From contig CAYPAP010000003.1 in assembly GCA_964408775.1 (NCBI GenBank), positions 47,615 through 106,153 of the forward strand: a stretch of 58,539 nucleotides of DNA, written 5' to 3'. Position 1 is the first letter of the stretch. Every line of letters begins with the position of its first letter. The position numbers and the translations under genes were made by a program. Below, one piece after another: positions 1-58,539 of this stretch. This DNA comes from an uncultured Gammaproteobacteria bacterium (lineage in GTDB: Bacteria; Patescibacteriota; Patescibacteriia; Patescibacteriales; UBA12465). Under the pieces are notes generated by a model. It saw only the letters and a program-made list of their open reading frames with translations. It was not told where the DNA came from and ran no database searches.

Positions 1-123
1 GTGGCATCTCTGAGATGTCAAAAAAATAAAAAATCAGTTGTAGTTTTGAATGGACAGAATTTGTCTAATTTAGAAAATTATTTTTCTGGGAGAAAATTTC
101 AAGGCACTACAATTAAGCCCTAA
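1..123 (+). CDS. 3' end of an ORF entering from upstream of the window; product unknown
   Basis: Frame 1 is open from base 1 to TAA at 121-123 (...VVVLNGQNLSNLENYFSGRKFQGTTIKP*). No motif recognised. Absent from the ORF track because it has no in-window start. Confidence 0.3.
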   Translation: MASLRCQKNKKSVVVLNGQNLSNLENYFSGRKFQGTTIKP

Positions 124-133
124 TTTTATTATT

Positions 134-637
134 ATGAAAAAGATTATTTTAGGTTTGGACCCTGGGATTGCTGATACTGGATATGGGCTAATTTCGGTTG
201 ACAATAGTAAATTAATTTGTTTAGATTTCGGTAGTATTAAAACTTCGGCCAAAGATGAATTAGCTGATAGGTTAGTAGTGCTAGATAGAGAGCTGAATAA
301 GATAATAAACAAATACAAGCCCGACCTGGTCGCCGTAGAAAAAATATTTTTTAATAATAATGCCAAGACAGCCCTGATAGTTGGCCAGGCCAGGGGAGTG
401 TTGCTGCTAGGGGTAAAGAAAAATAAAATTAATTTAATTGAATTTACGCCCTTGCAGATAAAGCAAGGTGTTTGTAATTTTGGAAGAAGTGATAAGAACC
501 AGGTTAAAAAAATGGTTAAGATAATATTAAATTTAAAAGAATTGCCCAAGTCAGATGATGCCGCCGATGCTTTAGCGGTGGCTATTTGCGCCTCTAGTAT
601 TAATTTAAATAACCTAAAAACATGCCAAAAAAGATAA
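134..637 (+). CDS. ruvC: Crossover junction endodeoxyribonuclease RuvC
   Basis: 167 aa. N-terminal ILGLDPGIADTGYG (RNase H-fold catalytic Asp) and C-terminal SDDAADALAVAIC are typical of RuvC. Confidence 0.9.
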   Translation: MKKIILGLDPGIADTGYGLISVDNSKLICLDFGSIKTSAKDELADRLVVLDRELNKIINKYKPDLVAVEKIFFNNNAKTALIVGQARGVLLLGVKKNKINLIEFTPLQIKQGVCNFGRSDKNQVKKMVKIILNLKELPKSDDAADALAVAICASSINLNNLKTCQKR

Positions 638-2091
638 ATGTAATTCATATTGCCTCAGAGGTCTCCCCTTTTTCTAAGACGGGAGGGTTGGGCGACGTAT
701 CCAGGAGCTTGCCCAAAGCTTTGTTTCGCCTAGGACATAAAGTATCGATAATTACACCGCTCTATGGGAAAATTATTGATAAAAAAGCCTATAATCTAAA
801 ACTTATACATCAGGATATCAATGTCTTTGTCGATTCAAAAAACTCGGTTAAGGTTAATTTTTGGCAAGGTGAGCTGATTGATGGTTTGCCGGTTTATTTT
901 ATAGAAAGCAAGGAGTATTTTTCTAAATACAAAAAGATTTATGTTTCTCGCCAAGATAATATACGATTTTTAGTTTTTAATGTGGCTGCTCTTAGGCTAA
1001 TAAGTTTACTAGATGATGTCCCTGATATTATCCACTGTCATGACTGGCATTCAGGCTTGGTACCTTATTTAATTAAGAATAAATATCGGTACACTAAAGG
1101 ACTGGATAAGGTTAAAACAATTTTCACTATTCATAATTTAGCCTTTCAGATGAGCCAGCCTTGGCGTGGTATCCCTTTAAATAAAAAGGATTATGGCCGA
1201 AGAAAACTACCTTATTTAAATGATCCAGATCTATTGAATATTAACTTTGCCAAAAGAGCTATTTTATTTGCAGATATTATTAATACTGTCAGTGAGAAAT
1301 ATAGGGACGAAATTATGACCAAAAAATTTGGTCAAGATTTAAACCGAATTTTAAAAAACAGAGAGGATCGTTTGTTTGGTATTATCAACGGTATTGATTA
1401 TAATGCTTACAATCCGCAAAGAGACTCGGGTCTTTTTAAGGGCTATGGCTTTGATAATTGTCATCTTAAAAAGGATAATAAAAAGTATTTACAAAAAAAG
1501 CTGGGGCTTAATATCGATAAGGATGTTCCTATGTTTTGTTCCACTTCTAGAATCGCCCATCAAAAAGGGTTCGATATTATATTAAAGCTTTTACCTTATA
1601 TTTTACGTTTAGATATTCAGGTTATTTTTATGGGCGACGGAGATTCTGGATATATTAAAAAATTAAAAAGGATACAGAAAAAATATCCTAAAAAAATGAT
1701 TTGGATGCCATTTTTAGAAAACAAAGAAACAGAAACATTGCTTTATGCTGCTTCTGACTTTTTTATTCTGCCTTCGTATTTTGAGCCTTGTGGTATAAAT
1801 CAAATGATAGCTATGCGCTACGGGGCGATACCAATTGTGCGAGGAGTCGGGGGACTGCACGACACCGTAGAAAATTTTAATCCGGTTACTAATAAAGGGA
1901 TAGGATTTGTTTTTAAATTAGGAGATGAATTTTCCTTCTTTGGGGCGATAGCTAGAGCGCTAGAGAACTATAAGTATAAGAATGTTTGGCATGAATTAAT
2001 TGTTCGCGCTATGAAAAAATCTAGTAGCTGGGAAATTCCAGCTCGAAAATATGTAGAGTTATATAAAAAAGCTTTAAGAATTAAAAGTTAA
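622..2091 (+). CDS. glgA: Glycogen/starch synthase (GT5)
   Basis: 489 aa. N-terminal IASEVSPFSKTGGLGDV (KTGGL motif). GT-B C-terminal half with PSYFEPCGINQM. Overlaps ruvC by 16 nt. Confidence 0.9.
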   Translation: MPKKINVIHIASEVSPFSKTGGLGDVSRSLPKALFRLGHKVSIITPLYGKIIDKKAYNLKLIHQDINVFVDSKNSVKVNFWQGELIDGLPVYFIESKEYFSKYKKIYVSRQDNIRFLVFNVAALRLISLLDDVPDIIHCHDWHSGLVPYLIKNKYRYTKGLDKVKTIFTIHNLAFQMSQPWRGIPLNKKDYGRRKLPYLNDPDLLNINFAKRAILFADIINTVSEKYRDEIMTKKFGQDLNRILKNREDRLFGIINGIDYNAYNPQRDSGLFKGYGFDNCHLKKDNKKYLQKKLGLNIDKDVPMFCSTSRIAHQKGFDIILKLLPYILRLDIQVIFMGDGDSGYIKKLKRIQKKYPKKMIWMPFLENKETETLLYAASDFFILPSYFEPCGINQMIAMRYGAIPIVRGVGGLHDTVENFNPVTNKGIGFVFKLGDEFSFFGAIARALENYKYKNVWHELIVRAMKKSSSWEIPARKYVELYKKALRIKS

Positions 2092-2094
2092 AAT

Positions 2095-4320
2095 ATGTTG
2101 TGGATTAATTTTTTACACTGTTATCAACCAGCAAATTCTGATTATTATAAAGTAAAAGAGGCTGTTGAGTTGAGCTATAAGCGAGTTATTAAAATCTTGC
2201 AAGATCAGCCTAATATTAAGTTTACTTTTAACATTACTGGATGTTTGGTCTCTCGCCTAGCAGAGCTAAAGTATCTTGATTTAATTGAGGATATAAATCA
2301 ATTAATAGACAGGGGACAAATTGAATTAACCGGATCCGCATCTTATCACGCCCTTTTGCCCTTAGTTAGGAAGAAAGAAGTCTATCATCAAATAAAGGAA
2401 AACGAGGCTATTTTAAAAAAGTATTTTCCTAAAGCAAAAATTAGAGGCTTCTTTTTGCCGGAAATGTCTTATAGTCCCGATGTGGCTAAAATTGTCAAGA
2501 AGCTTGGATATAAGTGGTTGATATTAGATGAAATATCTTATCAGGGGAGAAAGAAGATAGACTTTAATTTACCCTATGTAGATAAAAATAGTGGACTAAA
2601 AATAATTTTTAGATCTAGAAAGTTTTCTAATTGCTATGTTCCTGATGAAATTAAGAAAATATTAATAAGCGAAAAAGATGAAAAAGGAAGTGGAGAAGAT
2701 GTCGTTATCAGCGCTACCGATGGCGAGCTTTATGGCCTAAGACACAATGATAATACCGGAAGGTTAGAGGAGGTTTTGTCTAACAAGGAAATAAAAACCG
2801 CTACCGTTTCTAACTATATCGCTAAATTTAAAAAATTAGATCTTATTTCTCTTAGAAAAAGTAATTGGGAGTCGACTGAAAAAGATTTGTTGAATAAAAA
2901 ACCTTTTCATTTATGGGATGATAAAAACAATGATATTCATGTTAGGTTGTGGAAGTTAGCTAATTTAGCTTTGGATATTAATGAAAAAAATAAGGACGAT
3001 ATTAATTATAGTTGGTCTCGCTGGCATTTATCCAGGGGTCTGGCTAGCTGTACCTTTTGGTGGGCTAGTGCTAGGGATTTTAAACATAATTTTGGTCCTC
3101 GTGCCTGGAATCCAGATGAAATAGAAAGAGGAGCCAACGAACTTATCAGAGCTATTCGTTCTCTGGAAAACTCAACCTCTTATGCTGAGAAGATGAAGTC
3201 AGAAAATATTTTTATGGCTATTAAAAAAGCCATTTGGAGCAAGCACTGGTCTTATCATTCTCGCAATAAACTGGAAAATAGTAATAAGATAAATCGTCTT
3301 TTAAGTGAGAATTATGTTAAGGGTTTTTTTACTAGAAAGATTTTACCTCTTTATCCTGATTTTAAAAAAATAGAAAAAATAAAATTAATTTATCATAAGG
3401 ACTATATTTGGAAAACAACCTACCATGTAGTTTTGGAATTTAAAACTTTCTTTGTTCCTAAAAATTCTTCTAATGCTAAAAAGAATCTTAAGACCCTTTC
3501 AATTTTTTGCACGGCTCACTCTGGCGAACCTCGAAAAAACGTTCACGATACTTTATCTTATTTATGGGACAAGGGTTTTTCTAGCGGTTTTTTAACTATA
3601 CCCAAGCCTTTGTTTTATTCCAAGCATTTTAATGCTTCTTTTTATCGTGGAGTAAAGGGAGACAGTCTATTGCATTATATTCAAAATGACGACAAAAAAG
3701 AGGTGGAGAGGGTGGTTAAGAAAACAGCAGAATGGCTTGCTAAATTGCATAAAACACCGATTTCCGATATAATTAAGTTTAATAAGAGTAATACTAGAAT
3801 AAAGACCGTTCTTCCTGGATATGGCCACGTTTTAAGAGACCTTAAGGAAAAATATGATGGAAAATATTACAAGGATTTGAAGCTAATCTATGATTATCTC
3901 ATTGAATTGGAGGACGATTTTTTTGAAATTAGCTCCAAGAGATGGCTTATTCATGGTGATGTTCATCCTGATAATATAATTAAGATTGGCTCTAAAAAAA
4001 TAGCAATGATTGATTTCACGGATATTTGTCCTTCTGACTTTGCCAGAGATTTAGGATCCTTTATCCAGCAATTGGAATACAAAATGATCCGCCATAAGTA
4101 TAATAAAGTTTTTATTAAAAAAATTGTAGACACATTTATTGAGAGCTATTGCCGTCATGCCAAAATTAAATACAATATTAGAATTAAAGAAAGAATAAAT
4201 TTGTATTATCATTGGACTGCTTTTAGGACTGCTATTTTTTGGATAACTCGTTATAATCCCAAGCCAGAAAGAGCTGAGCCTCTAATAGCTGAAATCAAGA
4301 AAAAACTTAAACTAAAATAA
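2095..4320 (+). CDS. Fusion protein: GH57-like glycoside hydrolase N-terminal half plus APH/maltokinase-type kinase C-terminal half
   Basis: 741 aa. The N-terminal half has GH57-like motifs (HCYQP, FFLPEMSYS, SATDGELYG). The C-terminal half has LIHGDVHPDNI and IDFTD kinase motifs. Starts 3 nt after the glgA stop. Confidence 0.7.
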   Translation: MLWINFLHCYQPANSDYYKVKEAVELSYKRVIKILQDQPNIKFTFNITGCLVSRLAELKYLDLIEDINQLIDRGQIELTGSASYHALLPLVRKKEVYHQIKENEAILKKYFPKAKIRGFFLPEMSYSPDVAKIVKKLGYKWLILDEISYQGRKKIDFNLPYVDKNSGLKIIFRSRKFSNCYVPDEIKKILISEKDEKGSGEDVVISATDGELYGLRHNDNTGRLEEVLSNKEIKTATVSNYIAKFKKLDLISLRKSNWESTEKDLLNKKPFHLWDDKNNDIHVRLWKLANLALDINEKNKDDINYSWSRWHLSRGLASCTFWWASARDFKHNFGPRAWNPDEIERGANELIRAIRSLENSTSYAEKMKSENIFMAIKKAIWSKHWSYHSRNKLENSNKINRLLSENYVKGFFTRKILPLYPDFKKIEKIKLIYHKDYIWKTTYHVVLEFKTFFVPKNSSNAKKNLKTLSIFCTAHSGEPRKNVHDTLSYLWDKGFSSGFLTIPKPLFYSKHFNASFYRGVKGDSLLHYIQNDDKKEVERVVKKTAEWLAKLHKTPISDIIKFNKSNTRIKTVLPGYGHVLRDLKEKYDGKYYKDLKLIYDYLIELEDDFFEISSKRWLIHGDVHPDNIIKIGSKKIAMIDFTDICPSDFARDLGSFIQQLEYKMIRHKYNKVFIKKIVDTFIESYCRHAKIKYNIRIKERINLYYHWTAFRTAIFWITRYNPKPERAEPLIAEIKKKLKLK

Positions 4321-4323
4321 TTT

Positions 4324-5226
4324 ATGCTAATTGATTTACAACTTCACTCTAATTATTCTGATGGATATTTAAGTCCTTCAGAGCTAGTTAAACTCATTAA
4401 ATCTAAGGGGATTAAGGTAGCAGCTTTAACTGATCATAATACCACCGAGGGGGTGGATGAGTTTATAAAAGAGTCCAAAAAACACGGAATCAAGCCAATT
4501 ATTGGAATGGAAATTTATGCCAAATACAAGACTAAAAAAATAAATATTCTTTGGTATAATTTTGATAGAAATAACATCGAGTTACAAAAAATAATAGAGT
4601 CTTCTCGTCGTCGTCGATCATTGCTAGTCAGAAATATTCTATTGAAATTAAAAAGACGTGGCTATAAAATAGAAGTAGATAAAATTTTATCAGAATTTAA
4701 ACACTACATACCCATCAATCGTTTAGCAGACAAGATAATGGAAAAAGAGTTTAATTATAATTTAGTCTTAAGGGGTATTAAGAAAAAAAGAAAGAATTCC
4801 CCTGGTTTTTCCGGAAAATTATTATTACCACTTCGCGAAGATGATATTTTAGGAGAATTGTTTTTTGATAAAAAAATAGGGCGCTTAAATGAGGCCTATA
4901 TTAATATAGAAAGACTATTTAAAATAAAAAAAGAGGTCGGTGGACAAATTGTTTTTTGTCATCCTGGAAAGCATAATAAGTTTGCTAATAATATGACGGA
5001 AAAACTGAAGGACATGGGTTTGGATGGAATAGAGGTTTTGTCTCCTCATCATACTATTGGGGCTGTTATGTATAGTCAGTTTTTGTCTGAAAAATTAGAC
5101 CTTATAGCTACTGGCGGTTCAGATTTTCATTTGTTTGAGGGTGACGGTTCCTTGCTCCAAGATTCTTGGGACTGGTTTATGGTCGACAGCAGACGTCTTA
5201 GGAGGATAAGAGAAATAATAGGATAA
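4324..5226 (+). CDS. PHP-domain metal-dependent phosphoesterase
   Basis: 300 aa. DLQLHSNYSDG and ALTDHNT are histidine motifs of the PHP family. A later CHPG and GGSDFH are also present. Confidence 0.75.
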   Translation: MLIDLQLHSNYSDGYLSPSELVKLIKSKGIKVAALTDHNTTEGVDEFIKESKKHGIKPIIGMEIYAKYKTKKINILWYNFDRNNIELQKIIESSRRRRSLLVRNILLKLKRRGYKIEVDKILSEFKHYIPINRLADKIMEKEFNYNLVLRGIKKKRKNSPGFSGKLLLPLREDDILGELFFDKKIGRLNEAYINIERLFKIKKEVGGQIVFCHPGKHNKFANNMTEKLKDMGLDGIEVLSPHHTIGAVMYSQFLSEKLDLIATGGSDFHLFEGDGSLLQDSWDWFMVDSRRLRRIREIIG

Positions 5227-5258
5227 TATAGTTTTATTAATTTTTTTGAAATAATTTT

Positions 5259-7895
5259 ATGGCAGCAAAAAGCAAAAACAAAACTAAAAAAGAAAAAATT
5301 GAATACGAAGAATTGGAGTACGAATATGACGAAGAGCGTTATGCTAAAATTAAGACTAGTATTATAGCAATAGTTATTTTTGTTTTAGGACTAATTAGCT
5401 TATTAGCCTTATTTTCTTTATCGGGAAGCTTTGGTGTTTTTTTGGATAAAACTCTATCCCTAGGATTCGGCTGGGCTAAGTGGATTTTACCTATCCTATT
5501 GATAGTTCTGAGCGTTGCTTTGTATAAACAAAAAAAATTCTTTTCTCAGTCATCAAACTATATCGGATTATTTTTATTTTTTGTGTTTATACCAGTTTTG
5601 CTTCATTTCTTTTTTAAAAATTCGATTGCCGAAATGAAAGCTCAGGCTGGATTGGGCGGAGGACTTTTGGGCTTTCATCTGTCTTTATTTTTTAAAAGTA
5701 TTTTGGGGTTCTGGGGTGGCTTGATTATTATTTTAGCAATTTTAGCGGTTGCTGCTATATTACTTTTCAATATTACCTTGTCTCATCTAATTGGCTCTAA
5801 GAGTTTTATTTATAAATTTTTTAGTTTCGCTAAAAACTCTTTTAAAGATGAAGAGGGGGATGGCTACGCTGACGAAGAGGAGGAAAGCGAAGTTAACGAG
5901 GTGGAAGAAGAGGAGGAAGTAGATATTACTGTTGAAGATGATGATGGCCAGGGTGTTTTATTTACAAAAAAAGAAATAGGCCCTCATTCAAATAAAACAA
6001 ATGTTGCCAGGGCTGATGTTAAAAAGGAAAAGGAAATTAATTGGAAGACAAAGAAGATTAAGATAGATTTACCTCTAGATCTTTTAAGTAGTAAAATTGG
6101 TAAGGCTACTAGTGGTGATATTGAGAATAATATTTTAATAATTCAAAGAACTTTAGAAAATTTTGGTATATCAGTCGAGATGGGACAGGTTAATGTTGGG
6201 CCGACTGTTACCCAATACACCTTTAAACCTTCCGAGGGGATTAAGGTTTCTCGCATTACAGCATTAAGCAATGATTTATCCCTAGCATTAGCAGCGCATC
6301 CTATTAGGATAGAAGCACCTATTCCCGGGAAATCACTTATTGGCATAGAGGTCCCTAATAAGACCAAGGCTATTGTTGGTTTAAGAGAGGTTTTAGAGGA
6401 TAAAGACTTTAAATTAAGGCAAAGTAATTTAACTGCCGCTTTGGGGAAGGACGTTTCTGGTAGAAATATTGTCTACGATATTGCTAAAATGCCTCACTTA
6501 TTAGTGGCAGGTGCTACTAATTCTGGTAAATCAGTTTGTTTAAATACTATTATTGTTAGCTTGCTATACCAGAACAATCCAGCCGATCTTCGTTTTATTA
6601 TGGTTGATCCTAAAAGAGTAGAACTCCCAACGTACAACGGAATTCCACATTTACTTACCCCAGTTATTACTGATGTTAGTAAAACCATTAATGCCCTAAG
6701 ATGGTGCTTGAACGAGATGGACAGACGTTATGAGGTTTTAAATCAAGCTGGTAAGAAAAATATTCAAGTTTACAATAAGGCTAGTAAGGAAAAAATGCCT
6801 TATATAATTTTTATCATTGATGAATTAGCCGATTTAATGGTGGCGGCTTCTAAGGATATAGAGGGAAGTGTTATCCGATTGACCCAAATGTCCAGGGCTG
6901 TTGGTATTCACTTAATATTAGCCACTCAGAGGCCTAGTGTTGATGTTATCACTGGTTTAATTAAAGCTAACACTCCTTCACGTATCGCTTTTTCAGTAGC
7001 CTCTGCAGTTGATTCTAAAACTATTCTAGATTCATCTGGGGCTGAAAAATTATTGGGTAGGGGAGATATGCTTTTTACTACAGCCGAGCTCTCAAAACCT
7101 CGCCGAATCCAGGGTGCCTATGTTGACGATAGCGAGATTTTAGCAATAGTTAATTTTATTAAAGAAAAATACGGATCAGCTGATTACCTGGATGGAATCG
7201 TGGAACGCCAAAAAGTTAGCGGTATTGGCGGTGTTGGATTAGATGGAGTTATGGGAGATGAGGATGATCTCTTAGAGGAGGCTAAGGAGGTGATTATTGC
7301 CGCTGGCAAGGCTTCTACTTCTTTCTTGCAAAGAAGATTGCGTATAGGTTATTCTAGGGCAGCTAGCATTTTAGATATGTTAGAGGAAAATGGCATGGTT
7401 GGTCCGTCCAATGGCTCTAAGCCTCGAGAAATACTAATATCTAAGGAGCAATATGAAAATAGTGTGGCCAGTCCTATGGCGTCGTCAAGCCTTCATAGTA
7501 GAAGTGAGAGCAAATCACCAGACCAATATCTTTATACCGAAGATGAGACTCCTTTAGTTTTTGAGGATAATGAGGAGGAAGAGGAGGCGGAGATTGAGGA
7601 TGTTGAGGATGTTGAGGATGTTGAGGATGTTGAGGAGATTGAAGAGATTGAGGATATTGAGGATGTTGAGGATGTTGAGGAGATTGATGAAGAAGAAGAA
7701 ATTGAGGAGGTTGAGAATGAGGAGGAGAATGAGAATGATATCGAAGAAGAAGAAGAAGAAGAAGAAGAAGAAGAAGAAGAAGAAGAAGAAGAAGAAGAAA
7801 TTGAGGAGGCCGACGAAGAAAAAAATCAAACAAAAAATAACAAAAAGGATACTAAAAATGATAATGATTTTTTCGGTAAATATTTTTCTCGTTAA
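5259..7895 (+). CDS. ftsK: DNA translocase FtsK/SpoIIIE with a long acidic C-terminal tail
   Basis: 878 aa. N-terminal TM segments, Walker A GATNSGKS, Walker B IFIIDELADL, and a winged-helix gamma-like FLQRRLRIGYSRAASILDMLE. These are followed by ~150 aa of D/E-rich repeats. Confidence 0.9.
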   Translation: MAAKSKNKTKKEKIEYEELEYEYDEERYAKIKTSIIAIVIFVLGLISLLALFSLSGSFGVFLDKTLSLGFGWAKWILPILLIVLSVALYKQKKFFSQSSNYIGLFLFFVFIPVLLHFFFKNSIAEMKAQAGLGGGLLGFHLSLFFKSILGFWGGLIIILAILAVAAILLFNITLSHLIGSKSFIYKFFSFAKNSFKDEEGDGYADEEEESEVNEVEEEEEVDITVEDDDGQGVLFTKKEIGPHSNKTNVARADVKKEKEINWKTKKIKIDLPLDLLSSKIGKATSGDIENNILIIQRTLENFGISVEMGQVNVGPTVTQYTFKPSEGIKVSRITALSNDLSLALAAHPIRIEAPIPGKSLIGIEVPNKTKAIVGLREVLEDKDFKLRQSNLTAALGKDVSGRNIVYDIAKMPHLLVAGATNSGKSVCLNTIIVSLLYQNNPADLRFIMVDPKRVELPTYNGIPHLLTPVITDVSKTINALRWCLNEMDRRYEVLNQAGKKNIQVYNKASKEKMPYIIFIIDELADLMVAASKDIEGSVIRLTQMSRAVGIHLILATQRPSVDVITGLIKANTPSRIAFSVASAVDSKTILDSSGAEKLLGRGDMLFTTAELSKPRRIQGAYVDDSEILAIVNFIKEKYGSADYLDGIVERQKVSGIGGVGLDGVMGDEDDLLEEAKEVIIAAGKASTSFLQRRLRIGYSRAASILDMLEENGMVGPSNGSKPREILISKEQYENSVASPMASSSLHSRSESKSPDQYLYTEDETPLVFEDNEEEEEAEIEDVEDVEDVEDVEEIEEIEDIEDVEDVEEIDEEEEIEEVENEEENENDIEEEEEEEEEEEEEEEEEEEIEEADEEKNQTKNNKKDTKNDNDFFGKYFSR
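7596..7799 (+). repeat. Coding simple-sequence repeats: GAGGATGTT/GAGGAGATT 9-mers, then an uninterrupted (GAA)n run
   Basis: The gaggatgtt unit is reiterated from 7596. A pure GAA tract runs 7743-7799 (about 19 codons, poly-Glu). It lies inside the ftsK 3' end. Confidence 0.9.
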
Positions 7896-7907
7896 TTAAA
7901 TTTTATT

Positions 7908-9350
7908 ATGAATACATTTTTATCTTTCTTAAAAAAAATAATACCTAAAAAAGTATTTAAGAAGATTCAGCCCGCTTATCACTATTTCTTAAGTTATGTA
8001 GCTTCCGTATTTTATGGTCGCCCTAGTAATAAGTTGATTGTTATTGGTATAACTGGCACCTCTGGCAAAACCAGCTCAGTTTATTTAATGGCCAAAGCCC
8101 TGAATGAGGCTGGGTATAAGACTGGTTATACTTCTACGGCTATGTTTAGTGATGGTGAAAAAGAATGGCTCAATAATAAAAAAATGACTATGGTGGGGCG
8201 TTTTTTTACTCAAAAGATAATGCGTCAAATGGTCAAAAATGGTTGTCTTTATGCCGTTATTGAAACAACTTCGGAGGGAGTACGCCAATTTAGGCATCGT
8301 TTTATAAATTATGACATTTTGGTCTTTACCGGAATTTACCCCGAGCACATTGAGTCTCACGGTAGCTTTGAAAACTATAAAAAGGCCAAAGGTCAATTAT
8401 TTGCTCATTTAAAAAATTGCCAATTTAAATATTTAAATAGTGATAATAAAATTATTAAGGCTAAAAATAATTTATCAAAAATAGATTTAACTAGAATTAA
8501 AAAATCTTTTATTATTAACGGGGATGACGACGAGGCTCTGTATTTCTCATCTTTTTGGGCTGAACAAAAATTATTTTACTTTAATAATACTAAACCTGAC
8601 AAGGATGTTTTGTCAGTATTTTTCAATAATGTTAAAATTGATTTGAAAGGAACTTCTTTTGACTTTGTGTTTAGAAAGAAGGCTGAGGATGATTTTTCTG
8701 GTCGTGAAATAAACCTTAAATTATGGGGAGAATTTAATGTTCTAAATGCCATACCTCTTTTATCATTACCTTTTTTGATAGATTTAGATTTAGAAAAAAT
8801 AGTAGAGGGATTAGAGAAAATAAAGAGCATCCCGGGTCGCCTAGAAGTAGTCGATGTCGGACAAAGTTTCCTGACTATAGTCGACTATGCCTACGAACCT
8901 GTAGCTATGAAAAAGATGTATGACCTTATTTATTTCTTAAAAGAAGAATTGTTAAAAAGTGGTTATTCAGGGAGAATTGTTCATATTTTAGGGTCAACCG
9001 GCGGAGGCAGAGATAAGAGTCGCCGAGAGATTATGGGTAAAATAGCTGGAGAGAGGGCTGATTTCGTTATAATTAGTAACGAAGATCCTTATGATGAAAA
9101 CCCCTTGGATATAATAAATCAGGTTGCTCAGGGGGCCAAGGAGGTTGGGATGGTTGAGGGAGTTAATTTATTTAGAATTTTAGACAGAAGAGAGGCCATT
9201 AAAAAGGGTCTGCAGTTAATAAAAGAGGGAGATTTGTTTATTATAACTGGCAAGGGATGTGAGCAAGCAATTTGTGTGGCTGATGGTAAAAAGATACCCT
9301 GGGATGATCGTTTGGTTGTTAAAGAGGAGATAATTAAGCTATCTAGCTAA
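7908..9350 (+). CDS. Mur ligase family protein (MurE-like)
   Basis: 480 aa. ATP-binding GITGTSGKTS. MurE-like IISNEDPYDENP (DNPR-like region). Three-domain Mur ligase length. Confidence 0.75.
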   Translation: MNTFLSFLKKIIPKKVFKKIQPAYHYFLSYVASVFYGRPSNKLIVIGITGTSGKTSSVYLMAKALNEAGYKTGYTSTAMFSDGEKEWLNNKKMTMVGRFFTQKIMRQMVKNGCLYAVIETTSEGVRQFRHRFINYDILVFTGIYPEHIESHGSFENYKKAKGQLFAHLKNCQFKYLNSDNKIIKAKNNLSKIDLTRIKKSFIINGDDDEALYFSSFWAEQKLFYFNNTKPDKDVLSVFFNNVKIDLKGTSFDFVFRKKAEDDFSGREINLKLWGEFNVLNAIPLLSLPFLIDLDLEKIVEGLEKIKSIPGRLEVVDVGQSFLTIVDYAYEPVAMKKMYDLIYFLKEELLKSGYSGRIVHILGSTGGGRDKSRREIMGKIAGERADFVIISNEDPYDENPLDIINQVAQGAKEVGMVEGVNLFRILDRREAIKKGLQLIKEGDLFIITGKGCEQAICVADGKKIPWDDRLVVKEEIIKLSS

Positions 9351-9415
9351 TAATTTTTAAAGGTATTTCCTTTTTTTACTATTTATGATATAATTTCTAT
9401 ATAAAATAGTTTGTA

Positions 9416-9895
9416 GTGGATTATGATTATATTATGTTAATTAGAAAAAATATTAATAATAACAAGACAGTGGGTGGTTTTACTTTAATAGAGTTATTAG
9501 TAGTTATTGCTATAATTGGTATATTATCCACCTTGGCGGTGGTTTCTCTGCAAGGAGCTAGAGAAAGAGCCAGGGACACTAAAAGAATCGCTGACGTCAA
9601 GCAGATTCAGACAGCTCTGGAGTTATATTATAATGATGCTAGCTCTTATCCGGCAGAATTAATTGTCGGTAGCCCGATTTCCTATGGATCCAATGTCTAT
9701 ATGTATAATACTCCGGCTGGCCCCACTCCGGCTGATGGATCCTGTGCCACATCTTCATACACTTATGATCAAGTTAATTCGGGAGCTAGTTACTTTATTG
9801 AGTTTTGTTTAGGTACAAATGTTGCCGATCTTTCTCCAGGAATAAAATGTGCTTTTCCGGGGGGAATTATTGCTACAACCACTTCGTGTTATTAA
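9416..9895 (+). CDS. Type IV pilin-like protein (prepilin N-terminal cleavage/methylation domain)
   Basis: [18 protein letters not shown] motif followed by a conserved RDTKRIADVKQIQTALELYYND helix. The start is uncertain (GTG 9416 or ATG 9434). Confidence 0.8.
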   Translation: MDYDYIMLIRKNINNNKTVGGFTLIELLVVIAIIGILSTLAVVSLQGARERARDTKRIADVKQIQTALELYYNDASSYPAELIVGSPISYGSNVYMYNTPAGPTPADGSCATSSYTYDQVNSGASYFIEFCLGTNVADLSPGIKCAFPGGIIATTTSCY

Positions 9896-9974
9896 TTTAA
9901 TTAAAATATAAAAATCTAATTTGTAATTTTTACTCTTTAAATTATTATTTTTAGAGAGATGAAAGTTAAAATCT

Positions 9975-10409
9975 ATGAAAAACAAAAAAAAGGGTTTTAC
10001 CTTAATTGAGCTATTGGTAGTAATAGCTATAATTGGTATCTTGGCCACCCTAGCAGTTGTATCACTGCAAAATGCCAGAAAAAATGCTCGAGATGCTAAG
10101 AGAATCGCTGACGTTCGTCAGGTTCAAACAGCTCTAGAGCTATATTTCAATGATTGGCAGGAATATCCCCAAGTTGATATTTTTAGTGAAAACACAATCG
10201 CTAGTGGCACTGTTTACATGTCAGTTACTCCATCAGCGCCTACTCCAGCTGATGGGACTTGTTCTACTACAGCTAATACTTACACTTATGCCACTTCCTC
10301 CTCCTCTTATTCAATTAGTTTCTGTCTAGGAGCCGCAGTTAGTGGTCTCGCAGCAGGAGAACAATGCGCTAGCCCTTCTGGAATAGTCGCAACCACAACT
10401 TGTCCATAA
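9975..10409 (+). CDS. Type IV pilin-like protein
   Basis: 144 aa. [23 protein letters not shown]. The N-terminal ~60 aa are nearly identical to the next gene. Confidence 0.85.
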
Positions 10410-10436
10410 TTTATCTTTCAATGATAAAATTAAAAA

Positions 10437-10463
10437 ACCAATCTATAAAAGATTGGTCTTTTA
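10437..10463 (+). terminator. Intrinsic terminator after pilin gene 2
   Basis: accaatc/gattggt stem followed by cttttaatttt. A very similar hairpin follows pilin gene 3. Confidence 0.6.
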
Positions 10464-10514
10464 ATTTTATTAAAAATATGTTAATATTTTGTTATATAAT
10501 TAAATTATTTGTTC

Positions 10515-11603
10515 ATGAATAAAAAAAGGAAAGTCGGCTTTACTCTAATAGAGCTATTAGTAGTAATCGCCATAATTGGTATTTTAGCTACTCTAGCTGT
10601 GGTATCCCTACAAAACGCTAGAAAAAATGCTAGAGACGCTAAAAGAATAGCTGATGTTAAACAAATGCAAACGGCATTAGAATTATATTATAATGATACG
10701 GGGGTGTATCCGCTAACTGGAGAAATAGATAGTACTATAGCTACCGGAGGATTAACCTATATGGCTACTGTCCCAACAGCACCCACTCCAGCAGATGGAG
10801 ATTGTGAGGAAGGTGATAATACTTACACTTATACCTCTGCTAACGGATCGACCTATGCCATAGGCTTTTGTATTGGAAGTAATATTTCTGGATTGTCAGC
10901 TGGATTGAAAATAGCTAGTCCCGTGGGCGTAGCCTCTCCTCCTCCCGACGCTTGTAACAATGAAACATCTTTTGTTGATTCAAGAGATGGTAGTTCCTAC
11001 CAGATAGTAGCAATTAATAATCAGTGTTGGATGGGAGAAAATCTAAAGTATGATAATGGATGTTCTTCGGTCACCTGGGTTAATGATGTTGATGAGGGGT
11101 GGTGTGGTTGTAAATACAATTCTCTTAGCAATTGCGATCTTGATGGGCGGTTTTATCAGTGGAGCGCGGCTATGAATGGATCTGTAGTGGAAGGTGATCA
11201 GGGTATTTGTCCTGAGGGTTGGCACATTCCTTCTTTTGCTGAATGGACAGCTTTATATGATTATGTAAATAGTATATCTACGTATAGATGTAATGATACT
11301 AGTGGTTACATAGCAAAATCCTTAGGGGCTATTGACCTACCCTTTACTAGTGCCGTTGCCTGTGCTTTGGGTAATAATCCGTCTAGTAATAATTCCACTG
11401 GCCTTAATATTAATCTCTATGGAAAAATTTATTCTTTTAGTGGAACACATGGTGATGCCGGTTTTTCTAGGTTTTGGTCCTCATCTGTTTTTAATAGCTC
11501 TAATGCTCGATATGTTTTTGTAAGATGGGATAGACCTGAATTTTTTTACGATATTTATTCGCTTAAGTCTGAAGGTTATCCAGTACGTTGTATTAAGAAT
11601 TAA
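10515..11603 (+). CDS. Pilin-like N-terminus fused to a FISUMP (Fibrobacter succinogenes major paralogous)-type domain
   Basis: [10 protein letters not shown] prepilin motif. The C-terminal ~200 aa carry FYQWSAAM, CPEGWHIPS and GYPVRCIKN, characteristic of the TIGR02145-type domain. ATG 10515 is preferred over TTG 10509. Confidence 0.75.
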   Translation: MNKKRKVGFTLIELLVVIAIIGILATLAVVSLQNARKNARDAKRIADVKQMQTALELYYNDTGVYPLTGEIDSTIATGGLTYMATVPTAPTPADGDCEEGDNTYTYTSANGSTYAIGFCIGSNISGLSAGLKIASPVGVASPPPDACNNETSFVDSRDGSSYQIVAINNQCWMGENLKYDNGCSSVTWVNDVDEGWCGCKYNSLSNCDLDGRFYQWSAAMNGSVVEGDQGICPEGWHIPSFAEWTALYDYVNSISTYRCNDTSGYIAKSLGAIDLPFTSAVACALGNNPSSNNSTGLNINLYGKIYSFSGTHGDAGFSRFWSSSVFNSSNARYVFVRWDRPEFFYDIYSLKSEGYPVRCIKN

Positions 11604-11634
11604 GTGTGTTTTTTATTTTTTTATTGTTGTTTTT

Positions 11635-11662
11635 AAACCAATCTTTTACAGATTGGTTTTTT
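11635..11662. terminator. Hairpin terminator between pilin gene 3 and the convergent tRNA cluster
   Basis: aaaccaatc/gattggttt stem flanked by A-rich and T-rich tracts. Usable in both directions. Confidence 0.6.
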
Positions 11663-11667
11663 GTATG

Positions 11668-11740
11668 TGCGCCGTGAAGGGCTCGAACCTTCGACCTTCT
11701 CCTTAAGAGGGAGCTGCTCTACCAACTGAGCTAACAGCGC
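11668..11740 (-). tRNA. tRNA-Lys (CTT)
   Basis: The reverse complement gives GCGCTGT acceptor / TAGCTCAGTTGGTAGAGC D-arm / CTCTTAA anticodon loop / GGTTCGAGCCC T-arm. No encoded CCA. Confidence 0.85.
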
Positions 11741-11747
11741 GCAAGAG

Positions 11748-11824
11748 TGGTGGCTGGGGAGGGGATTGAACCCTCGACCTTAGCGTTATGAGTGCTACGC
11801 TCTAACCAACTGAGCTACCCAGCC
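11748..11824 (-). tRNA. tRNA-Met/Ile2-type (CAT)
   Basis: The reverse complement is GGCTGGGTAGCTCAGTTGGTTAGAGC...CTCATAA...GGTTCAATCCCCTCCCCAGCCACCA. CCA is encoded. Confidence 0.85.
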
Positions 11825-11884
11825 TTTATTTAATTGAGTGTAGGTCGTTTCGCTACGTTATAACGGTTTTACGGCGGACCGTAG

Positions 11885-11958
11885 TGTGTCCAGCAGGATT
11901 TGAACCCACAACCTCCTGGTCCGAAGCCAGGCGCTCTATCCAGTTGAGCTATGGACAC
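11885..11958 (-). tRNA. tRNA-Arg (TCG)
   Basis: The reverse complement is GTGTCCATAGCTCAACTGGATAGAGC, then CCTGG-CTTCGGA-CCAGG anticodon arm, then GGTTCAAATCC T-loop. Confidence 0.85.
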
Positions 11959-11968
11959 CAAAAGGAGC

Positions 11969-12286
11969 CTAAGGTTTTTCCTTTAAAGCATCCTTTAATT
12001 TCTTTCCAGTCTTGAATTTAGCCACTTTTACTGCTGGAATATTTATTCTTTTGCCTGGATTTCTCGGGTCAACTCCACCTCGAGCATATCGGTTTTTCAC
12101 TGAGAAGGTCCCAAAGCTAGTTAATTTAACAGTTTTACCTTTACCTAATTGGTTGATAATTGTTTCAATTATTTTTTTGATGAGACCCTCGGTTTCTCTT
12201 TTATTTAAACCAAAATCATTCTGAGAGCTTATTATCTCTGCTAATTCTTTTTGATTAATGATGTTTTTTTTATCTGGCATATTCAA
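11969..12286 (-). CDS. HU/IHF-family DNA-binding protein (N-terminally extended paralog)
   Basis: 105 aa. SFGTFSVKNRYARGGVDPRNPGKRINIPAVKVAKFKTGKKLKDAL is a typical HU beta-arm. Its start overlaps the rny stop by 17 nt. Confidence 0.85.
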   Translation of the reverse strand: MNMPDKKNIINQKELAEIISSQNDFGLNKRETEGLIKKIIETIINQLGKGKTVKLTSFGTFSVKNRYARGGVDPRNPGKRINIPAVKVAKFKTGKKLKDALKEKP

Positions 12287-13784
12287 TAACTCTTAATTCC
12301 CTGATGATATTTACTTTTATTTCACCGGGGTATTTTAATTCTTGTTCAATTTTTTTGGCTATTTCTCTGGCTAGGTCGTATGATTTTAGATCGTCAACTT
12401 TTTCTGGGGAAATAAATATTCTAACCTCTCTTCCGGCTTGAATAGCGTAACTTTTTTCAACACCCTCGAAAGAATTAGCTATTCCTTCTAGTTCTTCTAA
12501 TCTTTGAATGTAATTTTCGTAAGAATCATGTCGGGCTCCTGGTCGTGCTGAAGAGATTGCGTCAGCTGTTTTTACTATTATGGATAATAGGGTGGCTGGA
12601 TTATCGTCATGATGAGTAGCAACCGGGGCTATTATTTCTTCGGACATGTTGAATTTCTTTAAGATATCTCGTCCAATTTCAGTATGGTTGCCTTGAACCT
12701 CATGGTCGACAGCCTTTCCAATATCGTGCAAAAGACCAGCCTTTTTAGCCATATTAGCATCAGCTCCTAACTCTCTGGCCAACATTGCTGATAAATGAGC
12801 CACCTCTATGGAGTGCTCTAGGGCATTTTGACCATAACTAGTGCGATATTTTAATCTTCCAATTATTTGAGTTAGTTTTGGATCAAGGGCTGGGATGCCT
12901 AGCTCATAAACAGCGGTATCTCCTGCTTTTTTTATATCAGTTGATAGCTCTATTTTAGCCTTATTAACAGCATCTTCTATTTTTGTTGGGTGAATTCTTC
13001 CGTCCTTTATTAGATATTCCAGGGCTCTTTTAGCGACATGTCGTCTAATAAGAGAAAATCCTGAAATAGTGATAGCGTTTGGAGTATCATCTACGATTAT
13101 CTCTACGCCTGTCATTTGTTCGATTGATTTAATGTTTCGTCCTTCACGTCCGATTATTCGCCCCTTCATTTCATCACTGGGCAAATCAACTGTTGTGGTG
13201 GTAAGCTCAGCTGTGTAATTTGGAGCTAATCTTTGGATAACAAAAGCTATCATATCCATAGCCTTTTCCTTGATAACTTCCTCGGACTCATTTTTTAATT
13301 TATTTATTCTAGCTAGTAGGTCTTCGCTATTTTTTTCTTCAATATTTTTTAGTAATATCTCCTTGGCTTGTTCTGGTGTTAGCCCAGCAATTTTTTCTAG
13401 TTTTTTTATTTGTTCTTCTTTTATTTCCTTAATTTTTTCTTTTATTTCTTGAACTTCGTTTACTTTGTCGTATAATTTTTGTTGTTTTTCCTCTAAAGCT
13501 AATAGTTTTTGAGAGAAAGAGGTTTCTCTTTCTTCTAACCTTCTTTGCAGGTCGTTTATTTCTTTCCGTCGAGAGGCTTCTTCTTTTTTAGCCTCTTCTA
13601 TTATCTTAAGGGCTTTTTCCTGGGCTTCTAATTCGAATTTTTTTTGTTTAGCCTTGGCGTCATTTATTATTTTTTCGGCCTTACTTTCAGCTCCTTCTAT
13701 TTTAGAGGAAGCAGACTTTTTAAAGTAGATAAAACCAACGATAAATCCAACAACAACCAGTGCTAAATAGATAGCATATTCCAT
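12270..13784 (-). CDS. rny: Ribonuclease Y
   Basis: 504 aa. N-terminal TM helix, long coiled coil, KH domain (GRIIGREGRNIK) and HD domain (LLHDIGKAVDHE). Confidence 0.92.
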   Translation of the reverse strand: MEYAIYLALVVVGFIVGFIYFKKSASSKIEGAESKAEKIINDAKAKQKKFELEAQEKALKIIEEAKKEEASRRKEINDLQRRLEERETSFSQKLLALEEKQQKLYDKVNEVQEIKEKIKEIKEEQIKKLEKIAGLTPEQAKEILLKNIEEKNSEDLLARINKLKNESEEVIKEKAMDMIAFVIQRLAPNYTAELTTTTVDLPSDEMKGRIIGREGRNIKSIEQMTGVEIIVDDTPNAITISGFSLIRRHVAKRALEYLIKDGRIHPTKIEDAVNKAKIELSTDIKKAGDTAVYELGIPALDPKLTQIIGRLKYRTSYGQNALEHSIEVAHLSAMLARELGADANMAKKAGLLHDIGKAVDHEVQGNHTEIGRDILKKFNMSEEIIAPVATHHDDNPATLLSIIVKTADAISSARPGARHDSYENYIQRLEELEGIANSFEGVEKSYAIQAGREVRIFISPEKVDDLKSYDLAREIAKKIEQELKYPGEIKVNIIRELRVIEYAR

Positions 13785-14101
13785 ATTTTTCTATTCTGTT
13801 TTAGGAGTGATAAAAACAACAAAACTAGTCAATAGTATTTATTTCTATTGAGTTTTTTTCTTTATTTTTATAATATTTAATATTTTTATTGGAGGCAGTC
13901 ATTATCATTATTTCCTAAAAACAGGCTTTAATTTTTAATTTATTTATTTTAGAAGGATTATTAATAGTTAATCCTTGCTCTTAGCTTAGCACAAGATTTT
14001 CTCTTTGTAAAGAATGGATTTTGCTTATTTTTTGGTGTTTTTTTGCTTAATTATTTTTTTTATACTATAATATGGGTATAATTATTTAATTTGATAATAA
14101 A

Positions 14102-14857
14102 ATGTCAGTTAAAAAGCTGGTGGCCTTATTTCATTTATTTTTTTTGCTTGTTTCATTTTTGGCCTTTTTTGAGCCAAAGCTTTTTTATTGGTGCGTATTA
14201 TTTTTCAATTTAATATTTTTATTGTTTAACAATCGTCTGGGTAGGCTGATTAATTATAAAAAAAATATTTTTTATTTAATATTGCCTTGGATTTTTCTAA
14301 ATAGTTTACTTTTCTACTCCAGTCTGTTAGTTAATAAATTTTTAATTATTATTTTTTTAACTCTAGGAGTATTATTATCTTTTTATTATTTTGTCGGTCT
14401 TAAAAAACATTTATCCCGAAGGTCGTCTCATTCATCTGGTAACTTTTTTGTCTGGACCGACGTTCTTGGTCTGCTGTTAGTTTTTCTTGTTTCTTCTTTT
14501 ATTTATGGGCTAAATTATTTTTTAAGTGTATCTGGTTTGTTTTCTAATTTGGTAATTATTTTAGTTTTGCTTTTGTCCGTTTGGCAGAATATTTCAGTTA
14601 TAGTAAGGGATTATAGAAGTATAATTTTTTTATCATCTATTTTCCTTTTGGGCATTATTCCTTTAATTATTGCTTTATCCTTTTTGCCTTTTAATTTTAA
14701 TGTTTTAGGACTTATTTTGTCTGTTTCTTATTATTCAGCTTTGAGCTTTCTTAGGTTTTATTTAACAAAAAGCTTAACAGTGAAAAAAATAAAATTTAAT
14801 TTATTATTTATATTTGCCCTTTTATTGCTTATTTTTTTAACAGTAAAATGGCGTTAA
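14102..14857 (+). CDS. Polytopic membrane protein, unknown function
   Basis: 251 aa, very hydrophobic (about 7 predicted TM segments). No recognisable motif. Confidence 0.6.
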   Translation: MSVKKLVALFHLFFLLVSFLAFFEPKLFYWCVLFFNLIFLLFNNRLGRLINYKKNIFYLILPWIFLNSLLFYSSLLVNKFLIIIFLTLGVLLSFYYFVGLKKHLSRRSSHSSGNFFVWTDVLGLLLVFLVSSFIYGLNYFLSVSGLFSNLVIILVLLLSVWQNISVIVRDYRSIIFLSSIFLLGIIPLIIALSFLPFNFNVLGLILSVSYYSALSFLRFYLTKSLTVKKIKFNLLFIFALLLLIFLTVKWR

Positions 14858-14864
14858 TTTTATT

Positions 14865-15980
14865 ATGAGTACAAAAAAATATTATTGGGGAATATTAGTA
14901 GCTTTAATTATTATCATTATTTTAATTTTGGGGAATATTTTTTGGTCTTCTCGTCTTTCTCAGTATCAGACGGGTAGTTTTTGGAATTTTAATCAAGATA
15001 TTAATTTATCATCTCCTCAGTATAGTAGTGCTGGATTTATAATTCAGGGTCCTCGTCGAGTTTATATTAACCAAGATTTAAAAATTGAAGAAAACTTAGC
15101 CTATTTTAATGAAGCTGTTTTGGGTGTTTTTTTGAAAAACGAAGACGCTAAGTTGGGTTATGTTGTTGATAATGAGTTATTATCAGGATTAATTATAAGT
15201 AGCGATGGTTGGGTTTTATTAAATTCCTTGGGGCAGGAGGGTATTGTTAATAGGATTCTACAGGATAAAGCATCTTATGTCGTAGTAGCTAAAAAAGATA
15301 ATAAGATTTATGAAATAGAGGATTTTGTAAAAGCGTCTTCCTCGGGCTTGTCTCTTTTGAAAATTAAAAATTCTAATAGCTTCCCAGTTAAAAATTTTAT
15401 TAACACCTCTAGCTTGAGAAACGGTCAGAGTTTACTGGCATATAATTTTTCTGGTCAAGTCTCAGTTAATTTCCTAAGCTCTATTGAGTCTGGTTCTAAC
15501 CCTAAGTTATTCAGAAGTTTTAAAAACAATATTTTATTAGACTCTCCTTTGGGGGCTGATTTTAGGGGTGGATTTGTTTTTGATTTAAGTGGAGACTTGT
15601 TAGCCTTAATAGGGAATGATTCAAGGATTACACCAGTTCATGATTTTCGCCCCTATATATTTGGCTTTCTGAAAAACAAAGAATTCCAGGTGTTTGATCT
15701 GGGTGTCCATTATGTTGATTTAAGGGACGTAATTATAGAGGGAAAGCCAGCTTATGGTGCCCTGATTTATAACAATGGCCTACCAGCCATTGTTGAGGGT
15801 AGTTTAGCTGAGTCAGCGGGCTTAATGGACGGTGACGTTATTACTAAAATAAATAATTATGAAATTAATAATTATAGTAGCTTAAATGATGTTTGGAACA
15901 ACTTTGTTTCCGGCGATAAGTTAACAATCTCGGTTTTAAGAGATAGCGAGATTATTGATTTGAAAATTGAAATTAAATAA
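14865..15980 (+). CDS. HtrA-like trypsin-fold plus PDZ protein, probably non-catalytic
   Basis: 371 aa. N-terminal TM anchor. C-terminal PDZ (GALIYN...AESAGLMDGDVITKINN). The GNSGG Ser-box position reads GADFRGGFVF, with no Ser. Confidence 0.6.
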   Translation: MSTKKYYWGILVALIIIIILILGNIFWSSRLSQYQTGSFWNFNQDINLSSPQYSSAGFIIQGPRRVYINQDLKIEENLAYFNEAVLGVFLKNEDAKLGYVVDNELLSGLIISSDGWVLLNSLGQEGIVNRILQDKASYVVVAKKDNKIYEIEDFVKASSSGLSLLKIKNSNSFPVKNFINTSSLRNGQSLLAYNFSGQVSVNFLSSIESGSNPKLFRSFKNNILLDSPLGADFRGGFVFDLSGDLLALIGNDSRITPVHDFRPYIFGFLKNKEFQVFDLGVHYVDLRDVIIEGKPAYGALIYNNGLPAIVEGSLAESAGLMDGDVITKINNYEINNYSSLNDVWNNFVSGDKLTISVLRDSEIIDLKIEIK

Positions 15981-15983
15981 TTT

Positions 15984-17156
15984 ATGAAGTTAAAAAGCTT
16001 GAGAAAAAATAATAAAATTTTTAATAATAAAATTGTTTTTTTGCGATCGGATTTTAATGTTTCTTTGGCCGGTGGTAAAATAAAGGAAGACTTTAAAATA
16101 AAGCAAAGCCTAGAGACAATACATTTTTTATTAAAAAATAATTGTAAAATAGTTTTAGCTAGCCATTTAGGACAGCCTAAAAATGGTTTTGATAAAAAAT
16201 ATTCCTTGTCTCCTGTGGCCAAATACTTAGAAAGAGTTTTGGACGAGGAAATAGTTTTTTTTGATTATCAGAAATTCCCTAAAATATCTGAAACTAAAAA
16301 AGAAATTTTTTCTAACAATAGCAAAATCTTTCTTTTGGATAATTTGAGATTTTATAACGGAGAGGGAAGGGATTGTAAGCGCCTTGGTAAGTCTTTAGCG
16401 TCTTTAGCTGATGTTTATGTAAACGATGCTTTCGCGGTTTCCCACCGAGCTAATTCCTCGGTTTCAGCTATTAGAAATTATCTCCCATCCTTTAGTGGTT
16501 TATTATTAGAAAAAGAGATCTCTAGTCTTGATAAAATTTTAAAACCAAAAAAACCCTTTGTTGTTGTGATGGGCGGTGCTAAAATCTCTACCAAAATCCC
16601 AATAATTAAAAAGCTCTATTCTCAATCTTCTCAAATTTTATTAGGAGGCGCCTTAGTCAATAATATTTATTTAGCTCAGGGTTTTAATATTGGAAAATCT
16701 CTAGTGGACAAAAATATCAAAGGTTTGGATAATAAGTTTTTGAAATCAAAAAAAATTATTTTGCCAATTGATGTGATCGTGAAAACTGAAATTTCTAAGA
16801 AAAATACAGAAATTAAAATTAAAAAAATTTCAGATGTTTCTGATAATGATTATATTCTAGACATAGGACCTAAAACCATCCTATTATTTTCCAGGTATAT
16901 AAAAAAAGCGCAGACTATTGTTTGGAATGGGCCCTTAGGAATGTTTGAAGATGATAGCTTTAAGAAAGGAACAGTAGTGATAGCTCATGAAATCGCAGCT
17001 CGTTCTAGCGGCAAAGCCTTTGGTGTGGCTGGTGGTGGAGAGACTGTTGAGGCTCTAAATTTATCAGGCATGGGTCAATATATGGACTGGGTATCTACTG
17101 GTGGTGGAGCAATGTTATCTTATTTAGCTGGAGAAGATATGCCCGGAATAAATTAA
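15984..17156 (+). CDS. pgk: Phosphoglycerate kinase
   Basis: 390 aa. RSDFNV, SHLGQP, NDAFAVSHRANSS, and the C-terminal GGGETVEA...STGGGAMLSYLAG. Confidence 0.92.
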   Translation: MKLKSLRKNNKIFNNKIVFLRSDFNVSLAGGKIKEDFKIKQSLETIHFLLKNNCKIVLASHLGQPKNGFDKKYSLSPVAKYLERVLDEEIVFFDYQKFPKISETKKEIFSNNSKIFLLDNLRFYNGEGRDCKRLGKSLASLADVYVNDAFAVSHRANSSVSAIRNYLPSFSGLLLEKEISSLDKILKPKKPFVVVMGGAKISTKIPIIKKLYSQSSQILLGGALVNNIYLAQGFNIGKSLVDKNIKGLDNKFLKSKKIILPIDVIVKTEISKKNTEIKIKKISDVSDNDYILDIGPKTILLFSRYIKKAQTIVWNGPLGMFEDDSFKKGTVVIAHEIAARSSGKAFGVAGGGETVEALNLSGMGQYMDWVSTGGGAMLSYLAGEDMPGIN

Positions 17157-17184
17157 TATATTTATTAATAATTAATATAAAAAT

Positions 17185-18447
17185 ATGAGCAAAATAATAA
17201 AAATTACAGGAAGAGAAATTTTAGACTCTCGAGGCAATCCTACTGTGGAGGCTAAGGTTTTTCTAGAAAATGGTATTTGGGCCAAGGCCTCAGCTCCTTC
17301 AGGGGCCTCAACCGGTCAGCATGAAGCCCATGAATTAAGGGATGGCGATAAAAAGCGTTATCGAGGCCTAGGGGTTCTAAAGGCTGTTAAAAACATTAAT
17401 GGCCCCATAGCTAAGACCTTAATCGGAGAGAGCGCCTTAAATCAAGGGAAAATTGATAAGAAAATGATAAAATTAGATGGGACTAAAAATAAAAAGAAAA
17501 TAGGGGCTAATGCTATTTTGCCCGTTTCTATGGCTGTAGCTCGAGCTGGAGCGTTAACTTCCGGGCAAGAGCTTTATCAGTATTTAGCAAAATCTTTCGG
17601 CTTTGATAATAAAAAATTTAAACTTCCAACCCCTTCCTTTAATGTTTTTAATGGAGGGAAACATGCTGACACTAATTTAGACTTTCAAGAGTTCATGATA
17701 GTTCCCAATGTTAATATTACTAAATTTTCTGAGAAACTTAGAATGGGTTCAGAGATATTTCATGAATTGGGTAAGGTTTTGAAAGAAAAACATTTAGACA
17801 TTGACGTTGGTAATGAAGGAGGATATGCTCCAAATATTGATTCTACAATTGATGCTATTAAGTATATAATATCAGCCAGTAAGAGAGCTGGGTATGATAT
17901 GGGAATGGATGTTTTTATGGGAACCGATGTTGGATCTTCGGAGCTTTATGATAAAAAAAGAAAAAAATATATCTTTGATTTAGACGGAGCTAGTCTAAAC
18001 TCTTATGACCTTATTACTCTTTATCATGATTGGGTTAATAAATATTATTTTATGTTTATTGAAGATGGTTTAGCCGAAGATGATTGGGATTCTTGGAAGA
18101 CAATGACCAAGGAATTGGGTTCTAAGGTTATGTTGATTGGTGATGACTTGTTTGTTACTAACAAGGAAAGATTGAAAATGGGAATAAAAAATAAGGTGGC
18201 CAACACTATTTTAATAAAGCCAAATCAGGTTGGTAGTATAACTGAAACAATGGAAACAATAAAATTAGCTCAGGCTAATAATTATAAGCTGATGATATCT
18301 CATCGTAGTGGAGAGACCTGTGACGATTTTATTGCTGATTTAGCGGTAGCTGTTTCAGCCGAATTTATAAAATCAGGCTCTTTAAGTCGAGGTGAGAGAT
18401 TGGTTAAATATAATCGTTTATTAGAAATTGAAGAAAATTTAAGATAA
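17185..18447 (+). CDS. eno: Enolase
   Basis: 420 aa. GREILDSRGNPTVEA, SGASTG, IKPNQVGSITET, SHRSGETCD. Confidence 0.95.
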   Translation: MSKIIKITGREILDSRGNPTVEAKVFLENGIWAKASAPSGASTGQHEAHELRDGDKKRYRGLGVLKAVKNINGPIAKTLIGESALNQGKIDKKMIKLDGTKNKKKIGANAILPVSMAVARAGALTSGQELYQYLAKSFGFDNKKFKLPTPSFNVFNGGKHADTNLDFQEFMIVPNVNITKFSEKLRMGSEIFHELGKVLKEKHLDIDVGNEGGYAPNIDSTIDAIKYIISASKRAGYDMGMDVFMGTDVGSSELYDKKRKKYIFDLDGASLNSYDLITLYHDWVNKYYFMFIEDGLAEDDWDSWKTMTKELGSKVMLIGDDLFVTNKERLKMGIKNKVANTILIKPNQVGSITETMETIKLAQANNYKLMISHRSGETCDDFIADLAVAVSAEFIKSGSLSRGERLVKYNRLLEIEENLR

Positions 18448-18456
18448 TAATTTTGT

Positions 18457-19308
18457 ATGGCTATAGATAAAAAAAAGATGTTAGTGTTTCTATTGATTGA
18501 TGGCTGGGGGTCTTCTGCTAGTATTGAAAATAATGCCATTAGAAAGGCTGATGTTTCTGGGTTTAAAAATTTAGTAGCTAATTATCCCGCCACAATTATA
18601 ATGCCACCGAATGTAAAGGTTAGCGAAGGCTATAAGTTGCTTGGCTTAGGCAAGAAAAATATTAAAGAGGATACAGCTAATTTAGGTTTGTCTAAAATAA
18701 TATCTCGCTCTAATTTAAGTCAATTAAAAATTGCTAATAGCGAAGATTTTCCCTTGATTTCTGTTTTTTTGAATAGTTCTGAGGTGAGGTTTTTGAATGA
18801 AGATTGGGTTATTTTTGATGATAAGCCAGACTCTATTAGATCATTTTTGTTTAGGAATAATTTAAATGACAAGCTTATAAAAAAAATAAAGTCAGGTAGC
18901 TATAATTTTATCGTTTCGTCTCTCTCTTATATTAGCAAGGTTTTGTATAGTGGTGATTTTGCTGCTATAGTTTCGGCAGTAGAGGAGGTTTCTGTCTATT
19001 TAGATAAGATTGCTAAGGTTGTTTTAAGTATGGGGGGGACATTGGTTGTCTCTGCTACTTATGGAGGAGCCGAGGATGTTTTTAATATAGGAACAGGGTT
19101 GTCTAATAAAAAAAGAAGCTCCAATCCGGTGCCTCTTATAGTTATCGATCAAAAGTATAAAGGTAGAGTAATTGAGTCAGGGGAAGCCCCTAATAACGAC
19201 ATTAGTTTGCTTTCTCCGGCCGGAGATTACTTGGATATAGCTCCAACGATTTTGAAATTATTGGGACTAAGAATCCCAGAAGAAATGGAAGGGAAGCCCT
19301 TGATTTAA
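18457..19308 (+). CDS. iPGM (GpmI)-related alkaline-phosphatase-fold protein that lacks the phosphotransferase domain and several metal ligands
   Basis: 283 aa. It aligns by eye to both halves of the iPGM phosphatase domain (LLIDGWG, KVSEG, SQLKIANSE, NPVPLIVI, DIAPTILKLLGL). ADHGN is replaced by ATYGG and the PDMVGH region is lost. Confidence 0.65.
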   Translation: MAIDKKKMLVFLLIDGWGSSASIENNAIRKADVSGFKNLVANYPATIIMPPNVKVSEGYKLLGLGKKNIKEDTANLGLSKIISRSNLSQLKIANSEDFPLISVFLNSSEVRFLNEDWVIFDDKPDSIRSFLFRNNLNDKLIKKIKSGSYNFIVSSLSYISKVLYSGDFAAIVSAVEEVSVYLDKIAKVVLSMGGTLVVSATYGGAEDVFNIGTGLSNKKRSSNPVPLIVIDQKYKGRVIESGEAPNNDISLLSPAGDYLDIAPTILKLLGLRIPEEMEGKPLI

Positions 19309-19321
19309 CAAAAAATAGACT

Positions 19322-19765
19322 TTAATTTGATAAAATAAAAATAATAACTCCGACCGCAATTCCTAAAAGTATGCCAGCTAAAACCTCAACCTTAGTATGC
19401 CCAATCTTTTCTTTTAAGATTGGGTATTTTTCATCCAAAAATTGATCTTCCTTTAGGTCCTTGATGAGAATATTTAATATAGCTCCTTGTTGACCTAAAT
19501 ATTGACGCAATTTCAAAGCATCGTTTATAACAATCACGGCAAAGGCTAGTGTTAGGGCAAACAGAGGTGATTGCATACCTTCAGCTAAGCCAATAATAGT
19601 TACCAGAGAGGCAACAAAAGCGCTGTGGCCAGATGGCATGCCGGCATAAGACATCCTGAAGAAGTCTTTGATTTTCATCTTATTCCTTTTTCTTAGAAGT
19701 ATTTTGATTATTTGAGCGATGCTGGCAGAAATAAAGGGGGTTAAAATTATTATGTATAAATTCAT
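19322..19765 (-). CDS. Divergent PAP2/DUF212 (YuiD-like) membrane protein
   Basis: 147 aa. The YAGMPSGHSAFVASL motif is typical of the acid phosphatase/vanadium-haloperoxidase-related DUF212 family. Confidence 0.75.
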   Translation of the reverse strand: MNLYIIILTPFISASIAQIIKILLRKRNKMKIKDFFRMSYAGMPSGHSAFVASLVTIIGLAEGMQSPLFALTLAFAVIVINDALKLRQYLGQQGAILNILIKDLKEDQFLDEKYPILKEKIGHTKVEVLAGILLGIAVGVIIFILSN

Positions 19766-19769
19766 ATTT

Positions 19770-21797
19770 TTATATATCTAAATTAGAAACATTTTTAGCA
19801 TGAGTTTGGATGAAGTGTTTTCTCTTGGAAACATCATCTCCCATTAACATGTCGAATATTTTATCAGCGTAAGCAGCGTCTTCTATGGTAACTTGTTTGA
19901 CTATACGAGTGGCTGGATCCATGGTTGTTTCCCATAATTGTTGAGGATTCATTTCTCCTAAACCTTTGTAGCGCTGAATAAATAATTTGTTTGTTTTCTT
20001 GGTCTTGGTTTTTTCGTTTTCTTCTTCGTTATTTTCCTCTTGATTTTCAGCATCTTCGCTGGATGGGTCTTCATTAACTTCAGATTCTTCGGGTTCTCCT
20101 CCTAGTTCCTTTATTATTTTTACTTTTTCTTCTTCGGTGTAGGCATACTCAGATTTATTACCTTTTTTAATTTGATAAAGTGGTGGCTGAGCAATGTATA
20201 CGTAGCCATTAGTAATTAGTGGATTGAAGTATCGGAATAACAAAGTTAAAAGTAGGGTCCTAATATGAGATCCATCGACGTCGGCATCGGTCATAATTAT
20301 TATGCGATGATAGCGTAGCTTTTCCATATCTAATTGTTCGCCAATATTTGTTCCTAATGCAATAACTAAGTTTTTGATTTCGTTATTGGCTAGCATTTTA
20401 TCTAGGCGAGCTCTTTCTACATTTAATATTTTTCCTCTTAGGGGTAAGATTGCTTGAAAGCGACGGTCTCTTCCTTGTTTGGCGCTACCTCCGGCCGAGT
20501 CTCCCTCTACTATGTAAAGCTCGCATTCTTCGGCTTTACTACTGGAGCAATCAGCTAATTTTCCTGGCAGAGTCATTCCCTCTAGAGCTCCCTTTCTTAA
20601 AATACTGGCTCGAGCAGTCCGAGCTGCTAATCTAGCTTGAGCTGATAGAAAACATTTTCCAATAATACTTTCGGCTTCTTTGGGGTTTTCTTCCAAAAAG
20701 GTGGTGAAGGCTTCGCCAAAGACTTGTTCAACATAGGTTTTTATTTCTGCATTTCCTAATTTTCCCTTAGTTTGACCCTCAAATTGCGGGTTTGGGAGCT
20801 TGACACTGACAATGGCGGTTAAGCCCTCTCGAACATCCTCTCCGGTTAGGTTTTCGTCTTTTTCCTTTAAAATATTTTTATTACGAGCGTAAGAATTTAG
20901 TGTTCTGGTGAGAGCCGTTTTAAAACCAATTAAATGAGTTCCGCCGTCAATATTATAAATATTGTTGGCGAAGGGTAGAGATGTTTCGTTGTATTCATCG
21001 TTGTATTGCAGGGCCACTTCTACCTTGCAATCGTTCATTTCTTTTTCTACATAAAAAACAGTGTCATGTTTAACATTTTTTTGTCGATGCATTGATTTAA
21101 TGTATGACTTAATTCCACCTTCAAAATAAAAACGATATTTTTTGGGGCTGTGGTCCTTTCTCTCATCTATTACATTTATGGTTATTCCCTTGGTTAGATA
21201 GGCTTGTTGGCGTAAGCGATCTAAGATCTTGCCCCAATTAAATTCAGTTTCAGTAAAGATACTAGCGTCTGGTTTAAAGGTAATAATAGTACCTGTTTTT
21301 TTAGTTGTGCCGACAGCCTTGATGTTTTTTAAGGCTTTACCTATTTTATATTCTTGAGACCAGATTTTTCCGTCGCGGTGTATTTCGGCTTTTAAGTATT
21401 CACTCAAGGCATTCACAACTGAAACACCAACTCCGTGCAGACCTCCGGAAACCTTGTATCCTCCTCCGCCAAATTTACCACCAGCGTGTAATTTGGTTAA
21501 AACAGTCTCTAGGGCTGATAGACCGGTAACCTTATGCTTTTCTACTGGTATTCCTCGACCATCATCCTCGACTTTTACCATGCCGTCGCTTAGTAAGGTG
21601 ACACTTATTTCGCTGGCATAACCAGCCATAGCTTCGTCAATACTGTTATCGGCTACTTCCCAAATAAGATGATGTAGACCGGTGGATGAGGTTGACCCAA
21701 TATACATTCCGGGCCTCTTTCTAACCGGGTCCAGTCCCTCTAAGACGGTGATGGAATCTGCTCCATAATTGCTTGCTTTTTTCTTTTTTTCTGTCAT
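19770..21797 (-). CDS. gyrB: DNA gyrase subunit B
   Basis: 675 aa. GLHHLIWEVADNSIDEA, GGLHGVG, EGDSAGG, QRYKGLGEMNP. An acidic ~45-aa insertion precedes the QRYKGLGEM motif. Confidence 0.95.
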   Translation of the reverse strand: MTEKKKKASNYGADSITVLEGLDPVRKRPGMYIGSTSSTGLHHLIWEVADNSIDEAMAGYASEISVTLLSDGMVKVEDDGRGIPVEKHKVTGLSALETVLTKLHAGGKFGGGGYKVSGGLHGVGVSVVNALSEYLKAEIHRDGKIWSQEYKIGKALKNIKAVGTTKKTGTIITFKPDASIFTETEFNWGKILDRLRQQAYLTKGITINVIDERKDHSPKKYRFYFEGGIKSYIKSMHRQKNVKHDTVFYVEKEMNDCKVEVALQYNDEYNETSLPFANNIYNIDGGTHLIGFKTALTRTLNSYARNKNILKEKDENLTGEDVREGLTAIVSVKLPNPQFEGQTKGKLGNAEIKTYVEQVFGEAFTTFLEENPKEAESIIGKCFLSAQARLAARTARASILRKGALEGMTLPGKLADCSSSKAEECELYIVEGDSAGGSAKQGRDRRFQAILPLRGKILNVERARLDKMLANNEIKNLVIALGTNIGEQLDMEKLRYHRIIIMTDADVDGSHIRTLLLTLLFRYFNPLITNGYVYIAQPPLYQIKKGNKSEYAYTEEEKVKIIKELGGEPEESEVNEDPSSEDAENQEENNEEENEKTKTKKTNKLFIQRYKGLGEMNPQQLWETTMDPATRIVKQVTIEDAAYADKIFDMLMGDDVSKRKHFIQTHAKNVSNLDI

Positions 21798-21991
21798 ATT
21801 TATATATTTATATTAAATAAAAAATGATAGTTTTCTCATATCTATCTGCTATTATTATATCAAATTTCTATATTTGAGTCAAAATTTTCAGGTTTATTAT
21901 AACCCCTATAATTAGGATTTTTCTAGGGCTTTCTTTACTCTTACGGTTAATTGTATTATAATTTTATTATTATAATTATTAAGATGTTTTT

Positions 21992-22924
21992 ATGTCTAAA
22001 ATATTAGTAACAGGAGGGGCGGGGTTTATAGGCTCTAATTTGGTTGATAGCTTAATTAATTTAGGCCATCAAGTTTTTATTATTGACAATTTTTATAGTG
22101 GCAAAGCTGAGTATGTTAATAAGGCAGCTACTTTCTATGAAATAGATATTTGTGATAAAAAAGTAGAGGCTATTTTTGCTGCTGAAAAGTTTGATTATGT
22201 TTATCACTTAACTGCTCAAATTGATGTTCGTAAGTCAGTTATTGACCCGGAGTTTGATAACAAGATTAATATTTTAGGCTCCCTGAATGTTTTAAAAAAT
22301 TGTTGCAAATATGATGTTCGAAAAATAATTTTTGCTTCTTCGGGTGGAGCTATTTATGGATTTCCCGAGGAAATTCCGACTAAAGAGAGTTATCCAACCT
22401 ATCCCGTTTCCCCTTATGGCATTAATAAATTAAGTTTTGAAAAATATCTTAATTATTGCTATAGAGTTTTTAACCAAAGATATGTTGCTCTTCGATTAGC
22501 CAATGCTTACGGTCCTCGGCAGTATAAGGGGGGAGAGGCTGGTGTAGTTTCTATTTTTATTGATAATGCTGTTTCTGGTAAAAAAAGCTTTATTTACGGT
22601 GATGGGCTTCAAACTAGAGATTTTGTTTATGTGGACGACATTATTAGAGCTTTTATTGCCGCATTAAACGATGAAATAGTAGGAGAATTTAATATTGGTT
22701 CCGGTGTAGAGAAAAATTTGATAGATGTTGTATCAGCGATTGAGAATGCCTTGGATCAAAAAATTGAAATTGAATATAAAGAGGCTAAATTAGGGGAGGA
22801 GCTTCGTAGTTGCCTCGACTCTTCTTTAGCCCAAAGAGTTTTAAATTGGCAACCGCAAATAGGGTTAGAGGAGGGAATTAAAAGAACTATTGAATGGTCT
22901 AAAAATAAACAACAAAAAATATGA
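21992..22924 (+). CDS. NAD-dependent sugar epimerase/dehydratase (GalE-like SDR)
   Basis: 310 aa. GGAGFIGSNL Rossmann motif and YGINK (YxxxK) catalytic motif. Confidence 0.85.
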   Translation: MSKILVTGGAGFIGSNLVDSLINLGHQVFIIDNFYSGKAEYVNKAATFYEIDICDKKVEAIFAAEKFDYVYHLTAQIDVRKSVIDPEFDNKINILGSLNVLKNCCKYDVRKIIFASSGGAIYGFPEEIPTKESYPTYPVSPYGINKLSFEKYLNYCYRVFNQRYVALRLANAYGPRQYKGGEAGVVSIFIDNAVSGKKSFIYGDGLQTRDFVYVDDIIRAFIAALNDEIVGEFNIGSGVEKNLIDVVSAIENALDQKIEIEYKEAKLGEELRSCLDSSLAQRVLNWQPQIGLEEGIKRTIEWSKNKQQKI

Positions 22925-23685
22925 AAAATCTTTCGCAAAAAATAATTATTGCTAATTGGAAGATGAATTTGGATTACAAATCATCCATTGCTTTAGCCAG
23001 AGGTCTGTTTAAAGCTTTTGATAAAAAATTTATTACTAATAAGATTGTGGTTCTTCCTGACTTTCTGTCATTGGCCGAGATTTGTAAGGATTTTAGAAGT
23101 AAAAATATTTCTTATGGGGCTCAAGACATCTCTCCTTTTTCATTGGGAGCATATACCGGAGAAATTTCCCTGGAGTCCTTGAAGTATTTGGGATGTAAAT
23201 ATGTTCTTTTGGGCCACAGTGAAAGAAGGGAATATTTTTCTGATGAAAAAAGCATTGCCTTAAAGGTGGAAAATGTTATTAAAAATAGCGACATTATACC
23301 AATTATTTGTGTAGGAGAAAATTGGTCGCAAAAAAGGGCCGGTAAAACATGGAGTATTGTTGAGGCTCAATTAAAAGAAGCTTTCTCTAAAATTAAAAAC
23401 TTGCGCGGAAAGACTATTATTATTGCCTATGAACCGGTTTGGGCCATTGGTAGCGGTAAGGTTGTTTCAACTACTGATGTTTCAATAGTCCATGGAAAAA
23501 TTAAAGAATTTATATCTAAAAGGTTCAAAGGATTTTTGCCCGAGGAACTAGGGATTGTTTACGGCGGGAGCGTGGGCCTGGATAGCTATCAGGATTTTTC
23601 AGAAAACAATGATGTCTCTGGTTTGTTGGTTGGTGGTGCTAGTTTAAAAATTTCAGATTTTTCAAAAATAATTAATAATTTTTAA
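22921..23685 (+). CDS. tpiA: Triosephosphate isomerase
   Basis: 254 aa. ANWKMN, LLGHSERR, AYEPVWAIGSG, GGASLK. Confidence 0.93.
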   Translation: MKNLSQKIIIANWKMNLDYKSSIALARGLFKAFDKKFITNKIVVLPDFLSLAEICKDFRSKNISYGAQDISPFSLGAYTGEISLESLKYLGCKYVLLGHSERREYFSDEKSIALKVENVIKNSDIIPIICVGENWSQKRAGKTWSIVEAQLKEAFSKIKNLRGKTIIIAYEPVWAIGSGKVVSTTDVSIVHGKIKEFISKRFKGFLPEELGIVYGGSVGLDSYQDFSENNDVSGLLVGGASLKISDFSKIINNF

Positions 23686-23687
23686 TT

Positions 23688-24488
23688 ATGTTTAATAATT
23701 GGATGTTGTTAATAATAGCGGTTTGTCTATTAATAATATTTTTTATAATTTTTCGTCGCTTTCCGGCCCTGGCGGTTTTAGATGTTGATAATATTCCGGA
23801 AGAAAAGGAGAGTAAAATAAAAGAAAAAATAATTAAAGAAAGGATGCGACGTAAACTTTCCTTTATTGATAAGTTTTTCGATGATATTTTATCTTTTTTA
23901 GATAAAATATCTTCCTCTTTTTGGTTTCTTTTGGGTAACTTTAGAAAACAAGAAAAAGATAACAAGGATAAAAAAGTTTTTTCTCAAGTTGGGCCTGAAG
24001 AAAAGATGAAAATTTTATTAAATCAGTCCATGGATTTAATAAAGAAGGAAGAATGGTTAGAGGCTGAAAAAAAACTTATAGAAATTATTAGCATTGATGA
24101 CAAAAATTTCTCAGCTTTTTGGGAGTTGGGGGAGGTTTATCGTTTACAGGAGAAGTGGCAGGAGGCCAAGCAAACATTATTATACACCTTAAAACTAACC
24201 CAAGCCCCAGACAATAATATTTCCTCAAGCGATGTTTCTAGTGTAAATTATTACTTGGCTTTGATTAATAAGGAGTTAAATGATATTGATGGAGCCCTTG
24301 CAGGCATGGCCCGAGCCTTAGAGATAGAGCCTAATAATCCTCGTTATCTTGATTTAATGTTAGATTTATGTATAATTAAAAAAGATAAAAAATTATCTTT
24401 AGAGTATTTAGATAAAATTAAAGAGGTTAATCCTGATAATAATAATATTCCAGATTGGCAAAAAAGTATTGATGAAATGCCCATGTAG
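23688..24488 (+). CDS. Membrane-anchored TPR-repeat protein
   Basis: 266 aa. N-terminal TM helix. TPR-like repeats (WELGEVYRLQEKWQEAKQTL..., ALEIEPNNPRYLD). The last 10 nt overlap tRNA-Thr. Confidence 0.7.
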   Translation: MFNNWMLLIIAVCLLIIFFIIFRRFPALAVLDVDNIPEEKESKIKEKIIKERMRRKLSFIDKFFDDILSFLDKISSSFWFLLGNFRKQEKDNKDKKVFSQVGPEEKMKILLNQSMDLIKKEEWLEAEKKLIEIISIDDKNFSAFWELGEVYRLQEKWQEAKQTLLYTLKLTQAPDNNISSSDVSSVNYYLALINKELNDIDGALAGMARALEIEPNNPRYLDLMLDLCIIKKDKKLSLEYLDKIKEVNPDNNNIPDWQKSIDEMPM

Positions 24489-24551
24489 CTCAGTTGGTAG
24501 AGCACTTCCATGGTAAGGAAGAGGTCACCGGTTCAAACCCGGTCGTGGGCT
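24479..24551 (+). tRNA. tRNA-Thr (GGT)
   Basis: GCCCATGTAGCTCAGTTGGTAGAGC, then CTTCC-ATGGTAA-GGAAG anticodon arm, then GGTTCAAACCCGG T-arm and CGTGGGC acceptor. Confidence 0.88.
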
Positions 24552-24625
24552 CATAAACGTTTTAGGGTTTTATTTTTTTATAAAAAGTGGTATAATTTAA
24601 TTGTGAAAATTAAATTATTAAAACT

Positions 24626-24982
24626 ATGAAATCAAAAAATACTATAATTTTTTGTTTGACTTTACTTTTTTTTGTTTTTTTGTTAAATTTAGATCCAGTT
24701 TCAGCTAGCGTTAAATTAGAAAATCCTATCGGCACCAATAGCGTTCCAGTTTTGATTGGTCGAGTTATTAATGCTGTATTAGGTGTAGTTGGATCTGTAG
24801 CCTTAATAATGTTTATTTATGGCGGAATAACTTGGATGACAGCAGCTGGTAATGAACAAAGTGTTTCTAAGGGTAAAAATATTTTAATGTGGGCCGCCTT
24901 AGGGCTAGCCGTTATATTTTTATCTTATGCGCTGGTTACCTTTGTTATCGAAGCTATTGGGACAACTGGTTCAGCTAGTTGA
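24626..24982 (+). CDS. Small secreted two-TM protein, TrbC/VirB2-like (T4SS-pilin-like)
   Basis: 118 aa. Signal peptide plus two hydrophobic helices (VALIMFIYGGITWMTAAG...LMWAALGLAVIFLSYALV). The architecture matches pilin-like proteins common in small-genome bacteria. The family assignment is from memory. Confidence 0.5.
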   Translation: MKSKNTIIFCLTLLFFVFLLNLDPVSASVKLENPIGTNSVPVLIGRVINAVLGVVGSVALIMFIYGGITWMTAAGNEQSVSKGKNILMWAALGLAVIFLSYALVTFVIEAIGTTGSAS

Positions 24983-25011
24983 TGATAAAGCGATAAGAGA
25001 AAAAAATATCT

Positions 25012-25094
25012 GGGTCGATACCAAAGCGGTCAAATGGGACAGACTGTAAATCTGTTGGCGTTAGCCTTCGCAGGTTCGAATCCTGCTCGGCCCA
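25012..25094 (+). tRNA. tRNA-Tyr (GTA), long variable arm
   Basis: GGGTCGA acceptor, ACAGA-CTGTAAA-TCTGT anticodon arm, long extra arm, GGTTCGAATCC T-loop. Confidence 0.85.
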
Positions 25095-25098
25095 CTGT

Positions 25099-25140
25099 GG
25101 ATCGCCGTAGTCGCGTAGCGACGAAGGCGACCCTTATTTA
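25099..25140 (+). terminator. Hairpin terminator after tRNA-Tyr
   Basis: ggatcgcc...gtcgc-gta-gcgac...ggcgaccc extended GC-rich hairpin followed by ttattt. Confidence 0.5.
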
Positions 25141-25251
25141 AAAATATGTTAATAAATCCAGATAAAATTGGTAGAAGTTTTTTGAAGATATTTTTAATAT
25201 TATTCCTATTATTAATTGGGGTTATTATCTTGTTAGCAATTTTATAATTTT

Positions 25252-26133
25252 ATGCCCGAGTTACCAGAAATACAAACTATTTTAGACGGCTTACGCCGTT
25301 TTATTTTAAATAAGCCAATTTCTAGATTTGAAATTATTGATAAAAAAATAGCAATCAAGGTTTCGGATTTAGATAAAATTAAGGGCGATGTTTTTAGTGA
25401 TGCTTCTCGCTTGGGGAAATTATTATATTTTAGTTTTTCTAAAAATGAAAAAAAGCTCTTAATTCACTTGAAGATGACAGGTCAATTAATTTTTTGTTCT
25501 AAGGATAGTAGTGATAAGGCGGTTTTGGCTGGTGGACATTCTGACAAAAAATCTCCTAAAATTAATTGTGCAGATTTAAAATATATTCGTTTTAAAGTTT
25601 TATTTAAGGATGGCTCGATCTTAGTCTTAAATGATGCTCGTCGCTTTGCCTATGTCCGTCTGGCCGACAGAGAGCAATTTTCTGAAGTTAAGGCAAGATT
25701 TGGGCTGGAGCCACTAGACAAAAAAGACCTCACTTATCCTCGTTTTTTGAAATTGATAGAGAAAAGGGGCAGAAAAAATATCAAGGCATTTTTATTGGAC
25801 CAATCCCTTATTGCGGGTATTGGGAATATTTATGCCGATGAAATTTTATTTGCATCTAAAATTAACCCTTTAAGAAAAGTGTCTGATTTGAATAAGGGGG
25901 AAAGAAGGCTCGTGTTTAATAATATTTACAAGATATTAAAATTGGCTGTCGAAAAGAAGGGAACAACTTTTAGTGATTATGTTGACGCTGAGGGCAGAAG
26001 TGGTGGATTTTTAAAGTTACTTAAAGTTTATGGTCGTGACGGGGAGAGTTGTTATAAGTGCTCTGGTGTTATCAAAAAAGTGAAAGTTGCTGGCCGAGGA
26101 ACACATTATTGTCCAAAATGCCAAAAAAATTAA
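25252..26133 (+). CDS. mutM: Formamidopyrimidine-DNA glycosylase
   Basis: 293 aa. N-terminal MPELPEI, H2TH region (GIGNIYADEILF), and a C-terminal CxxC...CxxC zinc finger. Confidence 0.9.
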   Translation: MPELPEIQTILDGLRRFILNKPISRFEIIDKKIAIKVSDLDKIKGDVFSDASRLGKLLYFSFSKNEKKLLIHLKMTGQLIFCSKDSSDKAVLAGGHSDKKSPKINCADLKYIRFKVLFKDGSILVLNDARRFAYVRLADREQFSEVKARFGLEPLDKKDLTYPRFLKLIEKRGRKNIKAFLLDQSLIAGIGNIYADEILFASKINPLRKVSDLNKGERRLVFNNIYKILKLAVEKKGTTFSDYVDAEGRSGGFLKLLKVYGRDGESCYKCSGVIKKVKVAGRGTHYCPKCQKN

Positions 26134-26256
26134 GATCTTAAAGATCATAAAATCTTAAAAATCCCACTCTTTCGTTATTGACTTTTATCTTTTCTCTGCT
26201 ATAATAGTATTAAATTGCTTATAGGAGTAATTTGATTATAATTGAAAATACATAAT

Positions 26257-26415
26257 ATGTCGCAAGATAATTTAATTAAATTGGAGTGTACTGAATGTAA
26301 AAGAGTAACTCACAATTCTCATAAAAATAAAAAAACATTAAAAGCAGTTCGCCTAGAATTGAGTAAGTTTTGTAAATTTTGTAAAAAAAATACCCTTCAT
26401 AAAGAAACTAAATAA
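26257..26415 (+). CDS. rpmG: 50S ribosomal protein L33 (missing from the ORF track, 52 aa)
   Basis: My own translation is [52 protein letters not shown]. It shows CxxC...CxxC and the HKE ending typical of L33. It is preceded by tgctataat. Confidence 0.8.
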
Positions 26416-26430
26416 AATTAATATTTTTAG

Positions 26431-27465
26431 ATGCGAGACAATAGTTTGTCTAAATATTTCTTTATATTTTTATTAATAGCTATTATAGTAGCTTGTTTTT
26501 TCTTGTTCCAGCCTTTTTTAAAAGAGATAATAATTGCTGCTGTTTTGGCCTCGGTTTTTTACACTCCTTATTTAAAATTAAGCCGTTTTTTAGGTGGAAG
26601 AAAGAAAATTTCCGCCTTATTGATGTGTCTTTTTTTATTGATAATTATTATTATTCCGATTACTGCCTTAATATCATTTTTAGGTAAGAATTCTATAGTG
26701 GCTTATGCTGAGACAGCTAAATTTATAAATAACTCCAGTCAGGGTTTTCAGGAAAATGTTGTTGATCGTTTTGATTTTATTGACTTAGAAAATGATAATA
26801 TTAAAGATTTTTTTCTAGGAGCGACTAAGGATATTAGTGACTGGCTATCAAAAAGTGCTGGGTTCGTTGTTAAAGGAGCAACTAATTTTATAATTTCTTT
26901 GTTGTTAATAATAATTACAATGTTTTTTTTCTTCTTGGATGGAGAAAAAATGTTGAATAAAATAAAAATTTGGTCACCCCTACCCAATAAGTATGATTTA
27001 CAGCTTTTTAAAAAGTTTAGAGAAGCTAGTTATACTACTATGGTATCAACCTTTGTAACAGCTGGTGTCCAGGGTGTAGTTGGTGGTATTGGTTTTTTAT
27101 TAGTAGGCTTACCGGCTTTTTATCCGGGATTATTTATAGCTCTTTTCTCTTTAATACCCAATATTGGTTCAATGATATTATATGTTCCCGTGGGTGTTTA
27201 TTTAGTTTTAGCTGGAGAAGTAGCTAAGGGTATTTTTATTTTAGCTTGGGGATTTTTAATTATTGGTAGTACAGATAATATTATTAGAGTCTATGTTTTA
27301 TCTGGCAAAGAAAAGATTAACCCTGTTTTTATATTATTTGCATTATTAGGAGGGCTAACTTTATTTGGTTTTTGGGGCTTAGTCTTGGGTCCGCTTATTT
27401 TATCACTGGTTGTTACTGTGTTCTATATTTATGAGCTAGAATATAGTAAAACCCTGGAAAAATAA
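26431..27465 (+). CDS. AI-2E family transporter (PerM/UPF0118)
   Basis: 344 aa polytopic protein. Conserved LSLIPNIGS and a C-terminal GLVLGPLILSL region. Paralog of 39167-40195. Confidence 0.8.
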   Translation: MRDNSLSKYFFIFLLIAIIVACFFLFQPFLKEIIIAAVLASVFYTPYLKLSRFLGGRKKISALLMCLFLLIIIIIPITALISFLGKNSIVAYAETAKFINNSSQGFQENVVDRFDFIDLENDNIKDFFLGATKDISDWLSKSAGFVVKGATNFIISLLLIIITMFFFFLDGEKMLNKIKIWSPLPNKYDLQLFKKFREASYTTMVSTFVTAGVQGVVGGIGFLLVGLPAFYPGLFIALFSLIPNIGSMILYVPVGVYLVLAGEVAKGIFILAWGFLIIGSTDNIIRVYVLSGKEKINPVFILFALLGGLTLFGFWGLVLGPLILSLVVTVFYIYELEYSKTLEK

Positions 27466-27547
27466 TCTTTCATTTGGTATATATTGGTTTTCATGATAAA
27501 ATAGGGTTTTGATTATTTAAATGATTTATAATTAATTTTTTAATATT

Positions 27548-28078
27548 ATGTTAGGAGAAAAAACAAAAAAAAATTTAGAGGAAGCTTTTGCTGGAGAGTG
27601 TATGGCTCGAAGCAAATATGATTATTTTGCTAGTGCCTTTAAAAAAGCTGGTTATGTGCAGATTGCTAATATTTTTGAGGAAACTGCTCGTAATGAAAAA
27701 GAGCATGCTAAACTATGGGCCAAGGAATTGGGCTATATCCATGAAGATATTAAGGATAATTTAAAATCAGCTATTGAGGGAGAAAATTATGAACATAGTG
27801 ATATGTACCCCAGAATGGAAAAAGATGCTTTAGAGGAGGGGCACGAAGATATTGCTAAATTATTTCATGAAGTAGCCGAAGTTGAGGAGGCTCATGAAGC
27901 GCGGTATAAGAAGTTATTGGAGAATATTGAGAAGGGAATAGTGTTTAAGAGAGATGAGGTTAAGCGCTGGAAATGTAATAATTGTGGTTATATCCATGAG
28001 GGCGAAGGAGCTCCGGATGTTTGTCCGGCCTGTTCTCATCCTCAGGCTCATTTTGAGATTTTTATAGAGACTTATTAA
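27548..28078 (+). CDS. rbr: Rubrerythrin
   Basis: 176 aa. Ferritin-like ExxH pairs (EKEHAKLW, EEAHEARY) plus a C-terminal rubredoxin-like WKCNNCGYIHEG...CPACSHP. Confidence 0.9.
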   Translation: MLGEKTKKNLEEAFAGECMARSKYDYFASAFKKAGYVQIANIFEETARNEKEHAKLWAKELGYIHEDIKDNLKSAIEGENYEHSDMYPRMEKDALEEGHEDIAKLFHEVAEVEEAHEARYKKLLENIEKGIVFKRDEVKRWKCNNCGYIHEGEGAPDVCPACSHPQAHFEIFIETY

Positions 28079-28088
28079 TTTTAAAAAT

Positions 28089-28208
28089 ATGGCTAATAGA
28101 GTTGGAAAAATTTATGTTTGTGAGATTTGCGGGAATGAGGTTGAGTTTGTTAAGGACGGTGGTTCTCCAATTATTTGTTGTGGAGAGCCGATGAAGGAGA
28201 AAGAATAG
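28089..28208 (+). CDS. Desulforedoxin-like small iron-binding protein (39 aa, missing from the ORF track)
   Basis: My own translation is MANRVGKIYVCEICGNEVEFVKDGGSPIICCGEPMKEKE. The CxxC...CC spacing matches desulforedoxin / the Dfx N-terminal domain. It sits directly after rbr. Confidence 0.7.
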   Translation: MANRVGKIYVCEICGNEVEFVKDGGSPIICCGEPMKEKE

Positions 28209-28321
28209 TCTGATAGGCGGATATATTTAATATGAATTAAATATTTAAAGAGAATCGTTTTGGCGGTTCTTTTTATTTTAAATTTAAGATATTTTCATAT
28301 TGGTTTTGTTATAATTTAGAT

Positions 28322-28983
28322 ATGAAAAAAGAAATAAAAAAACAAGCCAAAATACTAAGAAAAAAAGGGCGTTCTTTTCGGGAGATTAGTGAGATTTGTG
28401 CTATCTCCAAAAGTACTGCTTCTTTGTGGTGTCGAAATGAAACTTTAAATAAAAAAGCGAGGGAGAGAATAAAAAACTTGGGCGATGTTGGTAGAGAGAA
28501 GGGAAAAGTAACCGCTAGAGAAAAGAGAGTGAAGGAGTTAGAATTAATTGATAAAAATTGTTCAGTTTTAAGAAATAAAAAATATAGCATCGATGATTAT
28601 AAATTATTTCTAGCTTTGCTTTATTGGGGTGAGGGTGGCAAAACCAAGAATCGTTTCAGATTTACTAATTCTGACTCTGAAATGATGAAATCATTTTTGT
28701 ATTTATTAAGAAAAGCTTTTATTATTAATGAAAAAAACTTTATGCTAGAATACATCTACATGAATATCATAATAAGGATGAAATGATAGATTTTTGGTCC
28801 GGTATTACTGGTATTGAAAAAAAACAATTTTCCATATATAATAAACCACATACTGGTGTTAATAAAAAATTTGGATACAAAGGTTGTATTACTGTTAGTT
28901 ACGGGGATAGCAAGGTTTTTAAAGAGGTTTTTATTATTATCGATCGGTTTATAAAATATATTAATAATGCGGGATTGGTGTAG
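28322..28983 (+). pseudogene. HTH plus LAGLIDADG-like protein gene split by a -1 frame change at an A7 tract (pseudogene, homopolymer error or programmed frameshift)
   Basis: ORFs 28322-28786 and 28783-28983 join into one ~220-aa protein if a -1 shift occurs at 28732-28738 (A_AAA_AAC in the 0 frame). LALLYWGEGGK resembles a LAGLIDADG motif. The N-terminal GRSFREISEICAISKSTASLW looks like an HTH. Confidence 0.6.
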
Positions 28984-29039
28984 TGGTAACATATTTGATT
29001 CCAAATCAAACGACGTGGGTTCGATTCCTACATCCCGTG
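28969..29039 (+). tRNA. tRNA-Trp (CCA)
   Basis: GCGGGAT acceptor (G1-U72 wobble), TTTGA-TTCCAAA-TCAAA anticodon arm, GGTTCGATTCC T-loop. The 5' 15 nt overlap the end of the LAGLIDADG-like ORF. Confidence 0.8.
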
Positions 29040-29114
29040 CTTGACAAAAATATAGCAATTATGCTATATTTTTTTATTGTCCTTTAATAATATTGTCTCA
29101 CAAAAATTTGAAAA

Positions 29115-29357
29115 ATGGAGGAGATTTATTTTGTATGCCTGAAATCAGACTCTGATTTCGAAAGACTTTTGAATGAAGTCAGAAAAAGGCAGAGGGTCCA
29201 ATTTTTTATTAATTCTTCGAATCATGAAGTTTTTCGATTAAAAATCGATGTATTCCTGGAAAGAGTTGCTATCGGGGAAAGATTCGAAATCGAAACAAGT
29301 CCTGTGCCCGGCGCGTACTTTATTTTAAGTCGTCACAAGGTGGACCTGGTTGTCTGA
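29115..29357 (+). CDS. Hypothetical small protein
   Basis: 80-aa ORF with locally higher GC. Followed by a terminator. No motif recognised. Confidence 0.45.
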   Translation: MEEIYFVCLKSDSDFERLLNEVRKRQRVQFFINSSNHEVFRLKIDVFLERVAIGERFEIETSPVPGAYFILSRHKVDLVV

Positions 29358-29395
29358 CCGGGATACATTATTTTTAACAAAATAGTTTTAATACC

Positions 29396-29433
29396 CTAGA
29401 GCTGAATAGTTCTGGGGTTTTTTATTTTTTTCT
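29396..29433 (+). terminator. Intrinsic terminator
   Basis: ccctaga/tctgggg stem (one G-U pair) followed by ttttttattttttt. Confidence 0.7.
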
Positions 29434-29572
29434 GCAAAAGCCCCCGAACGAGAGTTCTTTGGTTATTTTTTTGTACAATTTCAATAAAATTTTAATTTTA
29501 CTTTTATCTTAAAAAATACTATAATAGGGCTATGATTAGCTTGAGATAATACTACTATTGATTCACCACAAT

Positions 29573-30679
29573 ATGACAAAAGAAAAAAACAAGGATATTA
29601 AAAAAACATTTAGCTCAAAGATTAAAAAAATAAATATTTATTTAATAGTTGTTATAATAGCAACTATTTTTGTTTTACCGATGCTTATCTCTGCCAAGCA
29701 TTACGCTGGAGAACTAAATGGAAGAATATTATTACAGGTAGAAGAAAATGGTGAAGCTTGGTATGTTTATCCGGGAAACGGTCAACGCTATTTCTTAGGT
29801 AGGCCGGCCGATGCTTTTGTTATTATGAAAAACCTATCCTTGGGGGCCAAGCATGATTTTATAGTTAATACAGAGGTTTTTCCTCCTAGGTTAGCTGGCA
29901 TAATACTTTTAGACGTGGAAAGGAATGGTGAGGCTTATTATATAGATCCGAAAAATTTAAACAAGTATTATCTAGGCAGGCCAGCCGATGCTTTTTCTTT
30001 AATGAGAGAAAAGGGCTTGGGAATAAAAAACAGTGATTTGGTTGACATACCAATAGCAGAAATAAATTCTAACCCAATTAAAGAAGAGGCTATATTATCC
30101 CCCTATGTAGAGTCGGTTCCTTTCACCACTCAAGCTCCTTTTGGTAATTGGCAGGACCAAAGACAGCAGGATGGTTGCGAGGAGGCATCGGCCTTGATGG
30201 CGGTTAAATGGGCTAAAAACGAAAGTTTGAGTCAACAAAAATCTTTAGATGAAATTTTGGCAGCCTCCGATTATTTATTGGAAAAATATGGAGAATATAG
30301 GGATGTTTCCTCAGAAGATACGGTTAATTGGATACTAAAGGACTATTTTTCTTATGATAAGGCGGCCGTGAAATACAACATAGAGATTAAGGATATTATT
30401 TATGAACTTGGTCAGGGTAATTTGCTTATTGCCCCGATGAATGGCCAGATTATGCATAATCCTTATTTTACTTCTCCAGGTCCTCCTCGTCATATGATTG
30501 TTATTCGAGGCTACAACGAAGAAAAAGACGTTTTCATAACCCATGATCCCGGAACCAGATATGGCGAAAATTATGAGTATGATAGCCAGATTCTTTTTGG
30601 GGCAATAAGGGATTACCCTACCGGGTACCATGAATTAATTGAAAAAATAGAAAAAAATGTTATCGTAGTTTGGAAGTAG
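29573..30679 (+). CDS. Secreted peptidase C39-like (C39_2/BtrH-like) protein with two N-terminal ~50-aa repeat modules
   Basis: TM/signal anchor. Repeats GRILLQVEENGEAWYVYP...GRPADAF and GIILLDVERNGEAYYIDP...GRPADAF. C-terminal VPFTTQAPFGNWQDQRQQDGCEEAS resembles the C39-like Cys region. ATG 29573 is preferred over TTG 29558. Confidence 0.65.
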   Translation: MTKEKNKDIKKTFSSKIKKINIYLIVVIIATIFVLPMLISAKHYAGELNGRILLQVEENGEAWYVYPGNGQRYFLGRPADAFVIMKNLSLGAKHDFIVNTEVFPPRLAGIILLDVERNGEAYYIDPKNLNKYYLGRPADAFSLMREKGLGIKNSDLVDIPIAEINSNPIKEEAILSPYVESVPFTTQAPFGNWQDQRQQDGCEEASALMAVKWAKNESLSQQKSLDEILAASDYLLEKYGEYRDVSSEDTVNWILKDYFSYDKAAVKYNIEIKDIIYELGQGNLLIAPMNGQIMHNPYFTSPGPPRHMIVIRGYNEEKDVFITHDPGTRYGENYEYDSQILFGAIRDYPTGYHELIEKIEKNVIVVWK

Positions 30680-30704
30680 TTTTTTAAATTGTATAATCAA
30701 AAAA

Positions 30705-31724
30705 ATGAACAACAATATTTTGAAATATTTCATATTTTTTACTTTATTTCTCTCTCTAATTTTTATTATTGGTATTCAAACTTCCTTGGCGTCCTCTTTG
30801 CCTTTTGAGTTGAGAGGTCGTTTTTTAATTCAAGTTGATAATAAAGGGCAGGCTTGGTATGTTGATACTAACAATAATTTGCGACACGATATTTCTAATA
30901 ATAATTCTTTTTTAGAATTAGCAAAGAATGTTGGTCTAGGTATTAGTAATTCTGATTTACAAAAAATTCCTATTGCTATAAATAATAATTTAATTACAAT
31001 TGATAGTGATAAAGATGGTCTAGACGATGAATTAGAAAAAGCCATTGGTACGAATCCCTTTAATTCTGACAGTGATGGTGATGGTTATAGTGATAAAACT
31101 GAAATCCTACATCACTTCAATCCATCGGGGAAGGGTAAATTATTAATAGATACAAAACTGGCTTCGAATTTAGCTGGAAAATTATTATTACAAGTCGAAG
31201 GACAAGGTCAGGTTTGGTATGTTAATCCTGGTGATAATCTTCGTTATTATATCAAAAATCATAATGACCTTTTGAAAATAATTTCTCTTACTGGGCAGGG
31301 CATTAACTCTGATAATCTAAAATTAATTATTGATAATAAAGAAATCAAGGCTGGAGCTGAAAAAAATATTAAAATTGATGTCAGTAAAAAGCAAAGGTTG
31401 TATTATTATTTGGGAGATACCGAAATCGGATCCTTCCCAATATCTTCTGGCAAATACAGCACTCCAACACCCAAGGGTAGTTTTAAAATTATCAATAAAC
31501 ACCCCAAGGCCTGGTCTTATTTTGGTTTATGGATGCCTTATTGGATGGGCTTAGGAACAGGTAGCTTTGGCTTGCACGAACTTCCAATTTGGCCTAGCGG
31601 TTATCGAGAGGGCGAGTCTCATTTGGGAGTTCCTGTTTCGCATGGTTGTATACGTTTGGGAGTTGGTTCAGCTAAGTTTTTATATAATTGGGCGGAAGTC
31701 GGAACCCCGGTTTATATTTATTAA
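30705..31724 (+). CDS. L,D-transpeptidase (YkuD domain) with the same N-terminal repeat modules and Ca-binding TSP3-like DxDxDG repeats
   Basis: 339 aa. C-terminal HELP...SHGCIRL YkuD catalytic motif. Repeats GRFLIQVDNKGQAWYVD and GKLLLQVEGQGQVWYVNP. DSDKDGLDDELE...DSDGDGYSD. Confidence 0.85.
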   Translation: MNNNILKYFIFFTLFLSLIFIIGIQTSLASSLPFELRGRFLIQVDNKGQAWYVDTNNNLRHDISNNNSFLELAKNVGLGISNSDLQKIPIAINNNLITIDSDKDGLDDELEKAIGTNPFNSDSDGDGYSDKTEILHHFNPSGKGKLLIDTKLASNLAGKLLLQVEGQGQVWYVNPGDNLRYYIKNHNDLLKIISLTGQGINSDNLKLIIDNKEIKAGAEKNIKIDVSKKQRLYYYLGDTEIGSFPISSGKYSTPTPKGSFKIINKHPKAWSYFGLWMPYWMGLGTGSFGLHELPIWPSGYREGESHLGVPVSHGCIRLGVGSAKFLYNWAEVGTPVYIY

Positions 31725-31741
31725 TATTAATTTCGATAATC

Positions 31742-31769
31742 TGTAACAAAACAACTATTTTTACGTATA
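31742..31769 (+). promoter_or_regulatory. ECF-sigma-type promoter candidate TGTAAC-N16-CGTATA
   Basis: TGTAAC at 31742-31747 and CGTATA at 31764-31769, with a 16-nt spacer. The same split motif and spacing occur at 46060-46087 next to the ECF sigma gene. Confidence 0.5.
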
Positions 31770-31805
31770 TTATTATGTAGGCCTTTAAGCCTAATTTAAA
31801 AAAGT

Positions 31806-31967
31806 ATGAATATAAATATTTACAAAACCCATAAGAATTTAGTCGACAGTTACACTGGCGCCTCTTTTATTTGGTTAATGGAAAGACCAAATAATCGCGA
31901 AAATGGTTTTGGTAAATATTATTCAAATAAATATATCAATAACAAACATAAAGTACTAATAACATAA
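31806..31967 (+). CDS. Possible 53-aa small protein within the orphan transcript unit
   Basis: ATG-to-TAA ORF (MNINIYKTHKNLVDSYTGASFIWLMERPNNRENGFGKYYSNKYINNKHKVLIT), ~30 nt downstream of the predicted ECF-type promoter. No homolog recognised. Confidence 0.3.
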   Translation: MNINIYKTHKNLVDSYTGASFIWLMERPNNRENGFGKYYSNKYINNKHKVLIT

Positions 31968-32112
31968 GAGATTAAAAAATAACAAACAATAAAATATACA
32001 TAGACTATAGACAAAAATGAACAACAATACGGAAAATAAAGGGAAGACAGTAATTAGGATGAATAGTAGTAAGATAGAGAAAAAATAGTCAAATAAAGAT
32101 AAAATATTTGCA

Positions 32113-32150
32113 AGAACCATCTTCGTGATACGAGGATGGTTCTTTTGCTT
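32113..32150 (+). terminator. Strong intrinsic terminator with no adjacent upstream long ORF
   Basis: 13-bp stem agaaccatcttcg/cgaggatggttct with loop tgata, followed by tttgcttt. It lies 390 nt after the ldt stop. Confidence 0.75.
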
Positions 32151-32195
32151 TAAAGCGCTTGTTCATTAACAATAATCCACCTAAAACCATTCGTC

Positions 32196-33386
32196 ATGGC
32201 TAGAAAAATTATTCTGAATTACGCAATTTTTATGTTGCTGGAGGGCTTGGTTATCAGCTTCTTCTTTGGGACCTACACACTCTTTTTGCTAGAAAAGGGT
32301 CTAAGCCTATTAGAGGTTAATCTTCTTAATTGCTCCTTTATGGTGGCAGTATTTCTTTTTGAGATTCCTACGGGAGTAATTGCTGATTTTTTTGGCAGAA
32401 AGCGCTCAGTAGTCATTGGTTTATTCGTCTACTCTTCTTCATTTTTGATTTACTTTTTGTCTGATAATTTATGGCAATTTTTGTTAGCTGAAATTATCGC
32501 GGCGGCGGCCTTTACTTGTATCTCTGGAGCTCTAGAGGCCTTGGTAGTTGATTCTTTAAAGCACTATGATTATGAAGGAGACTTTGAGCCTGTTTTTAAG
32601 AAGGCTGAGATTCGTCAGTTAGGGGTTCTTATTGGCGCTATTATTGGTAGCTTTGCCGGGCAAGTTGACTTGTCTCTTCCTTGGCTACTAAGTTCTCTGG
32701 GTTTTATTCTTCTGGCTATTTTTTCTATTTTCTTCTTACGCGAAGATTATTTTAAAAAGTCCTTAAAAAGCACTGTAAATTTTTTAGCGTTACGAAAAAT
32801 TGCTCGAGACGGAATCGCTTATGGTCCAAAAAATCATCGCATCATGTTCGGGGCTCTTTTTTCAGCGACTCTGGCCTTTGTTGTTCAGCCATTAAATATG
32901 TATTGGCAAGTAATTTTCAATGGTTATTTTGGCTTGGAAGTTAAATTTATGGGGTTTATTTTTTCAGGAATTGTTATTTTAACTTTTGTCGGATCTCAAT
33001 TGTCTGGTTTTTGGCAGAAGATAATAAGGTGCAAAAAGGAGGCAATGATTTCATCTCAACTTATAACATTGTTTGGGATAATCGGTTGTTTATTATTTCT
33101 GAATCTTCCTGTTTTCTTAACTTTCTTCTTAATTCATGAAGTTGGACGAGGATTATTCAGGCCTTTAATTCGAGCCTATATCAATAAAAATATTGATAAT
33201 AAAAACAGGGCAACGGTTTTGTCATTGGAATCAATGATAACTAAAGCTGGGGCGGGACTGGGCTTGGTATTTAGTGGTCTGATAGCTAATTCTTTTGGCC
33301 CGTTAGCCTCTTGGTTGGTGAGCGCTATAGTTTTAGCTCTAGCAATTTTTCTCTTTTGGCGAGAGGGCAGAAAAGAAAAATATTAA
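32196..33386 (+). CDS. MFS transporter
   Basis: 396 aa, ~12 TM segments. The GVIADFFGRKRS loop is typical of the MFS motif A. Confidence 0.8.
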   Translation: MARKIILNYAIFMLLEGLVISFFFGTYTLFLLEKGLSLLEVNLLNCSFMVAVFLFEIPTGVIADFFGRKRSVVIGLFVYSSSFLIYFLSDNLWQFLLAEIIAAAAFTCISGALEALVVDSLKHYDYEGDFEPVFKKAEIRQLGVLIGAIIGSFAGQVDLSLPWLLSSLGFILLAIFSIFFLREDYFKKSLKSTVNFLALRKIARDGIAYGPKNHRIMFGALFSATLAFVVQPLNMYWQVIFNGYFGLEVKFMGFIFSGIVILTFVGSQLSGFWQKIIRCKKEAMISSQLITLFGIIGCLLFLNLPVFLTFFLIHEVGRGLFRPLIRAYINKNIDNKNRATVLSLESMITKAGAGLGLVFSGLIANSFGPLASWLVSAIVLALAIFLFWREGRKEKY

Positions 33387-33393
33387 AAATTCT

Positions 33394-33422
33394 GAAGGTC
33401 AAATTAATTTGGCCTTCTTTTA
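33394..33422 (+). terminator. Intrinsic terminator after the MFS gene
   Basis: gaaggtcaaatt/aatttggccttc palindromic hairpin followed by a T-rich tract. Confidence 0.6.
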
Positions 33423-33508
33423 TTAAATTTATAATTAAATAATATCATTGATTTTATTGGTAGATTTTATTATAATATTATTAATTAGTTTGAATTAATT
33501 TTTTTTCA

Positions 33509-34075
33509 ATGCCCAATAATCCTCCCCCTAGTTTAAATAGTTTCCCTGTAAATAACCTTAATCGTTCGGCTGGCTTGGGAGCCTCTGGGGCCGGAGGTCT
33601 TGGTTTGGCAAAAAACGATTCGCTATCAAAAAATCCTTCCAGTCGTTTAGGGCGCAATCGGTCTAAAAGTGCCTTGGAGCAAATAGATATTAGTAAGATT
33701 GGTAGGGGGCGCTTAATGACAGAAGGAACTTATGAAAAATCCTTTGGTTTAAGTAAGGGGGCAGGACTGAAGGGGCAGTTAGGTCAAATGCGTATGGCTG
33801 GCAAGCGTAGTACTACTAAAAATTTATCTAGAAAAAACTTAGACCAAATTCATGATTTTTTATCTGGGGCTATTAAAAAAGGATCAGTATCTTCCAGCAG
33901 CTATATTAGTCGCAGAGATAAAGCTGATATAATGACTAAATCCCGACAATTGGCCAAGTCTCCTGATAGTAATTTTACCTTGGAAGATAGAAAGGATTTA
34001 ATAAAAATAGTTGATTCTATGCGTAAACAATATCGGGATAGTATTCTGGGGAGAGCTGACGATAAGTCTGATTAA
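33509..34075 (+). CDS. Hypothetical low-complexity (S/G/K/R-rich) protein
   Basis: 188-aa ORF. Probably disordered. No motif recognised. Confidence 0.5.
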   Translation: MPNNPPPSLNSFPVNNLNRSAGLGASGAGGLGLAKNDSLSKNPSSRLGRNRSKSALEQIDISKIGRGRLMTEGTYEKSFGLSKGAGLKGQLGQMRMAGKRSTTKNLSRKNLDQIHDFLSGAIKKGSVSSSSYISRRDKADIMTKSRQLAKSPDSNFTLEDRKDLIKIVDSMRKQYRDSILGRADDKSD

Positions 34076-34258
34076 TCAAATTTAATGGTTTTTAAAAATT
34101 AGGTAAAAAGAAGTTTCTTTGAGATTTCTTTTTTTATTTTTTCCTTCTTGACATTGATTTAATTTTGACCTAAAGTTATCTAATGTTTTCTTTCGGGAAA
34201 ACTATATGAAAGAACTTTGACAATTTTTTGAAAAATAAACCATAAAAAAGGAGGTACT

Positions 34259-36409
34259 ATGTTGTCTTTGGAGAATTTGAATTTATTGATTCTGGTTTTA
34301 GCATCTCTGACCGCCTTGTCAATGGTGGTTATAAAGAAAAGATGGCTGAACCAACAATTGGTTACTGACCAGGGTATTTTGCTGGTTTCTGGGCACATCC
34401 GGACAGCTACCCTGAGCTTTATTAAGAGGCAGTATTCTACTGCTGGAAAAGTAATTTTCTTCATCTTTCTACTTTTGTTGTTTTTGGCTTATGAGGGTTT
34501 TTTGACCTACTATACGCCATTTGCAGTTTTAAGTGGGGCTTTCTTTTCGGCTTTATCAGCTTATCTTGGTATGCTAGCAGCGGTTAAGGCTAATGCTATA
34601 ACAGCTTACGCTACTAAATTAGGCATAAATAAAGCTTTTAAGGCAGCTCTAAATGGAGGTGCGGTAATGGGATTCTCAGTTTGCGGGTTTGGCCTATTGG
34701 ACTTGGCTTTCTGGTATGGCTTTATAAAGTTTATGAATCCAGCAATGCCAGTTGAAGAGTTGATGGGTATAATAACCCAAACTATTATCACATTTGCTTT
34801 TGGGGCCAGTTTTATGGCTTTTTGGGCTAGGGTGAGTGGTGGAATCTTTACTAAATCAGCTGATTCAGCTGCTGATACAGTGGGGAAGGGTGAATATGGC
34901 TTGGCCGAAGATGATGCCAGAAACCCTGCTACTATAGCTGACAATGTTGGCGATAATGCTAACGATGTAGCTGGAATGGGACAGGACCTTAATGAATCCT
35001 ATGTTGGGGGTAATGCTGCCTCTATGGAGGCCGCCTTTTACTCTCATGGTAGCTTTGTAGCCTATTTTGGCGCAGCTATCAGTGTTGCCACTTTGGTTAT
35101 GATTCCTTTGGCAATTTCTGCCTTGGGTGTCTTGGCCAGTATTATTGGCCTGGCGGCTATTAGGGTAAATGGTCATGGTTTTCGTGAACTGCTTTTCAGT
35201 GTCAGAAGGGGAGTTTATCTTACTTCTTTTTTGATAGCGCTGGGATCATTCTTCTTGAGCAAGTACGCCATTGGTAACCTTAGTCTTTTTTGGCCGGTTG
35301 TTATTGGACTGCTCACAGGAAATGGTATCGCCTGGGTAGCTGAGTATTACACTTCCACTAATTATCGTCCAGTTAAAAAGCTGGCCGAGAAAGCTACTGG
35401 TGGTTATGCTTCAGTTATTGTTGACGGATTGGCCTTGGGCAAGGAGAGTGTACTGGTTACCGCCTTGGTGTTAATAGGTGGAATGCTGGGAGCTTTTTAT
35501 GTAGTTGGTGCTGGTGATTTTAATTTGGGGATATACGGAGTAAGTTTGGCTGCCGTAGCCATGCTTTCAACCTTACCAATTACATTAACCATTGATGCCT
35601 TCGGTCCTATTGCTGATAACGCTCAGGGTCTTCTGGAGATGAATAGAATCGACGGAGATAGGGCTAAAATTGGCAATGACCTAGATTCCCTGGGGAACAC
35701 CACTGCAGCGACTGGTAAAGGGTATGCTATTGGTAGTGCCGCCTTTGCTGCTATTGCCCTGATCAATGCTCTGCAGCATGTTGTTGAGAGAGCCTTGATT
35801 AATTTGAGGGACGTAATTGGTTTTGTTCCGGAGATAGACTTCTCCTTAAATAACATTTGGGTTATTTCAGGATTAATCTTGGGAACTGCTGTTCCGTGGC
35901 TTTTTTCTTCCAAGCTTTTGCGAGCGGTTGGTAATACAGCTTTTATAATGATAGCTGAAATTCACCGCCAGATTAAAGAATTGGGAATCTTGGAAGGTAA
36001 AAATCCGCCCGATTATCAAAGGTGCGTGGACATCGCCACTAAGGCAGCCCAAAAGTATAGTATACAGCCGGCTATTTTGGTTATTTTTATTCCTACGGCA
36101 GTAGCTATTTTAGGCGGACCTGGTATGTTGTCGGCATTTTTGTTGGCCGCTTTGGTTTCATCCTTCGCCCAGGCAGTTTATATGTCTAATGCTGGAGGAG
36201 CCTGGGACAATGCTAAGAAGATGATAGAGGCTGGTTTGTATGGTGGAAAAAATTCCTCAGCTCACCGGGCTGCTATCGCTGGGGACATGGTTGGTGATCC
36301 CTTCAAGGACACCGCTGGACCATCTCTGAACATCCTCATAAAGTTAATGGTAACGCTATCAATATTGATGGCGCCGTTGACTATGTACTTGCACTACTTG
36401 TTCTTCTAA
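34259..36409 (+). CDS. hppA: Membrane-bound ion-translocating pyrophosphatase
   Basis: 716 aa. IADNVGDNANDVAGMG, DAFGPIADNA, GGAWDNAKK and GDPFKDTAGPSLN motifs. Strong aaggaggt SD 7 nt upstream. Confidence 0.93.
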   Translation: MLSLENLNLLILVLASLTALSMVVIKKRWLNQQLVTDQGILLVSGHIRTATLSFIKRQYSTAGKVIFFIFLLLLFLAYEGFLTYYTPFAVLSGAFFSALSAYLGMLAAVKANAITAYATKLGINKAFKAALNGGAVMGFSVCGFGLLDLAFWYGFIKFMNPAMPVEELMGIITQTIITFAFGASFMAFWARVSGGIFTKSADSAADTVGKGEYGLAEDDARNPATIADNVGDNANDVAGMGQDLNESYVGGNAASMEAAFYSHGSFVAYFGAAISVATLVMIPLAISALGVLASIIGLAAIRVNGHGFRELLFSVRRGVYLTSFLIALGSFFLSKYAIGNLSLFWPVVIGLLTGNGIAWVAEYYTSTNYRPVKKLAEKATGGYASVIVDGLALGKESVLVTALVLIGGMLGAFYVVGAGDFNLGIYGVSLAAVAMLSTLPITLTIDAFGPIADNAQGLLEMNRIDGDRAKIGNDLDSLGNTTAATGKGYAIGSAAFAAIALINALQHVVERALINLRDVIGFVPEIDFSLNNIWVISGLILGTAVPWLFSSKLLRAVGNTAFIMIAEIHRQIKELGILEGKNPPDYQRCVDIATKAAQKYSIQPAILVIFIPTAVAILGGPGMLSAFLLAALVSSFAQAVYMSNAGGAWDNAKKMIEAGLYGGKNSSAHRAAIAGDMVGDPFKDTAGPSLNILIKLMVTLSILMAPLTMYLHYLFF

Positions 36410-36439
36410 TGAGCCCCCTTGAAAAGAGGGCAGAAGTTG

Positions 36440-36466
36440 AGCGATCCACAATGGGTCGCTTTTTTA
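36440..36466 (+). terminator. Intrinsic terminator after hppA
   Basis: agcgatcc/gggtcgct stem followed by ttttt. Confidence 0.7.
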
Positions 36467-36594
36467 ATTATTTAATTTTCTTAGTAATTTTTAAGTTTTA
36501 TGGCAAATAGTTGCCAATACCCTGTTTTTATGGTGTTTAACTGCTATTGACATTTTATATCTAATATGTTATAATATAGTCACACCTTAAAAAG

Positions 36595-36822
36595 ATGAAA
36601 ATGAAGAAAATGAAGAAAATTATTCTTGGGTTCGTTATTATTTTTTCGATTTTTTTGATGAGCAGTGCTTGCTCAGCCCCCTCAACAGCAAGAGGAAGTA
36701 GCTCAAAGAGCCACTTAACTCATGTTAAAAAAACATCAAAGAAATCAAAAAAATTGAAAAAAGTGTCCTGCAGCAAAATGCAGGCTCATAATACTTGGGT
36801 GAGGAATGGATCGGCTAGATAG
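36595..36822 (+). CDS. Small basic lipoprotein candidate
   Basis: 75 aa. Signal peptide with the lipobox-like LMSSAC. K/S-rich mature part. Confidence 0.5.
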   Translation: MKMKKMKKIILGFVIIFSIFLMSSACSAPSTARGSSSKSHLTHVKKTSKKSKKLKKVSCSKMQAHNTWVRNGSAR

Positions 36823-36907
36823 CCGGAAACCTCTTCATCCAAAAAGGCCAATGCATAAGCAAAGGCCTTTTTTTCTTACATTTTTTGTTTTAATACTTTT
36901 CTCTTCC

Positions 36908-37309
36908 TTATTCACTAATAATGTTAAAATTATTGATAACAATATTATTTGAGTCTAAATATTCATATTCTACTTCGGCTGTTAGAGCAATATGTCCATC
37001 TTCGTAGTCGATAATTAATTTATTATCATCGATGAAGTCAATGGAGGTGATATAAAAAGTTCCACCTAAAACTTCTTTTTCTGGAGATAAGTCAGAAATG
37101 TTTTCACTTAAATATTCAAGAACATATTCTTGCTTCTCTATTTTTGTTAGATTTTCTTCCCCATTTTCAGTGCTGCTCTCTTCTCCATTTTCTTCTGGCA
37201 ATACACCGTCTTCGGAGATAGGGGAGGATGAGTTGCTAGCAATAACTAGAACTATAATTAAAATTAAGAGCAGGGCGGCTAAAATTAAGGACAGATTTTT
37301 TTTAAGCAT
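36908..37309 (-). CDS. Hypothetical membrane-anchored/secreted acidic protein
   Basis: 133 aa. N-terminal hydrophobic anchor followed by an E/S-rich linker. No motif recognised. Confidence 0.6.
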   Translation of the reverse strand: MLKKNLSLILAALLLILIIVLVIASNSSSPISEDGVLPEENGEESSTENGEENLTKIEKQEYVLEYLSENISDLSPEKEVLGGTFYITSIDFIDDNKLIIDYEDGHIALTAEVEYEYLDSNNIVINNFNIISE

Positions 37310-37418
37310 ATTTTTTTTAAATTCATATTAAATTTGCTTTAAAATATTAATATAAATTTATTATTATTTTTATACTTTAACTTTTGTAATAATATTTTAA
37401 CATATTAATTTAAAAAAT

Positions 37419-37676
37419 AAAAATAAAGAAGGGGAAACCGCAGTTTCCCCTATTTTCAATTCCGTCTGGACTCCAACCAGCATCTCTGGGAAGAGCTCTT
37501 TATTCTTCTTGTTTTGGCGCCTTATTATCAAGAAAAAATAGAGCCCCGATTTTCTCGGGTGTTAAAAGCTTGGAAAATCTTGCCTGGAAGACATCAAATT
37601 AAGATCGCGAAACCCTAAAATTTTATCTTAACCAGTCTTGACCCCAGTGTTTTGACATTAAACTAAAAGGAATTGA
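37419..37676 (-). ncRNA. Candidate ~255-nt structured RNA (unknown class) with its own promoter and terminator
   Basis: Lies between an extended -10 promoter and the ggggaaac-tgcg-gtttcccc+T-run terminator (37419-37450). The 5' ttcaattcc pairs with the 3' ggaattgaa as a closing stem. Internal hairpins are ttaagat/atcttaa, cccga/tcggg and ttttttctt/aagaagaa. No ORF. Confidence 0.55.
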
Positions 37677-37682
37677 AGTAGT

Positions 37683-37710
37683 ATTATAGCAGTAAAACTT
37701 TAAATGTCAA
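37683..37710 (-). promoter_or_regulatory. Sigma70-type promoter with extended -10 (TTGACA-N16-TGCTATAAT)
   Basis: The minus strand reads ttgaca tttaaagttttactgc tataat. Confidence 0.75.
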
Positions 37711-37771
37711 CAGTTTTATTTATTTGTTTTTTTTGTTATAATTAAACCAGCAATTAATTATTCAAATTTTT

Positions 37772-39136
37772 ATGAGAATATCTTTTCATGGAGCCTGCCG
37801 AGAAGTAACTGGCTCTTGTGTATTAATAGAAACTAAGAAAGTCAAATTTTTATTAGATTGTGGGATGTTTCAAGGGGAGCATTATGCTTTAAATCGCAAC
37901 TTTGATAATTTTGATTTTAATCCCAAGGAGATTAATTTTGTTCTTTTATCACATGCTCACATTGATCACTGTGGTCGCTTACCAAAACTTTACAAGGATG
38001 GTTTTAGGGGTAAAATTTATTCCACCGCTGCGACCAAGGATTTAGTTAGGTTGATGTTAGCTGATTCAGCTCGAATTATTGCCCGGGAGTCAATAGATGC
38101 TGGGAGAGAGCCTTTTTACTCCGAAGATGATGCGGCTGATGTTATGAGGTTATTTCACGATCTACCTTATAGCGAGGAAATAATAATTGCCGGCGGAATT
38201 AAAGTTCGTCTAAAAAACTCCGGCCATGTTTTAGGATCTTGTTTTTTTGAAATTTGGATTAAGGAAGGGAAGGAGGAAAAGAAAATTATTTTTACCGGAG
38301 ACCTGGGCAATTCACCGGCTCGAATTATCAGAGATTTAGAAAAAGCTGATGGTGCAGATTTGGTTTTTGTTGAATCTACTTATGCCGGTGTTTCACACGA
38401 ATCGCGCGAGGATGGCCTTAAGATGATACGAAAAGCTATCATTGATTGCGTTGATAATAAAGGGGCTTTGATGATTCCAATTTTTGCTCTGGAAAAAGTT
38501 CAGGAAATTTTATATGAATTAAATACATTAGTGGAGAATAAGAAAATTCCTCACGTGCCAATTTTTTTAGATAGTCCTTTGGCGATAAGAACCACAGAAA
38601 TATACAAGGATTATGAGTATTTGTATGATAAAGAGTCAATGAAATTAATTGTTTCAGGTGATGATTTATTTGACTTCCCGGGCCTAGAATTCACTATGAC
38701 TCCGGAGGACTCTAAGAGGATAAATAATTTACCCCGTCCTAAAATTATTTTAGCTGGTAGTGGAATGTGTACTGGTGGTCGCATTCATTATCATTTAAAA
38801 TTTAATTTAGATGACCCTAATAGCCATTTATTGTTAGTGGCCTATCAGGTTAAGGGGTCCTTGGGTCGTAAAATTATGACTGGGAATAAAACTGTTAATA
38901 TAGACAATCAAAATATTCCAGTAAAAGCTAAAGTTTCGGTGATAAATTCTTATTCAGCCCACGCTGATCATCGTGCTATCTTGGATTGGTTAAAAAAGAT
39001 AAAGAACCCTAAGCCTAGACATATATTTGTTATGCACGGAGAGGAAGAGGCTAACGAATTATTAGCTAAAGAAATTTCCAAGAAAATTAAAACCCACCCA
39101 ATTATTCCTGAGTACGGTCAATTTTATGATTTTTAA
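37772..39136 (+). CDS. MBL-fold beta-CASP ribonuclease (RNase J/CPSF-like)
   Basis: 454 aa. HAHIDHCG (HxHxDH). Length and C-terminal SAHAD...HGE motifs are consistent with the beta-CASP family. Confidence 0.8.
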   Translation: MRISFHGACREVTGSCVLIETKKVKFLLDCGMFQGEHYALNRNFDNFDFNPKEINFVLLSHAHIDHCGRLPKLYKDGFRGKIYSTAATKDLVRLMLADSARIIARESIDAGREPFYSEDDAADVMRLFHDLPYSEEIIIAGGIKVRLKNSGHVLGSCFFEIWIKEGKEEKKIIFTGDLGNSPARIIRDLEKADGADLVFVESTYAGVSHESREDGLKMIRKAIIDCVDNKGALMIPIFALEKVQEILYELNTLVENKKIPHVPIFLDSPLAIRTTEIYKDYEYLYDKESMKLIVSGDDLFDFPGLEFTMTPEDSKRINNLPRPKIILAGSGMCTGGRIHYHLKFNLDDPNSHLLLVAYQVKGSLGRKIMTGNKTVNIDNQNIPVKAKVSVINSYSAHADHRAILDWLKKIKNPKPRHIFVMHGEEEANELLAKEISKKIKTHPIIPEYGQFYDF

Positions 39137-39166
39137 ACTTTAATTTATAAATATTAATTAAGTATT

Positions 39167-40195
39167 ATGAAAAAATTAATCTATAAGCCTTTTCTAATTT
39201 TTCTAATTTTAGCCTCCTTGGCTGGACTATATTTTATTTTTAAGCCTTTTTTAATAGAAATAATTATCGCCACAGTGTTGGTTTCGGTTTTTTATAGATG
39301 GTATGAAAGATTGGCTAAAACTTTGTGGAACAAGAAATATTTAGCATCCTTTATTATGTGCTTATTATTATTAGCAGTTATAATAATTCCGGTCAGTAGC
39401 CTAATAATTTACGCTAGTAAAAAAGCAGTCGTAGCTTATGAGGGGGTAAACAGTGTAATGACTAAGGCTGATTCTTTTCAGTATGGCTTTTTAGAGAAAC
39501 TTGATTTTGATGATAATACTAAGGGGGCAATTAGTGGTTTCATTGTTGATGTTACTAAAAATATTAGTGATTGGCTGGTTAGCGGGGCAACCCTTATTGC
39601 CAAGCAAACAACCAGTTTTATTGTCTCATTGCTTTTAATACTTTTAACAATGTTCTTCTTTTTTGTTGATGGTCGCAAGATAGCTGAAAAACTAATCTTA
39701 TTATCCCCCCTGCCCAATAAGTATGATTTAGAAATTATTAAAAAGTTTCGCCGGGTCAGTCAGGTTACTCTTGTTTCTGTTTTTGTTACCGCCTTTTTTC
39801 AGGGACTCTCTGGAGGACTTGGTTTCCTTATAATTGGTTGGCCCTTTGTGTTTACTTTTATTATTACTGGATTTTTATCGCTCATTCCCTTTATTGGAGC
39901 CTCCTTGTTTTATTTTCCAGCTGCTATTTATCTAATAGCAACCGGTCAAATTTGGCAGGGAATTTTTATCCTTATTTGGTGGTGGTTAATTGTAAACGGT
40001 CTCGACGAGGTTTTGCGAGCCTATATTATCAAGGGTAGAGCCGAAGTTAATTTTATTTTTGTTGTCTTCTCGGTTTTGGGTGGTATTTCTCTCTTTGGTT
40101 TTTGGGGCGTAATCATTGGTCCGATGATCGTGGCCCTAGCCATAACTATACTTCATATTTATGAACTAGAATATGATGGTGGTTTAGAGAAGTGA
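39167..40195 (+). CDS. AI-2E family transporter (second paralog)
   Basis: 342 aa. Collinear with 26431-27465 (FKPFL.EIIIA, SPLPNKYDL, ELEY at the C-terminus). Confidence 0.8.
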   Translation: MKKLIYKPFLIFLILASLAGLYFIFKPFLIEIIIATVLVSVFYRWYERLAKTLWNKKYLASFIMCLLLLAVIIIPVSSLIIYASKKAVVAYEGVNSVMTKADSFQYGFLEKLDFDDNTKGAISGFIVDVTKNISDWLVSGATLIAKQTTSFIVSLLLILLTMFFFFVDGRKIAEKLILLSPLPNKYDLEIIKKFRRVSQVTLVSVFVTAFFQGLSGGLGFLIIGWPFVFTFIITGFLSLIPFIGASLFYFPAAIYLIATGQIWQGIFILIWWWLIVNGLDEVLRAYIIKGRAEVNFIFVVFSVLGGISLFGFWGVIIGPMIVALAITILHIYELEYDGGLEK

Positions 40196-40218
40196 TATTA
40201 AAATAAAAAAAAGACTCG

Positions 40219-40809
40219 TTAAAGTCTTTTAATCGTTATGGAGTTTAGGTTCATCGACATTTTATTTGTCGATATGTTCTCCATTATTATTTCCTTGGGA
40301 TTTAGAATTGAGAATCTTATTCTCAAGATCTTTTTCTTGTTTTCCCAGTCGGGACAGATATGCCAATCTCGTTGGTATATCTTTTTTTGGTCTACGAAGA
40401 AAATGTTAAACATTATTTCGCAGGCCTCCCGCAGATTTGCTCTTCTCCATCCTTTAGGGCTGGACATGAGCCTTCTGGCGTCGCTTATAAAACCGAGGTT
40501 CCGACGCTTTATCTTCACCAGGTAATAACCTGGTTGGTCGACCTTTTCAATCATGTTTTCATTCAAGCTACTAAAGCTGAATTTGAAGCCCTTAAAAGAC
40601 ATGGCCTTGGATTGCTCCAGAATAGATATACCGCTCAAATAGATGATATAATAATCATTGGCGATATAATTTTCAATGTCTTTCTGGTATTTTTCGGGGA
40701 ATAGGCATTCTTCTGCCTCGTTTTCACGTACTCCCCAGATTTCCTCTGTATCGCTTCTAGATATGATATTAACTAGGTCTACCACGTCCTTATATACATA
40801 CTTTTCCAT
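40219..40809 (-). CDS. Hypothetical protein
   Basis: 196 aa. It is the longest of four overlapping ORFs and has a plausible charged composition. Locally higher GC. No motif recognised. Confidence 0.55.
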   Translation of the reverse strand: MEKYVYKDVVDLVNIISRSDTEEIWGVRENEAEECLFPEKYQKDIENYIANDYYIIYLSGISILEQSKAMSFKGFKFSFSSLNENMIEKVDQPGYYLVKIKRRNLGFISDARRLMSSPKGWRRANLREACEIMFNIFFVDQKKIYQRDWHICPDWENKKKILRIRFSILNPKEIIMENISTNKMSMNLNSITIKRL

Positions 40810-40885
40810 ATCAGTGGCCTTTATTGTTAGTGTACTACTTGTTTGTTATTACTTTATATACTAAAATGATAATAATGTCAAATAT

Positions 40886-41980
40886 ATGTCAAATTTAAAG
40901 TATAAGAAAATATTATTATTGGGGGTGGCTTTATTTTTGCTAGTAGCGCTATTTTTAATAAATTTTGCCTTTAAGGACAATAAAGGCTTTTTTAATATTA
41001 AGGGAAAAATCATTTCTCAGGATAATTATATTAAAAATACTAATAATGTTTCTGATTTTTTAGAAGAAGTCGATGCAATAGATGAAGTCGCTATTCCCAT
41101 TAAATTATTATTTTTTGGAGACCTAATGTTGGATCGTCATGTGGGAGAGAAAATTAATAAATATGGTTTAGATTATTTATTCGAAAAGTTAGAGGAGGAA
41201 AATTTTACCTCCTCTTATGATATAGTTGCCGCTAACTTAGAGGGCGCGGTAGCAAATAACGGGGAGCATTATCGTCCTCATAATTTATATGATTTTTCTT
41301 TTTCACCGCAATTAATCGAAGGGCTAAAAAAATATAACTTTAATTTTTTTAATTTAGCTAATAATCATTTGTCAGATCAGGGACAGCAGGGCATTGAAGA
41401 AACTTATCAAAATTTAAGTGATTTGGGTTTTTATTACTTTGGTTGTCGCGATGCTTTTTTGTCACCGTCAGAAGGATTATTAGAAGTGGAAATAGGGGGT
41501 AGCCAGCCAGTTTTATCGGAAGAAAATTGCTCTGATATTATTGTGAATGTGAAAAATAAAAAAGTTGCTTTTTTGGGATTTTCTATGGTTTATAAAAATA
41601 TAGATGAAAATGATATAATTGAAAGGGTTAAAAAATTAAAAGAAAACAGCGACCTTCTTATAGTTAATGCTCATTTTGGACTTGAATATCAGGCGAAGGC
41701 TAATAATGGTCAAGAGAATTTGGCTAGAAAAATGATTGATAATGGTGCCGATGTTATTATTGGGCATCATCCTCACGTTATTCAAAATTATGAAATATAT
41801 AAACAAAAACCAATATTTTATTCTTTGGGAAATTTTATTTTTGATCAATATTTTTCACCTGAAACTCAAGAAGGTTTGGCGGTTTCCATTACCCTAGAAG
41901 AGGACCAAGATATTGTTAGTGAGGTTTATAAAATTAAAACCAAGGGGAGTAGAATTGAAGAAATTATAAAAATGCCGTAG
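40886..41980 (+). CDS. capA: CapA-family (PGA_cap) metallophosphatase-like protein
   Basis: 364 aa. FFGDLMLDRHV, ANLEGAV, LANNHLSDQG, GHHPHVIQ. Confidence 0.8.
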   Translation: MSNLKYKKILLLGVALFLLVALFLINFAFKDNKGFFNIKGKIISQDNYIKNTNNVSDFLEEVDAIDEVAIPIKLLFFGDLMLDRHVGEKINKYGLDYLFEKLEEENFTSSYDIVAANLEGAVANNGEHYRPHNLYDFSFSPQLIEGLKKYNFNFFNLANNHLSDQGQQGIEETYQNLSDLGFYYFGCRDAFLSPSEGLLEVEIGGSQPVLSEENCSDIIVNVKNKKVAFLGFSMVYKNIDENDIIERVKKLKENSDLLIVNAHFGLEYQAKANNGQENLARKMIDNGADVIIGHHPHVIQNYEIYKQKPIFYSLGNFIFDQYFSPETQEGLAVSITLEEDQDIVSEVYKIKTKGSRIEEIIKMP

Positions 41981-42011
41981 TTATTGCCCTATTTATTCAA
42001 AGTGCTATAAT
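41942..42011 (+). repeat. Direct repeat copy 1 (last 39 nt of capA plus 31 nt downstream, including tgctataat)
   Basis: aaggggagtagaattgaagaaattataaaaatgccgtagttattgcc... recurs at 44456-44526 with about 4 differences. Confidence 0.9.
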
Positions 42012-42051
42012 TAAGTATGATATTTTGTGATTATTTTTAATAAATAATAAG

Positions 42052-44466
42052 ATGAAAGAGAATAATAATTTCATTAATAAGGACTTGCCTTGGGAGAAGT
42101 CAGGAGATCCAAAAGGGTATTCCAGGGAGGAGCTTAAAGATAAGCTAGAAAATAATAAAGGGCTGGACAAGGAGTTCGCTTTATATTTAATTGAGGGTCG
42201 CATGGAATACAAGGTGATTGACAGCTTAAGAAATTTTAGTGGCCTAGACCAGGATGTAGCCTTTAAATTAATTGAAGCTGGTTGGGGAGATGTCGTCGCC
42301 CATAACTTGGGAAAGTTTGAGGGAATTAATCATTTAGAAACAGCTTTAAAATTAATCGAGATTGGCAAAGGTGATGGTGTGGCTGGTAATTTAAAAAATT
42401 TTCAAGGTTTAGATAATGAAATAGCAATAAAGTTAATTGAGAGCAATTTTCGTCGCAAATTACCTCGTGATTTAGACAATTTTTTGGGTAAATTTCATGG
42501 GCTAAGTCACCAAGAAATAGCCCTGAAATCAATTGAAAATAGCCCAGGCTATAAGGTGGCCCATAATTTAGATAAATTTAGCGGCCCTTTAGATTACCTG
42601 CAGATAGCTCTAAAATTAATTAATTCCGATCAGGGGGATAGCGTTGCTTTTAATCTAGAAAAGTTTGAGGGTTTGGATCACCTAGAAATAGCTTTAAAAT
42701 TAATTGAACTTGGTAAGGGTGATAGTCTAGCTAATAACTTGGAAAAGTTTGCTGGAATAAATCATCAGGAAATAGCTTCGAAGTTGCTGGAAGCTGGCCG
42801 GGGAGATAGTGTAGCTCATAATATAAAAAAGTTTAAGGGTATTGATAGAGATCTTGGGGAAAAACTGATTGATTCATTATTAATCGATAATGATTATTCG
42901 TCTAGCTCTTCATTCGGTCTTATTTCAGAGGTTAATAATTATTTTAAGCCACATTTGGATAAATTTGTTTCTAAGACAGAGGAAATTTTTGGATCTTTTG
43001 CCGATTTAGATTCTTATTTATTAATTAAAAAAGTTGGCGAGGGCGATGATGATATAATTAAAGAATTAAAAATAAAGAAAGGCGGTAATGATGGTTTAAG
43101 AGAGATTAGGGAGAAAATAAGTGACTTTAAAAATGACGTTATCTCAGAAGATTTTAATCCTCAGTACTTGCTAGAAGAGGAAAATAGGTCTGTTTATCTA
43201 CCATATTTTAAAAAATATATTAGATTTGAAGAATCGGAATGGGGTGATAGTGATGAAGATAGCCTGGTTAACATTATTCGTCAATTTTTGGATTACAAAG
43301 GGAGAGGGGAGCTAAAACCACTTAATCCCGAATTTGTTCGTAGTGAAGTATTAAGTATAAAGAAAAGTGATGTGGAGGCTAGGGAAAAATATGAATTCAA
43401 CGAACATTTCTTGAAACGATTTAATGTTTTAATCAATTCTATTAAAGAGTCTAAAAAATTATATAATGAAAAGTTTCCTTTAAGTAATTTGGTTAAAAAA
43501 ATTGAAGAAAAAAGAACCACCGTAGTTGATGAGTTAAAAGAAAAATATGAAGGGACGCCGGATCCTCGAGCCAGAGAGGCTATTAATAATAAAATAAAAT
43601 TACTGGAATCAATTAATGTCAGGAACGTGAAAAGTTTTCAGGATAATTTTTCAATTTTAGCCAAGGTTAAAGAGTTTAATGAGTTACTGAGGCAGGTTGT
43701 TTTTTTGATAAGTTTTACTAAAAATAAACAGAGCTTAAATTATAATTTGGACTTTATTAATAAAGATAAACCTAGTCTAAATGATATTAGCTGGGTTTTA
43801 AATTTTATTGATCATATAACCAATCAAGAGGTTGTAGGAAAATATTTAACTGATCACAAGGCTTCTAAGTCATTACGTGAAATAACTTCAACTAAGGCAA
43901 TATCCGAAGAGATGTCTTTGATGCAGAAACAGGGAAGTGATTCTGGGGCAACAACTAAATTACAGTTTATTCCCACTAGGGGGATATTAGCGGAGTTCTC
44001 TGGTGATATTTCTGACTCTTGTTGGACATCTAAGTACGATAGTGTTTTGAAGGAGTTTCCTAATTTCACCCCAATTATTATTAGGCAAAATCCGGAAACG
44101 AAACACGAGAGATTAGCAGGAGCCTTTATGTTGATTGAAACTAAATCTGAGGAAGGAAGACCTCTGTTGGTTGTAAGGGGTTTAAACCCGATTGAAAACG
44201 TGATTAATTCAGTTTCGGTTGATGATTTTTATAAAAAAACAATTGAGTATACAAGGGACCTAGCTAAAAAAACAGGTAGGGAAGTAGCGATTGTTATTGA
44301 TAATCATTGTGGAGGGGCTGCCACCAATAGACCTGCTTTATATCAATACTTAGAGAGCCTCTCGTCTAGACTTGAGCCGGTAGTTTTGAATTCAAAAGAT
44401 GACACCTATTTTAATGATTACGACATTGTTGATAGCACCTATTTAGTTAAGGGTGAAGGGGAGTAG
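42052..44466 (+). CDS. Large hypothetical protein with ~7 tandem ~30-34-aa helical repeats (NL.KF.G.DH.EIALKLIE.GKGDSVA)
   Basis: 804 aa. The repeats span roughly aa 70-270. The C-terminal ~500 aa have no recognisable motif. Confidence 0.7.
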   Translation: MKENNNFINKDLPWEKSGDPKGYSREELKDKLENNKGLDKEFALYLIEGRMEYKVIDSLRNFSGLDQDVAFKLIEAGWGDVVAHNLGKFEGINHLETALKLIEIGKGDGVAGNLKNFQGLDNEIAIKLIESNFRRKLPRDLDNFLGKFHGLSHQEIALKSIENSPGYKVAHNLDKFSGPLDYLQIALKLINSDQGDSVAFNLEKFEGLDHLEIALKLIELGKGDSLANNLEKFAGINHQEIASKLLEAGRGDSVAHNIKKFKGIDRDLGEKLIDSLLIDNDYSSSSSFGLISEVNNYFKPHLDKFVSKTEEIFGSFADLDSYLLIKKVGEGDDDIIKELKIKKGGNDGLREIREKISDFKNDVISEDFNPQYLLEEENRSVYLPYFKKYIRFEESEWGDSDEDSLVNIIRQFLDYKGRGELKPLNPEFVRSEVLSIKKSDVEAREKYEFNEHFLKRFNVLINSIKESKKLYNEKFPLSNLVKKIEEKRTTVVDELKEKYEGTPDPRAREAINNKIKLLESINVRNVKSFQDNFSILAKVKEFNELLRQVVFLISFTKNKQSLNYNLDFINKDKPSLNDISWVLNFIDHITNQEVVGKYLTDHKASKSLREITSTKAISEEMSLMQKQGSDSGATTKLQFIPTRGILAEFSGDISDSCWTSKYDSVLKEFPNFTPIIIRQNPETKHERLAGAFMLIETKSEEGRPLLVVRGLNPIENVINSVSVDDFYKKTIEYTRDLAKKTGREVAIVIDNHCGGAATNRPALYQYLESLSSRLEPVVLNSKDDTYFNDYDIVDSTYLVKGEGE

Positions 44467-44526
44467 AATTGAAGAAATTATAAAAATGCCGTAGTTATTG
44501 CCTTATTTATTTAAAATTGCTATAAT
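44456..44526 (+). repeat. Direct repeat copy 2
   Basis: Near-identical to 41942-42011. It supplies the last codons and stop of the 804-aa ORF in a different frame from capA. Confidence 0.9.
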
Positions 44527-44639
44527 GTATATATAAATAATAATTAATTCTTTATCAATTATTATTAAAAATAATTAATTAAAAATTGACTCTAAATTAA
44601 TTCGCTTGAATTTATTTTTAAGTCAATGAAAAAAAAATT

Positions 44640-44912
44640 ATGACAAAAGCACAATTGATGACTACTCTAGCCGAGAAAACCGGTATGAGTAAAAAAGATG
44701 TTGTTGGTTTCATGGAGACTTTAACCTCTATGGCTTACAGCGAAACTAAAAAGAGTGGTGAATTCGTTTTACCAGGATTCGGAAAATTAGTTCTAGTTAA
44801 CAGAAAGGCTAGAATCGGAAGAAATCCTGCTACTGGAGAACAAATTAACATTCCTGCTAAAAGGGTTGTTAAATTCAAAGTTTCTAAGGTAGTTAAAGAC
44901 GCTATTCTATAA
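44640..44912 (+). CDS. hup: DNA-binding protein HU
   Basis: 90 aa. MTKAQLMTTLAEKTGMSKKD...GFGKLVLVNRKARIGRNPATGEQINIPAKRVVKFKVSK. Confidence 0.92.
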   Translation: MTKAQLMTTLAEKTGMSKKDVVGFMETLTSMAYSETKKSGEFVLPGFGKLVLVNRKARIGRNPATGEQINIPAKRVVKFKVSKVVKDAIL

Positions 44913-44932
44913 TATTAATTGATAAAGGATCC

Positions 44933-44964
44933 AAAAAAAGTAGCCCGTGTGGGCTACTTTTTTT
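44933..44964. terminator. Bidirectional intrinsic terminator
   Basis: aaaaaaa-gtagccc-gtgt-gggctac-ttttttt, between convergent hup and the HTH gene. Confidence 0.85.
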
Positions 44965-45262
44965 ATTTAATAGTTACAACCTTCTTTTTAAATTTATCAA
45001 CGTATTGTCCTAGGCCTTGGGAGTAGAACTTGTTTCGTAGCTTGGCGTTTTCATGAGAAAATTCAATTAAAGAAGACAGGCGAATGGCATAACGATTGCC
45101 CGAGACTTTGTAGCGTAATTTCTTACTTTTAATAGCGCGACGAATAGTTTTATTATCAACCCCGGCTAATTTAGCTGACTCTGAAACTGATAACCAGATT
45201 TGTTTATCAGTTTTTTTAGGCGCAACTTTTTCCGGAGTAATGTCGTTTTGAGGGTCAGTCAT
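44963..45262 (-). CDS. Excisionase/MerR-type helix-turn-helix DNA-binding protein
   Basis: 99 aa. LSVSESAKLAGVDNKTIRRAIKSKKLRYKVSGNRYAIRLSSL resembles the HTH_17/excisionase family. Confidence 0.6.
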   Translation of the reverse strand: MTDPQNDITPEKVAPKKTDKQIWLSVSESAKLAGVDNKTIRRAIKSKKLRYKVSGNRYAIRLSSLIEFSHENAKLRNKFYSQGLGQYVDKFKKKVVTIK

Positions 45263-45434
45263 AAAATTATTTTAAGTATTTATATATTATAGAAAGAGGT
45301 CGTTTTTGTCAAACTTGCTGTTCTTGCCTCTCTGTTTAACTTGTGCTATTATATATTCAAATAAGAATAATTTTTAAAGTATTGGGCTAGCGTCTTATAT
45401 TTTGTTTTTGTTTTATTAAGATAGTTTAAAATCA

Positions 45435-46007
45435 ATGAATTTAAGTATAATCGAAAAATTAAAACAGAAGAATCTTAAAGATCGTATTAAGAATCGCGAT
45501 CAGTCAGCTTTTGAGGAATTGTATGATAAAAATGTAGATGACATTTATCGTTTTATTTATTTTAAAATTGGTAAAAAGGATGAGGCTAGTGATTTATCTT
45601 CGGCTGTTTTTTTAAAGACTTGGGAGTATTTGCAAAAAAATAAAGTTACTCAGAAAGAGACTTTGCGGGCTTTGGTTTATAAGATTGCGCGTAATGTAGT
45701 TATAGATTATTATCGCAGTAGTAAAAGTGAAAATCTATCCCTAGACGATGACAATAATAGAATAGATGTTGTAGACGAAAGTTATGATGTTGAGACTGAT
45801 ATTAGCGACAGGGGAGATGTTGATAATTTGATGGAGAAAATGATGGAGTTAAAAAACGAATATCGTGAGATTTTGTTAATGCGCTTTGTTAATGATTTAA
45901 CATTAGACGAGATTGCCGAGATTACTGGCAAGAAGAAAATAAATATCAGGGTTCTTTCGCATCGAGCTGTTAAAGCCCTCAAGGAAATTATAGATAAGGA
46001 TATTTAA
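45435..46007 (+). CDS. ECF-type RNA polymerase sigma-70 family factor
   Basis: 190 aa. Region 2 (IYRFIYFKI..., VYKIARNVVIDYYR) and region 4 (LTLDEIAEITGKKKINIRVLSHRAVKALK). Confidence 0.88.
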   Translation: MNLSIIEKLKQKNLKDRIKNRDQSAFEELYDKNVDDIYRFIYFKIGKKDEASDLSSAVFLKTWEYLQKNKVTQKETLRALVYKIARNVVIDYYRSSKSENLSLDDDNNRIDVVDESYDVETDISDRGDVDNLMEKMMELKNEYREILLMRFVNDLTLDEIAEITGKKKINIRVLSHRAVKALKEIIDKDI

Positions 46008-46059
46008 GTCCACAAATTTGTGGACTTATCTTAATAAAAATCAATAGAATAAGGCCTTC

Positions 46060-46087
46060 TGTAACGTTTTTGTCTTTATTACGTATA
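46060..46087 (+). promoter_or_regulatory. ECF-sigma-type promoter candidate TGTAAC-N16-CGTATA upstream of the anti-sigma-like gene
   Basis: TGTAAC at 46060-46065 and CGTATA at 46082-46087. Resembles Bacillus SigW/SigX-type consensus (TGAAAC/TGTAAC-N16-17-CGTA/CGAC). Overlaps a tttttgtctt/aagacaaaaa hairpin (46066-46105). Confidence 0.5.
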
Positions 46088-46107
46088 CTATAGTGTAAGA
46101 CAAAAAT

Positions 46108-46998
46108 ATGACAGATAAAAAAATATATCAACAATTAAAGGAATTAAAGGCTATTGGCCTAAGTGATGAGTCAAGAAAGAGTCACAAAGATGTTTTATTT
46201 TCCCAGATTTCTCATACTTTTAATAATGACACTCAATTATCTAAACAGAATTTATTTAATTTCAAAAATGTATTTTCCTTGGTCTCCCAGCCATTATTAG
46301 TAGTAGCTGGGATTTTTGTTTTTTTACTAGGATCTTTAGTTCTTGGTAGTGGATTGTATTCAAACTCCAAGCCCAACGATTCATTATATATCGCTCGAGT
46401 TATTTCTGAGAAGGCTAGATTAAATACTACTTTTTCCCAGAGTGATCGTGATGCCTTAGCTTTGAAATTTGCTAGTAATCACGCTATGGATATCGCGACT
46501 ATATTAATGGATCCAGAATTTAATACCGAAGAGAATAGGGAGCAAGTGGAGAAACTTAGTGCCAGTTTCCAAAGTGAGATGTCTAAAGTTAAAACTCGCA
46601 TAGAAAAAAATGATACATCATCTGCAGGTGTTATTTCTGAGGCAGAGGAGGTTGATGGTGGAATAGTCTCTAGCGCTACATCACTAAGGGATGATAACGG
46701 AGTTTCTATTCATATTTCTGAGGTTGACTCTAGCGAAGACACTGAGGTTGATACTCTAGTTGATTCAGATTCCACAAATTCTAGTACGGACCCGGACATA
46801 GTTACTGATAATGGTACTACCAGTTCCGAAATTGATGTTGTTTCTTTATCCGAAGATGTTAGTGATAGTGTTGAAAAATTAAGCGGAGTTAAGGACGGCC
46901 AGGAAATTATTGCCGAGATAGAAGAGCTTTTTGCTGAAGGACGCTATAATGAAGTTATTTCTAAACTAGAACAAGTTGGCGATATCGTCAAAAAATAG
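46108..46998 (+). CDS. Single-pass membrane protein downstream of the ECF sigma (putative anti-sigma-like / DUF5667-like)
   Basis: 296 aa. Cytoplasmic N-terminus, one TM (LLVVAGIFVFLLGSLVLG), helical then D/S/T-rich extracellular part. The function is inferred from position only. Confidence 0.45.
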   Translation: MTDKKIYQQLKELKAIGLSDESRKSHKDVLFSQISHTFNNDTQLSKQNLFNFKNVFSLVSQPLLVVAGIFVFLLGSLVLGSGLYSNSKPNDSLYIARVISEKARLNTTFSQSDRDALALKFASNHAMDIATILMDPEFNTEENREQVEKLSASFQSEMSKVKTRIEKNDTSSAGVISEAEEVDGGIVSSATSLRDDNGVSIHISEVDSSEDTEVDTLVDSDSTNSSTDPDIVTDNGTTSSEIDVVSLSEDVSDSVEKLSGVKDGQEIIAEIEELFAEGRYNEVISKLEQVGDIVKK

Positions 46999-47006
46999 AT
47001 AGTAGT

Positions 47007-47340
47007 GATTGGTTAGGAGATTTTTGTCTTTTAGCCAATCTCTATTATTAGGGATTCGTTGCGACCAGCAAGGTCGACTTCTCGGGTGAGAAGGGTGCAA
47101 TGTTGAAAATAAATTTCGTTTCTTTGAAAGTTGAAAATTTGAGAACAAAAGGTTAGCCGTAAAATTTTTCACAAATAGATCGGTTAAGCTTTTCTCCGCA
47201 CGCTTATGTAAATAAGGGTCGGAGTTGTGAAAAATTATCCTGCTGTTTCATGCTTATGGCAAATTAATTTTTCCCTACAAAATCACTTTTATTTATAAGA
47301 GTGTGCGGGGGAGCGGGATCCTGATCGATTTATTCAGGAA
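47007..47340 (+). promoter_or_regulatory. Highly structured intergenic/leader region upstream of the giant surface protein gene
   Basis: Hairpin gattggtta/tagccaatc (47007-47040). A 12-bp inverted repeat aatttttcacaa (47163-47174) / ttgtgaaaaatt (47225-47236) encloses ctccg...cggag and cttat-gtaa-ataag. There is an alternative long-range pairing ccgcac (47196-47201) / gtgcgg (47303-47308). Confidence 0.5.
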
Positions 47341-47448
47341 TTTTTCTCAGCTAATTAATTGAACTCAAAAATAGACCGACGAAGAGACCAATCATATTGT
47401 CCTAGAATACAATTTATTGTTTCAAGGATGATACTTAAAAAAACTTAT

Positions 47449-50400
47449 ATGACAAAATTACGCAAATTTTTCGTATCTTCTGTCATGGTAATGACTGTAG
47501 TTGTTATGAGTGGTTTAACTGCTCCTATGGCTACAAATGCTGCTGCTTCTGCAGGTGACCTGATTAAAAAAGATGGTCTTTCAGCTGTTTATTACTTAGG
47601 CGAAGATGGAAAAAGATATGTGTTCCCGAACGAATCTACTTACAAATCATGGTACAGTGACTTCTCTGGAGTTGTTACTGTTTCTGCTGATGAATTAGCT
47701 AGCTACCCATTGGGCGCTAACGTAGTAGTTCGACCTGGAACATTCTTAGTTAAAATTACAACCGATCCTAAAGTATACGCTGTTGAATCTAACGGTACTT
47801 TAAGACACGTACAAACTGAAGCTGACGCTATTGCTCTATACGGTGCTAACTGGGCACAAAGAGTAATCGACGTAGCTGATTCTTTCTTCACAAATTATAC
47901 TATTGGAACTCCTTTGGCTTCTAACGAAGTACCAGAGGGAACTTTAGTACAAAAAAGTGGTGAAGGAAATATTTATTACTATGATGGCACTGATTATCGT
48001 CTAATTGAAGACGAAGTTGCTTTCTTAGCTAATAGATTCCAATTCGGACATGTTATTACTTACAATAACTTCACTGCTAGTGGTTCAACAATCACAGGTG
48101 CTGAAGCTGGTATCACTAAGACTTCACAAAGTGGTGCTACTGGTCCAGTTGTGACTGGCTCAGGTTTGGTGGTTAGCTTAAGTTCTAATACCCCAGCATC
48201 TCAAAATATTCCTAGTGGGTCTTCAGTTGAATTTTTAAAATTCAACATGACAGCTGCTAATGATGGTCCGGTTAATGTTTCAAGCATTAAATTGACTGCT
48301 GATGGTCTAAGTGACGCTCAAAACATTGATTCTGTTACTTTTTACGATGGTAATATGAAAATTGGCACCTCTAAGAATATAAATTCTGACAGAGAAGCTA
48401 TTTTTAATTTTGCTAATCCTATTTATGTAGCAGCTGGTACAACTAAAACTTTAACTGTCAAAGCTACTATTGCTGTTAATACTGGAACATACGGACTAGG
48501 TATTGTCAGCGCTTCAGATATTATTTCTTCTGGCGCTACTGTAACTGGATCATTCCCTATAAATAGCAACTTAATGTCTGCTGTTTCTGCTTCGCTGGGT
48601 ACACTGCAAGTAACTAGTGCTACTGCGATCACAAACACTGTAAGCTTTGGTGAGGACAACGTTTTATTATCAGAATTTGCCCTAAGAGCTGGCAGTAATG
48701 AAGATGCGTTACTACAATCAATCACTCTATATAACAGCGGTACAAACTCTAATGATATCGTTGATAATCTAAAATTGATTATTGATGGTGAAGAAGTTTC
48801 CACTGGTGTATATGCTGATCGTTATGTAACCTTCACTCTAAACAATTATAAAATTGAAAAGAGTGATACTATTTCAGTTGAAGTGAGAGGTGATATTGGC
48901 ACAACCAGTAATAATGATACCATTAAGATGTATATTAAGGAATCTCTTGATGTAGTTGCTGTTGGTGCAACCCATGGCTTTGGTTTAACACTTACTAATA
49001 CTGTGTTAAATTCTGCCATTTCAACTGTTACCATTCAAACTGGTGATTTTTCCATTGATATGGACAAGGCGATTACTCCAGCTAGAGATGTAAAAGCTGA
49101 CACTAAAGATGTTGTTTTAGCTACTATTAAAATGACTTCAAATGGTGAAAATGCTACTCTAACTGGTATTGCTAATACTGGTTTTTATGTAACTTATGGA
49201 ACTGGAACTACTACTCAAATGTTAGAAAATGTTAAATTGGTGGATAAATCTACTGGTGGTATTTATGACTTAACTGCTGCCACATCTTCAACTTCTACTC
49301 AGCTAACATTAGATGATGAAATTTCATTAGTTAAAGGAGTTACCAAAACCTTTGAACTTAAGGCTGATATTTTAACTGCTGCTCCAGAAAATCAAACTTT
49401 TGCGGTTACTTTAGCAGGATCTGCTATGACTATCGAAGGGGATGTCTCTGGTGCAAATATTTCTAATATTACTCCAAGTTCAGTTACTGGATCTATTATT
49501 ACTGTTAAAGCTGCTTCCTTAACTGTTACTCCAACTGCCTTGGTTTCTACCAATGTTGTTGGTGGTGCTAACAGTGTTATTGTTTATCAGGCTAAAGTAA
49601 AGGCTGGTACAGCAGATGGTGTTAAGATTCAATCTGTAAAATTAACTTCAGCTACTAGTTCAGCTGCCACTTCTGCTTTTACAGATAATAATATAACCAA
49701 GTTAAGCTTGTGGTTAAATGGCAAGTTGTTGAAAGAAGTTTCTAATCAAATTGCTAATGATTCAACCACAACTAATGGAACTATCACTTTCAGTTCATTG
49801 AATACTGCTAATTATACTATTCCTGCTGGGATGGAGTATGATCTAGTAGTAATGGCTGATTTTGCTTCAAGCTTAATCGCTGGTGACTTTAAATTGAAAG
49901 TAGATGCTCCTGCTGATTGGACAGTTAGATCTGTTGATGGAAATAAAGTAGTTACCCCAAATGACGGTGATGCAACTTCTAGAGTTGTCACTGCTGCAAC
50001 CAAGGGAACATTAACTGTTTCATTGGTTACTACTGACTCTAAGGCTAGTCGTGATTCATATGTTTTAGCTGGCTCTGAAAGTGAGGCTGGTCGTTATCTT
50101 GGTGAACTGAAGTTCGTTACCGCTAAAGAAGCTATTAAAGTAGAAACTTTGACTTTAACTGCAACTTCAAGCTCTTCAGCTTTTAATGACGATATTGAAT
50201 CAATCAAATTGGTAACTGCTGATGGAGTTGTTATTGCCAGCGCTAATGTTACTTCTGCTGGGCATGCAACATTTGATCCTTTTAATGTAGTATTTGACGC
50301 TGATAAATCAACATCATTATTCATCGCTGTTGAGGCAAAGGGTATTAATGTTAATGAGGATCCAACATCTACAGCTGACCATGGTGATCACATCACCTAT

Positions 50401-51000
50401 GCTCTAGGCGCTGTTACTGCTAAAGGAAATCTTTCTGGGGAAACTATCAATGTTACAAATAGCGGAGGCGTTTCTAAGAAGGCTACTATTGTTGGCTCTA
50501 AATTAATATCTATTACCAATGCTATGTCAGATGGAACCTTAACTGGCGGCACAGGTAAAATATTAGGTAAGTACACTCTTGTCTTCGATAATGGTGTTAA
50601 CAGAGATAATGCTAATGAAGCTATGAAAGCTGCTTTATCAAGCATTAAGATAACTTTCTCTAACACTGCAACTGTAACTGCTCCTTACTTATACATCGAA
50701 GGTCATGCTTCAAATAAAGCAACCTCAACTGGTGTTGTGAGTGGAAGTGTTACGTTTACAGATAATCTAGCTAACTTAGTAGATAGCGGAGAAATTGACG
50801 GATCTGTTACTATAGTAGTTGCTGGTCAGGTTACTACATCTGGTGAAAACCAATATGTACAAACTTCATTAGCTTCTTTAGGAGGTGACGTTCAATATTA
50901 TGTTGACGTTGATAATAGCTCAGCATCAAATGGAAGTGAGTCTATTACTTCAATGTTGATTAATGTTAACGATGTTAATGGAGCTACTTTGAGTAACTAG
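47449..51000 (+). CDS. Giant secreted surface (S-layer-like) protein with an N-terminal triple repeat module and ~6-7 Ig-like beta modules
   Basis: Signal peptide MTKLRKFFVSSVMVMTVVVMSGLTAPMATNAAAS. T/S/A/G/V/N-rich. By my reading there is no Cys after the signal peptide. ATG 47449 is preferred over the TTG 47359 ORF-track start. Strong terminator downstream. Confidence 0.7.
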   Translation: MTKLRKFFVSSVMVMTVVVMSGLTAPMATNAAASAGDLIKKDGLSAVYYLGEDGKRYVFPNESTYKSWYSDFSGVVTVSADELASYPLGANVVVRPGTFLVKITTDPKVYAVESNGTLRHVQTEADAIALYGANWAQRVIDVADSFFTNYTIGTPLASNEVPEGTLVQKSGEGNIYYYDGTDYRLIEDEVAFLANRFQFGHVITYNNFTASGSTITGAEAGITKTSQSGATGPVVTGSGLVVSLSSNTPASQNIPSGSSVEFLKFNMTAANDGPVNVSSIKLTADGLSDAQNIDSVTFYDGNMKIGTSKNINSDREAIFNFANPIYVAAGTTKTLTVKATIAVNTGTYGLGIVSASDIISSGATVTGSFPINSNLMSAVSASLGTLQVTSATAITNTVSFGEDNVLLSEFALRAGSNEDALLQSITLYNSGTNSNDIVDNLKLIIDGEEVSTGVYADRYVTFTLNNYKIEKSDTISVEVRGDIGTTSNNDTIKMYIKESLDVVAVGATHGFGLTLTNTVLNSAISTVTIQTGDFSIDMDKAITPARDVKADTKDVVLATIKMTSNGENATLTGIANTGFYVTYGTGTTTQMLENVKLVDKSTGGIYDLTAATSSTSTQLTLDDEISLVKGVTKTFELKADILTAAPENQTFAVTLAGSAMTIEGDVSGANISNITPSSVTGSIITVKAASLTVTPTALVSTNVVGGANSVIVYQAKVKAGTADGVKIQSVKLTSATSSAATSAFTDNNITKLSLWLNGKLLKEVSNQIANDSTTTNGTITFSSLNTANYTIPAGMEYDLVVMADFASSLIAGDFKLKVDAPADWTVRSVDGNKVVTPNDGDATSRVVTAATKGTLTVSLVTTDSKASRDSYVLAGSESEAGRYLGELKFVTAKEAIKVETLTLTATSSSSAFNDDIESIKLVTADGVVIASANVTSAGHATFDPFNVVFDADKSTSLFIAVEAKGINVNEDPTSTADHGDHITYALGAVTAKGNLSGETINVTNSGGVSKKATIVGSKLISITNAMSDGTLTGGTGKILGKYTLVFDNGVNRDNANEAMKAALSSIKITFSNTATVTAPYLYIEGHASNKATSTGVVSGSVTFTDNLANLVDSGEIDGSVTIVVAGQVTTSGENQYVQTSLASLGGDVQYYVDVDNSSASNGSESITSMLINVNDVNGATLSN

Positions 51001-51055
51001 TTCTATGTGTAGATAAGTTTTTCTCAATTTTTCTTTAATATAAATTGTAAAAAAA

Positions 51056-51083
51056 GAAGGTCCCCTCGGGGGCCTTCTTTTTT
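51056..51083 (+). terminator. Intrinsic terminator of the surface protein gene
   Basis: gaaggtcccc-tcg-ggggccttc followed by tttttt. Confidence 0.85.
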
Positions 51084-51269
51084 ATTTCAGCCTCTTGCTT
51101 TTAAAAAATTTACCTAAAAATTATTATTTCTTTAAAAAGAATTTATCCCTTTTTTGCTAATATTTTTATTATCTAATAATTAATAAAAATATTAAAGATT
51201 GATTAGAAAAATTAATAAGATTTCTATTGATGATTTTGAGGTTATAAAGAATAAAATAAAAGAGTTTCT

Positions 51270-51337
51270 ATAAAAAAACGACTCCTGCTTCAAAAAAGCA
51301 AGAGTCTCGGAGTTGCATTAATATGCGAACCAATTAT
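51270..51337 (-). ncRNA. Candidate ~68-nt sRNA 'E'
   Basis: Downstream of the minus-strand promoter ttgtat-N17-tatagt (51344-51372). Contains a gcat-atta-atgc hairpin. Ends in a gactcttgctt/aagcaggagtc terminator plus T-run. Confidence 0.45.
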
Positions 51338-51372
51338 GTTTTTACTATAGCAAATTTTTCCAGAAAATACAA

Positions 51373-51565
51373 GGGCAAAAAATACTTAATTATATTAGTA
51401 ATATCTGGTTGTACGAAAAAATCGTACAACTGATTTAAATAAAAAAAAGAGAATGGCGCAACTATCCGGAATTTCCGGACAGTTGGACTTAAAGGTATAA
51501 ATATTTATAGAAAATAAAATAATCTTTCAGCATGCTGTAATTCCCAGCCTACTGAAAAATATTGA
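51373..51565 (+). repeat. Island repeat segment (copy 1) with strong hairpins
   Basis: ttaattatattagtaatatctggttgtacgaaaaaat and tcagcatgctgtaattcccagcctactg recur at 53350-53423. Hairpins gttgtacga/tcgtacaac (51408-51430) and caactatccgga/tccggacagttg (51459-51485). Confidence 0.8.
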
Positions 51566-51576
51566 AAAATAAGCGC

Positions 51577-51605
51577 TTGCTTTTTTATAAAAAATTTGCT
51601 ATAAT
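51577..51605 (+). promoter_or_regulatory. Reiterated island promoter P1 (TTGCTT-N17-TGCTATAAT)
   Basis: The 46-nt block aaaaataagcgcttgcttttttataaaaaatttgctataatattaa is identical at 52310-52355. Related copies lie at 54950-54978 and, degenerate, at 51092-51122 and 53039-53068. Confidence 0.75.
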
Positions 51606-51611
51606 ATTAAC

Positions 51612-51733
51612 AGTGATATTTGTGAGGACATTTGTTCTCTCGCGGTCAAGTTAAAACTGCAGACAAATATCATGACAAAAGAAGTTTTTAGTCGCATCTC
51701 AAGTCTCCCTCGTGGAAGACTTTTTTTGTTTTT
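51612..51733 (+). ncRNA. Candidate sRNA family 1, copy A (~120 nt), antisense to the 3' end of the 167-aa gene
   Basis: Closing stem gatatttgt/acaaatatc, inner stem gcggt/actgc, and the aagtctccc...ggaagactt terminator plus T-run. Homologous to 53075-53193. Overlaps CDS 51688-52191 by ~46 nt. Confidence 0.55.
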
Positions 51734-52191
51734 CTTGAGATTGAACAATTTTTCTTCTTCCAGAAAGGTATAATACTCCAAAAATAGGGGTTATTATTTT
51801 CTATTTTTTTAACTATTATTTTTAATCTTACCTTATCAATAATAGCTATAAAAGCAAAATAAGTAACCCTTTTTTCTTTTTCTTTCCATTCTCCTGATAT
51901 TTTTATTTTTTCTATATTTTCTGACTTCTGAATTTCTTGAAGGGTATGAGACATTTTTATTATTAATGGTGCTAGCTGAATAAATTTTAATCTTATATAT
52001 TGATCATTTTTTGGTCTAGATTTATTCCAAGACTTCATTTTTATATGAGATAATCCTTTGGCGTTAAAGCTCACCAAGGTTTTTAAATATGGGCAATAAA
52101 CTTTCTCTATATTCTTGTAAAACTCCTCAGCCTCTTCTTTAGTGTTTTTAAAAATATCTTCATTAGTATTTGTCTTATTCCTCATAATCAT
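51688..52191 (-). CDS. Hypothetical 167-aa protein (cassette effector 1; possible small nuclease/toxin-like, unassigned)
   Basis: ORF with a near-leaderless start behind shared upstream block U. K/I/E-rich. The C-terminal beta-rich segment YFAFIAIIDKVRLKIIVKKIENNNPYFWSIIPFW only vaguely recalls small RNase toxin folds (speculative). Confidence 0.55.
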   Translation of the reverse strand: MIMRNKTNTNEDIFKNTKEEAEEFYKNIEKVYCPYLKTLVSFNAKGLSHIKMKSWNKSRPKNDQYIRLKFIQLAPLIIKMSHTLQEIQKSENIEKIKISGEWKEKEKRVTYFAFIAIIDKVRLKIIVKKIENNNPYFWSIIPFWKKKNCSISRKTKKVFHEGDLRCD

Positions 52192-52290
52192 ATTTATTAT
52201 ATATAATTAATTTATTGTATCAGATATGTATTAAATATATTTTAAATTAAGTATAAAAATAATATAAATATTTCAATTATTTGGTAAATA
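52192..52290 (-). repeat. Shared upstream block U, copy 1 (promoter/5' region of cassette effector 1)
   Basis: ~95 bp (atataattaatttattgtatcagatatgtattaaat...aagtataaaaataatataaatattt) nearly identical to 52945-53040. On the minus strand a TATAAT lies ~10 nt before the ATG. Confidence 0.85.
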
Positions 52291-52322
52291 TTAAAAATAT
52301 TAAAAAAATAAAAAATAAGCGC

Positions 52323-52351
52323 TTGCTTTTTTATAAAAAATTTGCTATAAT
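52323..52351 (+). promoter_or_regulatory. Reiterated island promoter P2
   Basis: ttgctt-N17-tataat with TGC extension. Identical to P1. Confidence 0.75.
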
Positions 52352-52357
52352 ATTAAT

Positions 52358-52452
52358 ATACATACGAAGAGGGCCTCAAAACATTGGCTTTGCCTAAGTG
52401 GAGACTCCCTTTTTAACAAAAGCCACTAGTTTTCTAGTGGTTTTTGTTTTTT
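52358..52452 (+). ncRNA. Candidate sRNA family 2, copy B (~95 nt), antisense to the 3' end of the NYN gene
   Basis: 5' catacgaagaggg, stem aagaggg/ccctttt, and terminator gccactag-tttt-ctagtgg plus T-run. Overlaps CDS 52426-52944 by ~27 nt. Homologs on the minus strand at 53213-53303 and 55145-55231. Confidence 0.55.
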
Positions 52453-52944
52453 AATTAATTTTAATTTTATTTTATATAAATAATCAAAATATTTTCTACC
52501 TAATTTTTTATATAAAGAAGATGCATATTTTCTGTTTGGAAATAATATTTTTTCAAACTTATCCTTTTCTATTAAATAATTAACCAATTTAATATAATCA
52601 CCATCACCCGAGATCAAAACTATTTTATTAAATATTTCTTTTTCACAGATTTTTTTCATTGCATCAAATATAATATCACAATCAATATTTCCTTTCTTTT
52701 TGCTGGTCATGGATGACAAATGATTTTTAAATATTATTTTGTAATTGCAATTTTCTAATTTGTTATAGATATTTTGATTTAAAATATCCCTATAGCCTAC
52801 ATAATAATAAACATCTTTAATTTTATATTTTTTCTTTAAGTATTTTCTTAATTTTTTAAAATCAATAACCCAAGGTTCATCTTCTAATTTTGTGCCAATA
52901 TATAAGTTTTGACCATCAATAAAACATAGATTATTTTCTTCCAT
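52426..52944 (-). CDS. NYN-domain (LabA/DUF88-like, PIN-related) putative ribonuclease (cassette effector 2)
   Basis: 172 aa. CFIDGQNLY at the N-terminus, GNIDCDIIFDAM, and LISGDGDYIKLV, which are typical NYN acidic motifs. Confidence 0.75.
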   Translation of the reverse strand: MEENNLCFIDGQNLYIGTKLEDEPWVIDFKKLRKYLKKKYKIKDVYYYVGYRDILNQNIYNKLENCNYKIIFKNHLSSMTSKKKGNIDCDIIFDAMKKICEKEIFNKIVLISGDGDYIKLVNYLIEKDKFEKILFPNRKYASSLYKKLGRKYFDYLYKIKLKLIKKQKPLEN

Positions 52945-53040
52945 AATTATTTATTACATATAATTAATTTATTGTATCAGATATGTGTTAAATGAATTTT
53001 AAATTAAGTATAAAAATAACATAAATATTTTTATTTTCTT
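52945..53040 (-). repeat. Shared upstream block U, copy 2
   Basis: Near-identical to 52192-52290 up to the start codon of the NYN gene. Confidence 0.85.
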
Positions 53041-53074
53041 GTTTTTTTATCTAAAAGTGTATTATAATATTAAC

Positions 53075-53193
53075 AGTGATATTTGTAGGGTCTTGGCTCT
53101 CTCACGGTCTTCTAAAACCGTAGCAAATATCATAATAAAAGAAGTTTTCAGTCAGACTGCAAGTCTCCCTCGTGGAAGACTTTTTTTGTTTTT
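53075..53193 (+). ncRNA. Candidate sRNA family 1, copy C
   Basis: Same closing stem, terminator and 3' tail as copy A. The inner stem is acggt/accgt versus gcggt/actgc in copy A, so the first pair changes from G-C to A-U (compensatory). Driven by the degenerate promoter copy at 53039-53068. Confidence 0.5.
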
Positions 53194-53212
53194 CTTGAGA
53201 TTGAGCAATTTT

Positions 53213-53303
53213 AAAAAAATAAAAACCACTAGAAAAACTAGTGGCTTTTATTAAAGAGGATCCTTTGTATTAAAAAATACTTCGGTGCCTTCTTCGTATG
53301 GAT
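53213..53303 (-). ncRNA. Candidate sRNA family 2, copy C'
   Basis: Minus-strand promoter ttgaat-N17-tatagt (53310-53338). 5' ccatacgaagaagg, stem aagaagg/cctcttt, and terminator gccactag-ttttt-ctagtgg plus T-run. Confidence 0.5.
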
Positions 53304-53338
53304 GTTTTTACTATAGCAAATTTTTCCAGAAAATTCAA

Positions 53339-53480
53339 GAAAAAACTGTTTAATTATATTGGTAATATCTGGTGGTACGAAAAAATATTACAATCAGCAT
53401 GCTAGAATTTCCAGCCTACTGGATTAGGGTGTTTTCGTGGTCCAAGTGTACGAAAAAATCGTACGATTAAAATTTTAGCT
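53339..53480 (+). repeat. Island repeat segment (copy 2)
   Basis: Shares ttaattatattggtaatatctggtggtacgaaaaaat and tcagcatgctagaatttccagcctactg with 51373-51565. Has a second gtacga-aaaaa-tcgtac hairpin near 53448-53464. Confidence 0.8.
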
Positions 53481-53573
53481 TATATTTATCTTTGATTTAT
53501 AAAATATTCATCAAGCTTCTGTTACAATAAATCTAGTTTTGAGTAGTTATATATTTTTTTAAAATAATGAAAT

Positions 53574-53624
53574 AAAAAAACCCATCGGGTTCGCATGAGC
53601 TTTACGGCTTAGAGGCGCGATGGG
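53574..53624 (-). terminator. Terminator-like hairpin on the minus strand (possible end of a short divergent RNA)
   Basis: cccatcg/cgatggg 7-bp stem with a 30-nt loop, followed on the minus strand by ttttttt. Confidence 0.35.
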
Positions 53625-53666
53625 CAACGACTCTCATTGTAATCTATTCTTTCAAAAAACACTATA

Positions 53667-53695
53667 TTGACATATTTTATTTCATAAGCTATAAT
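53667..53695 (+). promoter_or_regulatory. Consensus sigma70 promoter of the toxin-antitoxin operon
   Basis: TTGACA-N17-TATAAT (ttgaca tattttatttcataagc tataat), 30 nt upstream of ATG 53725. Confidence 0.75.
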
Positions 53696-53724
53696 AATGA
53701 TAGCTATTATTTTAATATAATTAT

Positions 53725-54570
53725 ATGATTAATAAAAAATCTTTAGGTAACAAAATTAAGGCTTTAAGAGAGTTCGAAGGAATGAGCCAAGAAGATTTGG
53801 CCCAAAAAGTAGAATTATCCAGAGTGGCCATATCTCAAATTGAACAAGGCAATAGAAATGTTGATTTTTTAGAATTAGCCAAAATAGCCCAAGTTTTTAA
53901 ATTAAAAACCGATTATTTTTTAATAGAGGATGAATTGCCCAATATCAAACCAACAAAAGAACCGAATAAAGCTAATAAGTTTAATCCCAAAAAACTCAAA
54001 AATGTTATTTTGTATATTTTAGAAAAATGTGCGGGGAAGCCAAATGTTGGAGAAACGGTATTGTATAAATTATTGTATTTTATTGATTTTGATAATTTTG
54101 AAATTAATGGTCAATCAATTTCTGGGTTAAACTACATCCATTTGCAATACGGGCCAGTTCCAATGGCTTCTTTGTACTCGCCAGTAATAGAAGAGATGAA
54201 GCTTGGGCAAGAGCTAAAAATTATTATTTCTGATTATTTTGGTTTAAAGATAAAGCGGTATATTAATTTAGTTACTCATGATATTGATTCTTTGTCCCCT
54301 AAAGAAACCAAAGTTATTGATAATGTTATCGGGTCTCTTTCTAATATGTCCGCCTCGCAGATAGAAGAATATTCTCATGGTGATGCTCCTTGGCGGTTGA
54401 CCAGCGAAAAAGAGCTTATTCCATATAATCTTGTTTTTGAGCGTCAATCTCCATATGCCAAAAGAAGCGCTGACGATCTTAGATATTTTAAAATGACTGG
54501 AGCTAGGGATATTTTGAATCAATTAGGCCCTATTTCTAAGGCAGAGTATGATTATTACGAAAATCTATGA
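53725..54570 (+). CDS. XRE-family HTH fused to a DUF4065/Panacea (SocA-like) antitoxin domain
   Basis: 281 aa. HTH MSQEDLAQKVELSRVAISQIEQGNR. The C-terminal KLKNVILYILEK...VLYKLLYFIDFDNF...LQYGPVP is typical of DUF4065. Overlaps the toxin gene by 4 nt. Confidence 0.75.
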   Translation: MINKKSLGNKIKALREFEGMSQEDLAQKVELSRVAISQIEQGNRNVDFLELAKIAQVFKLKTDYFLIEDELPNIKPTKEPNKANKFNPKKLKNVILYILEKCAGKPNVGETVLYKLLYFIDFDNFEINGQSISGLNYIHLQYGPVPMASLYSPVIEEMKLGQELKIIISDYFGLKIKRYINLVTHDIDSLSPKETKVIDNVIGSLSNMSASQIEEYSHGDAPWRLTSEKELIPYNLVFERQSPYAKRSADDLRYFKMTGARDILNQLGPISKAEYDYYENL

Positions 54571-54920
54571 TAATAAAAGGTGAGATTAGTTTTGGCGATA
54601 TTGTTTGGGTTGAATTTGATCCTAGCGCTGGGCATGAATATCAAAGTAAAAGACCAGCGATTGTCGTAGAGTCCAATGAACAACTAAAAAAGAAAAATTT
54701 GGTTACCATAATTCCATTAACCTCACAAAGGGACAATCGTATGCCCGATGATATTTTGGTAGAAGCTAGCAGGGAAAATAATTTAATGTTTGATTCAATA
54801 GCAAAAGTATATTGTATAACATCGTTTGATTATGTGAGATTTGAAAAAGTAATAGGAAAAATTAATAAAGAAGTGGAAATAAAAATCAAAGATTATTTTA
54901 AAAAACATTTTGGTCTATAA
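54567..54920 (+). CDS. PemK/MazF-family endoribonuclease toxin
   Basis: 117 aa. GDIVWVEFDPSAGHEYQSKRPAIVV and IIPLTS are typical MazF/PemK SH3-like fold motifs. Confidence 0.8.
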   Translation: MIIKGEISFGDIVWVEFDPSAGHEYQSKRPAIVVESNEQLKKKNLVTIIPLTSQRDNRMPDDILVEASRENNLMFDSIAKVYCITSFDYVRFEKVIGKINKEVEIKIKDYFKKHFGL

Positions 54921-54949
54921 TAATTTTAATTTAGTGTAGAAATAATCCC

Positions 54950-54978
54950 TTGGTTTTTTATAAAAAATTTACTATAAT
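54950..54978 (+). promoter_or_regulatory. Reiterated island promoter P4 (TTGGTT-N17-TATAAT)
   Basis: ttggttttttataaaaaatttactataat matches P1/P2 apart from a few substitutions. Confidence 0.65.
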
Positions 54979-54984
54979 ATACTT

Positions 54985-55144
54985 GTGCTTGTGAGCGAAG
55001 GCTCCGTTCGGCTAAGCTCTTGTCTAAAGAGCTATAAGCCGAAAGCAAGCACAATATTTACTATCTAGCTTATACCTGTCCCTTCTGTCGCTTCGGCGTC
55101 AGAACGCGAGGTCATTCTTTTATAGGGTGGCCTCTGCTTTTTTT
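54985..55144 (+). ncRNA. Candidate ~160-nt sRNA 'D'
   Basis: 9-bp closing stem ttgtgcttg/caagcacaa, inner hairpin ggctaagctctt/aagagctataagcc, ctgtcgc-ttcg-gcgtcag (UUCG loop), and terminator gaggtca/tggcctc plus T-run. Confidence 0.5.
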
Positions 55145-55231
55145 AAAAAACAAAAACCACTAGAAAAACTAGTGGCCTTTATTAAAGGGTCTCCCTAGGT
55201 AGTTAGCCGTTCGGATATCCCTTCGTATTGC
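55145..55231 (-). ncRNA. Candidate sRNA family 2, copy D'
   Basis: The minus strand reads aatacgaaggga...gggagaccctttaataaaggccactag-ttttt-ctagtgg plus T-run. Stem gaaggg/cccttt. The promoter is less clear (taatat -10 only). Confidence 0.4.
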
Positions 55232-55456
55232 TTGGTTATATTAAATAAAAGAACAACCACGTATACCTTATGGCACGTGGTTGTTCTTTTTTGCTATTGT
55301 CTCGAGATTGATTTTATAAAAAATACTATTTTGAAGATGTCAATTTTTGTCAACTCCCTTTTTTATTATTTTTTATTTTTGAAAGAACGAATAGATAGTT
55401 ATTGTTAAAATCTTTGAGACCTATTGTTTTTAATCTAAGAGCTAAATAGCTATAAA

Positions 55457-55810
55457 TTAATCATCCTTATTATATATCTTCCTGAGCTTCGCCAGTCCTC
55501 GATGAATTTGCACTGAAATTGTTTTTTTGGAACTTCCAGTTATAGCCGAAATCTCTGCTAGAGAAAATTCCTGTAAGTAACGCATTTTGATTACTTTCTG
55601 ATATTTCATAGGAAGTTGAGCAACTAAAAAAATGGCCTGCTCGCCATCTAAAATATCAATCATTTTTTCTGAATTGTCTTCGCTCAGCTCAAACCCCTTC
55701 TTCGCCAGATCTTCTAATGAGATAGTTTTCTTTTTCCGGTACTCATCAATAATTAAGCCCCTCAGGACATGGTAAAGAAAGCTTTTCATGACGTTAACCT
55801 TATTTCCCAA
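55457..55810 (-). pseudogene. N-terminally truncated ECF sigma factor remnant (region 4 plus the tail of region 2)
   Basis: 117 aa. FLYHVLRGLIIDEYRKKK (end of region 2) and FSLAEISAITGSSKKTISVQIHRGLAKLRK (region 4). Regions 2.1-2.3 are missing compared with 45435-46007. Confidence 0.6.
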
Positions 55811-55827
55811 TTATTGGACAGAAGGTT

Positions 55828-56061
55828 ATGATTTTAAATGCTCGTCAAATTCATTTTGATAAAAAAAACACGACTACCAAAGTATTTCCACCAATAATTC
55901 TTCTAGCCATAGAGGATATTACGGATATTATGCAGATTGCTGAAACGCTGGCTAGTCACACTCATAAATTAGAGGCTAAGTTAGCCGAGCAATCTGAAAA
56001 ATTGGATTCAAATATTAAAAAACTACAAAAGGAGATTGATAATCTTAAAAAGAAAAAATAA
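55828..56061 (+). CDS. Hypothetical coiled-coil small protein
   Basis: 77-aa ORF with C-terminal LEAKLAEQSEKLDSNIKKLQKEIDNLKKKK. Weak support. Confidence 0.35.
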   Translation: MILNARQIHFDKKNTTTKVFPPIILLAIEDITDIMQIAETLASHTHKLEAKLAEQSEKLDSNIKKLQKEIDNLKKKK

Positions 56062-56082
56062 TTAATAATTAATATAACGCAT

Positions 56083-56328
56083 ATGGGATTAATAATTTGG
56101 ATCATTTTCGGAGGCTTAGTCGGTTGGATTGCCTCATTAATAATGAAAACTGGCGACCAGCAAGGTCTTCTATTGAACATTGTTGTCGGTGTAATCGGTG
56201 CCGTTATTGGCGGTTGGATTATGAGTGCGATTGGGAAGAGAGGGGTTGATGGTTTCAACATTTATAGCTTTTTAGTCGCTATTCTTGGTTCAGTTATTTT
56301 AATCTGGATAGTTAAGCTTTTAAGATAG
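56083..56328 (+). CDS. GlsB/YeaQ/YmgE-family (transglycosylase-associated) small membrane protein
   Basis: 81 aa. IIWIIFGGLVGWIASLIM...LLLNIVVGVIGAVIGGWI is the typical pattern. Confidence 0.8.
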   Translation: MGLIIWIIFGGLVGWIASLIMKTGDQQGLLLNIVVGVIGAVIGGWIMSAIGKRGVDGFNIYSFLVAILGSVILIWIVKLLR

Positions 56329-56431
56329 TGAATCGAGATTTAGTAGATAGGGATAAATTAGTGACAAAGCGCGAGGCTGTTCTTTTTTAGAACGGTCTCT
56401 TATTTTTATGTATTTATCCCCAGTCTTACTA

Positions 56432-56460
56432 TTGACTTTATTTAGTTAATGTGTTATAAT
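56432..56460 (+). promoter_or_regulatory. Sigma70 promoter TTGACT-N17-TATAAT
   Basis: ttgact ttatttagttaatgtgt tataat. Confidence 0.7.
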
Positions 56461-56466
56461 TATATT

Positions 56467-56739
56467 ATGATTTAGTTCTTTTGCCAAACCCAAACAAACC
56501 AAAACCAAAACCCAAGAGACATGAAGAGAAATCGATTTTTTTCAAAGATCATCAGGGAATTTCTGATCTCCGGATACAAAATAATTTGTATGACCGAGAG
56601 GTCAATCTGCCTGGGACATGGCAGAAAAAGAGCCCTTTTTGAAAGGGAGTCAGGGGACCTGCTTTGCGAGTGGGGAATCCTTTGACAAGGCAAAGACGAG
56701 AAAAACAAAGGGGCTGATTTAAACAGCCCCGCTTTTTTT
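56467..56739 (+). ncRNA. Candidate ~270-nt RNA (or small-protein mRNA) with a C/A-rich 5' region and multiple hairpins
   Basis: Promoter-to-terminator unit (ggggctg-atttaaa-cagcccc plus T-run). 5' ccaaacccaaacaaaccaaaaccaaaaccc. Hairpins atacaaa/tttgtat, gacc-gaga-ggtc, ctgcc/ggcag, cccttt/aaaggg and ctttgc/gcaaag. Contains a possible 39-aa ORF (56521-56640). Confidence 0.5.
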
Positions 56740-56828
56740 ACGTTTTACTCCATAATACTTAATAGTGTTGTTTTTTAAAATATTTTTATGTTATAATATA
56801 TAGTAATATCAATAATTAATGATATATT

Positions 56829-58539
56829 ATGAAAGAGGTATTGATACAGGAAAAAGGTATTGAAGGAAACAATAATTCTAAAGACTTAGCTACTCAGGAG
56901 AGAGAATTATTTTTTAATATAGAAAAAAGTAGAGGAGAGTTATCCGAAGAAGATTTTCAATTAATACTAAATAGATTATTTGAGCACTCTGTTGACGATG
57001 CACTCAAATTTTTGAATCAGTTAAATTTAAGCAGAGATCAGTTTGCGAAGGCCTTGGTTAAGCCTTTGTTTTTTATAAAACATCCGAAGATAGCTTCTTG
57101 TTTATTCTCAGAAATAAGTAGTAATGAAAAGTATATAGAAAGAGGAGAGTTATTGGATACAATGAAAGAGGGGGGTAATAATTTTAAAAAAATAGAAAAA
57201 AAAGGATCAGCAATCAGTGATGAATATTATCATCAACAAGATGAATATAAGCAGGCTAGCTACCAAGTTAAAAAATATATCGATAAGATAGATGATTATT
57301 ATTCTGTTTTCTTTGATGTTCAAAAAGATGTTAAATTAGAGGAATCTGGTGAAAAATTTAAAAATGATTTAGTTTTAGATCAAATTTTTTCGTCTAAATT
57401 GGCGCTAGAGAACCATTATTATAGTGGAGAGATATTAAAAATCTTATTTAAAAATTTGATTCATGAAGACTCAAAAAAAATTAGTAAAATAGCTGAAGAG
57501 CAATTTAAAAATAATAGTGATTTACAGGTTAAATACAATTCTGATTTTTCTCGATATTTTAGTGCTCTAGAAAGGGGGTCTGCTCCAAATAGAGATATAG
57601 TTTTAGAATATTTAAAACAAAATAAGGCCTTAGTCCGAGAGATTAAAAATAATAATTTATTGGACCAGGAAACAGTTAATAGTATAGTGGAGCAGTATGA
57701 TTTAGGCGATGTTATTAATAAAAATAGGGTGGACAGGGCTAAGTATAAACCCCTAGGATTGGTTTATAATTTTAGGAAGGAATTGATTGAGAAAAAAATA
57801 ATTAATAAAATTCAGGAATCCTTAAAAAGAAGATTCTCAGGAAGAGATTTGAAAATAATATTAGATCCGGAAAGCGGTTCGTATGTTGTGGATGGTCTAG
57901 ATGATAAAAATAATGAATCTTTAGATAAAAAAGAGTCCAACATTGAGACTGTTCTTTACACTTTCAGCAACAGAATTCGTTTTTCCTTAGAGGAGTTTAA
58001 TATTATTAACAATCAATTCTATTTTAAAGCTAAAGAAGCTGGAAGGCAATTTGTAATCGGACCAAATGGAGAAAAAATTGGTAGCGATTATGATTGGGTT
58101 TGCCCGCCTAAAGACATTAATAGTCAAGTCTATTTTACAGCTCAAGAAGCTGAAAAGCATTTTATAATCGGACCAAATGGAGAAAAAATTGGTGGCGACT
58201 ATGATTTTGTTGGCGAACCTAGAGAGATCAATAATCAAGTTTATTTTAGAGCCCAAGAAGCTGAAAAGCATTTTATAATCGGACCAAATGGAGAAAAAAT
58301 TGGTGGCGACTATGATTTGGTTTATGAGCCTAAAGACATTAATAATCAAGTTTATTTTAGAGCCCAAGAAGCTGAAAAGTGGTTTGTAATCGGACCAAAT
58401 GGAGAAAAAATTGGTGGCGGTTATGATTATGTCAGCGACCCTAAAGATATTAATAATCAAGTCTATTTTAAGGCTAAAGAAGCTGGAAGGCAATTTATAA
58501 TCGGACCAAATGGAGAAAAAATTGGTGGCGACTATGATT
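56829..58539 (+). CDS. Large protein (5' partial view, runs off the window) ending in tandem 37-aa repeats (WG/KWG-repeat-like)
   Basis: The frame is open from ATG 56829 to the window end by my own translation. It is absent from the ORF track because there is no in-window stop. Repeats read YF.AQEAEKHFIIGPNGEKIGGDYD.V.EPKDINNQV. Confidence 0.75.
   Translation, partial: MKEVLIQEKGIEGNNNSKDLATQERELFFNIEKSRGELSEEDFQLILNRLFEHSVDDALKFLNQLNLSRDQFAKALVKPLFFIKHPKIASCLFSEISSNEKYIERGELLDTMKEGGNNFKKIEKKGSAISDEYYHQQDEYKQASYQVKKYIDKIDDYYSVFFDVQKDVKLEESGEKFKNDLVLDQIFSSKLALENHYYSGEILKILFKNLIHEDSKKISKIAEEQFKNNSDLQVKYNSDFSRYFSALERGSAPNRDIVLEYLKQNKALVREIKNNNLLDQETVNSIVEQYDLGDVINKNRVDRAKYKPLGLVYNFRKELIEKKIINKIQESLKRRFSGRDLKIILDPESGSYVVDGLDDKNNESLDKKESNIETVLYTFSNRIRFSLEEFNIINNQFYFKAKEAGRQFVIGPNGEKIGSDYDWVCPPKDINSQVYFTAQEAEKHFIIGPNGEKIGGDYDFVGEPREINNQVYFRAQEAEKHFIIGPNGEKIGGDYDLVYEPKDINNQVYFRAQEAEKWFVIGPNGEKIGGGYDYVSDPKDINNQVYFKAKEAGRQFIIGPNGEKIGGDYD
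58020..58539 (+). repeat. 111-bp tandem coding repeats (at least 4.7 copies, continuing past the window)
   Basis: Units start at 58020, 58131, 58242, 58353 and 58464, with high nucleotide identity. Confidence 0.9.

Follow-up and report, generated by a model that had tools for sequence, protein, structure and literature searches.

The window analysed here, a stretch of 58,539 nucleotides, contains two overlapping open reading frames (ORFs) that lie between a rubrerythrin/desulforedoxin unit and a tRNA-Trp gene (Table 1). In the ORF listing of the window these are a 154-aa ORF in frame 0 and a 66-aa ORF at 28783-28983, the frame of which is -1 relative to the first and opens at 28732, just past a TGA at 28729-28731. 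At the A run between them, frame 0 reads gaa (28730-28732), aaa and aac, and the letters A_AAA_AAC at 28732-28738 form a slippery heptamer in the X_XXY_YYZ register. A first-pass annotation, made from the sequence of the window, had drawn attention to this heptamer and to an overlap between the 3′ end of the second ORF and the tRNA gene. Both are present: the -1 frame is open from the first letter of the heptamer, and ARAGORN places the start of tRNA-Trp(cca) at 28969, so that the last five codons of the ORF (28969-28983) are the first 15 nt of the tRNA.

Table 1. Features of the split gene and its surroundings (window coordinates)
Feature	Position	Strand	Description
Terminator-like hairpin and T run	28246..28275	+	13-pair stem; closes the upstream rubrerythrin/desulforedoxin unit; upstream edge of the putative cassette
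Extended -10 element TGTTATAAT	28307..28315	+	6 nt before the ATG; predicted promoter of the gene itself
5′ piece	28322..28786	+	Frame 0, 154 aa; HTH (residues 1-42), long helix (44-79), LAGLIDADG-type helix LALLYWGEGGK with E104, first hairpin, second helix
5′ piece, tail			15 out-of-frame codons past the break, then TGA
A7 run	28731..28737	+	Break site; A8 in the closest intact homolog
3′ piece	28732..28983	+	-1 frame; residues ~138-220 of the family protein, remainder of the LAGLIDADG-fold domain; 88% identical to intact homolog P0083; TAG at 28981-28983
Sigma-70-type promoter TTGAAA-17-TATAAT	28814..28842	+	126 nt before the tRNA; codons GIEKKQFSIYNK; predicted promoter of tRNA-Trp
tRNA-Trp(CCA)	28969..29040	+	Sole tRNA-Trp gene in the assembly; first 15 nt encode AGLV and a stop

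Both pieces align end to end with single homologous proteins of 220 aa, in which the junction reads NEKKLYARIHLHEYHN. The two ORFs are thus parts of one protein of about 220 aa, as had been proposed at first pass. A protein search with the 5′ piece returned some 80 relatives, nearly all of them single ORFs of 214-221 aa in Patescibacteria assemblies; taxon labels in the titles of several metagenome-assembled genomes (MAGs; ‘uncultured Gammaproteobacteria’ and the like) are unreliable and were left unused. The closest intact homolog (protein P0083, locus L002 of genome G014) is 91% identical to the 5′ piece and 88% identical to the 3′ piece.

The family to which the protein belongs is very large. 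In a collection of 1.84 billion representatives, a 56-member profile matched 5808 clusters of 50% identity with E ≤ 1e-3, of which 3142 reached E ≤ 1e-10. The body of the protein lies outside all Pfam and NCBIfam families; the NCBIfam scan gave nothing meaningful, and when the 56 members were scanned against Pfam at E ≤ 0.1, LAGLIDADG_3 was absent from the 25 most-matched families. The LAGLIDADG character suggested from the motif was only partly borne out by these models: the window's 5′ piece matches HTH_23 (E 0.022) and, weakly, LAGLIDADG_3 (E 0.048), but the latter scores 14.4 bits against a cut-off of 22.5, is confined to this piece, and none of LAGLIDADG_1, 2 or 3 was found above its gathering score. 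Membership is instead assigned from the predicted fold.

AlphaFold models the protein with a pLDDT of 92.4 (92.6, with a pTM of 0.85, for residues 85-220) as a three-helix HTH (1-42), a long helix (44-79) and an alpha/beta domain, which matches the alpha-beta-beta-alpha-beta-beta-alpha core of the LAGLIDADG fold. When this domain was compared exhaustively with 48,161 chains using VIA, LAGLIDADG proteins took the top seven to eight places. The best match was I-DmoI (Z 7.7 and 7.4, rmsd 2.3-2.4 over 81 residues), with further matches to the TliVMA intein endonuclease, E-DreI, WhiA, I-Tsp061I, I-Vdi141I, I-MsoI, I-CeuI and I-CreI; Z scores below 8 are middling, and the case for the fold is that the top rows are all of one kind. 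The order of an HTH followed by a LAGLIDADG-like motif, read from the sequence at first pass, is thus upheld by the model and its structural matches rather than by a Pfam-level profile match. Foldseek, run on the PDB with either the full model or the isolated domain, returned nothing better than weak OmpA- or IspF-like rows (rmsd 6-8 Å), which were not used; a profile search of PDB sequences found HTH proteins only, at E > 0.1, the ESM Atlas held no usable match, and no relatives were found in 50,697 phage records.

The glutamate of the GEG in LALLYWGEGGK, E104, does not vary in either of two sets (56 and 32 sequences) and closes helix 90-104 of the model. Its place at the end of the motif helix would make it the acidic residue at the LAGLIDADG catalytic position, an assignment made from the motif and the model. 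Since there is a single LAGLIDADG-fold domain, the protein would be expected to work as a homodimer. Among intact copies dN/dS is 0.09-0.46, mostly 0.1-0.3, indicating purifying selection. The protein thus belongs to a very large and unannotated family of Patescibacteria, with an N-terminal HTH and one domain of predicted LAGLIDADG fold.

Loci were surveyed from relatives (26) and from a species-level genome collection (61); a metagenome scan added a single locus. tRNA-Trp(cca) follows every ortholog locus for which downstream sequence exists, and in unbroken copies the distance from ORF stop to tRNA start is -15 to +11 nt, the stop codon often being taken from the tRNA. Where copies carry premature stops, the tRNA is still at its usual position past the gene remnant. 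Paralogs with 27-33% identity are docked before other tRNA genes, namely Pro(tgg), Thr(tgt), Ile(tat), Gln(ttg) and Lys(ctt). On a rough estimate from the 38 tRNA genes of the 833-kb genome, about one gene in 1000 would adjoin a tRNA in this way by chance. The link drawn at first pass to tRNA genes as targets is borne out, family members sitting directly 5′ of them.

Several of these loci have peculiarities of their own. In three Falkowbacteria-type loci, the tRNA-Trp(CCA) that follows an intact family member has the T arm GTAGG-GGCGGCA-CCTAC, where GGTTCGATTCC is usual (L043:1977-2060, L044:2149-2220 and L046:2149-2220), and is missed by ARAGORN; it could be odd but functional, or a variant tied to the neighbouring nuclease gene. 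In two Moranbacteria loci (L061:543-869 and L062:474-866) the tRNA-Trp copy is preceded, at a distance of about 600 nt, by another and divergent member of the family. That of L062 ends about 45 nt before a tRNA-Tyr (start 912), which places two docked cassettes in one tRNA cluster. On a 1.7-Mb chromosome that bears the label Acidimicrobiia, a 27%-identical member is found 18 nt ahead of tRNA-Lys(ctt) (L089:1501-2145); if this label is right, the family extends beyond Patescibacteria.

In very many MAGs the contig ends at, or within about 100 nt past, tRNA-Trp, or inside the gene (for example L003, L004, L005, L006, L008, L009, L010, L012, L019, L024 and many of L034-L081), and within the genus at least two alternative sequences follow tRNA-Trp. 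Such endings point to a mixture of strains or to a variable stretch immediately past the tRNA. In the window a near-consensus promoter with a TG, TTGACA-18-TATATT, begins at the first base past tRNA-Trp (29041-29070) and faces an 80-aa ORF (29115-29357); the same sequence follows the tRNA in G014, G016 and G019.

On its upstream side the gene is set apart by the terminator-like hairpin, and equivalent hairpins precede it in homolog loci. The extended -10 element is part of a pattern, TTTGnTATAAT-N6-ATG, that recurs in most orthologs of several lineages. As this element is only 6 nt from the ATG, the mRNA would be leaderless or nearly so. Match to the consensus and conservation of the pattern point to a self-contained, leaderless transcription unit.

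A second predicted promoter lies within the coding sequence. With 11 of 12 matches, TTGAAA-17-TATAAT is the best sigma-70-type match between 28000 and 29400. In nine same-genus copies, synonymous codon diversity is at its lowest for the gene over this stretch (0.08-0.12, against a typical 0.2-0.35). A promoter-like motif is found 125-134 nt from the tRNA in the closer orthologs of other lineages, and 15-19 nt before it in several Microgenomates-type orthologs. As TATAAT arises automatically from conserved Tyr-Asn codons in an AT-rich genome, however, the motif is weak evidence outside the relics of the gene, and it is the relics that are decisive. The 36-nt promoter block is kept in all eight same-genus relics, with 4-7 substitutions; a search that allowed up to 8 substitutions located it nowhere else in the 833-kb genome. 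In the relics of G007 and G011 a 5′ deletion halts just upstream of the -35 element, and in those of G009, G006, G001, G019 and G012 an internal deletion has moved the block from 126 nt to 12-27 nt off the tRNA. Since the genome has no other tRNA-Trp gene, the persistence of the relics is accounted for by selection on the promoter of this one. From these patterns, the embedded promoter probably drives the essential tRNA-Trp.

Sites without the gene also have a promoter, TTGATA-17-TATAAT, 9-10 nt before the tRNA. That of G020 agrees with the embedded block at 26 of 36 positions, a cut-off at which the genome contains a second match; as this is borderline, homology between the two is not claimed.

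Within the genus the order of genes is constant: a perM-like gene, rubrerythrin (rbr), usually desulforedoxin (dsr), the gene and tRNA-Trp. rbr is upstream in all but one congener locus. The exception is G003 (L004:853-2209, minus strand), where rubrerythrin is replaced by two ORFs of 264 and 201 aa, which we take to resemble an AbiE-type toxin/antitoxin pair. The gene is thus a free-standing unit with a predicted promoter of its own, between rbr/dsr and tRNA-Trp, that is present in some relatives and absent from others. Among 20 congeners about nine have an intact copy, one a copy with an in-frame stop and a lost start, and seven only relics; two have empty sites and one lacks the region. The empty sites differ, with 53 nt from rbr to the tRNA in G020, and a terminator, a promoter and then the tRNA in G004. 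On a tree of rbr, genomes with intact, broken, relic and empty sites are intermixed: nearest to the window are the intact G014 and G019, a heavily deleted relic, and the empty-site G020 is one node out.

The gene tree within the genus roughly follows that of the neighbouring rbr, and no direct sign of transfer within the genus was found. In most pairs of genomes the gene shows less synonymous divergence than the adjacent rbr (dS 0.40 against 1.10 for L002 and the window, where the two genes span 27548-28983), which is a hint only, because rbr dS is saturated and composition differs. The lower value could reflect constraint at the DNA level, composition, or more recent shared ancestry through transfer. 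The interspersed states suggest a homing endonuclease gene that passes in cycles from function to degeneration to loss, although they also fit a dispensable host gene.

Taken together, the fold, the invariant acid, the docking and the patchy distribution lead us to infer, with slightly better than even confidence, that the family is a free-standing homing endonuclease cassette. Such a cassette would have its own leaderless promoter, and its protein would act as a homodimeric LAGLIDADG nuclease, steered by the HTH to a target at the 5′ border of a tRNA gene. As the cassette would part the tRNA from any promoter upstream, it is proposed to carry a replacement promoter inside its coding sequence, and this promoter block would be what selection keeps as copies decay. 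The overlap with the tRNA may add a further control, since RNase P cutting at the tRNA 5′ end would strip the stop codon from a read-through mRNA and so limit expression of the protein. A more tentative, and on balance doubtful, extension is that the tRNA-docked genes of the family are active homing cassettes, which target tRNA 5′ borders and bring a replacement tRNA promoter within their coding sequence, the host keeping the promoter after the gene has decayed. Were this true, the promoters of essential single-copy tRNAs in many Patescibacteria, perhaps at ‘empty’ sites too, would be leftovers of selfish elements.

The main rival holds that the family is a domesticated, LAGLIDADG-derived DNA-binding protein, comparable to WhiA, with a regulatory or protective role at the tRNA gene beside it, and that the window has simply lost a dispensable host gene. 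WhiA (DUF199; PDB 3hyi, 8dy9) has two degenerate LAGLIDADG domains and a C-terminal HTH, and lacks catalytic acids. It shares with the family the LAGLIDADG fold combined with an HTH, and this non-catalytic protein is among the top structural matches (Z 6.2-6.6). The purifying selection on intact copies would also suit a host protein, as would a gene tree that roughly tracks rbr and may reflect long vertical residence, and the tight physical, and probably transcriptional, coupling to the tRNA. Yet family members have one domain, preceded by the HTH, and keep a glutamate at the predicted catalytic position, an architecture other than that of WhiA. Moreover, intact, relic and empty sites are patchily distributed among close relatives, and each paralog is tied to a different tRNA, as expected of homing genes that are defined by their targets. 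We therefore regard domestication as unlikely and keep to the homing endonuclease reading.

It remains to account for the break in the window. A sequencing or assembly error, with an organism that truly has A8 and an intact gene of 220 aa, would explain why both halves are open, conserved and marked by past purifying selection, and why the sole lesion is one base in a homopolymer, in a genome that holds 763 A7 and 196 A8 runs. However, the split products recur in records of separate sources: the exact 154-aa product is recorded on two contigs (NCBI/ENA and JGI/IMG), as is the exact 66-aa product (NCBI/ENA and Logan). The assembly (six scaffolds, 33.5% GC) has N gaps of 100 and 110 on two scaffolds, and so reads as short-read data, in which consensus errors at runs of 7-8 nt would be uncommon. 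Decay of the gene is, in addition, common within the genus. An error is thus improbable, and the A7 is likely to be a real and recent mutation in the DNA. Relative to L002, at a dS of 0.40, dN/dS is 0.09 upstream and 0.17 downstream of the break; these low values on both sides indicate that the break is young relative to the divergence of the two genomes. A genome-wide screen for ORF pairs joined at A or T runs of at least 7 gave 11 candidates, and its filter missed the window's own gene; used without homology, such a screen cannot tell ordinary neighbouring genes from errors, and it was not taken as evidence.

The weakest of the alternatives, which we consider very improbable, is functional recoding, in which -1 ribosomal frameshifting on A_AAA_AAC, or transcriptional slippage on the A7 run, would yield the full-length protein, perhaps keeping nuclease dosage low. 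The downstream frame remains open and the heptamer is in register, but the register is no independent coincidence: once GAA AAA AAA C has lost an A it can only read GAA AAA AAC, and the old frame is by definition restored by a -1 slip. In the closest intact homolog this stretch is AAT GAA AAA AAA CTT, with A8 in one ORF, where the window has AAT GAA AAA AAC TTT. All 14 homolog genes read as nucleotides have a single frame at the break site, and in most of them the A run is interrupted (AAG AAA, AAT AAA or GAT AAA).

Other broken copies differ from the window in both the site and the kind of lesion. The frameshifted L085, L088 and L083 break near residues 70, 120 and 170, respectively, and L008, L012, L053, L054 and L061 are broken by in-frame stops. 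The 82 nt downstream of the heptamer do fold somewhat better than shuffled sequences (-16.9 kcal/mol, z -2.56), but into AU-rich hairpins, the first of which begins 2 nt past the heptamer, where stimulator structures are expected at 5-9 nt; inspection by eye showed no SD-like stimulator upstream. The window thus has, like the -1 sites of dnaX and IS elements, an X_XXY_YYZ heptamer in the 0 frame and a downstream frame at -1. Unlike them, it has no conserved two-frame layout, its hairpins are a doubtful candidate for a stimulator, and its A-site codon, AAC, is less shift-prone in bacteria. The candidate raised at first pass, programmed FRAMESHIFTING, was rejected on the single-frame homolog DNA and the differing sites of the other broken copies. 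What the evidence favours are the possibilities that had been listed beside it, a one-nucleotide homopolymer error or a pseudogene.

In this respect the window resembles the homopolymer indel pseudogenes of AT-rich reduced genomes, with a one-base change in a poly(A) run of a reduced genome of 33.5% GC. Indels are known to be compensated in some cases by frameshifting at a low level (PMC5009743), and some such pseudogenes, in Buchnera and Blochmannia, are leaky through transcriptional slippage (cited in PMC5009743). Low-level, unselected rescue may occur here, although rescue by slippage has been documented for runs of about 9 or more and the run in the window is 7.

Most likely, then, 28322-28983 is a recently inactivated copy, through loss of one A from an A8 run, of a member of a family docked 5′ of a tRNA gene, and it would represent the first step in the decay series of the genus. 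This removes a false candidate for recoding, and illustrates that contraction of a homopolymer can mimic a perfect slippery site. The window contributes a dated first step of decay, a decay series within one genus and an embedded, predicted promoter that outlives its gene. The series can be seen as a natural experiment, which suggests that a selfish gene, outlived by its internal promoter, has become entangled with the expression of an essential tRNA. Beyond the genus, the family comprises thousands of clusters for which Pfam and NCBIfam offer no model. If it does encode homing endonucleases, the biology of LAGLIDADG proteins in bacteria of the candidate phyla radiation (CPR) reaches from rRNA insertions to the borders of tRNA genes. 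Full-text literature searches on the family turned up no account of bacterial LAGLIDADG genes docked at tRNAs.

Known systems share some of these features, each in a different combination. With I-DmoI, I-CreI, I-MsoI and I-Tsp061I (PDB 2vs8, 1af5, 1m5x and 2dch) the family shares the predicted fold of residues 88-215 (Z 7.7-4.5). As in enzymes of the I-DmoI and I-CreI type, there is a G-E-G motif helix with an invariant acid, together with presence or absence at a fixed site and decay; like I-CreI, the protein has a single domain and would form a homodimer. Unlike these enzymes, members of the family have an N-terminal HTH and a long connecting helix, and lie not in an intron or intein but docked 5′ of tRNA genes, and here the nuclease is a predicted one.

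SegB of phage T4 is a free-standing homing endonuclease of the GIY-YIG type, encoded in the T4 tRNA gene cluster; a conserved tRNA motif forms part of the site that it recognises, and the enzyme drives its own inheritance along with that of the neighbouring tRNA genes (PMC2330249). Both are free-standing genes among tRNA genes, cleavage and homing being putative for the family described here. SegB, however, belongs to another nuclease superfamily and to a phage, and neither an overlap with a tRNA nor an embedded tRNA promoter has been described for it. LAGLIDADG endonucleases of the I-ShaI type, found in rRNA insertion sequences of CPR bacteria, are single-domain homodimers that cut at the insertion site (PMC11270868). 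They share with the family the same bacterial radiation and the single-domain LAGLIDADG form, but lie inside rRNA insertions and have no HTH; the term tRNA does not occur in that paper. The break in the window is itself ordinary, while the family is a new combination, of a LAGLIDADG fold, an HTH, a free-standing gene and docking at tRNA genes. Its closest analogues are SegB in logic, I-DmoI and I-CreI in fold, and the CPR rRNA-insertion endonucleases in host range.

What the first reader, a model, noticed from the sequence alone, without database searches (positions are those of the whole stretch)
51088..55300. Repeat-built accessory island: cassettes of convergent small RNA and effector gene separated by a reiterated divergent-promoter block
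Within 4.2 kb the same promoter (46 nt identical at 51565-51610 and 52310-52355, variants at 54950-54978, and decayed copies at 51092-51122 and 53039-53068) points rightward five times. A second shared promoter (ttgtat/ttgaat-N17-tatagt, at 51344-51372 and 53310-53338) points leftward twice. Each fires into a short ORF-less, hairpin-rich, terminator-ended segment. Two of these segments converge on and overlap the 3' ends of two unrelated small genes, a 167-aa unknown and a 172-aa NYN nuclease. Those genes share a ~95-bp near-identical upstream block (52192-52290 and 52945-53040). The layout is [RNA A> <gene167][block][RNA B> <NYN][block][RNA C> <RNA C'], then a Panacea-MazF TA pair, then [RNA D> <RNA D']. 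This modular arrangement does not match CRISPR, integron attC arrays, classical type I TA (small hydrophobic peptide toxins) or type III TA (tandem RNA repeats on the same strand). It could be an antisense-RNA-controlled nuclease toxin or defence cassette array.
Basis: partly seen in the sequence, partly recalled or inferred. Interest (0 to 1): 0.8.

Follow-up and report, generated by a model that had tools for sequence, protein, structure and literature searches.

The report
Small genes paired with convergent structured RNAs
The repeats are real: the island stacks intact and decayed copies of two modules conserved across Patescibacteria, each a small conflict-type protein gene (NYN nuclease or LPD3-like) facing its own uncatalogued structured small RNA, probably an RNA antitoxin or regulator.

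Summary
The promoters, terminator-ended ORF-less segments, convergent layout and the shared ~95-nt upstream block are all present and far above chance.

The "RNAs" fall into two families. X comprises RNA A, C and D. Y comprises B, C' and D'. Neither matches any Rfam 15 family.

Both families are conserved across Patescibacteria and tied to one protein family each:
- X lies on the opposite strand just 3' of 78 of 78 testable LPD3-like genes. It has strong covariation and its own promoter and terminator.
- Y lies the same way at 79 of 80 NYN genes.

The protein almost never occurs without its RNA. About 20% of Y copies have no NYN gene nearby. Neither module has conserved synteny. About 10% of LPD3/X modules sit inside restriction-modification operons.

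The window's island is a lineage-specific pile-up: two intact cassettes (gene167/A, NYN/B), orphaned or decayed RNA genes (C, C', D, D'), and a Panacea-MazF pair. A 96-97% identical relative lacks the C/C' segment.

The best reading is RNA-antitoxin-like modules, with a geometry like par-type type I toxin-antitoxin (TA) systems but with enzyme-sized proteins and conserved RNA folds. Function is untested.

The parts
51577..51605 (+). Promoter of RNA A (-35 TTGCTT 51577-51582, extended -10 TGCTATAAT ending at 51605)
   Evidence: Sequence. Lies in the 46-nt run identical to 52311-52356. 77/84 X copies elsewhere have such a promoter at this position, against 4.5% of random 48-mers.
51609..51730 (+). 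RNA A, X family. The three-helix domain is 51609-51688. The terminator hairpin 51701-51722 plus U-run lies inside the last codons of gene167.
   Evidence: CM R1 hit at 74.2 bits, E 1.9e-13. Fold z -2.8. Overlaps the gene167 CDS from 51688.
51688..52191 (-). gene167: stand-alone LPD3-like protein, 167 aa
   Evidence: 316 homologues. PF18798 LPD3 matches 11 of 25 family members. AF2 model has pLDDT 83 with no PDB fold match. The C-terminal motif KKVFHEGDL is conserved family-wide.
52191..52285 (-). Shared 5' block (promoter and short leader) of gene167
   Evidence: 89% identical to 52948-53042 (D3). Promoter-like CTGATA-16-TATAAT at 52223-52196. Related blocks precede the cassette genes in L009 and L012.
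52323..52351 (+). Promoter of RNA B
   Evidence: Identical to the RNA A promoter.
52354..52452 (+). RNA B, Y family. 5' tail CAUACGAAG, a P1 hairpin spanning 52366-52414, then the bidirectional terminator 52415-52448.
   Evidence: CM R2 hit at 31.3 bits, E 0.005, a divergent subtype. 82% identical to the L009 copy next to NYN-172. Fold z -5.65. Terminators on both strands.
52426..52944 (-). NYN (LabA-like) nuclease gene, 172 aa. Its last 8 codons lie in the terminator hairpin of RNA B.
   Evidence: Pfam NYN 1.2e-18. The acidic residues D10, D88, D90, D114 and D116 are invariant in 27 homologues. Closest solved structure is 2QIP.
52948..53042 (-). Shared 5' block of the NYN gene
   Evidence: D3.
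53039..53190 (+). RNA C with its promoter (X family, orphan). Downstream it keeps the last 21 codons and the stop of a lost gene167-like ORF (NCSISRKTKKVFHEGDLQSD*).
   Evidence: CM R1 hit 53072-53148 at 66.1 bits. 83% identical to RNA A over 178 nt. The remnant reading frame was read directly from the sequence.
53212..53339 (-). RNA C' with its promoter (Y family, orphan). It lies tail to tail with RNA C.
   Evidence: CM R2 hit 53307-53227 at 46.6 bits. Promoter TTGAAT-17-TATAGT with a TG extension. The whole 53043-53631 segment is absent from the 96-97% identical relative L097.
53725..54920 (+). HTH-Panacea antitoxin (53725-54570) and MazF toxin (54567-54920), a type II TA pair with a 4-nt gene overlap
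   Evidence: Pfam SocA_Panacea 2.3e-20, HTH_3 1.5e-12, PemK_toxin 8.4e-21. NCBIfam MazF.
54950..55143 (+). RNA D with its promoter (divergent X subtype, orphan). The X domain is 54978-55070, followed by lineage-specific hairpins and the terminator 55108-55134.
   Evidence: CM R1 hit at 35.1 bits, E 1.7e-4. 82% identical to the RNA that converges on a 161-aa gene167 paralogue in L012. Homology with L097 stops at 55054.
55146..55236 (-). D': Y-family remnant with no promoter of its own
   Evidence: CM R2 hit 55236-55158 at 45.3 bits. 78% identical to the L009 Y copy, which does have a promoter and an NYN-165 partner.
51272..51372 (-). RNA A' with its promoter: a terminator-ended segment of neither family and with no partner gene
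   Evidence: Promoter 97% identical to that of C' (D8). Terminator 51306-51280. No R1 or R2 hit.

Best explanation
The island is a local accumulation of two independent two-gene modules found across Patescibacteria. In each module a small conflict-type protein gene faces its own short structured RNA gene, tail to tail. The NYN ribonuclease pairs with RNA Y. The LPD3-like protein of unknown activity pairs with RNA X.

Proposed mechanism. A strong constitutive extended -10 promoter produces the RNA in excess. The RNA ends at a terminator that is shared with the partner mRNA or embedded in its 3' end, so the two transcripts are complementary there. Pairing and/or convergent transcription keeps the protein's expression low. 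The conserved folded domain, which lies outside the overlap, gives the RNA its stability or binds the cognate protein. The RNA therefore acts as an antitoxin or restrainer, and the module behaves like an addiction or defence cassette.

In this window two cassettes are intact (gene167/A, NYN/B). The others (C, C', D, D') are antitoxin-like RNA genes left behind after their protein genes were deleted.

Shown here: the repeats, the two RNA families, their structure, strand, promoters and terminators, the strict linkage, the orphan asymmetry, the lack of synteny and the indel between close relatives.

Inferred, not shown: transcription itself, toxicity of the proteins, neutralisation by the RNA, and whether this works by base pairing or by protein binding.
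For: Linkage:
- X is found at 78 of 80 LPD3-like loci from different species. The other 2 lack downstream DNA. X is always on the opposite strand, within -16 to +38 nt of the stop codon.
- Y is found at 79 of 80 NYN loci.
- Cross-controls: 0 Y hits in 437 kb of LPD3 loci, and 2 X hits in 389 kb of NYN loci. One of the two (L159) has its own LPD3 gene. The other (L097) is an orphan copy of the RNA D subtype.

Structure of X: 97.4% of cells are paired against 87.5% in shuffles. There are 99 double-change cells against 34.8 (0 of 500 shuffles reach this). Slid controls give 33-55% paired.

Strand: 97.4% paired on the strand antisense to the gene, against 87.6% on the gene strand.

Own transcription signals:
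- Promoters sit upstream of 77/84 X and 66/77 Y copies, against about 4.6% of random 48-mers.
- A T5+ run follows within 70 nt in 82/84 X copies.

Asymmetry: of 120 exact Y matches in GTDB genomes, 87 have a convergent NYN gene, 2 have a truncated NYN, 2 have NYN 176-217 nt away and about 22 have none, yet these keep their promoters.

Mobility and conflict context:
- No neighbour family occurs in more than 6/80 (NYN) or 11/80 (LPD3) loci.
- The commonest LPD3 neighbours are an R-M methylase, an R-M specificity subunit and an S24 peptidase.
- GC falls to 21-28% in the island.
- The C/C' segment is an indel between 96-97% identical relatives.

Paralogue specificity: in L009, NYN-165, the gene167 homologue and NYN-172 each have their own RNA variant.

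NYN activity: the catalytic acidic residues are invariant. A stand-alone bacterial NYN is a sequence-nonspecific Mn-dependent ssRNA nuclease (Chi and White, 10.1101/2024.04.08.588522).

Precedents: par of pAD1 has convergent promoters and a shared bidirectional terminator (PMC7472228). SymE and RalR are enzymatic type I toxins (PMC8167048).
Against: - No expression or toxicity data exist.
- Overlap with the coding sequence is not conserved. In distant X loci a separate terminator ends at the stop codon, and in several Y subtypes the RNA stops before the stop codon. A purely antisense mechanism therefore cannot explain the conserved folds.
- Y's conserved 5' tail is not complementary to the NYN start region.
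- Both proteins are unusually well conserved for toxins: about 50% identity across classes and 67% mean column identity for NYN.
- No homologues were found on IMG/VR viral contigs.
- Covariation support for Y is modest, and the strand test for Y is weak at 90.0% against 86.6%.
Confidence: 0.5

Rival explanations
1. Ribonucleoprotein partner rather than antitoxin. X and Y are cofactors, scaffolds or dedicated substrates of the LPD3-like and NYN proteins. They would form a working RNP, for example in RNA processing or nucleic-acid sensing, and the proteins would not be toxins.
For: RNA sequence and fold are highly conserved across classes, as expected for protein-binding RNAs. The folded domains lie outside the overlap. 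There is no complementarity to the start region. The proteins are strongly conserved. RNA subtypes follow protein paralogues.
Against: A cofactor has no obvious need for the universal tail-to-tail geometry with a shared terminator. About 20% of Y copies persist with intact promoters where no NYN gene is nearby, as do the orphan copies in this window. The lack of synteny and the defence-island contexts fit selfish modules better.
Confidence: 0.22
2. Type III-like sequestration only. The RNA neutralises the protein purely by binding it, and the convergent arrangement is incidental.
For: The same structural conservation arguments apply. The asymmetry of orphans fits any RNA antitoxin.
Against: The defining type III layout is absent: tandem repeats upstream of the toxin on the same strand, processed by a ToxN-like toxin (PMC8167048). 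A convergent, stop-codon-adjacent geometry in 157 of 158 testable loci is unlikely to be incidental.
Confidence: 0.13
3. Generic genome furniture. The blocks are repeated promoter/terminator or MITE-like elements, or transcriptional insulators, with no specific relation to the neighbouring genes.
For: The promoter consensus is generic. The same 30-nt pattern precedes gyrB in another Patescibacterial MAG, and other TTG-N17-TGnTATAAT promoters occur elsewhere in the window. Y's P1 hairpin with its flanking A and U runs looks like a bidirectional terminator.
Against: The RNA bodies are family-specific and strictly tied to one protein family each, with clean cross-controls. X shows compensatory changes in three helices. 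The copies are usually single per locus rather than dispersed.
Confidence: 0.05
4. DNA-level recombination sites (integron attC-like) or sense-strand 3'-UTR elements of the protein genes.
For: The elements lie at the 3' end of cassette-like genes. Cassettes are gained and lost between relatives.
Against: No integrase gene is present in the island: none of its ORFs matched one. Sequences are conserved across phyla together with the gene, unlike attC sites. G-U pairs favour the strand antisense to the gene for X. Dedicated promoters and U-run terminators lie on that strand.
Confidence: 0.03

Closest known systems
par (Fst/RNA II) type I toxin-antitoxin system of Enterococcus pAD1 and its relatives
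   Same: [quoted passage not shown] Y's hairpin, flanked by an A-run and a U-run, and the tail-to-tail geometry look the same.
   Different: The par toxin is a 33-aa membrane peptide. Here the proteins are 160-172 aa soluble enzyme-type proteins. par has direct repeats that pair with the translation start region, and no such complementarity was found here. X and Y have conserved folded domains outside the overlap.
Type I systems with enzymatic toxins (SymE/SymR, RalR/RalA of E. coli) and 3'-overlapping Bacillus systems (txpA/RatA, bsrG/SR4; the Bacillus examples are cited from my own knowledge)
   Same: A protein nuclease toxin is controlled by a cis-encoded antisense RNA (PMC8167048). In the Bacillus systems the overlap is at the 3' end.
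   Different: SymR overlaps the 5' UTR. None of these RNAs is a phylum-wide conserved structured family. The protein families are unrelated.
Type III toxin-antitoxin systems (ToxIN, CptIN, TenpIN, AbiQ)
   Same: The toxin is an endoribonuclease-type protein and the antitoxin is a structured RNA that is specific for its cognate protein.
   Different: Type III antitoxins are tandem repeats upstream of the toxin on the same strand, under one promoter, and are processed by the toxin (PMC8167048). Here there is a single-copy RNA with its own promoter on the opposite strand. NYN and LPD3 are not ToxN-like.
Panacea-MazF type II toxin-antitoxin pair (the 53725-54920 part only)
   Same: An HTH-Panacea antitoxin gene overlaps a MazF/PemK toxin gene by 4 nt.
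   Different: Nothing notable. This part of the island is an ordinary known kind.

Membership tests
Type I toxin-antitoxin | A cis-encoded antisense RNA is complementary to the toxin mRNA | tested here: met
   In the window, RNA A overlaps about 43 nt of the gene167 CDS and RNA B overlaps about 27 nt of the NYN CDS. Elsewhere the overlap is limited to the shared terminator or 3' UTR.
Type I toxin-antitoxin | The toxin is a small (under about 60 aa) hydrophobic peptide | tested here: not met
   The proteins are 167 and 172 aa: an NYN nuclease and an LPD3-like alpha/beta protein. Known exceptions are SymE and RalR (PMC8167048).
Type I toxin-antitoxin | The protein is toxic and the RNA prevents its synthesis | not testable with these tools
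   Needs expression and rescue assays.
par-like (Fst/RNA II) subfamily | Convergent promoters and a shared bidirectional intrinsic terminator | tested here: met
   Promoters were found at 66/77 Y and 77/84 X copies. Terminators lie on both strands at 52415-52448 and 53218-53252. The Y consensus is a hairpin between an A-run and a U-run.
par-like (Fst/RNA II) subfamily | A second pairing site (direct repeats) covers the toxin's translation start | tested here: not met
   The longest duplex between the Y 5' tail and NYN positions -60..+30 averages 6.7 nt, against 7.2 nt for control regions.
Type III toxin-antitoxin | The antitoxin is a tandem array of RNA repeats upstream of the toxin on the same strand, separated from it by a terminator | tested here: not met
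   The RNA is single-copy, has its own promoter and lies on the opposite strand downstream of the gene.
Type III toxin-antitoxin | The RNA binds and inhibits the toxin protein directly | not testable with these tools
   Needs co-purification, EMSA or a structure.
Any Rfam 15 RNA family | A match to a curated covariance model | tested here: not met
   There was no gathering-threshold hit in the island. At E up to 10 only weak hits far below gathering appeared, and none was credible for the X or Y bodies. No hit at E up to 1 fell on the X or Y positions of seven consensus-like loci.
Integron gene cassettes (attC) | An integrase and attC sites with R''/R' core sequences at cassette 3' ends | tested here: not met
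   No integrase is encoded in the island. No GTTRRRY/RYYYAAC cores appear in the X or Y consensus (by inspection). The elements have promoters and terminators on the antisense strand.
NYN (PF01936) nucleases | A Pfam match above the gathering score, with conserved acidic active-site residues | tested here: met
   68.4 bits against a cutoff of 24.2. D10, D88, D90, D114 and D116 are invariant.
LPD3 (PF18798) | A Pfam match | tested here: inconclusive
   The window protein itself has no hit at E up to 0.1. 11 of 25 close family members match, with a best E of 5e-7.
Panacea-MazF type II TA | A Panacea-domain antitoxin gene adjacent to or overlapping a PemK/MazF toxin gene | tested here: met

The most novel reading that the evidence does not exclude
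X and Y are two new classes of protein-binding structured RNAs. Each forms a specific complex with its convergently encoded partner (LPD3-like protein or NYN nuclease). Together they would define a new class of RNA-protein conflict module in Patescibacteria. In this class a single-copy structured RNA with its own promoter both shares a terminator with the effector mRNA and sequesters or licenses the effector protein. That is neither classical type I nor type III. It would also give the first functional handle on the LPD3 domain of phage and plasmid polyvalent proteins.
Probability: 0.3. Interest if true: 0.85.

Novelty: new variant of a known kind. Interest (0 to 1): 0.75.

Why it matters
Patescibacteria (CPR) have tiny genomes and almost no characterised regulatory RNAs.

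This work points to two RNA families that are absent from Rfam. Both are conserved across the phylum and each is locked to one protein family. One partner is a predicted non-specific ribonuclease. The other is a domain known only as an unexplained component of phage and plasmid 'polyvalent' proteins.

If the RNAs restrain these proteins, RNA-antitoxin systems would extend to enzyme-sized effectors with structured cognate RNAs. This would explain a recurrent accessory cassette in CPR genomes.

It would also provide compact RNA-protein pairs that can be tested directly in E. coli. The strict linkage gives a ready genomic marker for annotating both the RNAs and the modules.

Tried and rejected
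- Rfam at gathering and permissive thresholds, on the window and on seven consensus-like loci, gave nothing for X or Y.
- tRNA and tmRNA scans found none in the island.
- The promoter pattern scanned in GTDB genomes gave only 5 hits. One precedes gyrB and one precedes an HTH gene, so the promoter is generic and was useless for finding relatives.
- The exact-sequence look-up of gene167 found nothing on record.
- L001, L002 and L003 are the same or nearly the same strain and gave no useful variation.
- A Foldseek search of the LPD3-like model against PDB gave no match (best E 0.37). A profile search of PDB sequences gave nothing.
- PADLOC, NCBIfam and PHROGs gave nothing for gene167 and only a weak PADLOC NYN hit.
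- No homologue of either protein was found in viral contigs.
- I looked for remnants of the L012 RhuM and 23S_rRNA_IVP genes in the window. None was significant.
- I tested a par-like second pairing site at the NYN start. It was not enriched.
- A hammerhead-like reading of the X junction was rejected by inspection and by the lack of any Rfam hit.
- Literature searches for a prior description of NYN or LPD3 with an RNA partner in Patescibacteria found none in the held library. This is not proof of absence.
- The single metagenome scan was not used, because the genome collection had already given enough.

Full report
**1. The observation**

- The rightward promoter is repeated. A 46-nt run is identical at 51565-51610 and 52311-52356.
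- A 2-mismatch copy lies at 54949-54978 and a looser copy at 53039-53068.
- The 30-nt consensus matches three times in the window, against none in 100 shuffles.
- The two leftward promoters (51344-51372, 53310-53338) are 97% identical over 38 nt. They are the same promoter type in the other orientation (inverted repeats I6, I7, I10).
- Terminator-like sites are five-fold enriched: 11 against 2.0 +/- 1.6.
- Every ORF-less segment folds better than its shuffles, with z from -2.8 to -5.9.
- gene167 (51688-52191, minus) and the NYN gene (52426-52944, minus) are each overlapped at the 3' end by a convergent segment.
- Both genes are preceded by an 89%-identical 95-nt block.
- The Panacea-MazF pair is real.
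- The island has 21-28% G+C, against about 34% elsewhere in the window.

**2. The segments form two families**

Self-comparison and alignment group the segments.

- X family: RNA A and RNA C, which are 83% identical over 178 nt.
- Y family: RNA B, C' and D'. They share a 5' CAUACGAAG tail, a stem with a variable interior and the terminator AAAAGCCACUAG...CUAGUGGUUUUU.
- RNA D later proved to be a divergent member of X.
- D' has no promoter.
- RNA C is followed by the last 21 codons and the stop codon of a gene167-like reading frame, with no gene attached. C and C' are therefore leftovers of decayed cassettes.
- RNA A' (51337->51272) belongs to neither family.

**3. The promoter is generic, but the RNA bodies are not**

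A scan of one genome per species found the promoter pattern upstream of gyrB in another Patescibacterial MAG. TTG-N17-TGnTATAAT promoters also occur elsewhere in the window. By itself, promoter similarity therefore says little.

**4. Relatives**

Both proteins have hundreds of homologues, almost all in Patescibacteria.

- gene167 belongs to a tightly conserved family. Eleven of 25 members match Pfam LPD3.
- LPD3 is a domain of unknown function found in phage and conjugative-element polyvalent proteins (PMC5512222).
- An AlphaFold model of gene167 (pLDDT 83) has no PDB fold match.

Two related metagenome contigs show the same cassette logic.

- L009 carries NYN-165, a gene167 homologue and NYN-172 in a row between tyrS and a methyltransferase gene. 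Each NYN faces a Y RNA and the gene167 homologue faces an X RNA.
- L012 is syntenic with the window, next to the large surface-protein gene. It carries a 161-aa paralogue facing an RNA D-type RNA and a 162-aa orthologue facing an X RNA.

**5. Phylum-wide linkage**

I fetched 80 loci from different species for each protein.

*X family*
- The region 3' of the LPD3-like gene, read on the opposite strand, aligns into a three-helix RNA.
- 97.4% of cells are paired, against 87.5% in shuffles.
- There are 99 double-change cells against 34.8 (0 of 500 shuffles reach this).
- Slid controls give 33-55% paired.
- A covariance model finds X at 78 of the 80 loci. The other two end 25-29 nt after the gene.
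- X is always on the opposite strand, with its 3' end -16 to +38 nt from the stop codon.
- G-U pairs favour that strand: 97.4% paired against 87.6% on the gene strand.
- 77 of 84 copies have a sigma-70-type promoter directly upstream, against 4.5% of random 48-mers.
- 61 of 84 have an extended -10 element, against 0.7%.
- 82 of 84 have a T5+ run within 70 nt downstream.

*Y family*
- The consensus is AUCAAGACGAAAAGGGAUCCGAACGGUUAACUACCUAAGGAGCCCUUUUCUUUU.
- Y is more conserved in sequence than X and shows less covariation: 90% paired against 84.5%, and 41 double-change cells against 14.7.
- The Y model hits 79 of 80 NYN loci.
- 66 of 77 copies have a promoter at a fixed distance, against 4.7% of random 48-mers.

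*Cross-controls*
- Y has no hit in 437 kb of LPD3 loci.
- X has two hits in 389 kb of NYN loci.
- The L159 hit lies beside an LPD3 gene. The L097 hit is an orphan copy of the RNA D subtype.

Neither X nor Y matches any Rfam 15 family, even at consensus-like loci.

**6. Evidence that bears on function**

(a) *Asymmetry.* The proteins are essentially never found without their RNA. Of 120 exact Y matches in GTDB genomes:
- 87 have a convergent full-length NYN gene.
- 7 lie too near a locus end to judge.
- 2 lie next to a truncated NYN gene.
- 2 have NYN 176-217 nt away.
- About 22 have no NYN within the 8-kb locus but keep good promoters.

The window itself has two or three orphan X and Y genes.

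(b) *No conserved synteny.* The commonest neighbour family occurs in 6 of 80 NYN loci and in 11 of 80 LPD3 loci. For LPD3 the commonest neighbours are an R-M methylase, an R-M specificity subunit and an S24 peptidase. In L019 the methylase gene overlaps the LPD3-like start by 4 nt.

(c) *Turnover.* A 96-97% identical relative (L097) lacks window 53043-53631, the C/C' segment. Its homology with RNA D stops at the end of the X domain.

(d) *Overlap with the coding sequence is not conserved.*
- In near relatives the X terminator lies inside the codons for KVFHEGDL.
- In distant relatives a separate terminator ends at the stop codon.
- Y subtypes likewise end before or after the stop codon.
- The folded domains therefore cannot be explained by antisense pairing with the CDS.

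(e) *No second pairing site.* Y's conserved 5' tail is not complementary to the NYN start region.

(f) *The NYN protein looks active.* Its acidic active-site residues are invariant. A stand-alone bacterial NYN is a non-specific Mn-dependent ssRNA nuclease (10.1101/2024.04.08.588522).

(g) *Not phage-borne.* Neither protein was found on IMG/VR viral contigs.

**7. Interpretation**

The island is a lineage-specific stack of two widespread modules, their decayed copies and an ordinary type II TA pair. Normally the two modules are not neighbours.

Several observations fit RNA-antitoxin-like addiction or defence cassettes best:
- the geometry (convergent promoters, with a terminator shared with or embedded in the partner's 3' end);
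- the strong RNA promoters;
- the pattern of the protein never lacking its RNA, while the RNA sometimes lacks the protein;
- the mobility of the modules;
- the defence-island contexts.

The closest mechanistic analogue is par of pAD1 (PMC7472228). SymE and RalR are precedents for enzymatic toxins (PMC8167048).

The modules fail defining features of classical type I systems (peptide toxin, pairing at the start region). They also fail those of type III systems (tandem same-strand repeats, ToxN-like toxin).

The conserved folds outside the overlap point to an additional role, most simply binding the cognate protein.

My probabilities are:
- about 0.5 that the RNA restrains its partner, leaving open whether this works through 3'-end pairing, transcriptional interference or some added protein binding;
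- about 0.22 that X and Y are RNP cofactors or substrates of non-toxic proteins;
- about 0.13 that pure protein sequestration, type III-like, is the whole mechanism;
- under 0.1 for generic repeats or DNA-level sites.

Transcription, toxicity and neutralisation are all inferred, not shown.

**8. Novelty**

I found no description of these RNA families, or of an NYN or LPD3 RNA partner, in Rfam 15 or in the searchable literature.

I class the finding as a new variant of a known kind (RNA-antitoxin-type modules). It includes two apparently uncatalogued RNA families.

Noticed in passing
window 58005-58539: A tandem repeat of 111 nt (37 codons), 4.8 copies at 86% match, runs off the end of the window. 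In L001 and L002 the array continues. It is probably a repeat-domain protein gene.
   Followed up: partly
window 51409-51431, 53373-53393, 53446-53470; L012 5697-5720: The hairpin GTACGAAAAAATCGTAC recurs three times in the island and once in the syntenic island of L012. A 28-nt repeat TCAGCATGCT..CCAGCCTACTG lies at 51527-51554 and 53394-53421 (D13 and D14). Function is unknown.
   Followed up: no
window 53570-53660 (minus strand): A leftward terminator-ended segment (terminator 53592-53578) lies just upstream of the perfect TTGACA-17-TATAAT promoter of the Panacea gene at 53667-53695. It might be a divergent small transcript. One end of the indel relative to L097 falls inside it, at 53631/53632.
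   Followed up: partly
L019 523-5325, and 8-11 of 80 LPD3 loci: The LPD3-like/X module sits between an R-M methylase (N6_Mtase plus HSDR_N_2) and a Methylase_S specificity gene, with an S24 peptidase gene upstream. The methylase stop overlaps the LPD3-like start by 4 nt.
   Followed up: partly
L104 3072-3142, and similar loci L103, L113, L115, L118, L120, L150, L162: In one clade the NYN/Y module lies directly next to tRNA genes. In L104 a tRNA is confirmed immediately upstream of the Y promoter on the same strand, and the other loci show the same tRNA-like 3' end sequence.
   Followed up: no
L005 669-698: The island's promoter consensus (CTTGGTTTTTCTTGAAAAATTTGCTATAAT) precedes gyrB in an unrelated Patescibacterial MAG. 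This suggests a strong promoter optimum for these bacteria, with an A-tract spacer and an extended -10.
   Followed up: partly
L012 5739-5879 (minus strand): A 46-aa strongly hydrophobic ORF (MLLRYLGKILTTILIALIILNIFILSSVAVLTG...) lies between the two cassettes of the syntenic island. It looks like a type I-toxin-like peptide and is absent from the window.
   Followed up: no
window 55457-55810 (minus strand): A 117-aa protein has only sigma-70 region 4 and a vestige of region 2. It is followed by a bidirectional terminator at about 55245-55290.
   Followed up: no
window 47359-51000; L012 8335-11763: A large (1142-1213 aa) Ser/Thr/Val-rich secreted-looking protein gene flanks the variable island, both in the window and in the related organism. 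The island content differs between them: 161-aa and 162-aa LPD3-like genes, 23S_rRNA_IVP and RhuM in L012. The site therefore looks like an insertion hotspot.
   Followed up: partly

Follow-up and report, generated by a model that had tools for sequence, protein, structure and literature searches.

Toxin-antitoxin systems of type III (ToxIN, CptIN and TenpIN) consist of a protein and a dedicated, structured non-coding RNA that is encoded alongside it, and the locus described here follows the same plan. It lies in a window of 58,539 nt, by which we mean the whole stretch of DNA that was analysed, and it combines a small RNA with a gene for a protein of about 160 aa. As in type III, the RNA is proposed to bind the protein and not to act by antisense, the surroundings are those of defence and mobile elements, and one of the loci, L161, even has the order RNA, terminator and gene. 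The differences are equally clear. Type III RNAs form a tandem-repeat array that is processed by the toxin, whereas there is a single junction per locus here, and a TRF search over 51000-55500 returned only AT-rich low-complexity repeats. The RNA has its own promoter and is convergent with the gene in all 78 genome loci and in 72 loci from metagenomes, with L161 as the only tandem case. The protein is unrelated to ToxN/AbiQ, CptN and TenpN (no such match in Pfam, PADLOC, NCBIfam, PHROGs or the PDB). The proposed partnership of RNA and protein is closest in logic to type III, yet every sequence-level test for type III membership came back negative.

Type I systems are similar in another respect. 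A shared bidirectional terminator between convergent genes is known from par of pAD1 and from the 3'-overlapping systems of Bacillus subtilis. Like txpA/RatA and bsrG/SR4 of B. subtilis and RNA I/RNA II of par, our module has a convergent small RNA gene with a bidirectional terminator that is shared or with 3' ends that overlap. However, its protein is basic, 157-170 aa long and globular according to the model, instead of being a hydrophobic peptide under about 60 aa, and the conserved part of the RNA is found outside the overlap, which is itself clade-specific and absent from L161.

The protein bears a distant resemblance to LPD3 (PF18798), a domain of polyvalent proteins of phages and conjugative elements that has no known function; the LPD domains are thought to act in host-parasite conflicts (Iyer et al. 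2017, PMC5512222). In a BFVD fold search the top three matches of the window protein were LPD3 proteins (probability 0.90-0.99, E 0.014-0.1, TM about 0.4), and PF18798 was weakly matched by 7 of 20 homologues, with a best E of 5e-7. In contrast to the LPD3 domains of polyvalent proteins, ours are stand-alone, chromosomal CPR proteins, and the window protein itself stays below the Pfam threshold. We know of no RNA partner described for LPD3. A further comparison is offered by the prr locus of E. coli, in which PrrC is nested in a type I restriction-modification (R-M) system and is restrained by the R-M proteins, not by RNA. In several of our genomes there is likewise a small accessory gene between hsdM and hsdS, but it has no sequence or fold relationship to PrrC-type effectors, and only about 14% of the loci are R-M linked.

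Fold, promoter and terminator of the RNA

The window is AT-rich (33.7% GC), and the homologues of its genes carry Patescibacteria/CPR names. The earlier note had described two copies of a small RNA in it, copy A at 51612-51733 and copy C at 53075-53193, and we found them as described: the alignment of 51576-51752 with 53038-53212 has 83% identity across 178 nt. The closing stem GTGATATTTGT/ACAAATATCAT, the CTCTC.CGGTC core and the AAAAGAAGTTTT spacer are common to both. The compensatory change that had been reported for the inner stem P3 was also seen, this stem being GCGGT/ACTGC in copy A and ACGGT/ACCGT in copy C with a first pair that goes from G-C to A-U, and we add that the third pair goes from G.U to G-C. 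P2 is compensatory as well (A-U to G-C and C-G to U.G), which had been overlooked. The stems of the two copies differ by two double compensatory and two wobble-compatible changes, and no pair is broken. The family recurs in over 160 independent loci, and the similarity between copies A and C is therefore far beyond chance.

The 5' 60 nt of both copies fold into a three-way junction (P1-P3). In copy A this domain extends over 51612-51673 on the + strand, with P1 at 51613-51623/51663-51673, P2 at 51624-51629/51634-51639 and P3 at 51642-51646/51656-51660, and with UC and AG as the junction strands J2/3 and J3/1. The junction of copy C, at 53075-53134 (+), is composed of P1 at 53076-53085/53124-53133, P2 at 53087-53091/53096-53100 and P3 at 53104-53108/53117-53121. 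The fold energies of copies A and C are -34.8 and -35.4 kcal/mol, which correspond to z = -3.9 and -4.3 against shuffles. A covariance model made from relatives (R1) recognized the + strand with 61.5 bits in copy A (E 3e-16) and 56.4 bits in copy C (E 1e-14), compared to 13.5 and 12.6 bits for the - strand.

The covariation was measured in two samples. The protein-first sample was drawn from GTDB species representatives and comprised 80 loci with a gene of the protein family, and in 78 of them nhmmer and model R1 located the same 5' domain just past the stop codon on the opposite strand. RNAalifold, applied to a plain MAFFT alignment of the 80 sequences (A3), found compensatory changes in 11 of 14 pairs. 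When a junction model of 21 pairs was laid over this set, 92.9% of the cells were paired, compared to 33-48% with the partners slid, and double changes were present in 15 of the 21 pairs (211 cells, against 62 +/- 12.5 in shuffles). The closing pair of P3 was A-U in 58 and G-C in 20 of the 78 distinct sequences, with no mismatch at all. The independent RNA-first sample was obtained by scanning metagenomes with a degenerate core pattern (93 loci, 89 with the RNA), and here 90.4% of the cells were paired, compared to 28-52% in the controls. The earlier note had held that a lack of covariation in additional homologues would count against its reading; in the relatives covariation proved to be abundant. 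Since G.U wobbles outnumber A.C by 194 to 33 in the family, the folded strand is the one opposite the gene. No overlap with the mRNA reaches into the most conserved and covarying part of the RNA. The sequence of the junction nucleotides is conserved, and very few of the conserved ones are unpaired.

Two short segments that differ completely between the copies had been likened to specificity or variable loops, and the specificity idea was not supported. One of them is the P2 hairpin, of which the stem covaries and the loop varies freely across the family. The other (GCATCT vs AGACTG) represents two variable codons before the last Asp of the opposite gene (RC vs QS). In copy A, GCATCT is antisense to the Arg-Cys codons and lies in an A-rich linker (51674-51701, +), which also contains the complement of the stop codon at 51688-51690.

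Copy A is preceded by a promoter at 51577-51605 (+), consisting of the -35 element TTGCTT (51577-51582), a 17-nt spacer and the extended -10 element TGcTATAAT (51597-51605), and its predicted start is near A51612. The promoter of copy C at 53039-53068 (+) has TTGTTT as the -35 and TATAAT (53063-53068) as the -10 element, with a predicted start near A53075. This layout recurs almost throughout the set of 80, with TTGACw as the -35 and TGnTAnnnT as the extended -10 element at constant spacing from P1. By these motifs the predicted promoter is of the sigma-70 type and, because it sits at a fixed distance from P1, the predicted RNA start is the base of P1.

The intrinsic terminator of copy A, at 51702-51733 (+), was recognized by a clade-wide terminator analysis and by the codon fixation described below. 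It has the stem AGTCTCC/GGAAGACT and the loop CTCGT, followed by T7-G-T5, and is located inside the coding sequence (CDS) of the 167-aa gene, antisense to the KKVFHEGD codons. As had been stated before (with 46 nt), copy A overlaps the 3' end of this opposite-strand ORF, of which it covers the last 43-46 nt. In copy C an identical terminator hairpin with its U-tract occupies 53162-53193 (+). The earlier description of an identical terminator plus tail was right in that a 44-nt block at the 3' end is identical, but this is not conservation of the RNA only: the block is the reverse complement of the conserved C-terminal codons of the 167-aa family (KKVFHEGDLxxD), so the conserved peptide on the opposite strand explains it.

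Two terminator layouts are found in the family. In the window's clade the hairpin is within the CDS, 37-50 nt of which are overlapped, and the RNAs measure 111-139 nt. Most of the other clades have a bidirectional hairpin, flanked by A residues, in the spacer and a U-tract that runs up to the stop codon, and their RNAs measure 87-104 nt. The linker between P1 and the terminator is only 0-5 nt there, and such RNAs therefore have almost no single-stranded seed. With the terminator shifted into the last codons of the gene, RNA and protein of the window's clade constrain the same 40-50 nt. We examined the codons of 19 genes with a KK[VI][FL]H.G[DN]L tail. Val was encoded by GTC in 16 of 16 cases, a codon used for only 7% of Val elsewhere in these genes, and Phe by TTC in 16 of 16 (19% elsewhere). 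Gly was GGA in 18/19 (36%), Asp was GAC in 18/21 (22%) and Lys was AAA in 38/38 (76%). Val is replaced by Ile (ATC/ATT) in three genes, and in each of these Asp is encoded by GAT, a coupling that, read from the codons, is a compensatory change across the terminator hairpin. The synonymous sites of the tail are fixed so as to preserve the hairpin and the U-tract, and selection at the RNA level therefore acts on this terminator in the CDS.

The independent marks of a bacterial small RNA gene, i.e. a promoter, a start, an intrinsic terminator and covariation on the predicted transcribed strand, are all present in the sequence. On this evidence the RNA of about 90-135 nt is a predicted small RNA gene, presumably transcribed on its own, and is widely conserved in Patescibacteria. 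The central proposal of the earlier note, a small RNA with a real compensatory change, has thus held up: the RNA is structured and carries a promoter and a terminator of its own. Rfam 15 gave no match at the gathering threshold over the window RNA or five typical loci, and in E-value mode only generic terminator or leader matches far below the threshold. Exact DNA patterns (the terminator; P1 plus the core) had no match in IMG/VR, and in the literature on CPR small RNAs, RNA antitoxins and LPD3 we found no description of this RNA. Going by these searches, the family matches no Rfam family or paper and is previously undescribed.

The convergent gene and its genomic contexts

The gene opposite copy A, at 51688-52191 (-), encodes a basic protein of 167 aa that we regard as the cognate partner of the RNA. 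Its likely start is the second ATG at 52185, which would give 165 aa, the length also reported by the JGI gene caller for an identical metagenome contig in sample 3300033177. No recorded protein was an exact match to the 167-aa ORF, and for the NYN protein encoded nearby only the same organism came up, at 100% identity. A word-seeded search, by comparison, collected 316 homologues and a profile search 1080 clusters at 50% identity. The members are 157-170 aa long and uniformly basic, with a pI of 9.3-10.1 and a net charge of about +12; basic charge is common in the AT-rich proteomes of CPR. The C-terminal tail is strongly conserved, as KKVFHEGDLxxD in this clade and R[IL]LHxGxPEED in others. 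The AlphaFold model of the 167-aa protein is alpha+beta (pLDDT 84, pTM 0.76), and in it the tail is disordered yet conserved. The window protein matched nothing in Pfam at E <= 0.01 and nothing in the PDB by fold or sequence, no function could be assigned with PADLOC, NCBIfam or PHROGs, and a protein-based search of IMG/VR found no relatives on viral contigs. Taking the model and the weak family matches together, the protein is best called distantly LPD3-like.

The gene is nearly always intact. Only one of the 80 loci, L075, has a clear frameshift, so gene decay is not frequent. The suspicion that the putative toxin is often pseudogenised was further weakened by the nature of the stops in L026, L051 and L073, which are all TGA at invariant Trp positions. 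They are found at L026:3286, 3394 and 3412, L051:3289 and L073:3391, corresponding to W102, W138 and W144, in members that are otherwise intact. Their sequence looks like recoding and not like decay. UGA may stand for Trp in the metagenome-assembled genomes in question, or these may have been given the wrong taxonomic label.

The RNA was 5-60 nt from the stop codon, and always on the opposite strand, in the 78 species loci that have it. The normal arrangement is tail-to-tail, with convergence in at least 150 loci of the two samples. Among the 89 RNA-first loci, 72 had the convergent gene (70 HMM-positive and two cut by a contig end), one was tandem, two RNAs at contig ends were not judgeable, and about 14 were orphans. 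Thus, the gene is lost in about 16% of the RNA loci, and a promoter-bearing RNA is intact. A clear relic of the gene tail was recognized beside eight orphan RNAs (L089, L131, L132, L133, L139, L142, L145 and L159), and L172 is possibly the ninth. The tandem locus, L161:394-992, is the only one with the RNA 5' of the gene on the same strand; the order is promoter, junction, terminator and ATG (at 511), and RNA and gene do not overlap at all. We found no other conserved neighbours across the 80 loci. The gene and the RNA are therefore a self-contained module, and it turns up in varied genomic contexts in Patescibacteria.

Copy C is such an orphan. The earlier note had given it no protein-coding partner and there is indeed no gene, but the minus strand at 53148-53210 keeps a relic of a lost paralogue, namely the last 20 codons and the stop (NCSISRKTKKVFHEGDLQSD before the stop, as translated from the sequence), whose tail ...KKVFHEGDLQSD matches homologue P0007. 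As read from these codons, copy C is an orphan RNA left after gene loss, and its relic would have been retained because it carries the terminator of the RNA. A second orphan belongs to a paralogous subfamily. In L003, the closest relative of the window organism, a paralogous gene with 41% identity to the window protein is arranged tail-to-tail with a paralogous junction RNA. The window counterpart of this RNA is a third, divergent three-way-junction RNA at 54980-55056 (+), which has no adjacent gene. The covariance model matched it weakly (22.8 bits, E 2e-4), and its relatives take the same junction fold. The whole third RNA occupies 54980-55150 (+); the junction accounts for the first 77 nt, and about 90 nt follow with the hairpin CTGTCGC-TTCG-GCGTCAG and a terminator near 55130-55148.

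Conflict systems are frequent neighbours of the module. An N6 DNA methylase gene was immediately 5' of the gene in 11 loci, HsdS was downstream in eight, and Fic/DOC genes were nearby in at least seven. At least six loci have the order lexA, hsdM, gene and convergent RNA, hsdS. They include L005, L007, L016, L018, L021 and L028 (about 350-6300), where the N6 methylase is hsdM-like with an HSDR_N_2 domain. In these loci, the bidirectional terminator of the RNA would split the R-M operon. In the window, the module adjoins an NYN nuclease gene and an HTH-Panacea/PemK pair. The latter, at 53725-54920 (+), is a Panacea-type toxin-antitoxin in which the gene for a 281-aa HTH_3 plus SocA/Panacea protein overlaps that for a 117-aa PemK/MazF toxin by 4 nt, and it has a perfect promoter, TTGACA-17-TATAAT, at 53667-53695.

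Other elements of the island

The island contains a second family of small RNAs (family 2), at 52357-52452 (+), 53316-53214 (-) and 55243-55145 (-). Its copies share the motif AUACGAAG at the 5' end and a near-identical terminator (AAAAGCCACTAGTTTTTCTAGTGGTTTTT), and are variable in the middle. The copy listed first faces the NYN-domain gene (52426-52944, -) tail-to-tail and covers the final 27 nt of it. In L003, L008 and L055, too, a promoter-bearing RNA of like design (ACGAAG/ACGAAAAAGG ... CCUUUUU) converges on the NYN gene. This arrangement suggests that an NYN gene with a convergent RNA is a second type of protein-plus-RNA module.

Several blocks occur more than once. The promoter block 51556-51610 is duplicated at 52302-52356 (95%) and partly at 54940-54980, where it drives the third junction RNA. 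A minus-strand promoter cassette, TTGAAT-17-TATAGT, is present at 51336-51373 and again at 53302-53339 (97%); one copy drives an RNA of about 60 nt with a terminator at 51306-51280, and the other drives copy C of family 2. From such repeats, the island looks like the product of modular shuffling of promoter, RNA and gene blocks. The 95 nt directly 5' of the 167-aa gene (52191-52285) and of the unrelated NYN gene (52948-53042) are 89% identical, and the two genes thus share a promoter/leader cassette. A -10-like TATAAT a few nt from the ATG suggests that the mRNAs are leaderless or near-leaderless. The hairpin motif GTACGAAAAAATCGTAC is present three times in the island (51410-51429, 53375-53393 and 53448-53466) and once in the relative L003, between its two modules. 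At 58005-58539 there are tandem 111-nt repeats with 84-93% identity. They code for a repetitive ORF of 168 aa on the minus strand (57987-58493), and the array is cut off by the end of the window.

A possible RNA antidote and its alternatives

We tentatively favour the view that the locus is a toxin/antitoxin-like RNA-protein module with a protein-binding RNA, to which we would give just under an even chance. The RNA is probably the protein's RNA partner or antidote. What the sequences show is the RNA gene, its strand, promoter, structure and terminator, its linkage to the protein gene, the doubly coding tail and the recurrence of orphans; the direct binding of RNA and protein, the toxicity of the protein and the antidote role are inferred. 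According to this scheme, transcription from the sigma-70 promoter would start at the base of the compact three-way junction, after which an A-rich linker and then the intrinsic terminator would be transcribed. The RNA would act via the folded junction, by which it would bind the cognate protein instead of pairing as an antisense RNA, and would be an antidote or regulator in the manner of type III RNA antitoxins; the protein would be a growth-inhibiting or defence effector. The two-gene module would move between genomic contexts and would often become wired into R-M operons and toxin-antitoxin islands, and in the window's clade the RNA terminator would have moved into the last codons of the gene. 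A toxin/antidote partnership is favoured because of the strict linkage, the co-diversification of the paralogues and the separate strong promoter of the RNA, and also because of the recurrent RNA-only orphans, the basic protein and the defence and toxin-antitoxin contexts. However, an independent task of the RNA would explain the orphans equally well. A more specific version, that this is a new, Patescibacteria-specific module in which a single non-repeated junction RNA with its own strong promoter holds an LPD3-fold effector in check, often within type I R-M operons, is plausible but a little more doubtful.

It is possible, but rather unlikely, that the RNA serves the LPD3-like protein as cofactor, scaffold, sensor or substrate and not as antidote, and that both form a working ribonucleoprotein, perhaps an R-M accessory, in which case the orphan RNAs would be remnants in decay or would work with a paralogous protein whose gene lies at another place. 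Linkage, co-diversification and the compact fold fit such a particle equally well. The gene abuts hsdM as if co-translated in at least six loci, and its almost invariable integrity is what one would expect of a useful protein more than of a dispensable toxin. The gene-less loci with an intact RNA nevertheless show an asymmetry that is typical of antidote/toxin pairs, and the separate, near-consensus promoter suggests that the RNA is made in excess over the protein, neither of which is in favour of a ribonucleoprotein. We consider it less likely still that the RNA acts like a type I cis-antisense RNA, base-pairing to the convergent mRNA at its 3' end, either across the shared terminator or across the final 40-50 nt of the CDS, so that the mRNA is degraded or its expression blocked, with the junction serving only to stabilise the RNA. 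The convergence in so many loci agrees with this, the type I systems with a shared bidirectional terminator provide a precedent, and the overlap of 37-50 nt in the window's clade would allow antisense effects in addition. However, many clades have only the terminator hairpin in the overlap, and L161 has no overlap. The junction nucleotides are conserved in sequence, which a mere stabiliser would not need, and the protein is a predicted soluble one of 160 aa and not a small membrane peptide. When the 5' domain was compared with the 5' region of the mRNA, no cognate-specific pairing over non-cognate pairing was found (p = 0.12). Because the CDS overlap is clade-specific and one locus is tandem, and because the covarying part of the RNA is outside the overlap and the RNA has almost no single-stranded seed, antisense is probably not the common mechanism, although pairing at the shared terminator may contribute, and in the window's clade the 167-aa mRNA may be under antisense control.

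Riboswitches that control antisense transcription are known, and a junction that senses a ligand or signal might regulate read-through of the terminator and thereby antisense transcription across the gene. The order of a structured 5' domain and a terminator facing a gene, together with the conserved junction core, is in line with this, but we think it very improbable: P1 and the terminator are adjacent without overlapping and can form together, the folds and the terminator survey revealed no conserved anti-terminator pairing, so few conserved junction nucleotides are unpaired that there is little to build a pocket, and the orphans and the tandem locus do not fit. It is hardly credible that there is no functional RNA and that the two copies merely reflect a recent segmental duplication plus coding constraint, either from the C-terminus on the opposite strand or from the 33-aa ORF that runs through copy A. 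It is true that the identical 3' block belongs to the coding sequence of the 167-aa family or to a relic of it, and that promoter and gene-upstream blocks are duplicated around the island. The 5' domain, however, is non-coding and covaries across more than 160 loci of different Patescibacteria lineages, and the promoter is conserved and the G.U bias is on the RNA strand. With covariation in both samples, we regard the absence of a functional RNA as refuted for the 5' domain. The 33-aa peptide, which the earlier note had named as another possible source of the similarity, was rejected: its ATG is ATA in copy C, and in the relatives, where the ORF is not conserved, the ATG is absent or early stops follow.

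To our knowledge, almost nothing is known about the non-coding RNAs of CPR/Patescibacteria. The present family, with over 160 examples that covary strongly and bear a promoter, has no entry in Rfam 15 and no description in the literature that could be searched. It provides a first functional handle on a widespread orphan protein family of about 1080 clusters and, via this family, on LPD3, a domain found in polyvalent proteins of phages. Dual coding is seen in clean form in the window's clade, where the KKVFHEGD tail and the terminator of the opposite strand are written on the same nucleotides. The module is small, about 650 bp, and directly testable in E. coli. On the more specific version of the antidote reading, the parallel module with an NYN nuclease in the same island would suggest that convergent RNA antidotes are a general theme in CPR genomes. 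If the RNA is truly an antidote, the biology of RNA antitoxins would extend beyond the repeat arrays of type III and the peptide toxins of type I, and would be linked to R-M operons.

What the first reader, a model, noticed from the sequence alone, without database searches (positions are those of the whole stretch)
52358..52452. sRNA family 2 (52358-52452 plus strand; 53213-53303 and 55145-55231 minus strand): conserved 5' ATACGAAG box, covarying stem, identical terminator
The three copies share 5' (c)atacgaag, a stem closing a variable ~30-nt insert, a tttaa(c/t)aaa linker and the terminator gccactag-N4-5-ctagtgg plus T-run. The stem is aagaggg/ccctttt in copy B, aagaagg/cctcttt in copy C' and gaaggg/cccttt in copy D'. 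Between B and C' one G-C pair becomes A-U. Two copies are driven by the shared island promoters with the same 10-nt distance from the -10 box to the ATACGAAG box. The variable insert could act as a targeting segment. Copy B overlaps the NYN gene 3' end.
Basis: seen in the sequence. Interest (0 to 1): 0.7.

Follow-up and report, generated by a model that had tools for sequence, protein, structure and literature searches.

The report
Antisense small RNA partnering NYN nuclease
The three repeats are real copies of a short structured RNA absent from Rfam 15 that, in uncultivated candidate-phyla-radiation-type bacteria, is always encoded tail-to-tail with a NYN nuclease gene and probably keeps that nuclease in check, like the RNA half of a toxin-antitoxin pair.

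Summary
All three copies exist at the stated coordinates, with the shared 5' box, a closing stem, a linker and the same terminator.

They belong to a large RNA family. The window's NYN protein has more than 1000 relatives, and those that carry organism names are from Patescibacteria. In 77 of 77 metagenomic NYN loci with enough downstream DNA, and in every closer relative fetched, a covariance model finds the RNA. It always lies on the strand opposite NYN, at the gene's 3' end, behind its own near-consensus promoter at a fixed distance.

The common form is about 55 nt: a leader ending in ACG, then an 8-bp stem plus U-run that encloses a conserved module (CCGAACGG, 7-nt loop, CCUAAGG). Covariation supports the stems. 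No Rfam 15 family matches.

The identical GCCACTAG terminator is an add-on specific to this lineage. The "variable insert" is the diverged conserved module, not a targeting segment.

- Copy B is the partner of the intact NYN gene.
- C' is an orphan inside a 590-bp strain-specific insertion.
- D' is an orphan with no promoter and a changed conserved loop base.

My best reading is an antitoxin-like RNA antagonist of the NYN nuclease. Whether it binds the protein or pairs with the mRNA 3' end is unresolved. No expression or toxicity data exist.

The parts
52323..52351 (+). Promoter of copy B: TTGCTT (52323-52328), 17-nt spacer, TATAAT (52346-52351), preceded by TG.
   Evidence: Read. The same promoter type sits at a fixed distance in 83 family members.
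52358..52452 (+). Copy B, predicted transcript of about 95 nt. The start is inferred 7 nt after the -10 box. It is the partner RNA of the intact NYN gene.
   Evidence: 38.8 bits. Orthologues next to NYN genes occur in L015, L016, L017, L018, L019 and L028.
52366..52414 (+). Core hairpin of B. Stem P1 is GAAGAGGG/CCCUUUUU, enclosing a diverged inner module (CUC..GAG, GGC-UUU-GCC hairpin, UAAG).
   Evidence: fold. Compensatory changes occur in the orthologues: GGC/GCC to GGU/ACC and AC/GU to GC/GC.
52415..52452 (+). Second hairpin GCCACUAG-UUUU-CUAGUGG plus U-run. It looks like a terminator on both strands and contains the NYN stop codon. It is a lineage-specific addition.
   Evidence: One search lists it as terminator-like on + and -. 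It is absent from most family members.
52426..52944 (-). NYN (LabA-like, PF01936) nuclease gene of 172 aa, the protein partner of copy B.
   Evidence: Pfam NYN E=1.2e-18. More than 1000 homologues. The four acidic residues are invariant in A3. The fold is closest to 2qip, then to the T5 flap endonuclease.
53310..53338 (-). Promoter of copy C': TTGAAT-N17-TATAGT with TG before the -10 box.
53213..53303 (-). Copy C', an orphan with no NYN gene. Core 53253-53295, terminator hairpin 53218-53252. It is convergent with a 'family 1' RNA (53073-53195, +).
   Evidence: 39.9 bits. Orthologues sit next to an intact NYN in L020 and next to a truncated NYN remnant in L008.
55145..55231 (-). Copy D', an orphan with no consensus promoter. 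The conserved UAA of the inner loop is changed to UAG, so it is probably a decaying copy.
   Evidence: 45.9 bits; 7 of 12 promoter matches. Orthologues with promoter and NYN occur in L017 (4632-4685) and L024. The base change was seen.
53043..53631 (.). A 590-bp insertion, relative to a same-species contig, that carries C' and the second 'family 1' RNA.
   Evidence: blastn: window 52316-53042 matches L015 4462-3736, and window 53632-55054 matches L015 3736-2312, at 96-97% identity.

Best explanation
The three copies belong to a large family of short structured RNAs that Rfam 15 does not contain. Each is transcribed from its own strong sigma-70-type promoter on the strand opposite a small NYN (LabA-like) nuclease gene, and each ends at or inside that gene's 3' end. 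RNA and nuclease gene together form a compact, mobile two-gene module.

I propose that the RNA is the antagonist of the nuclease, an antitoxin-like partner made in excess. Its folded core would be recognised and bound by the NYN protein as an inhibitor or decoy substrate. That core is stem P1, two C-G pairs, a conserved GAAC/UAA internal loop, and a short stem with a 7-nt loop. The shared bidirectional terminator also makes the RNA complementary to the 3' end of the NYN mRNA, which could add an antisense layer.

Shown:
- the family exists and its stems covary;
- it has a conserved promoter at a fixed distance;
- it is linked to NYN in every locus examined;
- orphan RNAs exist, but no NYN gene lacking the RNA was found.

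Inferred:
- the RNA is transcribed;
- NYN is harmful or needs restraint;
- the RNA binds NYN.
For: Association:
- Model R1 hits 77 of 80 metagenomic NYN loci (47-84% protein identity). The other three are cut off by the contig end.
- It also hits all loci of closer relatives. Every hit is on the strand opposite NYN, at its 3' end.

Promoter:
- TTGACa-N16-18-TATAAT reaches at least 10 of 12 matches in 54% of 83 copies, against 1.7% of shuffles.
- The -10 box ends 12 nt (48 copies) or 14 nt (22 copies) before the A of the ACG box, i.e. 10 nt before ATACGAAG in B and C'.

Structure:
- 89.2% of cells are paired against 83.1% in shuffles. 12 of 14 pairs change on both sides. The covariation score is 0.259 against 0.166, reached by 0 of 500 shuffles, and the slid controls are lower.
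- RNAalifold finds P1 and P2 by itself on the canonical rows.
- Subtype 2 has eight different covarying apical stems closed by GNRA or UUCG loops on this strand.

Recognition of a folded RNA:
- Unpaired loop bases are nearly invariant (the two A of GAAC 87-89%, UAA 81-90%, C25-G55 100%) while the NYN proteins are only about 50% identical.
- Two tandem NYN paralogues in L065 are 59% identical, yet their RNA cores are almost the same.
- In the window's lineage NYN has its own terminator-like hairpin. If the mRNA ends there, the core lies outside the overlap, yet it still shows compensatory changes.

Antitoxin-like asymmetry:
- Orphan or remnant-linked RNAs exist: C' and D' here, and in L008 one copy with no NYN gene and one facing a NYN gene reduced to about 40 codons.
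- No NYN gene lacks the RNA.

Module behaviour: variable genomic contexts, tandem copies, neighbours such as PemK/SocA, Bro-N/RhuM and an integrase, and a strain-level insertion.
Against: - There are no expression data and no toxicity or binding data.
- The strict convergent, overlapping layout is explained more simply by antisense action than by protein binding.
- The layout that defines type III systems is not present.
- NYN is unusually well conserved for a toxin (58% mean column identity).
- The L065 paralogue modules are not insulated from one another.
- Folding energy does not favour the RNA strand over its complement (-16.5 against -16.2 kcal/mol, p=0.5).
- RNAalifold predicts nothing when the divergent rows are included.
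- The loci were collected through NYN. They test 'NYN implies RNA' but not 'RNA implies NYN'.
- One phage-like contig carries a full copy without NYN, and three carry only the inner module.
Confidence: 0.45

Rival explanations
1. A pure cis-antisense regulator, like a type I system. The RNA pairs with the complementary 3' end and terminator hairpin of the NYN mRNA, starting from loop-loop contact. This triggers cleavage or decay, or blocks the stop-codon region. No protein recognises the RNA.
For: - The layout is always convergent, with the RNA's 3' end between 12 nt short of the NYN stop codon and 32 nt inside the gene.
- The hairpin looks like a terminator on both strands, so the two transcripts would be complementary.
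- The common 7-nt loop YUAAYUR contains a YUNR sequence, as in the recognition loops of many antisense RNAs (established knowledge, Franch et al. 1999, not tested here).
- NYN genes seem leaderless: a -10-like box lies 5-12 nt before the ATG and there is no Shine-Dalgarno sequence. That would leave the 3' end as the only site for pairing.
Against: - Near-invariant unpaired bases across deep divergence are not needed for cis complementarity.
- Subtype 2 replaces the 7-nt loop by GNRA or UUCG tetraloops, or deletes the apical stem altogether (L030). These are poor kissing partners.
- In the window's lineage the core lies outside the likely overlap.
- Orphan C' keeps its promoter and structure with no NYN mRNA to pair with.
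Confidence: 0.25
2. A ribonucleoprotein partner rather than an antagonist. The RNA is a cofactor, scaffold or natural substrate that NYN needs for a housekeeping or defence task.
For: - NYN is highly conserved and widespread in Patescibacteria.
- The RNA core is more conserved than the protein.
- The same 22-nt module occurs in other RNA contexts in phage-like contigs, as a generally recognised module would.
Against: - The module is accessory. It is truncated in L008, present in two copies in L017 and L065, and flanked by mobile or toxin-antitoxin genes.
- RNA copies come and go between strains: the 590-bp insertion carrying orphan C' is absent from a same-species contig.
- Orphan RNAs without NYN would be useless cofactors.
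- There is no variable guide-like segment.
Confidence: 0.12
3. Only a bidirectional transcription terminator for NYN. The upstream promoter-like sequence is incidental in AT-rich DNA and the short transcript has no function.
For: - Hairpin plus U-run.
- The reverse complement folds equally well.
- A full copy sits at the 3' end of a phage gene in the sense orientation (L109).
Against: - The promoter is conserved in sequence and in distance in 83 copies, far above shuffles.
- Loop bases are conserved.
- In P1 there are 43 G.U cells against 19 A.C. 16 of the 19 lie in rows that I judge by eye to be out of register. This favours the RNA strand.
- Orphans with their own promoter exist.
- An ordinary terminator in the window scores only 20 bits.
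Confidence: 0.05
4. One reading: a scaffold RNA whose variable ~30-nt insert guides it to host or phage targets.
For: The three window copies differ strongly in the insert while sharing the flanks.
Against: - Inserts are conserved between orthologues in other genomes.
- They align to one conserved module across the family.
- No complementarity above chance occurs in the window: the best matches are 12 nt with E about 0.08.
Confidence: 0.03

Closest known systems
Type III toxin-antitoxin systems (ToxIN, CptIN, TenpIN)
   Same: A small structured RNA made in excess is proposed to neutralise a neighbouring ribonuclease protein. The pair is a compact two-gene module in variable contexts. Phage-borne RNA look-alikes exist, as with pseudo-ToxI of phage PhiTE (established knowledge).
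   Different: Here the RNA is a single unit, not tandem repeats. It is convergent with its own promoter, not upstream on the same strand. The protein has a NYN/PIN-like fold, not a ToxN/AbiQ fold. Binding and processing are untested.
Type I systems with convergent 3' overlap and a shared bidirectional terminator (par RNA I/RNA II of pAD1; txpA/RatA and bsrG/SR4 of Bacillus subtilis)
   Same: The RNA and the protein gene are convergent and overlap at their 3' ends in a hairpin that can terminate both. The RNA promoter is strong.
   Different: The protein is a 165-172-aa soluble nuclease, not a small membrane peptide. The RNA carries conserved unpaired bases that cis pairing does not require.
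SymE/SymR of Escherichia coli
   Same: A nuclease-like protein toxin of more than 100 aa is controlled by a cis-encoded antisense RNA (established knowledge).
   Different: SymR overlaps the 5' end and start codon. Here the overlap is at the 3' end and the mRNA seems leaderless.
LabA-like NYN proteins (PF01936, COG1432; structure 2qip)
   Same: The partner protein is a member: Pfam E=1.2e-18, and 2qip is the top match by sequence and by fold.
   Different: The 2017 PIN-superfamily classification lists this group as function unknown and describes no RNA partner for it (PMC5499597).
UAA/GAN internal loop motif of ribosomal RNA, RNase P and introns (Lee et al. 2006; recalled from memory)
   Same: In the common form, GAAC lies on the 5' strand opposite UAA on the 3' strand, between Watson-Crick pairs.
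   Different: This is only a sequence signature. The three-dimensional fold is untested, and the paper could not be found in the library. Copies B and C' deviate from the signature.

Membership tests
Any Rfam 15 family | A covariance-model match at or near the family's gathering score | tested here: not met
   Only tRNAs pass in the window. Nothing relevant appears at E up to 10 over 50900-56500, at E up to 1 over 15 loci with canonical copies, or in the viral loci.
Type III toxin-antitoxin | The antitoxin is an array of tandem direct repeats upstream of the toxin gene on the same strand, separated from it by a terminator | tested here: not met
   A single unit, convergent, with its own promoter in all 94 hits.
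Type III toxin-antitoxin | The RNA binds and inhibits the toxin protein, and the toxin processes the RNA | not testable with these tools
   This needs binding and cleavage assays. The only hints are indirect: conserved loop bases.
Type III toxin-antitoxin | The toxin is an endoribonuclease of the ToxN/AbiQ type | tested here: not met
   The protein is NYN/PIN-like.
Type I toxin-antitoxin (3'-overlap class) | The RNA is encoded antisense to the toxin mRNA and overlaps it | tested here: met
   B overlaps 27 nt of the NYN coding sequence. Across the family, the RNA's 3' end lies between 12 nt short of the stop codon and 32 nt inside the gene, and the hairpin is shared. Pairing in the cell is not shown.
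Type I toxin-antitoxin (3'-overlap class) | The toxin is a small hydrophobic peptide | tested here: not met
   A 172-aa NYN domain protein with an alpha/beta fold.
Toxin-antitoxin systems in general | The protein is toxic and the partner rescues the cell | not testable with these tools
   There is only the genomic asymmetry: orphan RNAs exist, and no NYN gene lacks the RNA.
Plain intrinsic terminator | A hairpin plus U-run with no promoter of its own and no conservation beyond pairing | tested here: not met
   The hairpin and U-run are present, but the promoter is conserved and so are the loop bases.
   Orthologues keep the same insert. No target is found in the window. Phage metagenomes were not searched for targets.
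UAA/GAN internal loop motif | 5'-UAA-3' opposite 5'-GAN-3' between Watson-Crick pairs | tested here: inconclusive
   The sequence signature is present in 58 of 84 distinct copies. D' has UAG. B and C' deviate. The three-dimensional fold is not testable here.
NYN domain (PF01936), for the partner protein | A Pfam match above the cut-off and conserved acidic residues | tested here: met
   68.4 bits against a cut-off of 24.2. D10, D88, D90, D114 and D116 are invariant in 30 sequences.

The most novel reading that the evidence does not exclude
The NYN nuclease and its structured RNA form a new class of RNA-antitoxin or defence module that pervades candidate-phyla-radiation-type bacteria. It would be neither type I nor type III in layout. 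Phages of these bacteria would carry look-alike RNAs, either as counter-measures or as the nuclease's targets.

The neighbouring ORF167 / 'family 1' RNA pair has the same layout. This may therefore be a general way in which these reduced genomes pair small RNAs with accessory proteins.
Probability: 0.3. Interest if true: 0.8.

Novelty: new variant of a known kind. Interest (0 to 1): 0.65.

Why it matters
- LabA-like NYN proteins are a very large family. The 2017 PIN-superfamily classification lists the group as function unknown, with no nuclease studies (PMC5499597). An obligate RNA partner gives a first concrete handle on what one clade does.
- Small-RNA biology in candidate-phyla-radiation bacteria, to my knowledge, is almost unexplored. 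These organisms have tiny genomes and depend on hosts.
- This RNA has a clear consensus, about 84 distinct sequences, covariation and a defined protein partner. It can be tested directly in a laboratory host.
- If the antitoxin reading holds, it adds a toxin-antitoxin architecture: a convergent, single-unit structured RNA facing a NYN nuclease.

Tried and rejected
- **Terminator-only scan of one genome per species.** 13 of 14 hits were unrelated Firmicutes-type terminators without the 5' box. Only L008 was a true relative. The terminator alone is therefore not diagnostic.
- **Promoter-plus-box pattern and full canonical pattern in viral contigs.** No hits.
- **NYN protein against cultured-phage and plasmid records.** No match.
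- **RNAalifold on the whole model-fitted alignment.** It predicted nothing. It works only once the divergent B-type, C-type and L022 rows are removed.
- **Folding energy of the RNA strand against its complement.** No difference. The strand assignment therefore rests on the promoter, the U-run, the G.U excess in P1 and the GNRA loops.
- **Complementarity of the three inserts within the window.** Chance level.
- **K-turn or sarcin-ricin reading of the internal loop.** I considered this by eye and dropped it because the required G.A tandem or AGUA is absent.
- **Resemblance of the 5' box to the sarcin-ricin loop.** I noticed this and dropped it because the box lies in a stem, not a loop.
- **Literature searches.** Searches for a NYN-RNA partner, NYN in Patescibacteria and structured RNAs of these bacteria found nothing relevant.

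Full report
**1.

The three copies are at the stated places.
- ATACGAAG occurs five times in the window against 1.28 expected, three of them in the copies.
- The hairpin CCACTAG-N4/5-CTAGTGG occurs only in the three copies.
- Each copy folds into a stem that closes a ~30-nt insert, followed by a terminator hairpin. The z-scores are -4.0 to -6.6.
- B and C' have TTG-N17-TATAAT/TATAGT promoters that end 10 nt before the box.
- D' has no such promoter.
- No Rfam 15 family matches.

**2. Relatives**

A scan of one genome per species with the terminator alone gave 14 loci, of which 13 are chance terminators. The fourteenth is L008, an AT-rich 3.5-kb contig filed under Gammaproteobacteria. It carries a related island:
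- an orthologue of D' with the consensus promoter, the box AGACGAAG and a different terminator;
- an orthologue of C' that faces a NYN gene reduced to about 40 codons.

The inserts are therefore inherited, not hypervariable, and the similarity is not limited to the terminator.

**3. The link to NYN**

The NYN protein of the window (52426-52944, -) has more than 1000 homologues at E<1e-10. Those that carry names are from Patescibacteria, Kaiserbacteria and Falkowbacteria. From these labels and the low G+C content I infer that the window comes from such a bacterium. I did not verify this.

Contigs of the closest homologues (63-97% identity) all carry a family member convergent with the NYN gene.

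I then fetched 80 metagenomic loci through a NYN protein alignment (47-84% identity). Reading the reverse complement downstream of each stop codon shows the same unit almost everywhere:
- a TTGACA-N17-TATAAT promoter;
- a short leader;
- then about 55 nt with the consensus AUCAAKACGAAAAGGGAUCCGAACGGCUAAUUACCUAAGGAGCCCUUUUCUUUU.

A covariance model built from 84 distinct sequences gave these results:
- It hits 77 of the 80 loci. The other three are cut by the contig end.
- All 94 hits across 94 sources lie on the strand opposite NYN at its 3' end.
- The one extra hit, in L065, belongs to a second tandem NYN gene.

The RNA's 3' end lies between 12 nt short of the NYN stop codon and 32 nt inside the gene.

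**4. Structure**

On the sequence-only MAFFT alignment I tested a structure with these parts:
- P1, 8 bp (GAAAAGGG/CCCUUUUC);
- a 1x1 loop;
- P2 (UCC/GGA);
- an internal loop, GAAC opposite UAA;
- P3, 3 bp.

Results:
- 89.2% of cells are paired, against 83.1% in shuffles.
- 12 of 14 pairs have changes on both sides.
- The covariation score is 0.259 against 0.166, reached by 0 of 500 shuffles.
- All slid controls are lower.

Other support:
- RNAalifold recovers P1 and P2 unaided on the canonical rows, but predicts nothing on the full set.
- A second subtype, GGGUCCCUG-hairpin-AUGGCCCCC, has eight different apical stems that all pair, closed by GNRA or UUCG loops.
- Unpaired bases are strongly conserved: the two A of GAAC 87-89%, UAA 81-90%, and the C25-G55 pair 100%.
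- 58 of 84 distinct copies contain CCRAAMGG-N5-9-CCUWAGG.

The GAAC/UAA loop has the sequence signature of the UAA/GAN motif. I recall that motif from memory and could not test it.

**5. Which strand**

- The promoter is conserved in sequence and position. At least 10 of 12 matches occur in 54% of 83 copies against 1.7% of shuffles. The -10 box ends 12 or 14 nt before the A of ACG in 70 of 83 copies.
- The U-run is better on this strand.
- P1 has 43 G.U cells against 19 A.C. 16 of the 19 lie in rows that I judge by eye to be out of register.
- The GNRA loops read correctly only on this strand.
- Folding energy does not separate the strands.
- The hairpin looks like a terminator in both directions, so NYN mRNA probably ends in its complement.

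**6. The window's copies are atypical members**

- In this lineage P1 is followed by AAU or AAC instead of a U-run, and a second hairpin (GCCACUAG...) has been added as the terminator. That hairpin contains the NYN stop codon.
- B pairs with the intact NYN gene. Its inner module has diverged but shows compensatory changes among the orthologues in L015, L017, L019 and L028.
- C' lies in a 590-bp stretch (53043-53631) that is absent from a contig of the same species at 96-97% identity. Its orthologue in L020 sits next to an intact NYN gene.
- D' is close to the canonical form. It has lost the promoter and carries UAG in place of the conserved UAA. Its orthologues in L017 and L024 sit next to 165-aa NYN genes.

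**7. Mechanism**

Shown:
- a structured RNA gene under selection;
- its own promoter;
- obligate convergent linkage to NYN;
- orphan RNAs, but no NYN gene without the RNA;
- accessory, movable behaviour.

The protein is a NYN/PIN-like nuclease with invariant acidic residues. Its model has a mean pLDDT of 80.7. The closest structures are 2qip, of unknown function, and then the T5 flap endonuclease.

I infer that the RNA antagonises the nuclease. I lean towards recognition of the folded core by the protein, for four reasons:
- loop bases are conserved far beyond what cis pairing needs;
- the core lies outside the likely overlap in this lineage;
- the tandem paralogues in L065, 59% identical, share one RNA core;
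- the apical loop can be replaced by tetraloops.

Antisense pairing at the shared terminator remains a strong rival, and the two may act together. It is favoured by the strict layout, by the YUNR-type loop and by the apparently leaderless NYN mRNAs.

**8. Comparison with known systems**

The layout is that of type I pairs with a shared bidirectional terminator, but the protein is a nuclease rather than a peptide. The proposed action is that of type III systems, but without repeats, without a same-strand layout and without a ToxN-type toxin.

The 2017 classification of PIN-like domains lists the LabA-like NYN group as function unknown and describes no RNA partner for it (PMC5499597). My literature searches found no description of this RNA.

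**9. Phage-like contigs**

The 22-nt inner module occurs in four IMG/VR contigs that have no NYN gene.
- L109 has a full family member (44.5 bits) at the 3' end of an 84-aa membrane ORF, next to genes that look like tail-fibre and HNH endonuclease genes by eye.
- The other three carry only the module, inside other RNAs.

This could mean mimicry, targeting, or a module read by some other factor. I did not resolve it.

**10. Limits**

- There are no expression, toxicity or binding data.
- The loci were collected through NYN, so the share of orphan RNAs in nature is unknown.
- E-values from the model are rough.
- Members of the seed alignment match the model by construction. The association, however, was first seen with a five-sequence profile and by eye.

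Noticed in passing
window 51573-52191 and 53044-53195; L017:4752-5310; L024:5-684: A second module has the same layout. ORF167 (51688-52191, -, no Pfam or PADLOC match) is convergent with a promoter-driven 'family 1' RNA (51610-51735, +) that overlaps its 3' end. L017 has NYN165/D-type RNA, an ORF167 homologue with a family-1-like RNA, and NYN172/B-type RNA in a row. A second family 1 copy (53073-53195) has no gene partner.
   Followed up: partly
window 53043-53631: A 590-bp insertion relative to the same-species contigs L015 and L016. It lies between NYN and the HTH-SocA/PemK pair and carries two convergent small RNA genes (family 1 and C') plus about 290 nt of further non-coding sequence.
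   Followed up: partly
window 51268-51373 (-) and 54954-55140 (+): Two further small units driven by the same island promoter, each with its own terminator. The first is 88% identical to L008:3285-3445. The 5' part of the second (54950-55056) is 78% identical to L008:2160-2260, where it faces an ORF167 homologue. Promoters, RNAs and genes seem to be shuffled between islands.
   Followed up: no
window 53725-54920: A type II toxin-antitoxin pair: an HTH_3 plus SocA/Panacea antitoxin (281 aa) overlapping a PemK/MazF toxin (117 aa) by 4 nt. The same pair is in L015.
   Followed up: yes
upstream of NYN genes in L039, L048, L053, L062, L063, L078, L085, L086 and others: A -10-like TATAAT box lies only 5-12 nt before the ATG and there is no Shine-Dalgarno sequence. 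NYN mRNAs therefore look leaderless.
   Followed up: partly
NYN 3' ends in many loci (for example P0032, P0049, P0056, P0115): The NYN reading frame often runs into the RNA hairpin. C-terminal tails such as KRKGLLR or KKGPLR are the reverse-complement reading of P1-P2. CCTTAGGTAATTAG carries stop codons in all three frames.
   Followed up: partly
L108:3204-3229, L109:6572-6624, L110:2808-2829, L111:8658-8679: Phage-like IMG/VR contigs without NYN carry the 22-nt inner module. L109 has a complete family member used as the 3' hairpin of a gene. L111 has the module as the first hairpin of a promoter-driven RNA of about 110 nt. None matches Rfam.
   Followed up: partly
inner module, for example window 55196-55207 (ACGGCTAACTAC on the - strand): From memory, ACGGCUAACUAC equals a conserved stretch of 16S rRNA just upstream of the 515 primer site. 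This is a lead for substrate mimicry. I did not test it and it may be chance.
   Followed up: no
L008 (CAYYLI010000063.1): The contig is filed under an uncultured Gammaproteobacteria bin, but it is AT-rich and shares this island with contigs whose NYN relatives are labelled Patescibacteria. It is possibly mis-binned.
   Followed up: no
window 57987-58500: Four tandem repeats of about 111 nt. On the + strand they give four similar 33-aa ORFs (MEKKLVA...). On the - strand they give one 168-aa repetitive ORF.
   Followed up: no
L020:1-1050: A reverse-transcriptase gene (RVT_1) lies 2 kb from the NYN/C-type RNA module.
   Followed up: no
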